DNA from: Monocercomonoides exilis PA203
Taxonomy: Eukaryota; Protista; Preaxostyla
Assembly: GCA_001643675.2 (NCBI GenBank)
Contig: LSRY02000043.1
Span: 805,232-869,231, forward strand
DNA length: 64,000 nucleotides
Reading direction: 5' to 3'
How positions within the stretch are numbered: the first letter of the stretch is position 1; each line of letters begins with the position of its first letter. The position numbers and the translations under genes were made by a program. Shown here in pieces: positions 1 through 64,000 of the stretch. The notes under the pieces are model-generated. The model had not been told where the DNA came from. It ran no database searches and worked only from the letters and a program-made list of their open reading frames with translations.

Positions 1-259
1 GACAGTTATTTTAAATAATTTAAAGAACAATTGCAAAATTTTTTTATTTTTTATTAAACTTTATTTTTTTGAAGAAATACAAAAATATTTTTAATTATTT
101 GAAAGAAAAGTGTGAATTGATTTTTTTTTGTGATTGTTAGAAAGATGGATATATTTAAAAAAGGAAATGTTTTATGAAATGAATATTCGGAGAAATAATG
201 TGTTTTTTCAGTCAAGTTTATGAACTTTGCTGAAACGATTTGAATATGTAATTGAACTA

Positions 260-1707
260 GGCATAATGATACAATATGGAATGAAAGGAAAATGAAAATA
301 AACCACACACGATGAAAACACATTATTTATAATTTGCATTTGTGCAAGAAATTCTGTGAGGAAACCTCTCATTGAAAAAATAAAATATTTAGAAAAATCT
401 ATTGATTTCACATATTTATGGGTTTTGATCAAAAAATATTTTAATGCAAATAATAGCGGAAAATGAGGATCTTGGTATTTCAAAGTAAAATAAGCTCTTT
501 TACAACGAGGATATGACGTGGAGCTGATTTTTGGAGAAAGTGTTACACAACAAAGTTCCGAAATGCAGATATCACAGAACACAAAAAAGATGTCACACTG
601 TTTTCCCCTATTACAGATACTGGAAATGTCCCAAATGCATTGAAAGAAAATAAGTTTATCATGGAACTTTATTTGCGAACATGAAAATTTACTTGGGCTC
701 AACTTTGTTGATTTGTTTGTATTATTGGGTGAAAATACCAATTAAAACAATTTCTTCTTTGCTCAAAATTTCTCAAAAGACTGTGGGTTTTTGGTGCAGT
801 GTTGAAAGAGTCTGTTGTGCAAAAGAATGGAATGACAAACAGCAAACAATTGGAGGTCTAGGAAAAACTGTTGAAATCGATGAAGCTGTCTGGCGGAAGA
901 GAAAATTTGGAAGAGGACGGAGAAAAGACCACGTTTGGATATTTGGAGGAGTGGAGCGTCTCGAAGGAGGAGGAGCTGGCAAAAGATTTATGACAATTGT
1001 ACCTAATAGAACCAAGAAAACATTAATTCCGTTGATTCAGCGTTTCATTATGCCCGGAACGACCGTTGTCTCAGACGAATGGAAGGCGTATACTTCGTTG
1101 GAGGAGCTGGGTTATCAACATTTAACGGTCTGTCACAAAAGAAACTTTGTTAATTCTGAAACTGGAGCATGTACGAACACAATAGAAGGATTGTGGTCCC
1201 ATTTGAGGTCATCTTTTCCGCGATTTGGTACCAGAAAGAAGTATATTTTGGATCATGTTGCAATGTTTCTAGCCAAAACCTCTCTCAAATTATCTTTTGA
1301 AGACCTTATGAATAAAATTGCAGAATACAAAGAAGAAGAAGAAAAAGAAGAAGAAAATGAAATGAAAGAAGATGAAGAAGAAGAAGTTGATGAAGAAGTG
1401 CCATTTTTTGAAGATATTATTCCCAACGAAGATGAATTGCTTGAAGATGATGATTAAGGAGCTGGAGACGGTGAAAGCGCTTTAGAATATACATCATAGA
1501 AGACGATTTTTCACATTTGCATTTCAAAATTTTCTTGATCATGAAAAAAAATAATAAAAAATTTGAAATTTTTAATTTTTTTTTATTTTTTCTCAAAACG
1601 CATTTCCGCACGTTTTTAACATGTCATATGTTCATTAAACAACATATGCAACGTTATCATTGATATATTTATTGAGTTTGAAAAATGCTATATTGTACTA
1701 TTATGCC
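260..1707 (+). mobile_element. Merlin/IS1595-family DNA transposon, degenerate copy (1,448 bp)
   Basis: The left end GGCATAATGATACAATATGGAAT (from 260) is an imperfect inverted repeat of the right end ATGCTATATTGTACTATTATGCC (to 1707). Flanks are TTGAACTA (252-259) and TTGACCTA (1708-1715), an 8-bp TSD with one mismatch. The element encloses an ISXO2-like transposase. Confidence 0.85.
495..1457 (+). pseudogene. ISXO2-like (IS1595/Merlin) DDE transposase with in-frame stops in its N-terminal region
   Basis: ORF 681-1457 has VEIDE, W-I-FGGVER, VVSDEWKAY, TVCH and TNTIEGLW motifs plus an acidic tail. The same frame upstream reads ...KCRYH...YWKCPKCIERK*VYHGTLFANM (a Zn ribbon) with one in-frame TAA and one TGA. 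Confidence 0.85.
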
Positions 1708-1873
1708 TTGACCTATTTTCTTTCGTAAGAAGTTTTCAGGAAATAATATAAATTAAAATAATTTTCAGTTTTTTTAATTAATCAATCAAAATTCAAAAAC
1801 AATATAAACATTACCATTTTATTTGGTGTTTTTTAATTTTTTTATAATTTTTGATAATTAATGATTGTTATGA

Positions 1874-3070
1874 TCATAAAGGTGGTATTAATAAAAACAT
1901 GTGGATGGAGGAAGGATTTGAGAGATAAAGCATTTTTGGAACAAAAACCGAAGAATTGAATTTGGTTTGTTTCTGACTCAGGTTATTAATTAAGATGCTT
2001 GTGGAATAGCTAGTTGTTGATGCATTTGGTGAATGGAAGTTTAAGTTGGAGCACAGCAACTGGAAGGGGAAGTGCGAAACAGAGTCATACGGTAAGGTGG
2101 AGTTACATCTCGTGAAGTGCACAGGAGTGACACTGAGGATGAGGAACAAGAGCTTTGTGTGGGAATACGTTGAAAGTGTGAATTAGTCAGTTGTGTTGGA
2201 TGCAGCGGAGATGGTGTATGAGCTTGTGGGAGTGAACGAAAAAAAATTTGGAAAACCGGAGATATGGAAAGGAGGAAGGATGGCTGTGGATTTTGAAGTT
2301 GAGGAATTATTTAGGAAGAACAATGGAGCAAGTTGAGTTGAAGAGGTTGTGTGTTTGTGTGGTGTGTGTGCATTGGAGAACGATTAATAGTGAGGTTTTT
2401 TTTGATAAAAAATTCAGCTCATTGAGTGCAGATATAGAGATGGATGCGATTCGGTCCTGTTTGAATGAGGTGAATTTATAGAAGAATATGAATGTTCGGG
2501 CAAGGAATATGCAGGAGGTGATAAATTGGGAGCGGAAATTCGTTTTGTGAGAGTTGCGGATGAATGAATATGAGGAGTTCTGAGGGAAAGAAGCTGGAGA
2601 ACTGGGTAAACTCGTTGAACATACGGATGCAGAAGCTGGTATATGAATAATGAAGGGAAGAGGAGAGCAAGCGAGAAAAAGAGAAGAAGAATAAGGAAGA
2701 GGGGTAGAGGATGAAGGAAGAGGAAGCATCTTTTGCGAAAAAGAAAGGAGATGAAAATTTTCTTTTCACATGTGTTTGTCTTGAAGAATTTATTTCTTTT
2801 GAAGAAGAAGATGATGATGATGAAGGCATTGAATAAAAAGAAGAAGTGGTAGAATAAAAACAAGAAAAGCGAAGAAATAATTTTCCGAGATAAAAAGAGG
2901 AAAAATATGAATTTCCATAGACAAAAATGTATGAATAGCTCTGTGCAACGAGTGGTGTTTAAGAGAAAGAATATTGGATAATGGACTTGCAGAACATGTT
3001 TTTGTTTAAATAACTTAAGTGGATAAATGTTTGCTCCGAACATTTTTAGTGTTCCTCTGTGATATGACAA
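1874..3070 (-). pseudogene. Highly degenerate coding remnant, possibly a hAT C-terminal (dimerization) region
   Basis: Frameshifted text HIPASASV / QRVYPVLQLL resembles the hAT motif IPASSAxxERxFS. There is no continuous ORF. Confidence 0.3.
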
Positions 3071-3544
3071 GTTATAAAAACTTTTGTCTGGAAAATAATA
3101 ATTATAATAATAATTAATTAATTAAATAAATAAAACTGAAACAAAATAATACAAATGAAATTGAAAACATGAAAAAACTATATCAAAAGCTTTGGACAAA
3201 TTTTATTGTTAGCATATGAAATATCTGTCTTTTTCACTTTTGTCAGTGACTATCACTTACGGTCAATGTCATATTTTGACAAAAAAAACCTCAACTGACA
3301 TTTCCTGTCAAAAAAATATATGCAAAGAACTTAATAATATTTATTAAAAATTCTGTTTTTTCAAAATAATAAGAATTGGTACATTTAGATTATCATATTT
3401 GTAATGATAGTTATTTTCGAATTATGAAAAAGTTATAAATAACGATTTTTGACAAATCAATAATAACTTATCAGTAATTTTGTCATTGTATCAATTTTCT
3501 TTTGTCACGTCACAAAGGCATATTTTTTTGAAGTGAAGAAAAAA

Positions 3545-5900
3545 ATATAATAATGCTTTGAAAAGAAAAGTGACTAAGTTGGAGAGGAGACACTAGATAC
3601 CCATCAAAAAAACTGAACCATATGCTTCTTGAGTAACTTTTGGAGTTAACCCAGATGTTGTGGAATCAAAGAGATGTAAACTTGTTGTAGAAATAATAGA
3701 AACGGATGAAATGCAAAAAAATGAAGATAAAGAAGAGGATGAATGCAGAGATGACAGTAATGAAGATACAAAAATAACATTGTCATCAAGATCATTATTT
3801 TCAAAAACATAGTCATCTGTTGTGAATTTAGACTTTATAAATGATGCGATTTCTCCAGATTTAAGTTTTCAAAACTCATCACCATTGGATGGTTTATCTG
3901 ATGAATTTTCTTTGACTGAATCGTAGTTCATGGTAAATGCTAATGAATCATTTCTCAATTTTTTTTTCGAAAAGATTAATGATTATAAAGGAGTATTTGA
4001 ATTTAAAGTATCATTTTCAAAAGAGTTTGAAAAAGGATTTTGAATAAAAATGTTCTTTTTCTTTAAGTTTTTTGAGCTCAAACGTATTATTCAATAGATT
4101 GATCGTCTGTATTCAGAACTGAATGTTGATGTTAAAAATTGCAAGGTTTGAAAATGATATGGGATGTTGCACATCTTGAAGATGAAATTTCTTTATATGT
4201 TCTGTTAAAATGTGATGCAATTTGATCTGTTTTGTTGATTCCAGCATTTTTGTCTGAAGTTTTTGAGGAACAATCAGCTTTATGAAAATCTTGAAAAACA
4301 GATAAATTATTAACAAAAGACTGAACAAATTTATTTCTGCGATATAACTGCATGTCAATTGGCAATAATGCAAATGAAAGAGAGAGTATTTCTCCTCTGG
4401 CTCCTTCCAAAAGGTAGTTGTTCTACTGAACCAAAATGTTAGTAATGGAATTATACCATTTTTCTTCAGAAAAGAGTGAATGTTGCAACAAACTGAAATA
4501 ATAGCGGAATGTTTTCAGAATTTGAGGAAAGGCTTGCCACAACTTTGTTGAATCATGTTCAAAGAATAAATGCAATTTGTACAAAGGATATAATAGTAAT
4601 TCAGTTTTGATAATATCGATAATACTAATTGCATCTAACATGTTGTTAACGTAAATGATATTGTATTTTTTCCGGATGAATTCACACAATAAATATAAAC
4701 TGTGCCATCGCGTCGAGACAAAGAAAGGAACGGACTTTCTAAGCAAAGATCTGTAGATTTTGCAATGGGACTTTTGAGAAAATTCCTGCAATTTCATTTT
4801 TAAATCATTCAAAAAAGGAACTTTAGTGAAAGATGTGGATATGACCAATTTGACAAGATGGTTGCAACAATAAATGAATTCTGGAGCAACAGGAAAACAT
4901 TTGGGTGATTATTTTTGAAAACAAATTTTTCCGTTCAAAAATTTCTGTTTGAAATTTTGCTTTGAATATTGATTAATGAACACAGAGAACAAAAATTTCT
5001 TTCAAAGATTATTATTTCTTGAATAAACTCTTTAACATTATTTTTGTTTTCAACTCACTCACTATTTTCTTATGAATGAATAATTCCTCTGAAAAGTTAT
5101 GAAACCTTTATTAAACAAACATTCCAAAAAAAGTTATGATTTCGATTATAATCACCCATTTATTATCAAATAACTTTTTGTTTGAGCATTCTTTGGAAAT
5201 TTGATGAATTGCTTTTAATTGAGGAGCGAATCCATCTGTGCAGTAACTTCTCACAAAAGAATTGAAAGTGGAGAATTCTTGAGACAAATGTTGAAGCAGG
5301 TTATAAAACTCCTCCGTTGAGAAACATTGCTCGTACAATCCCCAGAAGAAAGGTGAAGCCTTCAATGATATTGGGACAACTGTGTCAAAAGTGAAGTGCT
5401 TGTTTCCAACAAAAGCTCCATCAATCATTATGCTGAGACTTGTGTTAGAAATCCTTTTTTGTTTCACCTTTTCTGAAATGGTTTTCTCTTTGATAATCAT
5501 CTGGGATATTTTCCTTCTTGTCAAATATGGGAAAATATTTTTCGGTGAAACATTTGGATTCTCATGAACACATCTTTTTAATGACTCAACAAATTAGTTC
5601 ATTTTTTTCGATGAAGCTTTCATGAAAGAAATGTTGAATTAACAGACCATTGCAACAAACTGTTTTTCCAGATCTTGATTTATCAATTATAATTTGGTTT
5701 AAGCTGAAGTGTCAATAAATTGAAGTTTGCCATGAAAATGAAATTGTTTCAGTCATGCAGAAATATGTTGTATTTTCAACAGATCACATTTGAGGTCTGC
5801 TATTGTGACGTAATTTTTTCTCCCCATGACTCCACATGTAATGCAGTCTTAGCAATTTGGACATAAGAAATTTCGATTCCAATCCTTTTTTGGAGTTCCA
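3545..5900 (-). pseudogene. hAT-like transposase remnant interrupted by a MITE
   Basis: Ordered motifs IMIDG (D1), YCTDG (D2), YCCNH (CxxH) and STRWHSLY (RW motif) lie in ORFs 5111-5524 and 4423-4848 and the frame linking them. There are many stops and frameshifts elsewhere. Confidence 0.7.
4903..5157. mobile_element. MITE copy 1 (GGGTGATTA...TAATCACCC), TSD ATTT
   Basis: Terminal inverted repeats with ATTT at 4899-4902 and 5158-5161. Removing the element plus one ATTT restores the hAT frame (FDNK-CFPVAPEFIYCCNH). Confidence 0.85.
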
Positions 5901-6789
5901 CATTTTTTTAAATATCTTTTATTAATTAATTAATTTATTTATTTTTCATTTTTATTTTTATTTTATTTTATTTTTATTTATTTATTTATTTATTTGAATG
6001 TTAAACAAAAAGAAATTAAAAAAAAAATCATCCATTTGTGATAGACAAATTGTTGTACAGAGATTCGAGTGTAATTTTCTTCATGTATTCTTGCTTCAAA
6101 CGTGGATGCTTAAAGACTTAAATAAACATTTCAAAATAGAACTATCCTTTTTCTTGAAAATTTTCAAACCTTGTACTTATTTTGATTAACAAAGCTTTTC
6201 CAGTTGAATAAACTTGAAGCTACACTTCTTTTATTGTTCTTTATAGATGAATTGTAAATAGAATATTTCTATTTGAATAAATTCAACTTTCTTGCATGAA
6301 CTGAGTTTTTCTTGAATGAAGCTATGTTATTTTAAATGAGTGAAGTGACACTTGAATAAAGTGCGATACACTTTAATTAATAATTTATGAAAAAACTGTG
6401 AACACTTATTAAGATATTTTTACGTTATATCTATTTTTTATCAACAAAAAAAAAAAAAAAAAAAATTGAAAAACCATTAAAAATAGAGATTTTTCTGTAT
6501 TCTTAATCTATCTTTGATATGTGTTTAAAAAAGATTTTATTTAACAAAAAGAGAGAGAAATGAATGCAAATATCATTTTGTTATCATTATTCTATTCCAT
6601 TCCAACTTTTTTGGTTTTTCATTTGATCTCTGTGTAATTCAATATCAAAAACAAAAATTTGTTTCTTTCGATGTTCGCGTAGAATTCAACAACAAACAAA
6701 GCATATATTTCTGATGCGCTCAGTCGAGTTGACAAGTTGATGCAGCTTTCATCTTTTCCACTTTCTCTGTTGAATAAATATATTTCATT

Positions 6790-9640
6790 TTCATTTATAG
6801 AATTGTTTTAAAGGCCGCTCTTCATTTATCTTCTCTTCCTCTTTTTCTGTTCTCTCCTCCACTGCTCTTCTAACAATGTCACCATTGTCACCATTCCAAA
6901 TGCCTTTGGATCTTTTCTGATGTTGTCATTTTCAATCTCTTTCATATCTTCTGCTTCATTCTATGCTTTCCTCCAACGAACAGCAAATATTATTGAAACA
7001 ATGATAACAATCAAAAGAATTGCATCAAGCACAATCACAATCAACAACCAATAAGATTTTCCTTCTTTTCCACTTTCAACAAGTTTTTCATCTCCCTTTT
7101 GCTCAGATTCAGTTCTGTTTTTCAGGATGAATGACTCCGTTCATGAAAGAGAATCAATCTTTCCAAACAGAATCTTAACAGATATTTCTGTTTTCTCAGA
7201 TGCATTGAAACAATTGATGCTGGAATGGCTGCATGAATCTCTATTTCACCTGCAAACTCTTCTAACAGATGCGGATACACCTGGAGCTTGTGAATCATTC
7301 GATCGAATAAGTCAACCTGGAGAGCCAAGCCACAGGGCAGGAGCAAGGATCCAGTAAGATCAACGGCAAGGGTACTGCCTTGCAGGCGAGACTTCACTGA
7401 AGCCAGCTGTGGAATGAAAAGCACTGATTCTCTTTCTCAGGCCAAGCCTTCGAAGGTGTAATCATCGTCCGCAATTCACGTCGAAGTTCTGAAGAAAGCC
7501 ATCCCCACCTTTCAGACTCTGAATGTTCAGCAGTTCATTGTCTGAGCAGGTGATGTAGTTCCTTATGGATGGATAGCCTGCTGCATTTGGGCTGTTGTTG
7601 ACAGATAATCCAAATTGCGCGGAGATGCTTGTGCCTCACATAGACGGCCTTTCTTTCGATGAATTGGCAACACTCGTGTCTATTATTCTTCACGAGCAAT
7701 TCTGAAGATCAACCATTGATCCAATCCACTTGCACAGCTCTTCTGATCGATCATCACTCGCTCTCAACTCTGGTGCGCTTGTTGCTCCATCAAATGAACA
7801 TGAAGATAAGTTAACATCCGTCAAATCTGCAAACGCTGCAATGCTCCCTTTTTCAGGTGGTGTAGCACACTTTTAATTTGAGCAGTTCTTCAACTCCAGC
7901 AACAAAGACGAAGATGAAGCAGCCAAGCATCATACGTCAAGTGAACCTTGGGAAATGTTTAAGAGCGATCACTGCTTCAGCTGGAATGTCGACACATTTG
8001 ATGCCACACTCACTGCGCATCCTTCACTGAGCTTCGTGTTCGAAATGGCCAAGAAATTCACTCAACATTCGCATCTCCACATTCAACAGAAAGCAAAGAA
8101 TCAGACAGCACGGATATGGCATCGAATTCCGAATGACAGCATTGGATGTTTGAATTGCCTCCTGAACCATCTGAAGAAAGCACAATCACGTTTGATCCGC
8201 TCTTAGTGCCTTTCATATGAATGTTATGAAGTTGTGAATCTTTGTAATTGCGAAGGATGAGAGCGGATCGATCAAATATACACTTGAAAATAAGCATCTG
8301 CTGCATGGAGAGGTTTGCCAGATTACGGAAATCAAATAACTCTCCACAATTCACATCAGAAATGTTCAGGTCCATTAACAAACAATTTTGTCCACCTCTT
8401 GCTGCTACGCATGAAGAACTGAGACAAAGGGAAGCAAAAGTGCATTCGTTGATCAGCAGCCTCCCATTCTCCACGAGATTGATGGAGCAATTCAGTTTCA
8501 TTTCACAGTTTTTGCTCCAATCTTCTTGAGCAAATGCTGTATCTGCAATAGACAAGCTGCCATCAGCAAGTAATAACAAGCTGGAATGAGAAGAAGAAAA
8601 AGCGCTTCCAAACAAAAACGAAAGAGATTCCATTTTCACCCTCGAAGAGCACGAAACGAGACTGCTCCTCTTGCTTCTGATGATAAAGTTCAGCACAATA
8701 TTCCCTCTAACACCTTCCGGATTCAGAGACTTGATTGAGACATCGATAGCGCTTGCTTCTCCTGACACAATAGCGCTTTTGTCGATGAGCAAATTGCTGT
8801 AAACTGAAGGAATGATGTGAGGCAGCGCAACATTCAAGGAATAGCAGGGCGCACTTATAGCTCCGCATTGGAGTGAATCAGACGCTTCACCGGCTGATGA
8901 AGATGCAAATATCTTCTCGCTCTGATACACAACCACAAGCAGCAGCAGATTTTTCTCTTCCGCATAGTCGGGTGCTGTGCATCCCCACATTGCAAACTCT
9001 CGGACAAACGGTGCTCTGAAATCGAGCTCAAACAACTTGGCGCCTATTTAAGTTTTCACATTCGCGCATTTCACATACAGGTCTCGTCCTGGGAGCGCCT
9101 TGTTGCTCATGAAAGTTGTGTTTTCCAAGAGGAACGGCAAAGGACTGTCGCATGCGATTGATGAGCAATCCAGAAATATTGCTCCTCCTCTTACGGTCGC
9201 TGAGCAGAAGTATTCAAAGACAGCCAAAAAACGACATTTGAAAAATCCTTCTTTGTTCGATTTCGTGATCATTCCTTGACCGCTCTCGCTCTGGCTGCTT
9301 CCACAGTTCTTCATCGATGTGTTTTGCACAGACACGCTGCAAAGCTCGCTACCAATGTAGCTGATAAGGAAGTTTCAGAAGGAATGTTTTGGAGAAGCGA
9401 ATTGAGTGTGCAGCATTTGAGTTGTACTGTTAAACTATCGCCTTCATTTAATTTCTGTGACTCGTCTTGCAATTTGCCCTGCTCCAGCAGACACAATGCT
9501 TTTGCACATCGGTTCAATGAGGATGCTTTCTTCGGCTTGGATGAATTTGAATAATCAGCTCGATAATTTGCATGTTTCATACAGGCAGGAGATGATGCAA
9601 CAAGGAATGTCTGCTCGAGAAATGCAGACAAATAGCAAGA
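6790..9640 (-). pseudogene. Degenerate C-terminal fragment of a beta-helix/TM/kinase-like receptor family gene
   Basis: Motifs GGAIFL and NKALPGRDLYVKC; a TM segment WLLIVIVLDAILLIVIIVSIIFAVRWRK; and juxtamembrane IRKDPKAFGMVTM...EEQWRR, which matches the paralog at 59440-59680. It has stops and frameshifts and the kinase part is missing. Confidence 0.8.
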
Positions 9641-10184
9641 GAAAGACGATAAAACTTCGTTCAGTATTCAATGAAATTATAAAGACTGATTAGTTTTTTA
9701 ATCTTTTTCAAAAAATCTAATCAATTTCAAATATTAACCGATGATTTTCTCAAGTCCTTTAATGTTTTCGAATCAACTCAAGTTCAAAAGCAAGTTGTTT
9801 ATGTATGTATTGATGCAATCCATTTTATAATTCTGAATAATTTCAATTCACTTATTTTGCGCAAATAAAATGTTTCTTTTCATTTCATAATTCATGGAAT
9901 TCTTCTTTTCATCAATTTTTAAAACTGTTAAAACATGTCGATTACATAATTAGAAGGTGTAACAATCAACGGATGTAATGTAGATATATTTTAAATCGTT
10001 TGTTGGTGCAAAAAAATTTTTTTCAGTTAATAAATATTTTTATCCTTTCGATCTTTGAAAAAATTTTACGAAAACAACAAAAATCGTTATTAAAACAACA
10101 TTAACAATATACAAATAATATATGTATGTTTTTGCAATCAACAAATTTTGTAATTTAAATATTTGTTTTTTATCTTAATTTTCG

Positions 10185-10290
10185 AAACTCAAATGAACTC
10201 AGTCTATCTTTAATGAACTCGGCTTATTCAGATATACCTAATCTATTCGAATAAACATGAGTTCATTTGAATAAGCCTAGTTTATTTGAA
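10185..10290. repeat. Short degenerate ~19-20-bp tandem, partly palindromic repeat
   Basis: Units such as AATGAACTCAGTCTATCTTT, AATGAACTCGGCTTATTCAG, AATAAACATGAGTTCATTTG and AATAAGCCTAGTTTATTTG. Confidence 0.45.
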
Positions 10291-10775
10291 TTAAAAAACC
10301 AATTCAAAATTCATCTTATGAACCTTACAAGGTTATTTCTCCATGGGTCTTCCAATCCTTAATGAAAAGGCTTGAATATCAAAAAAAGTTAAAAAAAAAA
10401 AAAATAAACAATATGTTAGTTTCAAAAATATCTTCAAAAACTTTTACAAATGAACTTTTCGAATTATAAAAATTGGTTTCAATAATGTATCCTACAGGCA
10501 TATTCTTCATTTATGTTTCTGACTTTCAGTTGACAAATTTATTCTCAGTTGAACTGAACTGTCATGAACAATTTTGATTTATTTTTGACAGATGTATTTA
10601 ATTCAATTCCATATATGAGTGTTTTTATCATATATTTTTATTTTAATCTTATTCAATCATTCAAATTTTATCAAATTTTTTATTTTCTCCATTTTTAATG
10701 AAAGAATGCTGATCAAATTTCGAATATTTAGACAATATGGAAATAAAATTGGGTTTTTATCGATCAAAAAATTAG

Positions 10776-12156
10776 ATGGGAGGAGAAGGAAAGATAAAAG
10801 TGGAAAACATAAAGGTAATTATCGGAGAATTGAAACGATGTGAAAGTGAGAACAAAATTGAGCTGCTTCGGGGGTTGTTTTGCGCAGCAGTGGCCGACAG
10901 TTCTCTGGCAAAGGCAATTGTGGAAGAAAATGGTGTAAAGACAATTGCAATGCTGGCTGCAGAGTCGATGGACAACGAAGTGAAGGTGTGCAAAGAAGAT
11001 GTTGCTTTTGTCCGAAAGAAAACAAGTCACTTTTTGTTATTTTTTTGATGTTATTTTGAGGAGATTTGAGAAAGGAGCGTTGAAATTCTATTTGAGCCAT
11101 TTTATTTTGTTGATTTTATTTTTCATCTTTGTTTGCATTGATGTTTTTGGGGGGATTCAGAGACTCGGAACTGGGCTTGTGTGCCTGCTGGGGCTGACGG
11201 GATGTGAATGTCCTTCTGAAAGCAGCATGGCTCTGCTTGTGGAATCACTTTGTGTGATAGCTGAGGTATACTTTCTGTACGTGCGTTAAGATTCGGACTT
11301 TTCACTGTTTATTTGTTTCTTCCTTTCTTTTTCGCGAATTTTCTTTTGTTTTTGCTGTGCGCATTCGAATTGTCTGTCTCATGAATGTGCGGATCTGAAT
11401 GCTCTGGGATGGTTACAGACGGGTCCTGAAAAAGCATCAAAGGCAGCGCGAACACAGCTGCTTACGTTGGTTGCTCAGAATAAAGCAGCAAGCGAGGCAT
11501 TTGCTGGATCTTCGCTGTTTCGAAAGTTAGGAGCTGTTGTGGAAGGCGAAAAATGCATACGATTGGCAGAGGAGAAAGTTAAAGAAGAAGAGCAATGCTG
11601 GGCTGTGGATGTAGTGTTGCATATGTTGAACCACAATTTTGGTGGTGTTGCAATGAATGATGTGGTTGCAGCGGCAAGACACATTTTGACTCAAAAGGAA
11701 ATAGAACAAAAGGCTGGAGAAGGAAAGATATCTGCATTGGTTATAGCACGCTGCGCATCGTTGGTGACGATGTCTGACATGAAGAAGAAATATGAGGGTG
11801 GGAGCTTGATCGGAGCAATTGTTGATTCATCTTCTTCAAACAAAGAAAGAAAAGAAGATATAACAAAATGTCCTTTTTGCGGAGCATTTTGTCCTTCTCA
11901 TTTGTTAGATAAGCATAAGGGGGTTTGCAGGGAAAAAAAGAAATTCGTTATTTGCGACGCCGAACAAGGATTACAGCAGAGCATTGCGAGCAGAGAAAAT
12001 ATGAGAAAGGACCAATTGCTGAAAGAACGCAAAGCGGATAGAGTTGCTGTTATGCCACTTGGAGTTGATATTACAGGGCAGCATCAACGAACATGTGTAG
12101 GGGAAAGTTGGTTTCGTGAAATTCTTTCTCCACATGAAATGAATGTTGTTAGATGA
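10776..12156 (+). CDS. Multi-exon hypothetical protein (helical/ARM-like N-part, CPFC...H...C zinc-finger-like motif)
   Basis: Exons 10776-10985, 11161-11265 and 11419-~12100 join in frame across phase-0 GT...AG introns. The 3' end is uncertain. Confidence 0.65.
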
Positions 12157-12781
12157 CTTTCGCTGTGCAGTCTTTAAAGTCTTTGTTGTTGTTTAGATAG
12201 ATATTTTATTCGTTTATTTCTCTTTTTTTGAGTTGTATTTGCTTCGTTTGCTTCATTCTTTTCTTTTATTTTTTGTGAGAATGTTTGCAGAAAGTGACAA
12301 TTTGAAACGGAAAAAGATGTTCATTTTTTGAGCTTGTTATTTGTCTGGTTGCTTGCGTTGATTTGTGTTTGGCGCAAGAAGACACATTCAACCACGAATT
12401 TTGTTCGAGCCAACAAGCATTTATTCCTCTTAACCAATATGAATGATTAAAAAAAATCAAAGGCAAAACTGATTTTTTTCTTCTTTTTTTATCAAAACAA
12501 TTGCCAAACAATAAAATCCATTTATCCAAGCTTTCTCAACAAAAACATATCCCAAAACACAAATTCCCAGAAAATGAAATGGAATAAGCAACCCAAAATA
12601 ACCCGAAGGAGTCAAAGAAGGCAGAGGCACAAATGAAGTGATTATCTGCTTTGCCTCCACCTTATCTTCAGCATTTGCACCCAGCTCTTGTTGAGGCCAT
12701 TGTCAGAGTGTGAAAGTGAGTGTGAGTAAATGTGTGCGTGTCACAGTGTCTGTTTTCTGTTCCTGCAGAGGTGTGCAATCT

Positions 12782-14860
12782 TCAGTGGTGCAGACAGAAG
12801 AACAGCGGCACAAAAAGGATCGAATGCAGCACAAACAGCGCTATCCAGTTCACAAATATCCAATTCAGAGGGAGGCAGCAGTCCGCAATTCTGCACACGA
12901 AAATAGCAGAAACACCAGTAATCGCAACAATATGAGCAAAAAGGAAAATAGAAAAGAAAAGAAGAAAAGAAAAGAAGAAACAGGTGCAAGAAGCAACATT
13001 TTAGAAACCATATGTAAAAAGAAAGCGAAAAAATAAACAGAAAAATATTAAACAAATGAAAATGATTGATCAAAGATTAAATTCCGAGCAATCAACAAAA
13101 GCATACGGCTTCAAGTTCACTGTGGTTGTCACATACGAATAGGCCAGCCCCAATCCAATCATCGTCCACCGCACAGCCTTTACTGGTATCGGTGCCAGTG
13201 CCTTTCGCCACAACAGCCACGATTTAAATTGCAAATGCAAATGGCATAAAATACACATTACAAAAAAAGGAAAATGAAGTTAAACGCAATGACAAACAAA
13301 TAGACGAGCAAAGATTCATGTGTCTCGCTCATTTTTCTCGCTCAAACAAGAAAACTGAAAGACAAATAAAAAGTGAAGGAAAAAAAACTTTCTTCATTCA
13401 TTCGCTCCCACTTCGGTTGCACAATTTCTCCTCTCTTCCTTTCCCTTCTCTCTCGCTCTTTTGCACACAAATTCTCTCCCATTCATACCAACGAAGCAAA
13501 CAGTGGCGTGAGCGAATATCCGTAAATCGCTTCGATCGTCATCAACAGCCTGAAAAATGGCAGCGCCTCAACCGACACAATGTTTGCACACCCCTGCTCA
13601 CACACGCACACACAAACACAAACACAAATAAAAATAAAAATAAAAAGGAATAGGAGAGATAAAAAATATTAGCCATTTGAAAAGATGTGCAATGAATGAG
13701 CAGAGGCACACACCTGTCCAATTTTTGTCTTCCGGAAAAAATGGCACAGCAGCCCCAGCCCCAGCGGCACAAGCACCATAAACCCATAAAACGCCCCAGC
13801 ACAGATCGTCAGCTGCACATCCCGCAAAAACATACACAAACAATACATGGCAAATGAAGTACAATACAAAATTCATCAAACTTCAATTAAAGAGAATAAA
13901 AAGAGATTTACCAAAAAACATGTTGCTCAGTCACCCCAAAAGCCTCCACCCCAACCACACACAAAGTTCCACGAAAACTGCTTCCCGCCGTCCTTCCCAA
14001 ACACTCCGTCCGCCCACAGCGCCACGTTCGAGAATATCCCCACGAACAATATCAGCGTCGTTGTGATCCACACTGGCCCGTATCTTCACCCAAACAGCAG
14101 CATTTCCATATTCATGCACCCCAAAAGTGTTGTCGTTTGTTGCATAAAAACAATGAAAGCAGAAGATGAAGAAGAAAGCGGTTTGAAGAGCGGGGATAAA
14201 AAAACAAATGATGAAGAAAAAATGAATTTTAAAAAAGGAGACAAAATCAAAACAAGAAATAGCAGACAAGTCAGGCTTTGTGATGGTTGCCTCGTTGTAC
14301 ACCAGCGGTCGGAAGCAGCACAGCCCCTTCGCAACTCGCCGCCACACATCCACCGTGTCCACATCGAAATAATACATCCAGAACTCCTTCTTCACCAGAC
14401 TCCTCACAGAGAAGTCCCGTTCCTTCGCCCCATCCACAATCATCCCGCTCTCATTGTCTGATGCAACTGGCTCGTTTGCACTTCCGCCTTCTCCTCCCGC
14501 TCCTCCAGTCTGCATCACGGGCTGCTCTGCTCCACCAAGCTCCATTTCTTGTGCGCTTGAGCTGCTCGCGCTGGTTGAAATCAATGGCTCTGAGGTCTGT
14601 TATAAATAGTTTTATTCACAAACGGGAAAAATGACAAACACTCTCGTAAAAGAAAAAAAGAAACAAAAACAAAAAAATAGCAGTGGTGACGATGACGCTC
14701 TCCATTCGTCAAAAGCAAAAACAAAAGAAATGAAGTGAAATATTTGGCAAACTTCTTCCATTTCAGCCTCTGTCCTCCCGCTGGCTTCGCCTTTCGGGCT
14801 ATTTGCCCCTCCAACGCTTTCTTCGAAAAATATCAGTGGCTTGTCATCACTGGTAGGCAT
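12782..14860 (-). CDS. Yip1-domain Golgi/ER membrane protein (YIPF1/2-like), multi-exon
   Basis: YYFDVDTVDVWRRV...KPDL splices (GT/AG) to YGPVWITTTLILF. Later exons carry hydrophobic helices and IYGYSL. The probable ATG is at 14860 (MPTSDDK). Confidence 0.85.
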
Positions 14861-15855
14861 TGCAAATGATGCAAAAAAAGAGAGAAACAATAAAATGTGG
14901 TAAAAGTCCACCTTGAGAATCATGGATCAAAGCATACTCATTTTGTGCCCCAGATTCTGCGAGTTGCACATCGGGCTGAGCAAATGCATTTGATATATCC
15001 CCTGTTTCTCCGTTAATCATAGATTATCGATTATTGATTTAAAAAAAGAAGTTATTTATTTGATGATCATAATTCATTTAGTGAGAAACTGAATTCTATG
15101 TAGCAAAAACAATTAATAAAGAAATAAAATTGCAAAGGTAGACAAGTGCATTGCTCATTGAGAGTCAAATATATCATGAAAGATTAAAACAAGTTTGAAA
15201 ATAAGTAAAAAAAAAATAACTTTGTTAGAAATATTAATAATAACAAATAAGGAAATAAACAACTCATAATGCAATGCAAAAATATGCACAAAGCATTAAG
15301 ATAAATCGTTTTTTTAAAATTCCTTTCAATTAAGGAGAAAAATAGGAAAATTTCGAAATAAACAGAAACAATAATTATATTCATCTTTGGATAACAAGAA
15401 TAGAAAGGGAAAATAATAAATGTTAAATCAAAATGAAGGAAACACAAAATTTTAACAACATTTTTTTTAAATAACTTTTTCAATAAACTTCTTTTATTTG
15501 ATTAAATTAAGAACTACGTTAAATGTTCAAAGGCGAAATATATCGAATGAAATAAATTGCAGCACTTCAAAAGCAATTCTATAAAAAATTCCACTCCTAA
15601 ATAAATAAAAACTGCTCGCTATACATATGAACTGGACGAAGCTTTGTTGACATAAATAAAGAAAAAGTTAATTCAACACCAAAAAACAGCTATCATCCAA
15701 CATATTTCAGACATTGCAACGACATTCAATGTTTTTTCGAATAAACAAGCATTAAAACCAATTCTGAAGGAAGAGTCAAAAATAAAATAAATACACAGAA
15801 CACAATGTATTTTCAGCTATTCTGAAATATCAGGAGAAAGAAAGATGGAAAGAAA

Positions 15856-15898
15856 GAAAGAGAAAGAGAAAGAGAAAGAGAAAGAGAAAGAGAAAGAG
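15856..15898. repeat. (AAAGAG)n microsatellite
   Basis: About 7 tandem hexamer units visible. Confidence 0.9.
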
Positions 15899-16265
15899 GT
15901 TAAAAAATAGAAAAAATAAAAGAAAAAGTAAAGAAATAAAGATTTGAAAGAAAAATAGCAAAATAAAGACAAGACAAATAAGAAAGGTCTGGTTGTGGAG
16001 CATTTCAGAAATAAAAACAAAAAAATTAATATTTTGGAATACAATATCAAAATAACAGGATAACTGAATTAAAGTGAACGATGTAATTATTATTAAAAAC
16101 CAAATTTTCAAATAAAAATTAAAAATAATTAATATTTTCAAAAAATCGAATAAAAAAAATAAAAATTAAAATAAAAATAAAATTTAAAATTTAAAAAACA
16201 AATAACGAAATAAAGAGAATCATCCACTCAGTTCAACCAACTTCTTTTCGATTGAATATTAATTT

Positions 16266-19200
16266 TTATTTCTCCTTTGGCGAAAAAGTGAGCAAAGGAA
16301 CCGTTTTGAACTGTTCGTAGCCAAAATCAGCTTCAGATGGGAGAATAGAAAATGAAGAATATGCCAATGAGTGGAGTGGGGGCGAAGAAGAAAACTGAAA
16401 AGACGCCAAATCAGAGTCTGCCATCTGAAGAGCAGCAGAACGAGGAGAAAGATCATCCCCTGCATTTGACAGGCTGCTGCCTGAAGTTGGAGAAGGAGCC
16501 ATCGGAGCATAAGACATTGCATCAGAATATGCCCTTGGCGATTGGAAATCGTCAGACAAAACAGGCTGAAGACCCGATGTTAAAGAAAGATGAGGAGAAA
16601 GATGAGGAGATAGAAGAGGAATTGCATTGTTTGTTGGGTGGGAATCAGAAGCAGACAGACGAGCAAGCGAAAAAAGCGAGTTGTCTGTTCTTGTTTGGCT
16701 GGAAAATTGAGCTGCATTTGAGTTGGGAAAGACAGAAGACGAAAAAGGACGAGCAGAAGGAGAGAAAGGATGAACATAGTTTGAAATAGAAGAAGAGAAT
16801 TCTTCTTCTTCATCTTTCTCTTTTTCTTTCTCTTTTTCTTTCTCTTCATCATCTTCTTCTGATGATGATGATGACAAATTCATTCCCAGTTGAATAGAAC
16901 CCGTTTGAGTGAAAGGCAATCGATAGTGTGCTTGCTGACAAGCAGGGTCATTCATTTGAGTGTCTCCAATTCCATTCAAACGAGGCGACTCTGCCAAAAG
17001 CATTTGAAGGAGAAGCTCTTGAGACTGAGAATTTGGATCAGAAAGCTCAGGCTCTGTTCCAAATGTTGTTTGAGAAAGTCTCTTGAAGATGCCCAGCTGC
17101 CTCGGAGAAAGAGAAGAAGAAGAAAATGAAGAAGAAGAAGATGATGATGAAGATGATTCGTCTTGTTCTTGTGAATCAAACATGTGTTGTTCATCGTCCA
17201 AAAGCTCTTCTTGTGTGTCCAAAACAGAAAAATACGCATTTTTGTCTTTGTTCTTTCTGCTTCTGCTTCTGTTCTTGTTAAACAGAGAAGACATCAACAT
17301 TGTTGGAAGAGGCGGCGAATGTGGATCTTTTGAATTGGTTGTCTTCTGAGCAGAGGAGGAAGAAGAAGAAGAAGAAGAAGAAGAAGAAGAAGAAGAATCC
17401 GATGAAGCATTAAAGCTTGAAGGCAGCGATGATGTTGCAAAATGAGCAGAAGTTTTGTCTGTTTCGTGGAAGGGAAGAGGTGTTGACTGAACAACTGATG
17501 AACTGAATTGTTGGTCATCTGATGGAATGTTTAATTGAATATTTGACTGAATGTTTGATGGAGCATTCGATGAAGGCGATGATGTTTCTTTCTGAGAATC
17601 TTCTGTTAATTCATCTTTTGGCTGTGACGATTGAATTTTTCTGTCTGAAGAGATATTTTCAGATGTGTCAGAAATGCTTTTTGAGGAAGAAGAAGGAAAA
17701 GGAGAAGAAAGATTTGCTTCAATTGATTGTGTTTCTGATTCAGTATGAACATTTTCCGATTCATTAAGAGTGTTTGGAGAAGAGTCAGATGAATTTTTCA
17801 ATGAAAGAGAAGATTGAAAAAGAGGCTTTTGATTCAAAGAAGACAATGAAGATGAGGAAGATGATGACAATTGAAGCAGAGGTGTTTTCTCAACAGGAAT
17901 CGAAGAAGAAGAAGAAGAAGATGATGATGATGATGAATTCTTTTGAGAATTGTTTGAAGTTGAATATTCTGTGTTCTTTTGAGAAGAATATACCATTTTT
18001 GCGTTTTGTTTATATTCTGCTTTGTTTGCATGTTGTTTTGGGTGAACATTATTAGAAGAAGATGAAGAGGAAGATGAAGGAACTGTTGATGAAAGTTGAG
18101 CATTTTGAGCAGCAGCAGAAGAAGAAGAAGAAGAAGAGTATTTGTGAGCAGTGAGAGAAGAATAGAAATTCTTCTTTTCTGAATTCTGCCTCTGATTTGC
18201 CTTGTTTTGTGGCTGAGTGTTTTGCTGGTTTCCTTTTGCCTTTTCAGAAACAGAGATGTTTGTGTTTGAAGATATTTGTATCTTCGATGAAGATGAAGAA
18301 GAAGGAGAAAATGAAGAAGAAGAAGAGGAAGAGGAAGAGGAAGGAGAGGAAGAAGAAGAAGAATGCACAAGTTGTTGAGTCTGTTGGCTCTCTTTCTTTG
18401 GCAGATAAACAAGTGCTTTTATTGCTTCTCTCCCTGTTTTTGTATTTGATGAGTCATTTTTCTTGAAAGAAGAAGAATTCGATGAAGAATTCGAAGAAGA
18501 AGAAGAAGAGAAAGAAGCAGCAAATGAAGCAGCAAAAGAAGCAAAATCAAATTTCTGATCTTTTTGCTCTTTTTGTTCTTTCTGTTTTTCCTTCGAGTTT
18601 TGTCTGGCAGGCATAATGGCAGGGAGTTCGACAGTGTTTGAATGGAGTGGCATTGTAAACTGGATAGGCTCATTTGACACGACAATTGATTTGTTCTTCG
18701 AATACAATGGAATGGGGACAATTTGACTGCCTTGCAAAGAGAGAGATGGATGGGCAGGGGAAACAGAAGGAGTTTTGAGGGTGAGGGTGATGGGGGAGTT
18801 TGATGGCTTCTTCATTGAAGAAGAAGAGGAAGAGGAAGAGGAAGAAGATAAAGAGGATGACAATGAAGAAGATGATGATGAAAGAGAAAGAGAAAGAGGA
18901 ATATTTCTTGAAGGAGAAAAGGGAAGATAGCCAGATGAAGAAGAATGGATAGGCATAAATTGAGTTGTTTGATCAGAAGGAACAAACTGAGGGGCTGTTG
19001 ATGAAAGAGAAGAAGAGAAAGAATTATAAGGAGGAGGTGGAGGAGGAAGGGCAGAAGAAGAAGAAGGAGAAGAAGAAGAAGAAACAGAAGAGTAATGCAA
19101 ATAAGAAGGATATTGAGACATTAATGGCATTGTTTGAGCAAAGCTGTTGAAATGCCCAGGAAGATTGCTCATGTTCTGTCCATTTTGTTGAATGGGCATA

Positions 19201-22200
19201 ATTTGCATCGGAATTGTTGTTCTTGAAAAATCACTTTGGAATTCAGAAGAAGAAGAAGGAAAAGAAGAAGAAGAGAAAGCGAAACTTCTTTGATTGCTTT
19301 GAAATTGATTGGATTGGGCTGTTGGAAGATAAAAAGATGAGCCAGAAGAAAAAGAAGGAATATTATTTGGATCAGAAGAAAAGGAAGAGGAAGAGGAGGA
19401 AGAGGAAGAAGAAGAAGATAAGTTTGCATTTGAAAGAGAAGCAGATGAAGAAGAAGGAGCAAATGCTGAATTTGTTGGCAATGTTGTTGTTTCATGTGGA
19501 GTCTGCTGTGATGTCACTGGATGTTCTTCCTTGAGAGAAGAGAAGGAGCCCTTTGGACTGTAATAGAAGGCAGCTGAAGAAGAGGAAGAAGAAGAAGAGA
19601 AGGAAGAAGAGGAAGAAGAGGGTGAAGAAGAAGAAGAGGAGGAGGAGGAAGATGAAGATTTCGGTGATGTTGTTTGTATGAGTGATTTATGTGGCAAAGT
19701 TGGAGTTGTCTTTTGAGGTGGAATGCAAAGTGAAGGCAACAAAACAGAAGCAGATAGAGAAGAAGATGAAGAAGATGAAGAAGATGATGATGAAGGAGAA
19801 GGAGAAGGAGAAGAGGAAGGAGAGGAATAAGAAGAAGGTGATGAAACATCTGAAGATAATTGTGTTGTTGCATTGCTGTTTTGATTTGAGTGTTGAATGG
19901 CAGAAGTTGGAAGAGGCAGAAGAGAATCTGTCTTCACTGGATGTGTATTCTGTTCATCAACTTCTCCATTTGTATTATTATTAACATCATTCTCCTTATT
20001 CTCCTTATTTTCCTTGTTAACATTGTTTGTGCTATTTTGAGGAGAAGAATAAGTTGACCAAGTTTTGTTTAGACGCATCTGTTTTGATGAAGATGAATTT
20101 GGAGTCGGAAGAAGGCCATTGCTTTTGGTTGTCTTTTGCATCTGAACATTTCCTCCTCTTCCGATTGCCATCTTCTCAATCATCTCCAAATGCTCTGTTA
20201 TTCCTTCTCTTTCTTTTATTTCTCTTTCTCTTTCTCTTTCTCCATTCTTCTTTTCTTCCTCCTTCTCTTCTCCTCTCTTTCCTCTTTTCTCTTTATCTGA
20301 AGAAGAAGAAGAAGAAGATCTTTTCTTGATAATCACCAAAAACACATCTCCGTTCTGAGAATTTGCGTGTCTGGCGATGTTTGCACAGCAGATGACGAAG
20401 AAGAAGGTGACATAATCAGAAGACAATTCAGAACAAGAAGGAGAAAGAAGAAGAGAACGAATGTTTGAAAGAACAGAAATGAGATAGGAATTGAAGAGGA
20501 ACATGTTTGGAGGAGGAGAAGAAGAGAGAGAGGAAGACAAAAGAGTGGTTAGTTCTGAAGAAGAAGAAGGAGTTGATGATGATGATGATGATGATGAGGG
20601 AGAAATAGAAGAAGAAAGAGGAGGAGGAGGAAAAGAAGAAGAAGAAGAAGAAGAAGGAATAAGAACCTGTTTGTTGATGCATCTGTATGCAATATAATCA
20701 GAAATATCTTGTTTTCTTGTGTTCTGATATTTTGCATTGTGTTTGTCTTTTTGTGTGTTTTGAGAGATGAAAAGATCAGCAAATGTTTGAGGGCTTTTTG
20801 CAGAGGCAGCAAAAAGAGAACAGAAAAGATGATCAACAGAAGACATTGGAGGAGGAGGAGAAGATGGAGAAGAAGAAGAAGATGATGATGATGATGAAAT
20901 AGGAGAAGAAAAAGAAGGAGAAGGATAAGGAGATTGAAAAGAGGGTGATGAAGAAGATGAAAGAGAAGGAGAAGAAGATTCTAAACTATCTGTTTTATTT
21001 GAAGAGCTGATTGAATGAGAAGAAAGATGAGAAGAAGGAGAAAGAGAGAAAGAAGAAAGAGAACAATCAGGAAAGTCCTGAACGATTATGTTGTCCGATT
21101 GAAGAAGAGAAATCAAAGGAGAATCTGAAGAAGAAAATGAAGAAGAAGAAGAAGAAGGCGTAGGAGAAGGAGAAGAAGAAGGTGATGAAGATGAAGACGA
21201 AGATGAAGTTTGTGAGGTTGAAGAGGCAGATGCAGAAGAAGAAGCAGAAGATGAATCCGATGATGATGTTGGAGATGAAGAAGAAGAAGAAGATGATGAT
21301 GATGATGAAGGAGAAGATGTTGGTGTTGTTATTTCTTTTGTATTTGCATCGTCAGAAGAAGATTTTGAAGAAAGAATGTTGCTCAAAAAAGCAGAAAACG
21401 GGAAAGAAGAGGAAGAAGAAGCAGAAGAAGAAAGAGAAGGATCAGAAGCAGTTGCATTGAGGAAGTTGAAGAGAAGGTTGAGGAAACATTCAGCAGAATT
21501 CTTGTTTTCGGGTGAAAGATGTTTGAATGAAAAAAGGAAAATCGAATGAAAAGCTAATTTTGCATCAGGAAAAGAAGAAGAGGAGGAGGAAGAGGAAGAC
21601 AAAAAAGAAAGATATTCGATTGAACGAGATGGAAACATCGAGTGAGAGTGAGAAGAGGAAGAGGAAGAGGAGGAGGTGGTGGAAGAGGTGAAAGAAAGTG
21701 AATGAGAAACGCCTGAATTGTCGATGAATGAAAACTGCTGTTGTTTTGTTCTTTCTTCGCATCTGCCATTTGGAGTGGATATGTTCAGATAGAGTGGATG
21801 AGAGGGAGGCGAATCTGTTGGCTGAGAAGGAGAAGGAGAAGAAGAGGAAGAGGAAGAGGGTGATGATAAAAGAGGGGAAGAAGAAGCAGAAGCAGAAGAA
21901 TTAGAAGTCTCCATTTCTTGTGTACTTGTTGTATTTCCTGTTTCATGATCATTCATCTGATTCATCTGAGTCATCTGAATGAGGCTGTTTGTGACTGAAA
22001 GAGGAAGAAGAGCATTCACTCTGTTTGGAAGATTGGCAAAGCTGCTGTTCAAAGAAGAGCCATTCGAAGGCGTCTTTTGCGTGTTGTTTGTATCTGTTGC
22101 GACTGAAATATAAACAGCATTCTCAAAAAGCTGCTCAAAAAATGATGATTTTCGGGGTTTGCTGAAGAAATCGCTGGAAACATTGGCAGTTTCGCTGAGT

Positions 22201-25200
22201 GGCTGAGATTTTGAATGCAAAAGATGAGAATTTGATTGAAGGCTCCATTTGAATGAGGAAGAAGGGGAAAAAGAGGAGGAAGAGGAGGAAGAGAGTGATG
22301 GAGAAGAAGAGGAAGACGAAGAAGAAGAAGATGACGATGATGATGATGATGATGATGATGAAGGAGAAGATGAAGATGAAGAAGATGAAGAAGAGAAGGA
22401 AGAAGATGCAATAGGCAAAGGAGAAGTCAACAAAGAGGCAGGAAATGTGATTGCTTTGCGTGTGGCTGACTGCATCGACAGATTCGATTTGCGGAGGAAT
22501 ATTTCATCTGCCTCACTTTTGTCAAGCAATGGAAGATGTGAAGCAGACAGAGAAGATGATAAGTCTTCTTCTTCTCTTTCTTTCTCTTCTCTTCTTTCTC
22601 TTTCGTTTTCTCTTTCTTCTCTTTCTTCTGCTTCTTTTTCTTTTTCTTTTTCTCTTTCGGATGATTCAAATTGATCAGAAGAATGTTGTTGATGTTGTTT
22701 TGCTTCATTCTTTTCTGTTTCAATCTCCTTTTTGCATTCATCTTGTTTGATCAACTCATTTTGTGTGGAAATGTCTCTTTTTGAAGATAATTGCTCGTTT
22801 TCATGTTGATCTTCAAGCGAAGAGGAAGAAGAAGAAGAAGAAGAAGAAGAAGAAGAAGAAGAAGAAGAAGAAGAAGAAGAAGAAGAAGAAGAAATAGAAG
22901 AAGAAGAAGAAGGTTTATGCGATGATTCAGAAGGTAATGCTTCTGATTCAATAGCAGAAAGCATAGAAGAAGAGGAGGAAGAAGAAAAAGATGAAGAAGA
23001 AGAAAGAGAAGGAGAATGTGAAAGCAAAGGCATAGTTGATGGAGCAGGCAATGCAGAATGAGAAGAAAGAGATGAATGATCTTGTTGTGAGTGAGTATTT
23101 ATGAGTGGAAAAGAAGAAATTTTTTCTTTGTTGCTAGAATCATCATTCTGATAGATCATAGGGGGAAAATAGAAGAAAAATGGAAAAGAAAAAAGAATGA
23201 AAAAAATATATAAAAAGTCAAACAGAATGAGCAATAAATAAAAGAATAAAAAATTCATTTTTTCATCTGATGAACAGCATTATCCATGAATATAAACAAA
23301 ATAATTGAAAGATGAAAAGAAAGAAATTTCAAAAAAAAAGTGGCATTTCTAATAACACACTTGATGAGTGTCATGAATAATCTCTGAGTTTTGAGAGATC
23401 GTTGGCAAATCAAAAACATCTTTTATTTCTGAAAATGTTGAAGGAAAATTCATGTCTTTCTTATTATCGATACCTTCTTTGATTTCTTCATCTTTTCTTT
23501 CTTTTTCTTCGATATTCTCATTCTTTTCATTCATTTCATTGTTTTCTTGATTTTCCTGTGAAGAAGTGATTGAAGAAGAGATGATTGATTCCATTTGAGG
23601 TGAAGAAAACTCTGATTCAGCAGACAAATCAGCAGAAAACGCTTTTTCTGAAGAAAAACCAAGTTGAAGAGAGAAAGAAGGAAGAGAAGAGAAAGAACTG
23701 TTAGAAATCTTGTTGAGCGAAGGAAGAGGAGATGTGAATGAAGAAGAAGAAGAAGAAGAAAAGTCATTCAAAAACTCCATTTCATTTGGAAATGAAGAAG
23801 AATGATTTGCAGAAGGAGCAGAAGATAAAGATAAATAGGAGTCAGATGAAAGAGATAAATCAGACAAGGAAGAAGAGGAAGAAGAGGAAGAAGAAGAGAC
23901 AGAAGAAGAAGAAGACGATGATGATAGCGATGATGATGATGATAAAGAAGAAGATGAAGAAGAAGGCAGATAATTTGAGGAATCCATTTGAGGATGACTT
24001 TCAGAAAGAACAGCAGAATCTTTTTGAATATCCAATGAATGAGACAATTGTGGTGACGAAGAGGAAGAAGAAGAAATGGAAGAAGAAGAAGAAGATGTTG
24101 ATGATGATGATGTCGTAAGCAATGATGAAGACAAAAAAGAAGAGGAGGAAGATGAATCAAAAGAAGACTGCGTAGAATTCGATAACAAAGTTGATGAAAA
24201 CAGATTTCCTTCCTTGTTTTCTGTGAAATAAGAAGGAAACAATTGAAAATGTTGTTGTTTAAAGTCTTCTTTCTGTTCGTTTGATTCGATTGGAATTTGA
24301 GAAGAATGATTTGTGTGCTGTTGATTGGAAGCAACTGACAAATCTGTTTGAATGTATTTCATTGGAGATGATGGTGAAGACGAGGAAGAAGAAGGAGGAG
24401 GAGGAAAAGGAGAAATAGAAGGAGGTGATAAGGATGGTGATGAAGACGATGAAGGAAATGGAGCAGGAGAAATAGAACCCGAAAAAGAAGGAGATGTTGA
24501 AGAAGAAAAAGGAGGAGAAGAAGGAGAAGAAGAAGAAGAAGGTGAAGAAGAAGAAGAAAGGAATCTATTTGTATGAGCATTCATCCTTGAAGTCAGAAAG
24601 CTCAAAGGCGGAGGCACAAAAGGTGTATGAGACAGGCAATGAGGCTGATGTTTGACTGAAAGTGCAGAAGAAAGGAGAGGAAGATCAAAAGAAGGAAACA
24701 GAGCTACTTTTCCGTCTGCCCATCCACATGCAATGTGAGGGAACTGAAATAGAGGCTCCCGAAAAGCTAAAAAGGGGAGAATAAATAAAATAAAATAAAA
24801 ATTGTTAAGAATAATACAAAAAAAGAAAATGTTGAAAACAAGGAGAGAAATAAATGTGATAGAAAAATGAACACATGAAATGAATATCATCAAATCATTT
24901 GGTTTCAAAAAATGTTGGAGAAAGACAGAACAAGAAGTCGAAAGCAAAGATATGTTCAAAAATGAATGTTTGAATAAACAAAAAATATGTTGAGGAAAGA
25001 TAATTTTAAAAAAAAGCAAACAAGGAGTTGAATGAATGGCAGAAGGGACAGAAACAGAATATGGCAAAACAGACAACGAAGTCAAAGGCGCTTTGCTTAC
25101 ATCTTCCAACAAAGACAGCAAATGAAACTGAAATGAAGAAGTAGGAAAAGGATAGGAAATATGTGAAATATCACAATTGAGGAATGAAATATATATTGAA

Positions 25201-26750
25201 TAAACAGCAAAAAAAGAGAAAGAAAATAAATAAATAAAAATAAATAAATATTTAAATTTTCAAAATGGTATTAAAAGAATAAATCATTGAGAAATCAAAC
25301 TCCACAATCAAAAATCTTCAGCACTCCATCGCTGCCGCCAATGATGATGAAATGAGAATGGATCAAAATTGAGTTAATGGAGAAAAGATGAAGCCTTTGG
25401 CAATGAGCGTCAGGTTGTTGATTATTCACAAGCAGAAATTATAAATTTTTCAATTTTTTATTTCAGAACGAATTCAAAAAAGAAAGGAAAAATGCAAAAT
25501 TTACTGAAATAAAAAAAAAGAGAGAGAGAAATTTTACCTAACAACGCTCACAGCTTTCCATTTAATACAATTCTGTTCAGAACACTTCTTCCATATGACA
25601 CAATGGCCAGAAGTTGTTCCTGACAAAGCCTAAAAAAATGACATCCAAGAATGATTATTTAAAAAGATGGTAGAAAAGTTAAAAAAATCATGAAAGATGA
25701 AGAGGAAAAAAGATATTATTAAAATTGCTTAATTATTTTTAAATGGAAGTTAAGAATACCATTTCACCATTACTGAAAAAAGACGACTGCGTGAACGGCC
25801 CATGACTTAATAGTGGCGATAAATCGTCTTCGATGCGCATCTCAGTCACCTGCAAATTGGATACATTTTGGGAGAAAAAATTTTCAAAAATTTGATGGAA
25901 AATGATTCAAGATTTGCTATTCTAACATAATCAAACCTGGTCATCCAACTGTTCCCAAAACAACACTCCTTCAGGACCTGTTGTCATAAAAATAGATGAA
26001 TTCGTTGGGTTGCAGCATATAAAGTCCTAAATTTTTGAAAAGAAATTTTGACAAGTTATCTGAACGGGGATGAACACTCTGAAAACCTGAGAAATATTCA
26101 GTAAAATCTTACATGTTAACAAAGCACGTTCACAAATTTCGTCGTTAAATTTAAAACAAAAGATGGTTTGGTCTTTTTGATTTTTTTCTCTTTCGGAAAG
26201 AGCATATAAAAAATGTGTTTCACAATCCACAGAAATAGATTTTATCTTTGAAGAAATGGGCGGATGAAAAGACGACGCAGCACTTCTGGAAGCAATGTTC
26301 CATTGGGTTATAAGTGGATTACTTCGATTCTCAACCGTCAAAAGGTATTTTCCTTTAAAAGCTTTAATCGACTTTAATTGTTCCTCCTTTAAAAGCAAAT
26401 ATTTATAAAGGTAAACATTTCACGAAAATAAAAAACAAATATCATTTCAACTGATAAAATAGCTAAGAGTTGCACACTTGGCAGAGTTGAAGTGTCTTTT
26501 TTGTTCTATTTATTTCATATAAAATAATTGATGATCCAGAAATGGTTGCAAGAATCTCATAACACAATAATTTTACATAATATAATTGCAAAATGATATT
26601 GATAAATAATTATGATAAATATCCTGCACACAATAACCCCATCCAATTCTAATAATTGAACCCCTTCATTTGAAATAATGTCGGTTTTAAGTGAAAAAGT
26701 GTATCCCTGTAAAAAGAATTTTTATGTTATGAAATACTATAAATGCTATT
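16266..26750 (-). CDS. Giant multi-exon protein: N-terminal WD40 propeller (CFAP251/WDR66-like) followed by ~2,700 aa of Ser-rich low-complexity sequence
   Basis: Small exons at 24700-26700 encode WD-like text (ALSGTTSGHCVIW, IIIGGSDGVLKIFD, LLEDVSKAPLTSLS, CGWADGKVALF). Large open exons at 23349-24770 and 16266-23160 are dominated by poly-Ser. Exon joins and the start are approximate. Confidence 0.6.
22826..22892. repeat. (GAA)n coding microsatellite (poly-Ser on the minus strand)
   Basis: More than 20 uninterrupted GAA units. Confidence 0.9.
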
Positions 26751-26943
26751 TTTATCAACCTTTTGAGGCGAGGGAAGGAGTGTCATAAAAATTGATCTTA
26801 TTCCATATAAAAATGAATTTTTTTTCATAATGCATTAAGTTTTTCTTTCTAGAGATTTGTTTTATCAATAAGTATGAATTTATCCTATAACAATTAATTT
26901 GTCAATTAATACATTAAGGTTAAGATCTAACACATTGCAAAAA

Positions 26944-27864
26944 ATGTTTTTCGTATTGTTTTCTTTGTGTGTTGCCCACGAATGGGACGATATTGTAATG
27001 CAAGTTAATAAACGGTCTGATGTATCTTGGGTTTCTGGTCACAACAAGCGATTTGAGGTAATGAGCAAAGTTCAAATACTCGGATTGATGGGTGCAAAGA
27101 TGCCCCAAGAATCTCCATTAATTCCAGTAATAAATGAAAAAAGAGTTGATCTTCCTTCTGAATATGACTGTCAACAAGAATATCCTCAGTGCACAACTAT
27201 CGATCATGTTTATGATCAAGGATATTGCGGCAGTTGTTGGGCAATGTCAACTTTCGAATCTCTTCAAGACAGATTTTGCATTCACTCAAATGGATCGATG
27301 ACGCCCTTGCTTTCAGCTCAGCATCTTGTTTCATGTGGGCCTTGCAATGGATGTTTCGGAGGATGGCCAACAACTGCGTTTTCTTTTATTCAGAAAAATG
27401 GATTAACCACTGAAGAATGCATTCCATATCAAATGGGAATTTGCCATCATCATCCATGCGATTATTGGAAAACTCCAAAGTGCAACAGAACATGCTATCC
27501 AAATACAAAAGTACCAATTGATAAAGAAAAATATTATGTCAAATCTCAAGCACGCATCGGTTCAAATGAAGAATCAATTAGAACTGAAATCATGAACAAT
27601 GGTCCCGTTACAGGAGTTTTCACAGTTTATGAAGATTTTATGACATATAAATCTGGAGTATACCATCATGTATCTGGAAAGCAACTTGGACTTCATGCGA
27701 TAAAAATTGTTGGATGGGGAGAAGAAAATGGAGAAAAATACTGGAAAGTTGTTAATTCTTGGAATACAGATTTTGGGATGGAAGGGGTATTTTTCATTAA
27801 AAGAGGAAGAAATGAATGCGGTATTGAATCGAATATTGTATCTGGAATGCCACGTATTAACTAA
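26944..27864 (+). CDS. Cathepsin B-like cysteine peptidase (papain family C1A), intronless
   Basis: Signal peptide MFFVLFSLCVA, propeptide, catalytic QGYCGSCWA, GLHAIKIVGWG, NSWN and a C-terminal GRNECGIE. Confidence 0.97.
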   Translation: MFFVLFSLCVAHEWDDIVMQVNKRSDVSWVSGHNKRFEVMSKVQILGLMGAKMPQESPLIPVINEKRVDLPSEYDCQQEYPQCTTIDHVYDQGYCGSCWAMSTFESLQDRFCIHSNGSMTPLLSAQHLVSCGPCNGCFGGWPTTAFSFIQKNGLTTEECIPYQMGICHHHPCDYWKTPKCNRTCYPNTKVPIDKEKYYVKSQARIGSNEESIRTEIMNNGPVTGVFTVYEDFMTYKSGVYHHVSGKQLGLHAIKIVGWGEENGEKYWKVVNSWNTDFGMEGVFFIKRGRNECGIESNIVSGMPRIN

Positions 27865-28199
27865 GAATAAATTAATTGAATAGAATGAATAGTTCTATTT
27901 GAGGACATGACCCATTTTAGGAGAAATATTTTTATTTTGCTGTATTTTTAATAACCTTGATATCTTTTAATATTAATTTCATAAAGTTTAATAATAGTAT
28001 TTTTTTTTATAAATTTTAGAATATTATTTCATTCGATATTTGAATTAATATGTTTTTTTTTAAAGTGAAAATTGTATTAAAGTTGGTGAACACTTTTTCA
28101 AAATGAAAGCAGAATTGAAAATGATCAAACTGATTAATTGATAAACAGTATTGTGAGGATTTGCGATAAAATATTCAAAGTTAATTGGTGAAATACAAC

Positions 28200-28515
28200 A
28201 ATTTCAAAAAAAACACGAGAACAAAAACTTCGAGGCGTTAAACTAACATTTGAAGTGAGAAACGCCAATTCATTATTCGGAAAAATATTTGCTGCTCTTG
28301 ATGCTTTTCCACAGAAGGTTTGTTTGATATCAGAAGCGTTAAACATTACGACCAAAATAATTAATAGCGCTGTCAGATGTTATTTCTCCTGACAAACTTG
28401 GAACGAAAAGGAAATTCATGCAAGGATTTGTTTTCTGAATTTCGAGGGTGAAGAAAATGTACTGAATATTGTTCATGAAAAATATAAACAACATGATGGA
28501 ATAACAACACAAGAA
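28200..28515 (+). pseudogene. Probable 5' part (HTH region) of the pogo/DDE_1-like transposase split by the Merlin insertion
   Basis: The frame EGEENVLNIVHEKYKQHDGITTQE continues as LSYL across the TSD at 35390 when the element is removed. It loosely resembles the N-terminal region of the DDE_1 remnant at 46519-46818. Confidence 0.45.
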
Positions 28516-28705
28516 GGCATAGGTGTAAATTGTACCACTTTCAGTTTGAATTTTTTCAAAATTTGAATATCATAGCGTTAATCTGCATAATTTAACTAAG
28601 CGATTCAAGGAGGGAAATTGCGAAATTCGATCATAAAAATTCACTCGATTTTTATGATTGATCAAAAATCCCATAATTTATTTTTTCATTTTTGATCAAA
28701 AACAT
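28516..28705 (+). repeat. Left terminal inverted repeat of the Merlin element
   Basis: Reverse complement of 35200-35389. Confidence 0.95.
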
Positions 28706-28757
28706 AATTAAATAATAAAATTTGAACTTTTAAAATTTTTGAATACTCATCAAATCC

Positions 28758-30299
28758 ATGCAAGAGGAATCAGAAAAGAGCAAATTTCCAACATTTACAC
28801 AGTTTTTAATTAATTCATCAGGGAGCGACGAGTATTCCCTTTCACTGTTTGAAGAATATGGCATTTTGAACAAAAATATTAAATGTCATAAGTGCGGTGT
28901 CAACATGTTACTTAAAAAATGGAGAAATGTTAAAAGCAATTACTCATTTCGATGCATGAGATGCAAAAAGGAATATTTTTGGAATTACAAAACAATATTT
29001 AATGGACACAAAATATCACCATTTTCTACAATGTGCTTGTTGTACCATTACTGGTATCGGCATGAGATAAATGAAACGATAAAAGAAACAAATTTATCAA
29101 ATAAAACAATAATAAAATTCAATCAATTGATGAGAAGAATTTGTGCCTATTTTGAACTGAATTGCTCAGACAAAATAGGCATCAACAAAACAATAGAAAT
29201 GGACGAAACTCTTATTTCAAAAAGCAAAAATAATGTGGGAAGAGTGAAGGAACAACAATGGCTTTGGGGTGCAATAGAAAGAAAAACAGAAGGACAGAAA
29301 CAGAAACTCAAACTTGAATTTCTTCCAAATAGAAATGAACAGTCACTTTTGAAATTTATTGAAAGAAACATAGACAAACCAGCAACTGTTAATTCAGACA
29401 TGTGGTCTGCTTACAACATTATAGAAAAAAAAGGTTACAAACTTCAAAGTGTAAACCACTCAACAAGCTTTGTGAATAAAATAAACAGAAAAATTCACAC
29501 TCAAACTATTGAATGTATGTGGTCGCATGTGAAAGCTCACATACCAAGAAGAGGAAGAACATATCAAATAAAAAAAGAATACATATATGCATATGTTTAT
29601 AGGTTCAATAATTCGAATGATCTTCGGAAAATGATGAGTGACCTCTCCAAAATCAACACAAAAGAATTACAGGCGTTCATATACACATATGAGAAGTGTG
29701 AAGGCAGAATATCTTCACTCTTAAAGGAAGAAAAAGACAAAGGAAAAGAATTATATGAAAAGAAAAAGGAAATAACGCAAAAAGAGGAAATACCAATCGA
29801 AATGTTCGATGCATCTAATTTAGAAATGATATGCAAAAAACAAAAGCGCAAAAGAATTGATGAAACTGACGAAAAAAGTGAAACAACGGATGACGATTCA
29901 AGTTATGATCCAACAAATGCATCCAACCTTGAAAACTTTTGCGACAACGATGATGATGAAGATGATGAAGAGGAGAAAGATGAGGAGGAGGAGGAGGATG
30001 ATGATGAGAAAAAGGAAGACGAAGAAGAAGATGATGATAATGATGAAGATAATTCTCTCAGAAAGAAACGAAAAAGAAAATACTCAACAAAGCAATTATC
30101 TCTTTCGAACATTGAGACACATGGAATTCACATGTGCAAAGAAAACACAGAATTCTATATTGAGCAACGATTGAAAACAATGAAACAAAAATATGAAAGA
30201 AAATTGAGACAATTGAGACAGTTGACTCAAAGGCGAATGCTTCGAAGCTTGCTGAAGTCAAAAAGCTTTGGCACAACAACAAAACCGATAACATTGTAA
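28758..30299 (+). CDS. Intact Merlin/ISXO2-like DDE transposase, 513 aa
   Basis: CHKC...CMRC Zn ribbon, IEMDET (D), VNSDMWSAY (D), VNHS and HTQTIECMW (E), followed by an acidic tail and basic NLS-like clusters (RKKRKRK). There are no internal stops. Confidence 0.93.
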   Translation: MQEESEKSKFPTFTQFLINSSGSDEYSLSLFEEYGILNKNIKCHKCGVNMLLKKWRNVKSNYSFRCMRCKKEYFWNYKTIFNGHKISPFSTMCLLYHYWYRHEINETIKETNLSNKTIIKFNQLMRRICAYFELNCSDKIGINKTIEMDETLISKSKNNVGRVKEQQWLWGAIERKTEGQKQKLKLEFLPNRNEQSLLKFIERNIDKPATVNSDMWSAYNIIEKKGYKLQSVNHSTSFVNKINRKIHTQTIECMWSHVKAHIPRRGRTYQIKKEYIYAYVYRFNNSNDLRKMMSDLSKINTKELQAFIYTYEKCEGRISSLLKEEKDKGKELYEKKKEITQKEEIPIEMFDASNLEMICKKQKRKRIDETDEKSETTDDDSSYDPTNASNLENFCDNDDDEDDEEEKDEEEEEDDDEKKEDEEEDDDNDEDNSLRKKRKRKYSTKQLSLSNIETHGIHMCKENTEFYIEQRLKTMKQKYERKLRQLRQLTQRRMLRSLLKSKSFGTTTKPITL

Positions 30300-30591
30300 T
30301 TTTCTTTTTCCATTGTTTTCTTATCAAACAACATATATCACATCACTCTGAATAATTAAAAGATTGTTTAACTATATCAATAACATCAAAAACCCTCTTC
30401 CGTTTTAATAATTTGGAAGATAAAAAAACAGTAACGATCAAAGTGAACAATAAAAATCCAGTTGAAATTTCTTTATTCCACTTTTTTTCAAAATTAACTT
30501 CATCTTTTGAGACAGTTTCATTTTTATTCATCACTTCAACAACGTTACTAAAAGAAAAACTGTTTTCATCAAATAACATGCACAATCTTTC

Positions 30592-33500
30592 CTCTTGCTC
30601 AGCATCTTCCATCGCAACAACACATCTTTCTGATGCTACACTCACATTCTCTATCGTCATGATCTTCATCACCACCTTCGCTTTCCCTCCAACACTCACA
30701 ACATCTCCTTCGCAACTGATGCTCAAAATGTTCGTTTCAAGCAGCGTCACATTCGATTCTCTGTTGAATAATAGCACCGATCCTGCTGAATGCAAATCTC
30801 TAAATGCTGAATCAAATATCCTCAGCTCTCCGCTTTCCACACCCACAACCGAACTGTTCAACTTCAGTTTATCAGAAGAAGAGATAAACTCGCATTTATG
30901 GATCTCTGTTGATCCATTCTTCACTTTCATTATGTAGCTGTGAGTCGCCACAAATGTATCTTCAAACTCGAATGAGCATCTCTCCACAGCGCTTTCATTT
31001 ATAAACTCCATGATACAATCCTTCTCAAATGATTTCTCAATCTTGGAGTTCAATCTCACAATCGCCTGTGTCTTTTTCAATGAATTCACAACAAGATCTC
31101 CAATCACGCATTCTTCTGTCACAACTCCTTCTCCTTCAATCAGAATCGCATTCATTACACCTTGCTCAATGTGGTCAACCCCACAGTTGATACTGATGCA
31201 TGGATTGCTTTGAGCTCCACACCTTCTGCCGTCAGTTCCTGTTACGTTCACAAACACTTGAAGCCCATAAAAATAGGTGATTAGCGGAATCAGATCAACA
31301 TCTCCCTCACTCTCAACATCCCTCCCACAGATGGAGTTGTTTGAGTTCAATGATTCCTGGTTGTAGTTCAGCGAGAACAGCGTTTCGTTGATCTGGTCTA
31401 GAATTGAATGGCATTTGATGAATATGTCTTTCCCTGCAAATGCCTCGTTCAGCCTGAACAAGATATTCACAATCTTGAAATTCAGAGATGGAATCTGACT
31501 TTCATCATCAATGTTAACTATTGGATCGGCTCCATCAACAAACAGCCCTCCTCCACGCCCTGATCCAGTTGAGCATTTACACATCGAAAACGAGCTGCCA
31601 TTCACCTTCAAAACTGATTCTTCACTCTTCAGCACCAATTTCATTCCTCCTCCTTCAGTGCTCAAATCGCTCCTGCACGTGGACACTGTGCAGTCCTCGA
31701 TCGTGCAATCTATCGCATTCTCAAACGATCCCAATTCAAAGACGCTTGCACCGCTTCCTTCGTTCTTGATGGTTTCAAACGAACAGTACACAACTTTCAA
31801 CACAGGCTTGTTGCCATTCAAATGAGTGTTTTCATTTCCATTCATCTGGTTTTCCTCTTCTATCATCGAAATCAGGCTGTTTGCTGTCAAAGTGGCTGAT
31901 GAAATGTTCACATTCTGAATCGTCACCTGGCTCACACTTGGGCTGAAAGCAATGAACCCTTTCAATTCGTTGATCTTATTCAACGTGCTGCTCTGAATTG
32001 CTGCGCTCCCTCCATTCACTTTTATCAGGCAACACTCAAAACTTTCAACCGTCCCGCTAGCTGACCCAAATGAGCAGTCCGTGACTGACAAGACTGTATT
32101 TGTTCCTGACGATTCAATGAATACTGCATGATTGGTGGTTATGCTGGGTTTGGTGAATGACACATTGAAGAATGACAGACTCACATTCGACGATATCATT
32201 GCACCACTGCTGTCAGCATTCCCATCTTCATCAGTAATTGTCACGCTTGTCCCTTTCTTTGTTCCTTTTATCACAACAGCTGGCGCTTCTGAATCTGGAG
32301 AAGTTGGTGGCAATGAAGGAGAAAATGATATGGGATGGCTCAGCAACCCTGATCCCACAATGTTGATGTGTGTTTCGCCTTTTTCAAGTGTCGAATATCT
32401 CAGAGAAATTATGTGGTTAATCGATGAACATGGTGCTTCTGAATACACACACCCACTGAAATCTCCTCCTTTCTCTTTCGAGACAAACCCATCCCCACTC
32501 CAGTTATCCCACAAATACACAACCAATGGAATCACATATCCATTTTCTCCTGTTGTCTTCCTTTCCCATCCACACAACTCATCCAATGAATTCTTATCAC
32601 TTGCACTCAACTCCTCTTTCAGTTTTTCGTTTGACATAACCTCGTCCAGCTCATTTCCCGATATGAACGCTTTCTTCCCTTTCCAGGCATCGCATCTCTC
32701 AAATGTCACTCCTTCAAGCACAAATGTTCCCATCTCATTTGCCAGCTTCACAAACATCCCTCCTCCCATTCCTCTCCCTCCTTCCTTTCTATCTTTTATT
32801 GGCTCTTCACATCACGATAATTTCACACTCGTCATATTCAAGCTCCCTCTTTTCCCTGCTGATGTGATCATCCCTCCTCCTTTCATCCCACTTCCACCTG
32901 TGCATGTTGTTGAAATGCTGCAGTTATCCACAACTGCGCTTCCTCCTTCTTTTATCGCTGCACCAATGCAACCTCTTCCTTCTCCGCTCCCGTCTTCCAC
33001 CGTCACTCCACTCACTCTGCTGTTCTTGATGTCCAATTTCTCTCCGTTTGAAATTGTTATTGGCGACACCTTATTCATTGTTACTGTTTTTTCCATCACA
33101 AATCCGTCGAAGGTCAGAGTTCCTCCATCAACGTTCAGTATGTTGTATGTAATCTTTTCGCTGGCTGATCCATCGTCTGCAAACGAGACGGAACAGCTTG
33201 TGATCGTAAGTGTTGACATGGAATAGATAAATGCGTTTCTCCTTGTATTTATTTCGCTGAACATCACAAACAACAAATTATTCATGCTAAATGGCAATTT
33301 GCAATTTACAAGATAATTACCGGTTTAAGATCCAATATCCTTCACGTTAATTCTCATCATTCCGTTTGCTGCTGTTGCTGCCTTCCCTGATATACTCACC
33401 TCAATTGTTTCCACTTTTATTTCATCTGATATTGAAGATTCTGAAACAACTTCGATTTCATGAATGCTACTGTTCACTCTTTTGTTCACGCAATATTCAA

Positions 33501-34955
33501 CTGACTTGCACCCAAAATTCTCTAATCCGCAGTAATTGTGATTTAATGAGCCTTCTTTGTTCCCATCAACAGTCAACTTTGATATGACTGATTGCAAGTA
33601 TATAAACAGCGGAATCACTTTCTCTTCGTTCCCATCCTCGCTCCCGCACAACTTCAGCACATCTGTTGGCATTTCGCTTGAATCAAAAAACCCAAATGTT
33701 GTTGCATCTACTTTTGTTTCCAGCAATATTCCCGAACCGCAACTGACAAACACATCCTTTCCGTATTTAGCTTTGTTTGCCGTATCGACCGAAAACTTTA
33801 CTCCTGATGCAATCTCCAACTTGCTTTTCGAGCTCAGCATCTCCAGCATTATTCCTCCGCCTCTCCCTTCAGCATCTTCCCCTTTGTATGCCTCGCATCC
33901 ATCGAACTCGCTCGTCCCATTCACCACAACGCTTCCTTCTCCTTTCACACTCATGCATATTCCTCCTCCTTTTCCGTCTTTTCCGTCTTTTCTCCGGCAT
34001 TTGCAGTTCTTCATTACGCATGATTCAATCACAACAATTCCTATCGGTCCTTCCCCAAAGTCTTCTCCAACTGCTCCTTCCAGGAACCCCCCATTTCCAC
34101 TTTTCTTTTCAATAGAGTTAATAATGCAATCTTTGAAGTGCACAACATTCACCCCTGATTCAACCTTGACCAACGAGTGATCTCCAAATGGCAATGTTTT
34201 TTCAATGACTAACTGCACCACATTGAGTTTCCCTAAAATCGCTTTTACAAAACTGTATGCAAAAAATGTACCAGAAGGAATCAGTGCAAAATTGGTGATC
34301 GAGCAGCTTGTGAGTGTGAGGCATGTGGAGTTGGCCAAAATCAGCGATGTCACGTCTGCAAGCTCTGTTGGCAGTGAAAAGGTTATATTTTCTATTTTGC
34401 ATGTGCTCTGCGCATTGATCAGCCAATCAGAACATATGGAACTCGGGCGAATCACTTTCACATTCATCCCCTTTGTGGCGCAAGAGATCAGCCATTCTTT
34501 GTCAACATCTGTCATGGACACCTCTTCGGCAAGCTCGAATTCTGGACCTAACTCTATTTTTTTATTTCCCCCTGAAAATCGCGCCTGAGCAGTGTGGGTG
34601 ATGGTGGCACACGGATAATAATCAAATCCACAGAACCACGAGTCATATCTCCCCAGAACACCATCTTTCTTTTTGCCCACATGTGCTGCACCAGTATGTG
34701 AGTCCAGAAACACATTTAGCGGGAATTGCTTCATGGTTGTGTCATCTGTGTCATATCCCACCAGTTCATTTAATGATAATATGCTCTGAATACCTTTCAG
34801 CTTTTCTGTTGTTATTCCCCAATTCTTTGAATCACCCCCATTCACTAATACATTATTTCCCCCTGATTTCGCGGTGCAGCCTGTAAAGTCCACAGACACG
34901 ATCGAGAAGTCGTGCGGACCATCTTCCAGATTCACCATTATCCCGCCACCATTTC
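30592..34955 (-). pseudogene. Captured internal fragment of a beta-helix receptor-family gene (transposon cargo)
   Basis: ORFs 33325-34938, 32812-33297 and 30343-32769 share one frame broken only by TAA (33325-33327) and TGA (32812-32814). They contain CGxxxxPC modules, GGG/GKD motifs and IPL motifs like the gene at 48390-60771. There is no signal peptide, native TM or kinase. The segment is visibly more GC-rich than the rest of the element. Confidence 0.85.
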
Positions 34956-35199
34956 AACATCAATAGTAATTGAAACAAAATATATGTTCCTATTGCGAAA
35001 AAATTAATTTTTGCCCTGCGTTTTTTGTCAACATGAAAAACATGAAATCCTCTCCTTATAATAATGATCTGCATCGCAACATAGATCTCTTTGTTGTATT
35101 AATATCATGTATATTGATTTCAACATAACATGCGTTTCCACAAACTATATTTATAAGAATATGCAAATTTTGATATTCTCGGAAATTTAAATATAAATA

Positions 35200-35389
35200 A
35201 TGTTTTTGATCAAAAATGAAAAAATAAATTATGAGATTTTTGATCAATCATAAAAATCGAGTGAATTTTTATGATCGAATTTCGCAATTTCCCTCCTTGA
35301 ATCGCTTAGTTAAATTATGCAGATTAACGCTATGATATTCAAATTTTGAAAAAATTCAAACTGAAAGTGGTACAATTTACACCTATGCC
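35200..35389 (-). repeat. Right terminal inverted repeat of the Merlin element
   Basis: Ends ...TTTACACCTATGCC and is followed by the TSD CACAAGAA. Confidence 0.95.
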
Positions 35390-36531
35390 CACAAGAATTA
35401 AGTTATCTCATTTTTTCTTAAATGCAAAGGCAAAATTTGAAATCATTAAGGATGTCTCTTCACTTTGGACTTAGTCCTGTAATCAAACATTTCGATATAT
35501 AGCTTGTACCACCTTCTCCAGCACATGTGTCCAGATTCATTTCGAAGTCCAAGCTGAAAGTGCTCTCTCCTTTTAATATTACTCCAGCGAAATTGAACTC
35601 AGCATTCATGTCAAACGTCAAAGCATGGTTCAATTTTATGTTCAACAAAGATATCAAGCCATCTGTCAACAAGCTGAATTCATTGACGCAGACAAATAGA
35701 ATGCTGATTTTTGTTCTTTCCAAAAAATAATCGTGCCAGCCGAAGCCAAAAGAGCACCTGCTTCCACAGAAGATCACTCAAATAATCATTTATCAATAAT
35801 GACCACCATTAGACCCTCTTGAATTGCACCTCCACCAATCTTCATTGTTTTTGCCTAGAAAATTGTTTCTCCTGAACTTTTGAAATTCAGAAAAGTGGGC
35901 TCATGTGAAATCCACGTCAATGCATCAGAAAGAACGAACAGAAATGTTTTCTGCTGTTATGCTGTTCATTTCTGCTCATGAATAACAATATGAAGGTTCC
36001 TTGGAAAAATTCAACACAATTCTCATGTTTTTTAACAAACTTGATGGTCATCCATCTCGTCTTTGTTCTTCAGCGTTGGTTTTATTTGAACAATATTAAA
36101 TTTTCGTGTTCACTCTTTCTGGAAATTTGACTCACATAACGCAACATTTTGATGTTGGAATCGCTTGTCCTCTTCGAAACGCATTCAGAAAGCTGATGAG
36201 GAGAAGAAAAATTAAATGGGTGGACGAGCACAATGATGGACAAAAAATGAAAGCCGCTGACAGAAGAAAAATAATCGTTGAGTGTGCAATCGATGCAGAA
36301 AAGACGGCAACATCATTACTGAACAAGGAGAGCGCATTCAGGACAACCGGATTGTTCCCAATCAATCCAGAAATCTTGGTTTCAAATCCGTATGTTTCTG
36401 ATGATACAGAAGACCCTAAGTATCCAGAAGGGATTAGGACAGGAGAATTTGAAGTTCCTTTTAAATGGTTAACAAGTCAAAGTTTTATTTTTTCACTTCA
36501 AAAAAGAGAAATGGAAAAAAGAAAAAAATAA
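35390..36531 (+). pseudogene. pogo/Tigger-like (DDE_1) transposase remnant, 3' part
   Basis: LDGHPSR (~36040-36060) and NLTHITQHFDVGIACPLR match the DDE_1 motifs DGHxSH and T-x-x-x-QPxDVG. The upstream part is broken by stops. Confidence 0.75.
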
Positions 36532-37749
36532 AAAAATATCACGAAATAAATTATCGAATAAGATCATTATGAATTAATGAATCGTTTTGAATAAAAAATA
36601 CGATGCTATTTTCTTTTTTCTTTCTTTTTTATTTTTTATTATTAATATTTATAATAAATATTTTTATTATTTTCACAAGGAACAGTTTTTGATAAAAAGC
36701 ATCATTGAATAATTTTCATGTTGAATAAGATAATAATACACATTGATTTAATTCAAGTTTTTGCTTTCAAAGTTTTAATCATATCGTAATAATTATCCTG
36801 ATGAGTATTTGTTTCTTTACTATTTTCATTTTCTTGAAATTATGTGTGAAGGAACAGAAATTCGAATTAAGCATTCGTCAGACAGACATGTTTATAAATG
36901 TGTGGCATTTTTGAGATAATTATTTCCTGCTTAATTATCGGCTCAAAAATATCTCTTTAATTTGAACAAATGGGGGAAAATACGGACTTTCAAGCTTTTT
37001 TTGCACAAAGCATTGAAAAATTGCTTTACTCATAGCTTTATTTCGCTTTCTCATATTTCAAAATAAATTTGATTTTCGCATCCTTTAACAGGCATCATTG
37101 AAATCAAAACATTATGTTTTGCCGCCTCAAACGAATTTCAAAAAATAAATCGATTTTTATAATGTTTTTTGATATGAAAAAGTCAATGAAACGTGCATAA
37201 TTTTTCGATGAAAATGCCTGAAGTGTTTTATTTTCCTCCTTATATCAAAAGTTTGATGCTCCCTGAGTGAATCATTGAAAATTTTGTTGTTATTCTTTCA
37301 ATGAATTTATCGCACTTCATCGACGATTTTTTTCTCCCCTTCCTAAATGAACGTTATGTGATTAATACACAAAAAAAGAATTTGATAAAACGAATTCAAT
37401 TGATATTAAAAGGAGATAAATTGCTTTTTGCACATTTAAATGTGATTAATAATGAAAACATTTAGCAAAAAATGGATTTTTCTAAACCAAAAGCAAATAT
37501 AATTGTTTCAAAAAAACTTTTGTGTGTATCACATTTCATCTGATCAAATAATAAAAGGTTTGTGATTTTTCAATAAAAATATGAAAGAAAAAAATATCTA
37601 TCATTTGATCTTAAAATAAAAATGAAATATTTTTGGTTTTTTCAGAGAAAAAAATTTATCAAAAAATTTAATAACAGGATGTAGAAAATATCAATTATTA
37701 AAAAAAATGTATATAAAATTGATTTTTATTGTTAACGTTTGATGATGCA

Positions 37750-37812
37750 AAAAAAAAAAATAAAAATAAAAATAAAAATAAAAATAAAAATAAAAATAAA
37801 AATAAAAATAAA
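37750..37812. repeat. (AAAAAT)n simple repeat
   Basis: Tandem hexamers visible directly. Confidence 0.85.
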
Positions 37813-38284
37813 AAAAGATAAAGATAAAATTTGAGGCCTTTGTTAAATTATAGCCGACTTCAAACAATATCTGAACAAATAACAAACTTCAAATAGTTTG
37901 CCCCTTTGAGGAATTTATATCAAAAAAAAATTTTTTTTTTACCATAAACAGTTACAAAAGGAATAACAAAAATTTTAAAATAAAATATAAATGAAAATAA
38001 AAAGTGAAAAAAGATAATAAAATACTCTTCTGAAAAATTATTATATTTTAATCACCAAAATCAACTAAGTTGTAAAAACTGAACAGTATAATCATCAAAA
38101 AATGAAAGCAAATTTCAAAAAAAATAACACACTGCAATTGCAATGCAAAACATTGCACTGCCACAAAAAAGTTAAAAGTTTAAATCATTTAACAAATGAA
38201 ATTCATCTGAAAATGTATATTTTCTTTGTTATTGAGAATTATTTTATAAAGAAGAACAAGAATATATTTGATAACATAAGAATA

Positions 38285-38975
38285 CTACCACAATCGCTTT
38301 AATCCTCCTTTCGCAATTCTTTCTCTTTCTTCTTCTTCTTTTCTTTTTCGATAATTCTCTGCTTCCAATCGACTTTTCGCAATCTCTAATTGCCTCTTTT
38401 CTTCGTGTACATTTAATACAATTGTTTGCACTTTGCCAGTGCAATAAGCCATCCGAGTTTCTCTTCTATCATAAACCGTATAGTAATAAAGAAGATCGGT
38501 TAAGGTTAGCAAATTATATGCTGTTCGCTTCTCATCAAGCAGTTCTTCTACATCAACAGCTGAAAATCTTTCAATGATTTGCTTCGTCCGCTCTGAAACA
38601 TCTGACGGCTGATCACTTTCATCAAAGACTCTCCCGCTTTCTTCCTCAGGATCCTTCAAATGGAGTTCCTTAATCTTTCTTTTCCGTTCTGCTATTCTTC
38701 TGCGCGCTTCCCCCAAACGACGATAATAAACCTCAAGAGCAGCAGAGCTGGCTAAAGAAATATTTGTTTGCTGCAAAAGATCCAACCTTTTTTTGATGGG
38801 ATCATTTGCAACACTCAAAAGCACCGAAAGCAACGAAGTAATTGTGGACGGAAAAAGATATGGGCTTTTGATTTGGCTGTTCATCATTTTGATAATGCTC
38901 TGAATCAAGCGATTTTGGATATCTTCAGCAAAATCTGAGAAAACAAAATATAAAACATATTTCACAACAATAATT

Positions 38976-39032
<57 letters not shown>

Positions 39033-39732
39033 AATTCACAGCAAAGGAAACAAACATTTAACAAAATTCATTTTTAGAATAAATGCAATTCGATCAATAC
39101 GCTCCAGTATTCTATCGTCAGTCGTCGGATTATCATATGAAATCAATAAATTCGACATCCAAAGAAGACATTTCTCTGAGCAAACTCCATGATATCCAAG
39201 GGTTGATGTGTATGCAAGATCTAATAATTTATTCAAGTTATCATCATATTCATGCATTCCCGGGCTCATGGCTTCTGCTTCAAAAGAAGTTAATTCTTTC
39301 TCAACCCTTTCAAACAAAACTTTTGTCAGGTTTGTGTAACTTGATTCAACTCTCCCTTCCCCTCTATTAAGCACAGCACATTCACCAATAAGCTTCAAAA
39401 GAGAAAATGTTAAGGCTTCTCCCTCGGGATTAGGATTTGTAAGTGAAGAAATTGGCAGCAAATCAAATGTGTTTCTGCTTATTCCTTTTTCAATTCCATC
39501 TCCATCGAAACAAACAACAATCTTTTCCATTGTATCCATCAACACTTTTTGCTTTTCTATTGGTGCTGCAGGCAACTGCCGCGCCAAGACTTATTTTTGC
39601 GTAAAACAACCGCGAAACGTACAACATAAAAATAATTAAAAACGGCACACAGCTATAATCTAAACCTTTGTAATAATAATACGATCCGTAGGCAAAAAGG
39701 TCAAGACTTAAAAATTGATTGTTATAAATCAT
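38285..39732 (-). CDS. Multi-exon hypothetical helical/coiled-coil protein
   Basis: Coding-like ORFs 39036-39587 and 38285-38935 are separated by a short GT...AG intron containing a long poly-T. The C-terminus is charged and coiled-coil-like. The 5' exon is tentative. Confidence 0.65.
38977..39030. repeat. Poly-A tract (~50 nt), intronic
   Basis: Directly visible homopolymer. Confidence 0.9.
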
Positions 39733-40674
39733 TATTTATAATGGTTAAAAAAGCATTTATTATGGACTCATTATTCTTCGCATAAGAATTATTTTTAAAA
39801 ATGCTTCTTTTGTAATCGTTTTGGTTCATTAATTAACTTCTGAGTTGCTATAAGGTGAATGCACGTTGAAGAGTAAACACGAAAAATAATTCATTTCATT
39901 TCCATAAAAATGATTAATTAACTGAAGATAAAGTTATTTTCAAGTTCATATCTATACTATTCTTGATGAGATTCATATGGAACGAAATATTTTGCTTTCT
40001 GAATTTTGTTCCATTCCACTCTAACAAAAAAATTTCTCAAACTCGGAATTTTTCTGTATTTTTTGACATGAGAATGAAAGACTAAAAATGATAAGGTTGG
40101 AGAAAAAGTTTGGAACAAATCGTTGATTTTTTCTTAAATGAAAAAATTTTGCCCCATATGTCTTGAGCGTTAATACCATATTTTATTTTCCACTTTCTCT
40201 TTTTTCTTACTCAACTTTCTAAAATCACATTTATTCGAGTATATCATTCACATGTGTTTCTCACTGATTTCTTCTATTTCAAAAGATTCTTATGTGAAAA
40301 ACATTTATTATTAAATAAAACATTTTAACTGTTTTGCAAAATAATATTCTTTCTTTGTGCTTTTGGTATTCATCAAAACCAAAACAATTTACCATAATTA
40401 AAATTCTGAGATAACCATAATTTAATTATAGAAGTCATGATTAAGAATAGCGCTCAAAAATCAAAGAGTGTCAGCAATAAGCCAAGTTTGAAACTTATCA
40501 TTGATCATAATATCTTAATACATTTATATTTGTTGTTAAAAATTTTCAGTAAACAATATTCAAGACTTAAGTCAAAAGCGAATTACACAACAATTATCTT
40601 TTGAAGTTTCTCCAACCATCTCAGATGACGAATTTAACAGAATACAAAAAGTTGCATACATATTTGGAAACGAT

Positions 40675-43389
40675 ATGTCATCTCTTGAACAGCGATATCC
40701 ATTGCAAAGTGACGAAATTGTTCGAAAGAGCCTCAATGAGGCTGAATCAAACAAAACTTTGAAAAATGAATATGTAAAATCATCTCAAAACTCTTTTGCA
40801 AAACATTCTTCATTACTGGATTCGTTACAGAGCAGAAAAGGCCCACTTCAATTTGTTCGGATGAAGCAAGGAGTTTTAATTAATGAAGGAATTAATGAAG
40901 CTAAATCTCAAGAACATGCGGAAACCGCAATTGAAAGAAGGAAACAAAAAAAGGAGGAACAACAAGAAAATGAGAAAAGCGATAATGATGGCGATAAAGA
41001 GGAAAGAAAAGAGGAAAGAAATTTAGATAATGAAGAAAAAGAGGAAAAAGAGGAAAAAGAGGAAAAAGAGGAAAAAGAGGAAAAGGAAGAAAAGGAAGAA
41101 AACTCATTTCCCAGCTTTCCGTCTTCCTCATCTTCTTCCTCATCTTCCCAATCACTGTTGAATGAGAAAGAAGAAATTGATACAAATACTTTAAATGAAG
41201 AATCACCAAGAAAAAAGAGCTCTCGGTCAAGTGCAGCAGGCATGTTTAAGGGATTGCTTCCATCTGCTTTCAAAAAAGTTTGCAGGCCATCGGCTTCTGC
41301 GGCTCAATCTGCTATTCCAGGCAGACAGATGGAATTATGTTCTAAACAGGTAAAATTTAGGCTGAAAGCAAAGGAAGGAAAGAAGCTAATGCGAGTCGAA
41401 CACATTGGGTTCAATGCAACGAAAGAGCAAGAGCGGGAAATTAGGGAAGCGGATAACTTTTTCCAGAGAGGTTTTGTCAAAAAGCAAGTTGAGGTACTCA
41501 AAGATATATCAAAAAAGAAAAGGCTTAGAAAGGCAACTGCTTCGGAAAAAGAAAAGCGCGAGGAAATTCAGTCCGATGACGAAGACGATGAAATGGCCGA
41601 TTCTGATTTAGATGAGTTATACGACGAAATCCAAGTTTCTGAGCCAAAAATCCTATCTCGATCTCATGTTGCTCCTCAAGCTAAGCAACCAATTATTCCG
41701 CACCCGAAGGCAGCTCCGGTAGTTGAAAAAATTCGAGGAATGCCATTTCCAAAGGAATTTATTTATCAAGCGGATCCATCTGCTTCTTTGTTTACAGAAC
41801 AGCCAGAAAAGGAATTTGAAAAATCATTCGATTATCGAGTTGCGGAATTTCGTGTGGCGTTGGATCGATATCTCAATCGAGACACAGGTGCTCTTAGCTT
41901 ACAGTTATTGATGGAAAAGGAGCAATTGGCAGAGGAAGAAAGAAAAATATTCGCAATCAAAAAGGCAGACAACGAAAAAGACGATGCTGCTTCTTCTTCT
42001 TCAACTCCGTCAACCGAAGTTGCAGAATTTGATGGAGAACCAGCATCAATTAGAGAACCTGAAAAAAGAAAAGAGGATAAAATCCCAAAGGATGATTTAT
42101 CGAAAGGATTAAAGATTGCAACGACAGCTAGTCGATCACCCCCTTCAAGAATTAGGACTGTCTGTAGAGTGCCGGGCAATGCAATTAAAATAAAACCAAA
42201 ATTACCTCGGCCAAAGCCCAAAGGGCATTTAATTGGGCATCAAGTTCGTTTGCCTCCTCCACAACAAGGAAGAGCTAACTTAACAAAGCAACAGATTATG
42301 CGCATTACGGTGAAACGGGGACTTTACTTTGTACAGTCATCTTTTGATCAATTCATGCAAAGTGACCCAAACATGTATAAAAGAGAATTATATGTTTCTT
42401 TTGAGAAGGAACCAGCTGTTGACATTGGTGGCGTTCGAAGAGAATGGTTTTCTCTAATATTACCAGCAATAACAAATCCAGATTATGGCTTGTTTGCAAC
42501 TGATGTTTCCAATGGCAATAGAATCTATCTATCTCATCTTGCATCAACAGCGCAGGATTATCCAAAACAGTTCTATGAATTTGTTGGATATTTGATGGGG
42601 AAGGCTCTGATGGAAGGAATTACGATACCTGCACACTTTTCCAGTTTTTTGTTTAAGACTCTTTTGAATGAAATTCCTCATATTTCTGATGTTGCATCAG
42701 TGGATCCTGAATTAGCGCTTCAACTTGCACAGATGGAGACTGAAGATGTGACAGATTATAATATTCCATTTTCTTTGAATGTGGAAATATTCGACAAAAT
42801 CCACGAAGTTAATTTAATTGAAAATGGATGCAACATCGAAGTGACCAACGAGAATAAGAAGGATTTTATTGCATTATGCGCTCATCACAGACTTTTTGGC
42901 GGAGTCGCATCACATCTTGAGGCTCTAACTTCTGCTTTTCATAAAGTGATTCCTGCGCGTCTGATTGCAGGACGCTTCACTCCGGAAGAATTGGAATCAA
43001 TGATCTGTGGGCAGGCTGTAATTGATGTCGATGAATGGGAAAAGAACACAATTTATTCAGAGGGATTCACAAAAGAATCGCAAACTGTGAAATGGTTCTG
43101 GGAAACAATCCGCGAAATGAAAGAAATAGGCAAGCAACTTGTTTTATTTTACGTAACAGGATCACGCACACCTCCAGCTCTTGGATTTGAGTATCTTGTC
43201 GGAGCACAGTCTAATATGCTAAAAAAATTTGAATTAAGAAAGCTGAAAGATTTATCTTCAGAACATTTACCAGTCTCCCACACTTGCTTCAACCAGTTAG
43301 ACATGCCAGAGTATGAATCGAAAATTCAGCTACGCGAAAAATTGCTGCTCTCTCTATCGACAGTTAATGAAGGGTTTACAATGGGCTAA
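40675..43389 (+). CDS. HECT-domain E3 ubiquitin ligase
   Basis: EPAVDIGGVRREWF, FTPEELESMICG, VKWFWE, YVTGSR and catalytic LPVSHTCFNQLDMPEY, ending EGFTMG. The true start may lie slightly upstream. Confidence 0.95.
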   Translation: MSSLEQRYPLQSDEIVRKSLNEAESNKTLKNEYVKSSQNSFAKHSSLLDSLQSRKGPLQFVRMKQGVLINEGINEAKSQEHAETAIERRKQKKEEQQENEKSDNDGDKEERKEERNLDNEEKEEKEEKEEKEEKEEKEEKEENSFPSFPSSSSSSSSSQSLLNEKEEIDTNTLNEESPRKKSSRSSAAGMFKGLLPSAFKKVCRPSASAAQSAIPGRQMELCSKQVKFRLKAKEGKKLMRVEHIGFNATKEQEREIREADNFFQRGFVKKQVEVLKDISKKKRLRKATASEKEKREEIQSDDEDDEMADSDLDELYDEIQVSEPKILSRSHVAPQAKQPIIPHPKAAPVVEKIRGMPFPKEFIYQADPSASLFTEQPEKEFEKSFDYRVAEFRVALDRYLNRDTGALSLQLLMEKEQLAEEERKIFAIKKADNEKDDAASSSSTPSTEVAEFDGEPASIREPEKRKEDKIPKDDLSKGLKIATTASRSPPSRIRTVCRVPGNAIKIKPKLPRPKPKGHLIGHQVRLPPPQQGRANLTKQQIMRITVKRGLYFVQSSFDQFMQSDPNMYKRELYVSFEKEPAVDIGGVRREWFSLILPAITNPDYGLFATDVSNGNRIYLSHLASTAQDYPKQFYEFVGYLMGKALMEGITIPAHFSSFLFKTLLNEIPHISDVASVDPELALQLAQMETEDVTDYNIPFSLNVEIFDKIHEVNLIENGCNIEVTNENKKDFIALCAHHRLFGGVASHLEALTSAFHKVIPARLIAGRFTPEELESMICGQAVIDVDEWEKNTIYSEGFTKESQTVKWFWETIREMKEIGKQLVLFYVTGSRTPPALGFEYLVGAQSNMLKKFELRKLKDLSSEHLPVSHTCFNQLDMPEYESKIQLREKLLLSLSTVNEGFTMG

Positions 43390-44406
43390 TTTCTTTATGA
43401 TGGCAAAAATTGAATTTTTCATTTTGAAAAGAAATCATATTTCTTACCAAAATATTTTCATTATTACAGTATTTTCATTTTATTGTTGATTTCTTTTAGG
43501 ATCGAATTATCACAAAAATTATTGATAAAAATTTGCCTTTTTCGTTTGATTATTTATAAAATCCCAGTGATTTTTCAACAAAATTTTGTTTTTTGGTTTA
43601 TTTTTTAACTGATTCAGATTTCCCATTTTTTAAAATATTGCTTTCGAGCTATGCTGAATATTTGCATTCAGTATTGCATGATTTTTAGAAATAATACTGG
43701 AAATTAGTAATTACAGATATTACTTTTTCATCAAATAATATTATCTATGACAAAAAAAAATATATTATTTTTTGCCTGCATAAATGAAAATTCACAAAAC
43801 ATAATTGTGAACCTAATTTTCTTTCGTTTCAGCTGAGATGAACACTTGTTGTTTTCATATAGGGTGCATATTTTATCTTGACCTCAAAATTTTATCTCAA
43901 CCCTTTTTTTTGAAACTTTCTGAAGCTTTTTTCGAGCTTAGCAAAGGTTTGAAACAAAAAATAAATAAACAAACAATTTTATCATAATTATTTACAACTT
44001 TATGTTGTTTAATTTTTTGTAAATTTTTTGTGCATATAAATTGTTGTAATTTTTTTTATTTTAGCACCCAGATCAAAGACTTGCTGGCCATGAAGCGAAT
44101 ATTTCATACGGAACGTTTAAAGCCACAATATCATAATTCCACATTCATATATTTTTATTTTAACTAGTTTTTAACATTTTCAATATAATTTTTCACCTTT
44201 TTTTCTGATTTGACTGTTTTTGCTTAAAACACGTTTTTTTATAAAAACATGTGTTTGTGTCAAATTTTATGTAAATGAAAAAAATATTCAAAATCTTATT
44301 TATCGTTTATTTGCATAAAGCATTGAAATGAAAAGGAACTTTTCAAGAATATTAACTAAAAAGCAAGTACATATGATACTTTTGTTATTCAAATTACCAA
44401 ACATAT

Positions 44407-44646
44407 GGGTGATTCTTTTTGAAAAGTCGCAAATGTTTTATTTTCAAATTAATCAAAAATTTCATATTTTACTCAAAATTTTGTTAACAAATATCAAACT
44501 TCACTTAAATGGAATCTATTTCTTGATAATGCTATTTCAAACATTCTTAAGCAGATTTGTGAGCTGAAACAGAAATGTGAGCAAAATATGAAATTTTTGA
44601 TTAATTTGAAAATTAAACATTTGCGACTTTTCAAAAAGAATCACCC
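44407..44646. mobile_element. MITE copy 2 (~70-bp TIRs), TSD ATAT
   Basis: GGGTGATTCTTTTTGAAAAGTCGCAAATG... / ...CATTTGCGACTTTTCAAAAAGAATCACCC, with ATAT on both sides. Confidence 0.9.
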
Positions 44647-45323
44647 ATATACTAACAAATAATCATTTTAACATACAAGAATCTTTTTATTTTAATAATG
44701 TTTATTTATCATTTCAATAAATTTCAAAACAAATTCATATGCGTCCTTAAATCGTATTTTTTGAAAAAATGTGTGAAATGAGAAAAAATGATAAAAAAAC
44801 AAGTTGAGAAAGTTTTAAACAACTAAATCATATAAAAATAAAACGATGTATTATGAACTGAAAGCTTAAAACTTCTGAGAATAAGTATTCGATGGAATAG
44901 CAGCAAGTCAATGATCAAAACATAAAATTATTATTATCCTCGATCTTTTTGCAAAACATGAAAAATTGAAAAAAAAATACAGAATAAGGAAATTTAAACA
45001 TTTCAAACATTTCTGGTAATTTTTTATTAATCACAGGCTTGTGTGAAGCTAAAAGCATGACAAAAAAGAAAAAGGTCTTGATAAAGTGAAAAGGTCAAGA
45101 TAAAATCATAGCCATATATATGTTTTTTCCACTTACTTATGAAGGAATGGATTTGATGTTGAAATAATGTTAAAAGCTCTATGAAATCATGCTTTAAAAT
45201 ATAATAAAAAATAAAATCTTCATTATTCCAAGTAGCTTGTTCTTCATCACACGCATTTGAATAATTTTTTGTGATTTTAATGAAATTTTTTCTTTTTTTT
45301 TCTTTTTTCTTTCTTTCTTTCTT

Positions 45324-45324
<1 letters not shown>

Positions 45325-45370
<46 letters not shown>

Positions 45371-45374
45371 TTTT

Positions 45375-45417
<43 letters not shown>
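45325..45417. repeat. Poly-T followed by a (TG)n microsatellite
   Basis: Directly visible. Confidence 0.9.
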
Positions 45418-45419
<2 letters not shown>

Positions 45420-45462
45420 GCAATTCATTGTTCCTTTATTTTCTTTATCCGAATTGTTTCCT

Positions 45463-46880
45463 TTATTTTTTTTCCATTTTTATTTTCTTTTTCAAATTAT
45501 CATCCCATTCATTTAGCACCTTATCTTCTGTTATTTCTTTGCCGTTGAAGTCAAATCGATTTTTATGAGAAGGAAAAGGATAAGTCGATGATAGAAAAAG
45601 CTTCATCAGAACTGGCTTAGACGAGTCTTTCAGCACACTGCTGCATTTGGATGCTCGTTTTTTGACAGAATGTGATAACTCCGAATGAACTGGTTGATAA
45701 AGAGCTTCCACCAGAGCTGTTCTCTTCGCAGCTGAAGACGACGAAAAAGGTGCTTCGAACTGTGAACTCATCTCAGACTTCAGGACAGCAAACACTCCTC
45801 GGTCAAATGGCTGGCGGATGCATGTGCTTTGAGTGACGGTTATCACAACATCCACATTTTCTTTTTTGAATTCTTGCCAGATTGTTTGATCTGCACGAGA
45901 AACGTGTGAGTCGATAAGAAGCAAGCAGTGTGATTCGTCGAGTGATATGTGTTGTCTTATTTCTTTGATCAAAGGGAGAAGAATTGAAAGTGCACACTTC
46001 CTAAACGTTGAAGATTTCATCCATTTGCATTTGTTCGGTTAAATCTCAAGATTTGAAGACTGAAGAGGCTTCAAGTCATCAGGAAGTTTGAGACTCGGGC
46101 ACAGAATCACTGAAGAAAGTGATTGTCCATCAGCTGCAACCGCCGCAATCAGTGTAGAATTCGTGATTCTCTCAATAGATTAAGCGAAGCTGGATTTTGA
46201 ATTTTATAGATGAACAACATTTCGATAGGAGCTATCGGGAACTCTGAGTGATGACTCGTCCACATTAAATATCAGTGCATTGTTGTTATTTTTTGTTCGA
46301 TGAAATCCATTGAGAATATCATCCCAGGGCTTTGAAACTTGTTGGCATGATACCAAAAGCCTGTTCTCGTCAACAATTTTCGGTTTTGATATCTTCAACT
46401 CTGGATGTCGTTTGATGAAATCGTAGGCAACTGACGCAGAAATTTTAACATCTGGCTTGTTTTCTGGTTGACAAACATAAACAATGTTTTTGATCCGTTT
46501 GATATTAATTAATACATTTCAAAGAATATTTATGCAAACCAGTTCACGCATTTTCTTGATGGTTAAGCTTGCTCCAGACAGTGATTCAATTTTTGTTTCG
46601 TCCAGCACTGTTTGCTCTTTTTCGCCAATTTCCACAGCAGGTCTTCCAATTTTTGAAACAAGTCTGCCTTGCCGAACAGCCTTCACAGCACGCTTGATTC
46701 GTGTTTTGCTGAATTTTTTGCTGTTGTTTGCATCCACCATGCGCACAGCTCCATCATTAACTATATGCGCCATTCGCTCCAGCGGATTCCGAAATAATTG
46801 ATATTTGAACGACAGCATCTCCCCCCCGCAGCTTCATCTGACCCGCAGTAGATTTCCTTGCAACTTCCTTTTTCATTTTT
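45463..46880 (-). pseudogene. pogo/Tigger-like (DDE_1) transposase pseudogene
   Basis: KIGRPAV (GRP motif), LIFNVDESSL (D1), LLIDSHVSR (D2) and RQPFDRGVF (D3). The sequence is split by stops and frameshifts. Confidence 0.85.
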
Positions 46881-47123
46881 AATTTTTGGGTTATTATCAT
46901 TGAGCCAGTTAATAAATTTTATTATCGCAAATTTCAATTTTCATTGAAATTTAATTTTTTTATACATTAAATGCATATTTTTTTGAATTTCATACATTAG
47001 AACCAACCTGTAACTGAAAAAACTTCAACGGGAGGCTTTAAACCCCCTTATTTCCCCTCCCCCCATAAGAAACAGGTTCTACATTTAAATGTATTTATTC
47101 AATTGCTTATATTTTTCAAAAAT

Positions 47124-47381
47124 GAGTGATTATTTTTTGAAATCATATTTTTTTCTAACAAAAATTTCGGTTTGGACACTTAAAAAGAATATTTATAAAT
47201 GGACCCTGTAAAGTGATAGATTTTTTTAATGATGCAGCTGCAATAATTTCTAGTCAAACCTTGGCTTTTGAAACGAATAATAAACATTTGATGTTTAATT
47301 GACGATTATTCAGCAAATGAAAATGAATTTTCTAAAGAATAATAACACCGAAAAAAGTTATGATTTAAAAAATAATTACCA
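47124..47381. mobile_element. MITE copy 3 (degenerate), TSD AAAT
   Basis: GAGTGATTATTTTTTGAAATCATA...TATGATTTAAAAAATAATTACCA. Its internal sequence is homologous, in inverted orientation, to 61672-61925. Confidence 0.75.
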
Positions 47382-48389
47382 AAATACCAAAAAAACTACG
47401 AATTAATCGAAATGTGGGTGGCTTAATAATTGATTTTAAAAAAATAGGATCTAATAAAAATATGACCGTATTTTTAAATATCACAAAACCTAAATGAACC
47501 ATTACATTAAATTGAAGTCTTATGCATTGAATTATACATCAAAACAGATTTTGATACAAATATAAAATCCTTATCACCTGGACACAATTTTTGTGTTCTC
47601 CTTTAAAAATTATCAAAAGGCTTTCATTTCTTATGTTGTGCAAACATATTCATTCTCGTTGAATATTCACTTTTGGTTCAATTATCAAAAAGAAAAGCCT
47701 TTTTTACATTCATTGTTAACCTTTTTTTATTTTGAAAATGGGAAAAACAAGGACGTTTGTATTTGTTGATTATCTTCATTGATAAAATTTCCCCATTTTA
47801 CCATGAACAGGATATACAATGAACAAAATATGTCCAATTCATCTAGCTGGGGACGAAGAAGACGAAGAAGAAAAAGACAATGATGACTTTGTTGAGTGTG
47901 AAGAAGAAGATGGGGAAGAAGATTACAATGAAAAATGCTTCACATGCTTTCAGAGAATGCGTTATTTTCTCAACAAGGAATGTATCAACTATCATTAATT
48001 TAAATTTGATGATCCTTTTTTGAATGTTTGATGAAAATATAAATATTTCACCTGAATAATTGCTTCTTTTTCCATTTATCACATAATGCAGAATTCTTGC
48101 GTTTATCAAAAAATAAGGAATGTTCGAAACATTTTCAGCCTTTATTTCACAATCCGTATTTCATCTTTATTCCAAAAAAATATTGAAATATCAAAAATAG
48201 TGAAAAATTTTGGTAAATATAATGTGGATCACATCTCATGAAGCAAGAAAGTTTGAAACAAATATTTTTCACATATCAATATTTAATTGAACATAAAGGA
48301 ATTTGTTTGAAAAACAAAAAAGATTCAAAAAGAATGGGTTATCAAAAACCCAATATTGGAAAAAACTTTTATTTCTGTTTTAAGTTTCC

Positions 48390-51300
48390 ATGCTCGACAA
48401 GTGCTTGCTGATATCTGCATTCATTTCCATATCCTTTCAATTAGCCGCCAACACAAGAATTGAATATCTTTCAAAAAGTGCCAGCAAGAGGGTTGTTTCC
48501 TTTGGCCTTGACGAGATGGATAATGGACCGATTTCAGTAGGAAGAAGTGCTCCGTCCATTGCAGTTGATGAAGATGCAAATTTGAAACACGAAAACGAAA
48601 TTGCGGAAAAGAACTTCACAAAGCCGGTGTCTTCGACCATCGACACATTCATTGAAATGCACAACAGCACTTTTTGTGCCTCAAAAGTCACCTTCTTTCC
48701 CACAGGAAGACAGTGTCAGATAGTGACATCTTGTTCGTCTCTTTTTCTGAAGCAGGTTTCTATGTCATTTGGGGCAAAGGCGATTTCCAGATTTTGTGAA
48801 GCAGAAGGCGGAAGGATAGAGATCTGCAATTTGAGTTTGCTGTTCCGAACACAAAACCGTTCGATTTCATCGCTTGTTGAGTGGAAAGAAAGTGCAGAGG
48901 GCGAAATTGGCTGTGGCAAAGCCTTTTGTCAGACACTTCGTTTTCGTGCTTGTCGACTCCACCCTTCTTGTCTGTGTTTGGTTCGCTGTCTCTTTTGCAC
49001 ATGTCGATGGAAAACGTGGTGTTTATGAATGTGTCAACAAACATTGCACACAGCAGCACCACTGCTTTCTCAGAAGCAAACCATCTCCAGAAATCTCTTG
49101 TCTCCAGCATCTTGCTGGTTGACTGTGACCAATCACTGTTGAGTGTTGATGAGAGTGCAACGAGGCTCGCAAAGTTAGTCGTGTTCAACTCTTCGTTTCT
49201 CAGATCGCATGACATTCAAAAGGATCAATGCTTCAACACTTCACTGCCTTCGTTTTCGAGTGGACAAATAGAGTTCGACAGTTGCAGATTTGAATCATGC
49301 ACATCAGCGACACGGAATGGAGGCGCACTAAATGTTGGTGGGAGTGCTTCTCTGACACTCAGAAGTTGCACTTTCACAAATTGCTCAATAACTTATTGTG
49401 GAGAAAATATGCCAAGAGGAGGTGCTGTTTACACATTCACAAGAGCGAATTGCACTGTTTTAAACACTTTGTTTTATGGGTGCTCATGCAATTGTTCATC
49501 AGTTCAACCTTTTGGAGGAGCTTTGGCTGTTTTCAATGCTTTCACATTTTTGGAAACAATGCGAGTTCAAAAATTGCTTTTCTCGCACATGTGGAGCATT
49601 TAACATTGAACAGCATAAAAAATTGGAACTTATTGACTGCTTGTTCGACAAAAATGAAGCAATTGTATCAAGAGGTTCTTTTCATTTATACAATGGAACA
49701 TTCAATGATTCTATAACCAACAGTTTGATCAAAGATTCAAAAGTGGAAAACGGTTTTGCCGGAGCACTCAGTTTTGAGTTTTATACAAATAAAATGATCT
49801 TTATAAAATATTGCCTATTTGATAATAACATATCCCCAACAAATGAAGGGAATGATATCCATTTTAGAGCAAATAATACAGTTAATGCAACCAAAGAGTG
49901 GATAATATATTCATATTCGACATCAAGTCAGACCGGGAGAGTGTATTGCAACGGAGACAAAGCAGGGTGGCTCCCAGATGTGCCTGCAGTGTACGATCCT
50001 CTGAGAGTCGACTCAGCTGGGGGAAGCGATGATGCAGGATGCGGGAAGAATGGAGCAGAGTGCAGGACAATCGCGTTTGCGGTGACACAGTGGGTGAGCC
50101 ACAGACACACAGGGGTTGTGGTGTGCAGCGAGGTGAGTGTGGAGAAGGCTGTGAGCATCTCCGGGCTGGAGATTTGCATAAGCAAAGATGCAACAATGGA
50201 ACATGGAACGATTCGGTCGGATGTGGAAAGCGGCTCGCTGTTCAGTGTGGGTAGCGGGAAGCTGGAGTTGGAGGGGTGGACAGTGATTCATGATACAGGA
50301 AATTCGAGGGGTTCGTCTCTGTTTGCAGTGGATGGGTATGAGGGTTTGGCGCATGTAAAGAATTGCACGATACAAGCGGACTCTGTGGATTTGTCGTTTC
50401 ACGAGCCGCTTTTTGTGGCAGGGAGGGGAAAGATTGCTATCGAGGACTGCCAAGTGGAGAATGTGTGTCTGGAAGGGTGCAGTCTGCTGATGTGGAGTGC
50501 TGAAGGAAGTGTTTGTGTTCGAGGCGGGAATATAACTCAGATAACGAGAAGAAATGGAAACGGGGGAGTGGCAGAGAAGGCGTTGGAGGCAGGAGAGATG
50601 TTTGAGTTTGGGAATGTGACGATGACCGGGTGCAGGTGCAGTGCGGGGGATGGCGGAGCGATTTGGGTGGAGATGGTTGGAGGAAGCTGTGCGAGAATAG
50701 GATCAGAAAGTTCAGTCACAGGGATGAAGCAATGCTGGGCAGAACGGAGTGGGGAAGGAGGTTTTGCTGGAGAGAGCAGAGGTGGAGGGATATGTTTGGT
50801 GCTGAAGGATGGAGGCGAAGACTTCTGTGTGGCTCGCCCGTTGTTTGAGGAGAACAATGCGGATTGGGGGCGAAATGTGTTTGTCAAATCTCCGGACCTC
50901 AAGAAAAGCACTGTTCAAGCACATTTTCCGTTCTATCCAGAGTATTTCTCGGAGCAAGAGATGCAGGGAGAAGATGGAAGAACACCGAATATTGGAATCC
51001 CGCTGGTGTATTTCCTGCAGCTGCGAGAAGCGCGAGTGAGTGTGGGAGACGGGGAGTGGATGTGAGTGCATGTGGATTTGCAAAGTATCAGTGCAAGACG
51101 ATGGACTATGCATTTGGGCAGCAGGAAGGGATGCATCTGGTGCTGTACAACAAGAGCTACACATGGAGAGAGTGCCTGGTGCTTGATGGAGCAGAGGGAT
51201 ATGACTTGAGCGGGAAAGAAGGGATGTCGGAGGTGAGGATGGTTGGGAACGAGAGTGGGCTGTACGAGATGGTGAAGGTGGGGAGCAGTGTGCAGATATC

Positions 51301-54300
51301 ACTTGTGGCATTTGCCTTGGAGCCTGAACTGAAACAGTCGCAGACTTGTGTGTTTGCAGTCGAAGGGGAAGGGAATGGTGCGCTGACGCTCTCTTCATCG
51401 CGGGTGAGCGGCGATGCGGATGTGCTGTCTGTCCCGTTCTGTTTTGTGTGTGTGAGAAAGGGGAAGATGCTGATGAGCAGTGTTGTTGTGGAGCATTTGT
51501 GCTTTTTGGTGGAGCCGTTTGTGAGGTGCAGCGGAACGGAGTCTGAAACGGTGATGATGCAGGCAACGTTCGCTGACACGACAAGCTGGGGAGAAGAAGG
51601 GTTGATTGTGCTTCGCGATGGCTCCACGGCAAAAATCAGCAAGAGTGCGTTTGAAAGCAGCAGCGGAAGCAAGCAGCCGATGATTGTTGTGAACAAAGCC
51701 AGGAAGACCAATGTGAGCGAGACAAGCGTAGACTGCTCTCTTTCTGGTCAAGGAGATGGGTGTTTCCTTCGCGGAACGCTGGGAGTGGGGTGCGAAATGG
51801 TTGTAGATGGAGGAAACATGAGTGGGACATGCCCAAGAGGAAACGGGGGAATGCTGAGACTGGTGCTGGAAGGCGGAAGCAAGCTGCAGATTGGAAGAAG
51901 CATGGAGACGATTGTGAGCAAGTGCAAAGCAGTTTTTGCAGCAGGGAGTGGGGATATGGAGGAGGGATGTATTTGGAGACAAATAGCAGTGACGTGAATA
52001 TGGGGCTGAATGCAGTGAAGTTTGATGGATGTCAAGCAGACAGGCATGGACACAATCTGTTTTTAACAGCCCCCAACTTCACAGCTTCTGTGACAAAAGC
52101 CACACTCGGATTTGTGGCTGACACCACAAATGAAGAGGAGCTTGAGGGATATGAAGGAGGAAACAGCACATATGCAATCCCGTTGGTGCTGTATCTGCGT
52201 GACGACCCTGAGCCAGTTATGGTTGGTGGAGATAACAAAAAGATTTCGACAGATGTGGATATGCTGGACACGGGTGCGAAACGATGGACTTTGTGATGGC
52301 TCGGTGGGTGGAGGAAAACGGACTCAACGCATCAATATCAAACACTGTGCCGCTATACTCGGAGGCAAGTCTTGTCAGCGGAGTATTTGTGCTGAACGGC
52401 ACATCAGTATATTCTCAAATAGACGTGTTCGAAAATGCTGCAAAGAAACAGGATGGGATGATAGAGACAAGCTGTGCGACAACATTTACGGGACTGAAGA
52501 TTACTGGGCCAGCGAGCTTGAACACGAGGTTTTATCTAATATGCACGAAAAGTGGAGTCTTGACATTGAGCTCGTGCGCTCTGAGTGTACGCTCGTCACT
52601 CACAGCTGCATATTCCATGATCGCCTGCACAGGAGGGCAGACAACGTTGAATGATGTGACCATCAGGAATGCTGTGTGTGCGTGTGGAGCCATGATTTGG
52701 ATCACAGGAGAAGGAAGCTGCACCATGGATGAATGCACAATGATGAATGCAAAGGGTTCGGAAGCAACAGATGGATGCGTTGTCTATGCATCATCTGGCA
52801 CTCTGGAAATAGGAAACACGACATTTTCAGAGGAAGGGGCAGATGACAGATCAGGCAGCGTGAGGCTGGCAGATAAGCTGGGAAAGTGGATGGGAGTGAG
52901 GAACTGCACGTTCAGAGGCTTGTCAAGGAACGGAGAAAAAGGATGTGTGCTGTTTGGGATGTTGGATGAAGGGATGGTGCTTGAGCTGAACGATGTGAAC
53001 ATGGAGAACTGCACTGTGAGTGGAGGAAGCGGAGGAGGATGCTTTGTGGAGTTGTCGAAGACAGCAAGACTTCGTGTCGGAGAGAGTGGGAATAGAATGC
53101 TGGCTGAAGGATGCCGAGCGCTGGCTGGCGAATGTGGCGGATTGAAGGGATTTGGAGGAGGAATGCTGGTGAAGTGCATTGAAGAGGCAAGTGATATGAT
53201 AATTGCGGGGTGAAATTTGGAGAAGGGGAAAAAGCGAACATGGCTGACAAGGGAGGAAACAATGTGTTTGTTTCGTGTGTGAATTTATCAATGGTGGTGA
53301 ATGAAGGCTCGTTCAACTTTGACTTTATGAAGAAAGTTGAAGAGTCGCCCAGGCTGTGGGATTTGATGGGGATGGAAAATGGAGCAAGAGAGAATCCGAT
53401 TCCGCTTGTTGTGTTCTTTCGAGAAAGCGCAGGGAATGTGTTTGTTGGAGACAAAGGGTGCGATTATGTATTATGCGGGTTTGAGGATTATCCGTGCAGA
53501 GGAATTGTGCATGCTGCAGCACTGCGAAAAGGATCGGAAAACGTGGTGGTTACGCTTCTTGCAGACTTTGGGTTTTGCGATTCCATAATTCTGGATGCTC
53601 AAGAAATGACCATCAACACCCAAGGCAACAGCCACGAAAGAATGGTCCATGGAGAAGGAGAAGGAGAATCCGACTGGTTGATAGAGACCAAAAAGAACAT
53701 CACTTTTGAAGATGTCTCATTTGGGATGCCGCCTTCATTTAACTACCAACGTGAAAGCTTTCTGAGGTGCAGCAAAGACAAACTGGAGCTCAGAAGGTGT
53801 TTGGCGAAGGTTGAGGCAGACTCAAGGAGGATTGATTATTCATTTGTTAGTGTGGAAGGAGGGATGCTTGTGATGGATGATTTTTCAGCGATGGAGTTGT
53901 GTGCTGTGCAACATGGGCTTGTGGATGGAAGAGGGCTGGACTCAAAAGTGGAGCTAAGTGGGGTGAAGTTTGAGGGTATTTCTGTGGAAGGAGAAAGAGG
54001 AGTTGTGTGTGGGCAAAGCTGTGGATTGCTCAGCATGAATGATTCTTGGATGAATTCGTCTGCTCTTGGAGACAGCTGCTTGGTGTGGTTTTGCGGGTGC
54101 GCATCCGTTAACATGAAAGGGCTGAGCATCTGGAACGTGTCGAGAACAGCAGGGAGTGGAGGGGCATTCAGTGGAGAAATAGGAGAAGGGTGCAAGTGCG
54201 AGATCCGAGGGAGCACATTTGGCAATGTGAGTTGTGGGGAGCATGCTGGAAGGGGAGGGTGCGGAGCTGTGGAGGTGATGAGAAATGGGAAGCTGATTAT

Positions 54301-57300
54301 TGAGGGGTGCGTTTTTGAAAAGAATGGGGTGGATGAAGAAGCAGGGTTTGGGGGAGGGTTGTTTGCTCGGTTTGTGGATGTGAGTGTAAAGTACAGCATG
54401 AAGCACAACACATTTGCAGAGAACAAAGCAAGCGTGGGGAAAGATGTGTATGTGATTTGCCCGCAGGCGAGAAAGATGCTGTATCAGGAGTTGTGGGAAG
54501 GAACAGTCGAAGAGGATGATGAAAAAGAGCGGTTTTGGGTTTATGATGAGAGTTCTGGAGTGGTAATCAACACTTCGATATTAGTTATGCTTTTTCCGGC
54601 AGGCGAGGAGATTGTATTTGTTGATGGAACAGTGATAAATTCAGAGGGGTGTGGGCACGAAGAAACACCATGTGGCGATGTGTTGCATGGGTTCAAAGCA
54701 ATGAACGAAAATCAGACCACAATAAGGATTGTGTCGGGCACATTTTTGGGATCAGTTATTGATCGAGACTCATCGCTCGCAATTGAAGGGGCAAAGGCAA
54801 TTCACCCAGAGCTGGAGATAAAACAAAGCGGGCAGCTATGTGTGTCTCATGAAAACATATCCCTTTCGCTTCGAGGCTTGACTTTCAGATTTGCAACAGA
54901 ACTTTCGCCAGCATTAACTTCTTCACAATTATCTTCGGTATCTTCTTTTGAGTTGAATTCTGTCTTTGCTATCAGCTGCGGACGATGCGCAGTGACAGAT
55001 TGTGCATTTGGAAGAGGAGGCGAAGGAGGAGATGAAGACCAATCAGAGGTGACAAGATGGCTGGTATATGAAACCGGAGGTGCAGTTGAGATGAGTTCTG
55101 TTCAGTTTGAAAGTGTTGATTTTTGCAATGAATGTGGGATTGGACTTTGCCTTGGTGGAGAAATGGTTTGCCAAAACGTCACAATTTCCCACATTGCAAC
55201 AGATGGCCCGAATATGTTTGAAAGCAGAGGCAATGCTCGGGTGGAATTCAGCATGATGAACGTGAGCCATGCAAGAGCAGAGAAAGGACGATTTGTCACT
55301 GTGAAGGAAGGGTCGAGCTTGATGATGGGCGAGGAGTGTGCGCTTGAGGGTTGTGGGCGAAGTTCAGTGAATGGGAGTTTTGCTTGCTGCGAAATGAGCA
55401 AGGAAGCAGAGCTGAAGATAGAATCTGGGGCAATGAGCCATTGGGCATGCGACAATGAGAAAGGTTATGGAGGATGCCTGTTCGTCAAGCTGTGTGCCGG
55501 GTTTGGTGGAGATTTTTACTTCAAAAATATTCAGTTGAGTGAGAATGATGCCTTTGAGGGGAAGGACATGTTTGTGGAATGTGTAGAACTAAATGCATCG
55601 GTGACACAAGAAAGGTTCAGGTTTGAGCTGGCAAGTGGGAGCGACGGGAAGGCTGCTGATCTGAAGGGTATTGATGCAACGCGCTTTCCCTCTCCAGTGG
55701 ATTTGAGGCTGTTTCTTATTCAGGCGCACTGCATGCAGGCTGTTGTGTCCAGCGAAGGGTATGACACTTTGGGCTGCGGGGTGCTGATGCATCCCTGCCA
55801 GTCATTTTGGAGAGGCTATTGCAACACGCAGGCAGACGCAGATCCAAAGGAGCTGGCAATACAGGAGGGTGCAACAGTCAGTCGCGGATACGATATGTCT
55901 TCATTTGTTGTTGCTTCGTTGCCAGCAGAAGAATACAGCAAACTGCACATTTCACATGACATCCAGGATGGGATATCTGGTGCAGTGTTTTGGAATGCCA
56001 AGGCGCTGTTGTTCCGCACAATCAAATTCTCATTTCCCCCAACAGCATCATCTGCCGTTCGTTCGATGATTGCTTCGTCGTCTGCAAGCTCTTTGCTGTC
56101 GATTATCAACTGCTCCATATCCAAAGCGAGTGGCGCTGCAGTTCAATATGTGGCTGTATCAGTCACAGGGGCGAGCTTGTTATTGAAAGCAGTTCGTACA
56201 CATCGTCTGGCGAGTATGCTTCTGCTCCCTTTTCTGTTCGTGGCACAATGTGTGCGATAAACAGCTCATTCAGCACGGCTCAAACGAGATCAAGCAAGGA
56301 AGGAGGGCTGATGCAAATCAAAACGAGTGGCGGTGATTCGGTAAAGATGGAGGGATGCACACTGGAAGGGTGTGCATGCACTGAAGAGAATGGGAAAGGG
56401 GGCGCTTTGTATGTTGATGGGAAAGAAGCCGTTCAGTCTAATTGTTTGCTGCTGAAAAGTGTCAATTTTGCAGCGAATCACGCACAAATCGGGGAGCACA
56501 TGTTTGTTGCGTGTAAAGACCTGAATGCCACAGTGACAAAGTCGAGCTTCATGTTTTCGTTGGATTTTGTCAAGGAAGATGACAATGGGCTGATGGGAAG
56601 CGATGCAGTGCATAATGAAACAACGCTTCTGAGGTTTCTTGTGCAGTACAAAGGAAGCACAGTGCACATTGCTCGAGCCGGGTATGACTTGTTGCGATGT
56701 GGAGGAGCAGAGGATCCGTGCAGGAGCTGGACTCACGGGGTGAAGCAATTTGAGTCAGAGTCCCCCACAAAAATAGTTGTGATCGATGGAGGCTGCAACT
56801 ACAAGGAGAATGGGGTGCTTTCGGATTATGAAGTGAAGTCGATTGGGGAGGAAGAAGAGGAGCAATCAAGAGCTGAGCTTTGCGTCGTGCAGGGCGATGA
56901 CGAACAACATGACGTGTGCATGCGAAATGCAGGGGTGCTTTGTTTTGAAAAGATCTCGTTTGTTGTGGCAGAGGGGTTTTCAAACGAGGAAAACGGGGTG
57001 ATTGTCAGCGAAGATGGGAACTTGAGGTTGACGAGCTGCGAGGCTTGGATGAACGGCAGAGCTTTGCTGGAAAATAGCGCTTCATTTGTCGTTGTGCTGA
57101 GAGGGGCTGTGCTGCTGGAAGGAATGACAGTGAGCCGCTCATCGTTTGGAAGAAGTTTGATGGAAATAGCGTCTCATGTGGATTGTGTGTTGGATTCTGT
57201 CAGTGCAGAATTGATAAATGTTGAAGAAGGATGCATAATTAGCATGAGAGATGACGACTCTGAGCAAATGAACAGCAAAAACGCTGGAGCAGGGATTTCA

Positions 57301-60300
57301 TTAAACAAGTGCTCATTCAAGAATATCACAAACAACGGAGAGAGCGGAAGCGTTGTGGTTGTTGGAGGAAGAGGCAGTGGAAGCAAACTTTGCATTAATT
57401 CGAGTATGCTTGAAATGTGCACAAGCAGCAATTCGCAGAAAGGAGGGGCAATTCTGTTTCGATTGAGCTCTGGCGGATGCTTGGACGTGAGGGGTTCGAC
57501 GATTGGGCTGTGCAGCTGTTCGGCACAGAATGGGTGTGGAGGCGGCTTCTATGTTGAGGCTGTGCATGCAGGAAGCCTGAACATGCTTTTTGCTAATATC
57601 AAGTTCGACTCGAACATTGCGCATATCGGGAGGGATTTGTTTGTGGAGTGCAACAACATCAAAGAGCAGATCAACGAGACGCAGTTCCAGTTTGATCTGA
57701 GAGAATCGAAGTACAACAGGCTGAATGCAATATTTGGAATAGACAGAGCAGAGTTGTGTGTGGAGGCAGTGAATCTGATTGAGTTTATTGTGATATATCA
57801 GAATGACACGATCTTCACGAGCTCGGATGATGGATCAGCAAGTGAAGACAGCAAAAACTGTGGAACTCAGGCGCTTCCATGCTTGTCGGTTGGGTATGCT
57901 GTTGGCCATCTCACATATGACTTTGAAAGCCAGATTGTGGTTGTTGGAGAAGGGTTGATTGGAAAGGAAGTGGACGTGGCAAATGTATCGATACGATCGC
58001 GGGGATCAGAGACTGCACTTCTGCGCATTGGCACACAACTGGAATGCACACGCCAGTATGTGGTGCTGTGTTCGGAGGCAGTTTTCTTCAGGGGGATTTC
58101 GTTTGTTGTTTGTGCAGAGAGCATGCGTGGTCATGGATGCTTTGTGGAGTGCAGCAGAGGCACAACACAAATGACAAGGTGCTCGTTTCGAAGCGATGCA
58201 GAGATGGGAGATTCCACCAAGATAAATGCCATTTTGGTGCAAGTGGAGGCAAGGGGATGTCTGCAACTGGAAAACACAACACTGAGACAGATATCGTCAG
58301 AATGTCCGCTGATAGCATGTGAAGGACAATCAACGCTGCGCTGCACTTCCCTAATCATGGAATCGCTTTTCTGTGCATGTGATGCGATTCTTGTAAAAGA
58401 ATGCGAATTATTGGGCATGGAAAAAGTCGAGTGCCATGATGTTGTGTGCGGCAGTGGAGCGCTGTTTGCCTTTCAGGGAATAAATGCTGGTGAGAGGAGT
58501 GGAAACAGTGAAGAATACTCTCTTTCAATGGGCTCATTTAAAAATATATCAATCGAGGCAAGAAAGCAAACACTTTTCTGTTTTACGCGCTTAACAAATC
58601 TGCGAATGCGAAACATCACTTTTAGCAGATGCTCGGCACTTGTGCAGAATGGCATGTTGCTATCTTCTGATAGATGCCATGAAACAGAAATTGAATACTG
58701 CAGCTTTAGCGGGAAAGGAATGGACGACACCGTGGAGTCAAAGACGCCAAGAAGCGAGATATGCAAATGGAATGGATCACTAGTTGCCCTGCAACAGTCT
58801 GAGACAATAATAAGAGGCACCACCATATCAGAATCGCCAATCGGGGATTATTTGTGTCTGGAGGGAATGTGATGATAGATCAAGGGAGTTTCGGGACAAC
58901 AATGCAAAGGTGAAAGGATATCCATCTGCACGAAGGAATATAGCATGCGCTGATCGTGGCATGCTGTCAATCGCAAGCCTGAAAGGAGGAGACGGCATGT
59001 TGCCAAGCACATCCATGTGGATTGCAAATAGCAATTGTGTGCTTGGTGGAATTGCTTCAGAGCGAGCATCATCATTTTTTATCCCTGTGCTAGAGTCGGT
59101 GAAGATGGAAAAAGGAGAAATTACAACAGAGCTCACATTCATCGGAAGGCTTCTTCTTCCATGCAATCTGACAGTTCAGATAGCTTTTTCAATTGGAAGT
59201 GAGTCTCAAATAGAAAAGCAAAATATGAATGAGAGCGACTACAAATCTGAAACTGAGATTCACAGCTGGATACCTTCCACAAAAATAAATGGAGTATCGG
59301 AAGAGGTTGAAGTGTCAGTGTGCATTCTGTTTGGAGACGAGAGCATTCGGCGACCAACTGATTCTTTCATCCTGAAGAACAGGAGCGAGCAGAAGAGCTT
59401 TGGCGATGAGAAAATAACAGAAGGAGCACAAAGCCCAAATGCATCATGGCCAGTTATTGTTTGCATCGCAGTAGTAGTAATTCTTTTAATAACATTGATT
59501 ATATTTATAGTCCGATGGAGAAAGCAAAAGAGAAGAACAGAAGAGCTGGAAGTGATTGTTGAAGACACAGTGAAGAAGGATCCGAAAGCGTTTGAGATGG
59601 TGACGATGGAGATGTCACCCGAGGAGCAGTGGAGGAGAGCTGAGAGGGAGGCAGAGAAGAAGAATGAAGAGAGGATAAAGAAGAGAGTGTATGAGAAAAG
59701 CTTGGGACATTCAGAGTCATCAGAGCATTTGTTGAGTGAGAGTGGCTCAACAGAATACATCTTGGGGAGAGATTCAGACAAGATCCCTCAATGGATGCTT
59801 GAGAAGGTTGAAGATGAGGAAGAGACGAGGAAAAGAACACCATCGCCATCCATTTCATCCACCTCAACAACAGACACTACAGACACAGACACAACATTTG
59901 TTCGAGGAGAGGATCTGTGTCCAACCACCTCATCGATGTCGAATCTGGTGGATGCAATGGCCTGTTCATCGCCACATGAGAAGCTCATTGTGGACTTGAG
60001 GGATTCGCTGTTCATGTTGCTTCATGGAAGGAATGAGAAGAAAGAGATGGCGATAGGCACTCTGCAGGAGCGGAGGTCTCGGCTGCTCAGATCCTGTTCT
60101 GGGTGGCCAACCTTGCCCTCCACTCATTTGATGAAGAACAGGAATTGCCTTCTCTTGCCAACCTCAGCCCTCACATCGTGCTGTTTTCTGAGCACATGGT
60201 GATCTGCATTGCACTCCACTCCGACTGCTCCTCAGACTCAGACACTTCATCCACTTTTTCTTCCACCTCGACAATTGTCACCTCTTCCTCTGATGTTTCT

Positions 60301-60771
60301 GTGAAGAGCGAGAGATTCTCAAAATCACCACCACCTTCGTCGGCCTTTGAGGATGAGGATGACAACCGGAAAGAGTGTCTGCGGTGGAAGGCGCCAGAGC
60401 TGCTGATGAACAAAGATCTGGGAGCCACAAAGAAGACAGTTGTGTTCTCGATTGGGATGATGCTGTGGGAGAGTCTGACGCTGGAGATCCCGTTTGGCGA
60501 GTATGAAGCAGAGGTGGCGGGGATGTGGCTGAAAGAAGGAAAGCGGCCGAAGACGGGAGGACTGGAAGGGAGCAGGCTGGAAGGGCTGGTGAAAGGGTGC
60601 TTTTCGCAAGAGGCGAGGGACAGGTGCACTCTGACAGATGTGAAGCGGGTGCTAATTGGGCTGTTCCCGGCCGGGACAGTCATGCTCACAGTGACCGATG
60701 CGATTGGGCTGGAGGAAGAATCAGGAAGCTACAGGAAATACAGCAGGTTCAGTGGGGAAGGAAGCAACTGA
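48390..60771 (+). CDS. Giant (~4,100 aa) single-pass receptor-like protein: signal peptide, repeated Cys/Gly-rich beta-helix modules, TM, kinase-like C-terminus; fragmented by ~11 single-base frameshifts
   Basis: Ten overlapping ORFs continue one another. The protein has an N-terminal hydrophobic leader, about 8 CGxxxxxC modules, a TM segment WPVIVCIAVVVILLITLIIFIVRWRK, and kinase C-lobe motifs RWKAPE and VFSIGMMLWESLTLEIPF. Confidence 0.8.
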
Positions 60772-61671
60772 GAAGGCAGAAATTAAAGTGAGCGTGATTT
60801 TGACGGATGAGCATAACAATGTTTGAAAATGGAATGACAAAGAAAAGAGAAACGGAAAAAGAAGAGGCTAGTGGAATTGGTCACACAAGATTTCACAGAT
60901 AGAAGATCCATTGAAGAAGCATTGGAAGCAAATGAATGGATGGATTGCAGCCGCATTTTGTGTGACGAATATGGTGAGATGCCCGTCATCACGCACAATT
61001 GCGATATCTGCTTGAATTTATCTTGCTCTCTTTTCTTTTCTTTCTTTTATTTTTTCCTTTATATTTTTTGTTTGTGAAGAAAGGATTTCTTCTACGTGCC
61101 TTTTCTTCTATTGGCTGATTCATGGCATTTGCATGCACGTGCCACATACACTCTGCATTTCAGCACATGTCTATTTTTGAGGCATTGGCTTTCTTCCAAG
61201 TTGAATTATGTTATTAATAGTATTTTTCATTTCAAAGAAATTCACCAAAAAAATGATTCAAAATCGGGAGAAAAAATCAATCAAGAAAGCACGATTATGA
61301 TTCAAAAAATTCTTTGTTTTAACTAAATATAAATTCTATTGTTGTTTCAATTTAAAATCAAATAATAATTTTTTATTTGTTAATTCAATACTTGAATTTA
61401 TGATGATATTAGAAGCAATATTCCACACTTTTTTGGATGTTATTTAATTGTTTGACTGTTAGCACATAAACAAAAGTGTTTCTGAAAAATCACTGAAAAA
61501 AAAAATTCTTATTCATTTTAATAAAATTCAACAAACCAATTTGTGATTATATTTTTTATTGAAAAAACAAGATAGTTATTTGTATTAAAGGTAAGAGTGA
61601 ACTCAACCGACACCCTAAAATTAACATCCATAATCATTTTCCCAACATATTAAATGATAAATATTTAATAT

Positions 61672-61925
61672 GGGTGATTATTTTTGAAATCATAACTTTT
61701 TTCGGGATGCTGATTATTTTGATAATTCATTGTCAAAGAGAATCAATTAATCTTTGAAATGAAAAATCATTTCAATTGTGTCAAAAGCCAATATTTGATG
61801 AAAATGGAATACAAAGATTGTCTTTATAGGATTTATCACTTTCCTGTGTCCATTTATCAATATTCAAAACGATATTATCAAATCGAATTTTTGTTCAAAA
61901 AATATGATTTCAAAAATAATCATCC
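61672..61925. mobile_element. MITE copy 4, TSD ATAT
   Basis: GGGTGATTATTTTTGAAATCATA...TATGATTTCAAAAATAATCATCC, with ATAT at 61668-61671 and 61926-61929. Confidence 0.85.
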
Positions 61926-64000
61926 ATATATTCTAATTTTATTTAGAAAAATAACTATATTCAAATATTAAAAATCATCTCTTTCTTATCATTTATTTAC
62001 AAAAATAATTAGATTTTCTAGGAAAACCCTAACTTTTTTTACCTTTTCTTAACCATAGCAAATAAAACGCGAAAACAATTAGTCGTATAACACTAAAAAT
62101 CTTCAATTCAGAGATTGTTTAAGAAAAGAAATAACATAAATATGAATGTAATGAGTGTGATCAAAATAGGTGTCGATTGATGCCACTTTTGCCGTGTTAA
62201 AAATTATTATTAAAATAATTTTTAGTCTGTTCGCGTGTGAAAAAGTTTTCAAAAATAGCAAGCAAAGTGTTTGTGCACATAATTTTTCGTTGGCACTTCA
62301 TCAAAAGAAATAATTGTTTATCATCGAAACTTTATTATTTTAATTTCCGAGCGTATTGCATAAAAGAAACGGAATAAAAAATTCACACAAAATTTAGTGA
62401 GATTGCGTTCATAATTATTTCAATCTGAAAATCAATATGAATATATTTCACTTGATTCTGATTTTTTAAAAAGAAAAATATATCATTTTTTTTAATATCA
62501 CATATTTGTCAGATTTTAAAATTCACTCAACCAACATCGTTGAATTCCCAACAAATATTTCAAAATTTGCATTCAAAATTCAAAGTTCTTGAACCATGAT
62601 AATATCAATAAATTCAGAAAGAAATGATAAATATCAGCATTATAGGAACTTAAAAATTTTATGGTAAATTATGAATATGACAAACGATTATCAACACTTT
62701 TCTCAAAATGATTATTTTCTTTTGTTTTTTGAATGTTTTCGAATGAATCAATTCTCTTAATTGCTATTTATTTCTTTCCTTTCAAAAATGAAATGAATTT
62801 CACCTGTGTGACTGTTTCAAAAATCAAACCATTTTTACTGAAAATTGGGTTATTCTTTTTGAAAAGTCGCAAATATTCAATTAATTATGATTAATAAAGA
62901 ATGCCTCCATTTTGATCAATGTTGAGAACTGATCTGTCAAAAAACAAAACTATTCTTTCAATTACATGTTCACAAAACGAGATTATTCTGTTTTTAACTT
63001 GGTACTTGCTTTCATCATAAATCATTTCTAATTAAAATGGAGGCTTCTATATTAATCATAATTAATTGAATATTTGCGACTTTTCAAAGAATAACCCAAT
63101 TTTCAGTAAAAATGGTTTGATTTTGAAACAGTCACACAGGTAAATTCATTTCATTTTGAAAGGAAAGAAATAAATAGCAATTAAGAGAATTGATTCATTC
63201 GAAAAACATTCAAAAAACAAAGAAAATAATCATTTTGAGAAAAGTGTTGATAATCGTTTGTCATATTCATAATTTACCATAAAATTTTTAAGTTCCTATA
63301 ATGCTGATATTTATCATTTCTTTCTGAATTTATTGATATTATCATGGTTCAAGAACTTTGAATTTTGAATGCAAATTTTGAAATATTTGTTAATTCAACG
63401 ATGTTGGTTGAGTGAATTTTAAATCTGACAAATATGTGATTAAAAAAATGATATATTTTCTTTCTTTTAAAAAATCAGAATCAAGTGAAATATATTCATA
63501 TTGATTTTCAGATTGAAATAATTATGAACGCAATCTCACTAAATTTTGTTTTTTTATTCCGTTTCTTTATGCAATACTCTCGGAAATTAAAATAATAAAG
63601 TTTCGATGATAAACAATTATTTCTTTTGATGAAGTGCCAACGAAAAATTATGTGCACAAACACTGCTTGCTATTTTGAAAACTTTCACACGCGAACAGAC
63701 TAAAAATTATTTTAATAATAATTTTAACGGCAAAAGTGGCATCAATCGACACTATTTTGATCACACTCATTCATTCTTTATGTTATTCTTCTAATAATCT
63801 CTGAATTGAGATTTTAGTATACGACTAATTGTTTCGTTTATTTGCTATGGAGAAGGTAAAAAAAAAAGTGTTTTTCTAAATCTAATTATTTTGTAAATAA
63901 ATGATAAGAAAGAGATGATTTTAATATTTGAATATAGTTATTTTCAAAATAAAATAGAATATGGATGATTATTTTGAAATCATATTTTTTGAACAAAAAT
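61887..64000. repeat. Long fold-back inverted duplication (arms 61887-62913 and 63034-64000, running off the window)
   Basis: The right arm is the reverse complement of the left arm with many small deletions. The spacer is ~120 bp. Confidence 0.95.
62847..63097. mobile_element. MITE copy 5 at the centre of the fold-back, flanked by AATT
   Basis: GGGTTATTCTTTTTGAAAAGTCGCAAAT...ATTTGCGACTTTTCAAAGAATAACCC, the same subfamily ends as 44407-44646. Confidence 0.8.

Follow-up and report, generated by a model that had tools for sequence, protein, structure and literature searches.

A Merlin transposon of Monocercomonoides exilis that combines an intact transposase with a mosaic, probably long-held fragment of a host receptor gene

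Seven Merlin families with more than 100 copies have already been described in Monocercomonoides (Lopes et al. 2021, PMC8101967). Merlins have 5'-GG TIRs of 24–462 bp, in that paper mostly given as 23–29 bp with unclear inner borders, 8-bp TSDs and transposases with a DDE_Tnp_IS1595 domain; a text search of that paper finds no mention of captured host sequence. The element described here comes from the same genome and shares these features, but differs in its 190-bp TIRs, its length of 6.9 kb and its 4.4-kb cargo. Our literature search found no paper on cargo-carrying eukaryotic Merlins. Host gene fragments are carried by Pack-MULE and Pack-TYPE elements in plants and by Pack-TIR elements in animals, for which the capture model is gap filling or template switching (PMC8277862, PMC8903248, PMC6431247). 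Such elements are typically non-autonomous and mostly 1–2 kb long, often single-copy with an identifiable parent, and in animals mainly hAT and TcMariner (same references); the word 'Merlin' is absent from PMC8277862. In bacteria, transporter IS (tIS) combine an IS1595 transposase with passenger DNA within inverted repeats (10.1101/2021.05.26.445724).

We analysed a 64,000-nucleotide stretch of the M. exilis genome (the window), which holds a Merlin element at 28508–35397 (the window copy); C-numbers denote M. exilis contigs bearing compared loci. The window copy is a real cut-and-paste DNA transposon of this organism. Its left TIR (28516–28705, plus strand, 190 nt) begins GGCATAGG and pairs with a right TIR of the same length (35200–35389, minus strand). 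The two are identical at 189 of 190 positions, with a single mismatch at 28671 and a loose extension up to 207 nt, in agreement with the initial annotation, and both length and terminal 5'-GG are those of a Merlin (PMC8101967). The outer ~126 nt of the left TIR are also common to ~4-kb non-autonomous elements.

The TIRs are flanked by CACAAGAA at 28508–28515 and 35390–35397 (both plus strand). The flanks are part of a repeat that has more than 20 copies in the genome and gives no Pfam match. Paralogous sites on C33, C38 and C10 are uninterrupted and contain one CACAAGAA each; the site on C69 has a variant 8-mer, and the match on C12 starts just left of the insertion site. Since the flanks are repetitive and the empty sites hold a single CACAAGAA, the 8-bp repeat proposed from the sequence is a true TSD. 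It has the 8- or 9-bp length characteristic of Merlins, and further 8-bp TSDs are found at C74, C68, C80, C25, C36 and L032, the copies being dispersed among unrelated flanks. We compared the TSDs of solo ends (C21, C36) and of TSD-less copies for swaps and found no match.

The single transposase is encoded by a stop-free ORF of 513 aa (28758–30299, plus strand), which matches PF12762 (DDE_Tnp_IS1595) over the gathering cut-off with an E-value of 4e-15. The catalytic triad D149/D214/E252 is conserved in comparison with relatives, and the enzyme is thus an uninterrupted Merlin/IS1595 DDE transposase, as first annotated. Zn_Tnp_IS1595, a domain usually undetected in eukaryotic Merlins, gives no match in this protein, which has two CxxC motifs (C43/C46 and C66/C69) and weak zinc-ribbon matches; the C-terminal tail is acidic and basic. 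An acidic simple repeat (about 29940–30060) was excluded from later genome and homologue searches, and within the query-length limits of the homologue searches no close relatives were found outside M. exilis. Among the copies found, the window copy is the only intact one of its subfamily, and it could act as a source of transposase. It carries nine private transposase changes, six non-synonymous and three synonymous, a neutral-looking pattern compatible with drift. On the branch leading to the copy on C74, 7 of 11 changes are synonymous (P 0.001), and a cargo-bearing lineage was therefore selected for transposition after the split.

The cargo (30591–34955, minus strand, 4,365 bp) lies between an AT-rich spacer (30300–30590) and an AT-rich subterminal segment (34956–35199) to which host sequence past the junction has no detectable similarity. 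It is an internal beta-helix ectodomain piece of a receptor-kinase family, bearing out the initial annotation of an antisense fragment of about 4.36 kb between the TIRs, and it matches more than 30 loci at 70–86% identity with shared ends. We considered from these shared ends whether the cargo is itself a mobile unit and rejected this, since host receptor genes extend past both junctions; it is a TIR-enclosed host gene fragment, as in Pack elements. It aligns at 62% identity with residues 259–1688 of a host frame that is at least 1,966 aa long and free of stops. Read as one frame, it has about 1,455 codons, zero frameshifts and two in-frame stops (33325–33327 and 32812–32814), both private to the window copy. 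Signal peptide, membrane anchor or helix and kinase are all missing. Full genes of the family have a membrane helix and a Tyr/Ser/Thr kinase downstream, as seen in the continuation on C21, where a membrane segment is followed by a PF07714 kinase (E 9e-5). The cargo ORFs have no Pfam match. Their predicted structure is all-beta (mean pLDDT 58, core 70–95), and Foldseek places beta-helix lyases and tailspikes at the top of the matches to the model (lowest E 1e-3), so that a right-handed beta-helix ectodomain is predicted with moderate confidence. The frame of the window copy continues into a hydrophobic stretch and then basic residues; the reading as a short but complete gene that brings its own anchor was rejected, as the tail frame is not conserved among copies. 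The two further family members noted in the window (about 6.9–9.3 kb and 50–60.7 kb) are real, but at only 22–27% identity to the cargo protein they are not its donors.

All six paired copies of the subfamily contain the cargo, as does one solo right end; cargo confined to a single copy, which the initial annotation named as a refuting outcome, is thus not what the copies show. Genome searches scored the best 33–84 candidates, so that copy counts are lower bounds; among these candidates there is no cargo-free copy of the subfamily, and the empty copies of about 2.5 kb once envisaged did not appear among the paired ones. Because five other copies show the same junction, the misassembly raised in the initial annotation is very unlikely. 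Merlins with 46–50% identical transposases carry the same receptor region, and in the distant Merlins C10, C69 and C21:186–194 kb it is extended by about 150 and 450 bp. Sampling of the 1.3 kb downstream of 11 distant transposases revealed no empty copy. The distinct receptor segments seen beside transposases (middle, kinase end, N-terminal and another beta-helix part) are all antisense and all downstream. At the position of the window copy's spacer, which is confined to the six paired subfamily copies, distant Merlins retain recognisable receptor sequence. The cargo-proximal ~150–190 nt of the spacer are probably a decayed extension of it, judging from a weak similarity to the host continuation (z 1–4.5 against shuffles). 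An ancestor with a whole receptor gene is unsupported: the locus on C13 has only about 640 C-terminal codons, and TIRs looked for there were not located.

The nearest sister of the window copy, on C74, has 98–99% backbone identity and its own TSD; no near-identical copy was found. Between these two, dS is 0.045 for the transposase and 0.041 for a shared cargo tract, but 0.286 for the whole cargo. The equal dS of transposase and one cargo tract, together with the separate TSD of C74, shows that cargo and element moved together, as the first reading had assumed, and that the cargo was amplified by transposition as in Pack elements. The excess for the whole cargo recurs in dS to C7 (0.10 for the transposase versus 0.73) and to C27 (0.16 versus 0.83). 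The latter two copies are dead, yet their TIR arms are 100% identical, and TIR identity is therefore no age marker. The description of the element as young is not supported, given these TIRs, a cargo that predates the subfamily and the neutral-looking private changes of the transposase.

We compared part of the host receptor family with the cargo at the sequence level. The single donor locus expected for 30592–34955 does not emerge: the best host match to the whole cargo is 81–82% among the scored loci, and patches of 200–500 bp are closest to different host genes. Unlike the Pack-TIR elements of PMC8277862, the cargo thus has no unambiguous parental copy. A C1-type patch (30991–31390, minus strand) is 92–97% identical to the host gene at C1:1.862 Mb, with an identical run of 109 bp (31245–31353), versus 72–87% to sister C74, and it is present in three C1 genes. 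Over 30950–31400, the versions in the window copy and in C74 are nearer to different host genes (94% to C1, 93% to C14) than to each other. The tract common to C74 (32866–34490, minus strand) is 94–99% identical to that copy and contains sub-patches of 400 and 200 bp (33700–34100 and 34300–34500) in which both the window copy and C74 are 93–99% identical to an intact host gene on C42, whereas other scored loci reach at most 78% over the 1.2-kb tract. These C42-like patches weaken the idea that a tract at 33.2–34.4 kb evolved stop-free inside the element. At 34500–34950 (minus strand) the window copy shares a patch with C7 (93–97%), where C74 has a C42-like version. In segment trees, the window copy groups with host C1, with C74 and C69, with C74 or with C7, depending on the segment (98–100% support), and triplet clustering tests gave 0 of 2000 permutations. 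Host receptor genes are mosaic beyond the cargo region as well (17 of 30 triplets at P<0.01).

We consider it likely that an autonomous-type Merlin captured a receptor fragment long ago and that the cargo has since been overwritten repeatedly, patch by patch. A strong form of the initial annotation's reading is recent capture from one donor by a young, currently mobile element that is a main engine of receptor-family expansion. The intact ORF, perfect TSD, near-identical TIRs and nearly open cargo frame fit this, but the mosaic has no single parent, several transposase clades share the cargo, dead copies keep perfect TIRs, the nearest sister is already 1–2% diverged and the private changes fit drift. 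The proposal is largely refuted, and we regard it as highly improbable. An artefact of assembly or polishing that fused a Merlin with a receptor gene or made the mosaic is more improbable still, to the point of being negligible: the source assembly is long-read and short-read polished (PMC8767320), but six copies with independent flanks, spread over different contigs, have the same junctions, the empty sites match the TSD, and the patches are 92–99%, rarely 100%, identical to other loci.

Two further proposals give the cargo a role. Trypanosome VSG pseudogenes are proven donors of surface-antigen patches, and the cargos resemble them as surface-family pseudogene pieces among which short patches are exchanged as in a common pool; they differ in lying inside transposons and in being only candidate donors. 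That cargos act as a silent archive, donating ectodomain patches or crossover halves to functional receptors and so diversifying and expanding the family, is an unlikely reading. The patches shared with the intact C42 gene and the other receptor parts in other Merlins agree with it, as does C21, where a solo right TIR and cargo lead into the 3' half of a receptor, membrane helix and kinase included; this fusion carries stops. Against it, exchanges whose direction can be polarised run from host to cargo (the C1-type patch in three C1 genes; C74 diverging from the window copy and C7 towards C42 at 34500–34800), the cargos hold fragments, and recombination among host genes takes place without them. 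Export from cargo to host would consist of one TIR–receptor fusion and one unpolarised shared patch and is unproven, and so is the claim that the element drives family expansion, given the broken middle piece it carries and the direction of exchange. The broader notion of Merlins as a mobile two-way archive that keeps and spreads antisense fragments and returns patches or halves to functional surface receptors, and so belongs to the machinery that diversifies the family, is doubtful, if conceivable. Quite improbable is a selected passenger of benefit to the element, for example as an antisense RNA that tempers host silencing or the expression of the transposase, or as a truncated beta-helix protein anchored in the membrane. 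The uniform antisense, downstream placement of distinct segments, the lack of empty copies among the distant transposases sampled, the hydrophobic continuation of the frame and a shared-tract dN/dS of 0.45 (P 0.037) speak for it. Selection on the cargo could produce this ratio and the seemingly stop-free frame of the ancestor of the window copy and C74, but low dN/dS is also expected where patches are copied from functional genes. Moreover, the other copies have the hydrophobic tail out of frame or interrupted by a stop, stops accumulate in cargos about as fast as in dead transposases, and lineages retain different, partly non-overlapping parts.

Under the preferred history of ancient capture and overwriting, the TIR-to-TIR unit inserted as one piece into another repeat with an 8-bp TSD, and comparison of the copies makes the cargo a fixed component that moved along with its subfamily. 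The initial capture would have occurred by template switching or gap repair and would predate the divergence of the subfamily from the Merlins with 46–50% identical transposases, unless the lineages took up this region in parallel; its edges would later have decayed or been trimmed. Ectopic gene conversion or repair, with host genes and other cargos as templates, is the most likely source of the mosaic itself. As the cargo is homologous to a very large, self-recombining host family, its patches would be overwritten repeatedly, which would keep its middle resembling a fresh open frame while unrefreshed edges decay. Because patches keep coming from the family, the cargo would mostly borrow from the receptor family rather than having built it. 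It may be a hitch-hiking pseudogene fragment without protein function, which would act mainly by providing scattered homology at which crossovers occasionally take place and by giving rise to false gene models. The window copy could still provide transposase, apparently drifting since insertion. Unlike Pack elements, with which it shares a replicated host fragment inside TIRs, it keeps an intact transposase beside a cargo that is fixed across clades; and where tIS carry intact passenger genes in prokaryotes, this eukaryotic element holds, in antisense, a broken piece of a family native to its host.

Gene-fragment carriage thus extends to eukaryotic Merlins, with the transposase kept in the same element, and continual overwriting by a large host family offers a route by which useless cargo may keep a youthful look over very long periods. 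Comparing the cargo with the backbone of a single element provides an internal clock for ectopic exchange, with an excess of about five- to seven-fold in synonymous divergence; the gene family concerned is the largest of the first amitochondriate eukaryote. The window copy is a natural transposase source for tests of the subfamily. At least three annotated genes (MONOS_13063, MONOS_18138 and MONOS_6434) map at 100% onto Merlin cargo, and receptor-family counts are therefore inflated; some of what PMC8767320 describes as 'unclassified repeats overlapping tyrosine kinases' is transposon cargo.

[quoted passage not shown] Its flanks are part of a repeat with more than 20 copies in the genome. At paralogous sites on contigs C33, C38 and C10, this repeat is uninterrupted and contains a single CACAAGAA, which identifies the element as a true insertion. 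The target (27900–28507 and 35398–36530) is a decayed repeat that has no match in Pfam; fragments of it recall a pogo-like DDE transposase. The 513-aa open reading frame of the element encodes a DDE_Tnp_IS1595 transposase in which Asp149, Asp214 and Glu252 are present, along with two N-terminal CxxC motifs. Every defining feature that could be tested identifies the element as a Merlin, and the TIRs, the flanking CACAAGAA pair and the transposase with its DDE residues bear out the Merlin/IS1595 assignment of the initial annotation. Merlins of Monocercomonoides exilis have already been described (more than 100 copies in at least seven families, with 8-bp TSDs; PMC8101967). A second, distant Merlin transposase with an acidic tail lies at 621–1457 (PF12762, E 7e-22, about 33% identity). 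At 26899–27864 and 40675–43389 lie ordinary host genes, a papain-family cysteine protease and a HECT ubiquitin ligase.

The cargo (30591–34955, minus strand) has a GC content of 43%, versus 25–32% in the remainder of the element. It forms a single frame with no frameshifts and two stops that are absent from all other copies. The cargo comes from the interior of a larger gene: four host genes extend beyond both junctions, and it corresponds to residues 259–1688 of a host frame that is free of stops over at least 1,966 aa. In the full-length genes, a membrane helix and kinase follow. The predicted structure of 537 cargo residues is all-beta, and the top structural matches, with modest scores, are right-handed beta-helices. 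Cargo pieces account for at least three of the annotated MONOS genes. Tyrosine-kinase-like genes form the largest gene family in M. exilis (PMC6759080). The two further family members proposed for the window are both there (6860–9330, minus strand; about 50200–60720, plus strand), but broken and only 22–27% identical to the cargo protein.

A genome search with the long TIR revealed six paired copies (window, C74, C7, C27, C37 and C45) and two solo ends (C21 and C36). All six paired copies hold cargo at the same position, with C45 retaining only its ends, and the empty 2.5-kb copies envisaged initially were not found among subfamily members. Between the window copy and C74, its nearest sister, the backbone is 97–99% identical, and dS is similar for the transposase (0.045) and cargo tract 33202–34470 (0.041), which shows that the cargo travelled together with the element. 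Within the subfamily, only the window copy has an unbroken transposase, and only the window and C74 copies retain a TSD.

The initial annotation called the element young. TIR arms are 100% identical inside the dead copies C7 and C27, yet differ from copy to copy; arm identity is therefore no guide to the age of an insertion. Of 11 transposase changes along the C74 branch, 7 are synonymous (P 0.001), the signature of an active lineage. The window branch has nine, six of them non-synonymous, compatible with drift since insertion. These patterns point to a potentially functional window copy with no sign of being very young or active.

Several copies carry further insertions. Two unrelated 4.6-kb elements are nested in the C74 copy (from L001:6306) and the C7 copy (L004, about 1096–5687). 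They have GGG...CCC ends, an ATAT target duplication, and TIRs of about 28 and 420 bp; neither has a Merlin transposase and both contain receptor-family fragments, so that a second TIR group is likewise cargo-bearing. The C37 copy holds a nested 3.6-kb element (L006:1633–5262) with 355-bp GCATAGG-type TIRs and the receptor membrane helix and kinase end. Next to the truncated left end on C36 lie broken ORFs (L009:4816–7078), possibly a Polinton- or virus-like relic, that match DUF5906 weakly.

Capture of receptor fragments by Merlins is apparently old and recurrent. Three Merlins (C10, C69 and C21:186–194 kb) with transposases 46–50% identical to that of the window hold the same receptor region, likewise antisense, and exceed the window cargo by about 150 and 450 bp; the C21 element is complete (7.8 kb, 183-bp TIRs, 8-bp TSD). 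The matching 150–190 bp in the window subfamily are AT-rich with weak residual similarity to the receptor, as would be expected of an edge without refreshing. None of 11 more distant transposases, sampled over 1.3 kb downstream, is followed there by a GGCATAGG-type end. The receptor kinase end lies downstream of four, a weakly matching beta-helix part downstream of two (one of which is 99.9% identical to a third), and the N-terminal part, also found in 4-kb non-autonomous elements, downstream of one; all of these segments are antisense. At L041, L043 and L046, more than 1.3 kb following the transposase matches none of the receptor probes used and is possibly another cargo. Two pairs of distant Merlins are 99.9–100% identical on different contigs, which shows recent copying of cargo-bearing Merlins in other subfamilies.

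A family of 3.8–4.8-kb elements without transposase (L010, L012–L020) shares the outermost 126 bp of the TIR with the window subfamily and has the receptor N-terminal part inside; C27:195 kb, whose open frame has 643 codons, appears to be the autonomous partner of this family. At C16:1370984–1378229, cargo matches lie mirror-image on either side of a transposase, forming a fold-back element. A distant Merlin on C10 has in its spacer a 612-bp MITE-like insertion with inverted ends of about 48 bp (L030:2047–2658).

Across the whole cargo, dS between the window and C74, C7 and C27 is 0.29, 0.73 and 0.83, respectively, five to seven times that of the transposase. At 30991–31390, the window shares 92–97% identity with a C1 host gene, including a 109-bp identical run, versus 72–87% with C74, which here matches a C14 gene at 93% identity. 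At 34500–34800, the window resembles C7, and C74 resembles the intact host gene C42. In trees of individual segments, the window has four different nearest neighbours, strongly supported. In five triplets, informative sites cluster more than in any of 2,000 permutations. The single donor locus sought for the cargo thus dissolves into patches nearest to different loci (C1, C7 and C74). Exchange among cargos and host genes would proceed by ectopic gene conversion or templated repair.

The window element works like multicopy Pack-TIR elements, but differs from Pack-TYPE elements as defined in being autonomous (intact transposase ORF) and without a single parent. Passenger carriage is already known from bacterial IS1595 tIS and other eukaryotic TIR groups; our literature search, of incomplete coverage, found no report of host-cargo carriage by eukaryotic Merlins.

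Wherever a direction can be inferred, transfer runs from host to cargo, and the case for export into host genes is thin. Intact gene C42 has patches of 400 and 200 bp that are 93–99% identical to the window and C74, compatible with either direction. On C21 (L008:2084–9002), a solo right TIR with cargo continues as the 3' half of a receptor, kinase included; this fusion contains stops and is best read as a crossover product. One kilobase of its cargo is 94–99% identical to the distant Merlin located 35 kb from it on C21, which points to local exchange. A hAT transposase occupies L008:52–1581 of this locus. Outside the cargo region, the host genes too are mosaics of one another (17 of 30 triplets). 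Together with its patchy neighbours, this makes the cargo a further member of a pool of sequences that recombine.
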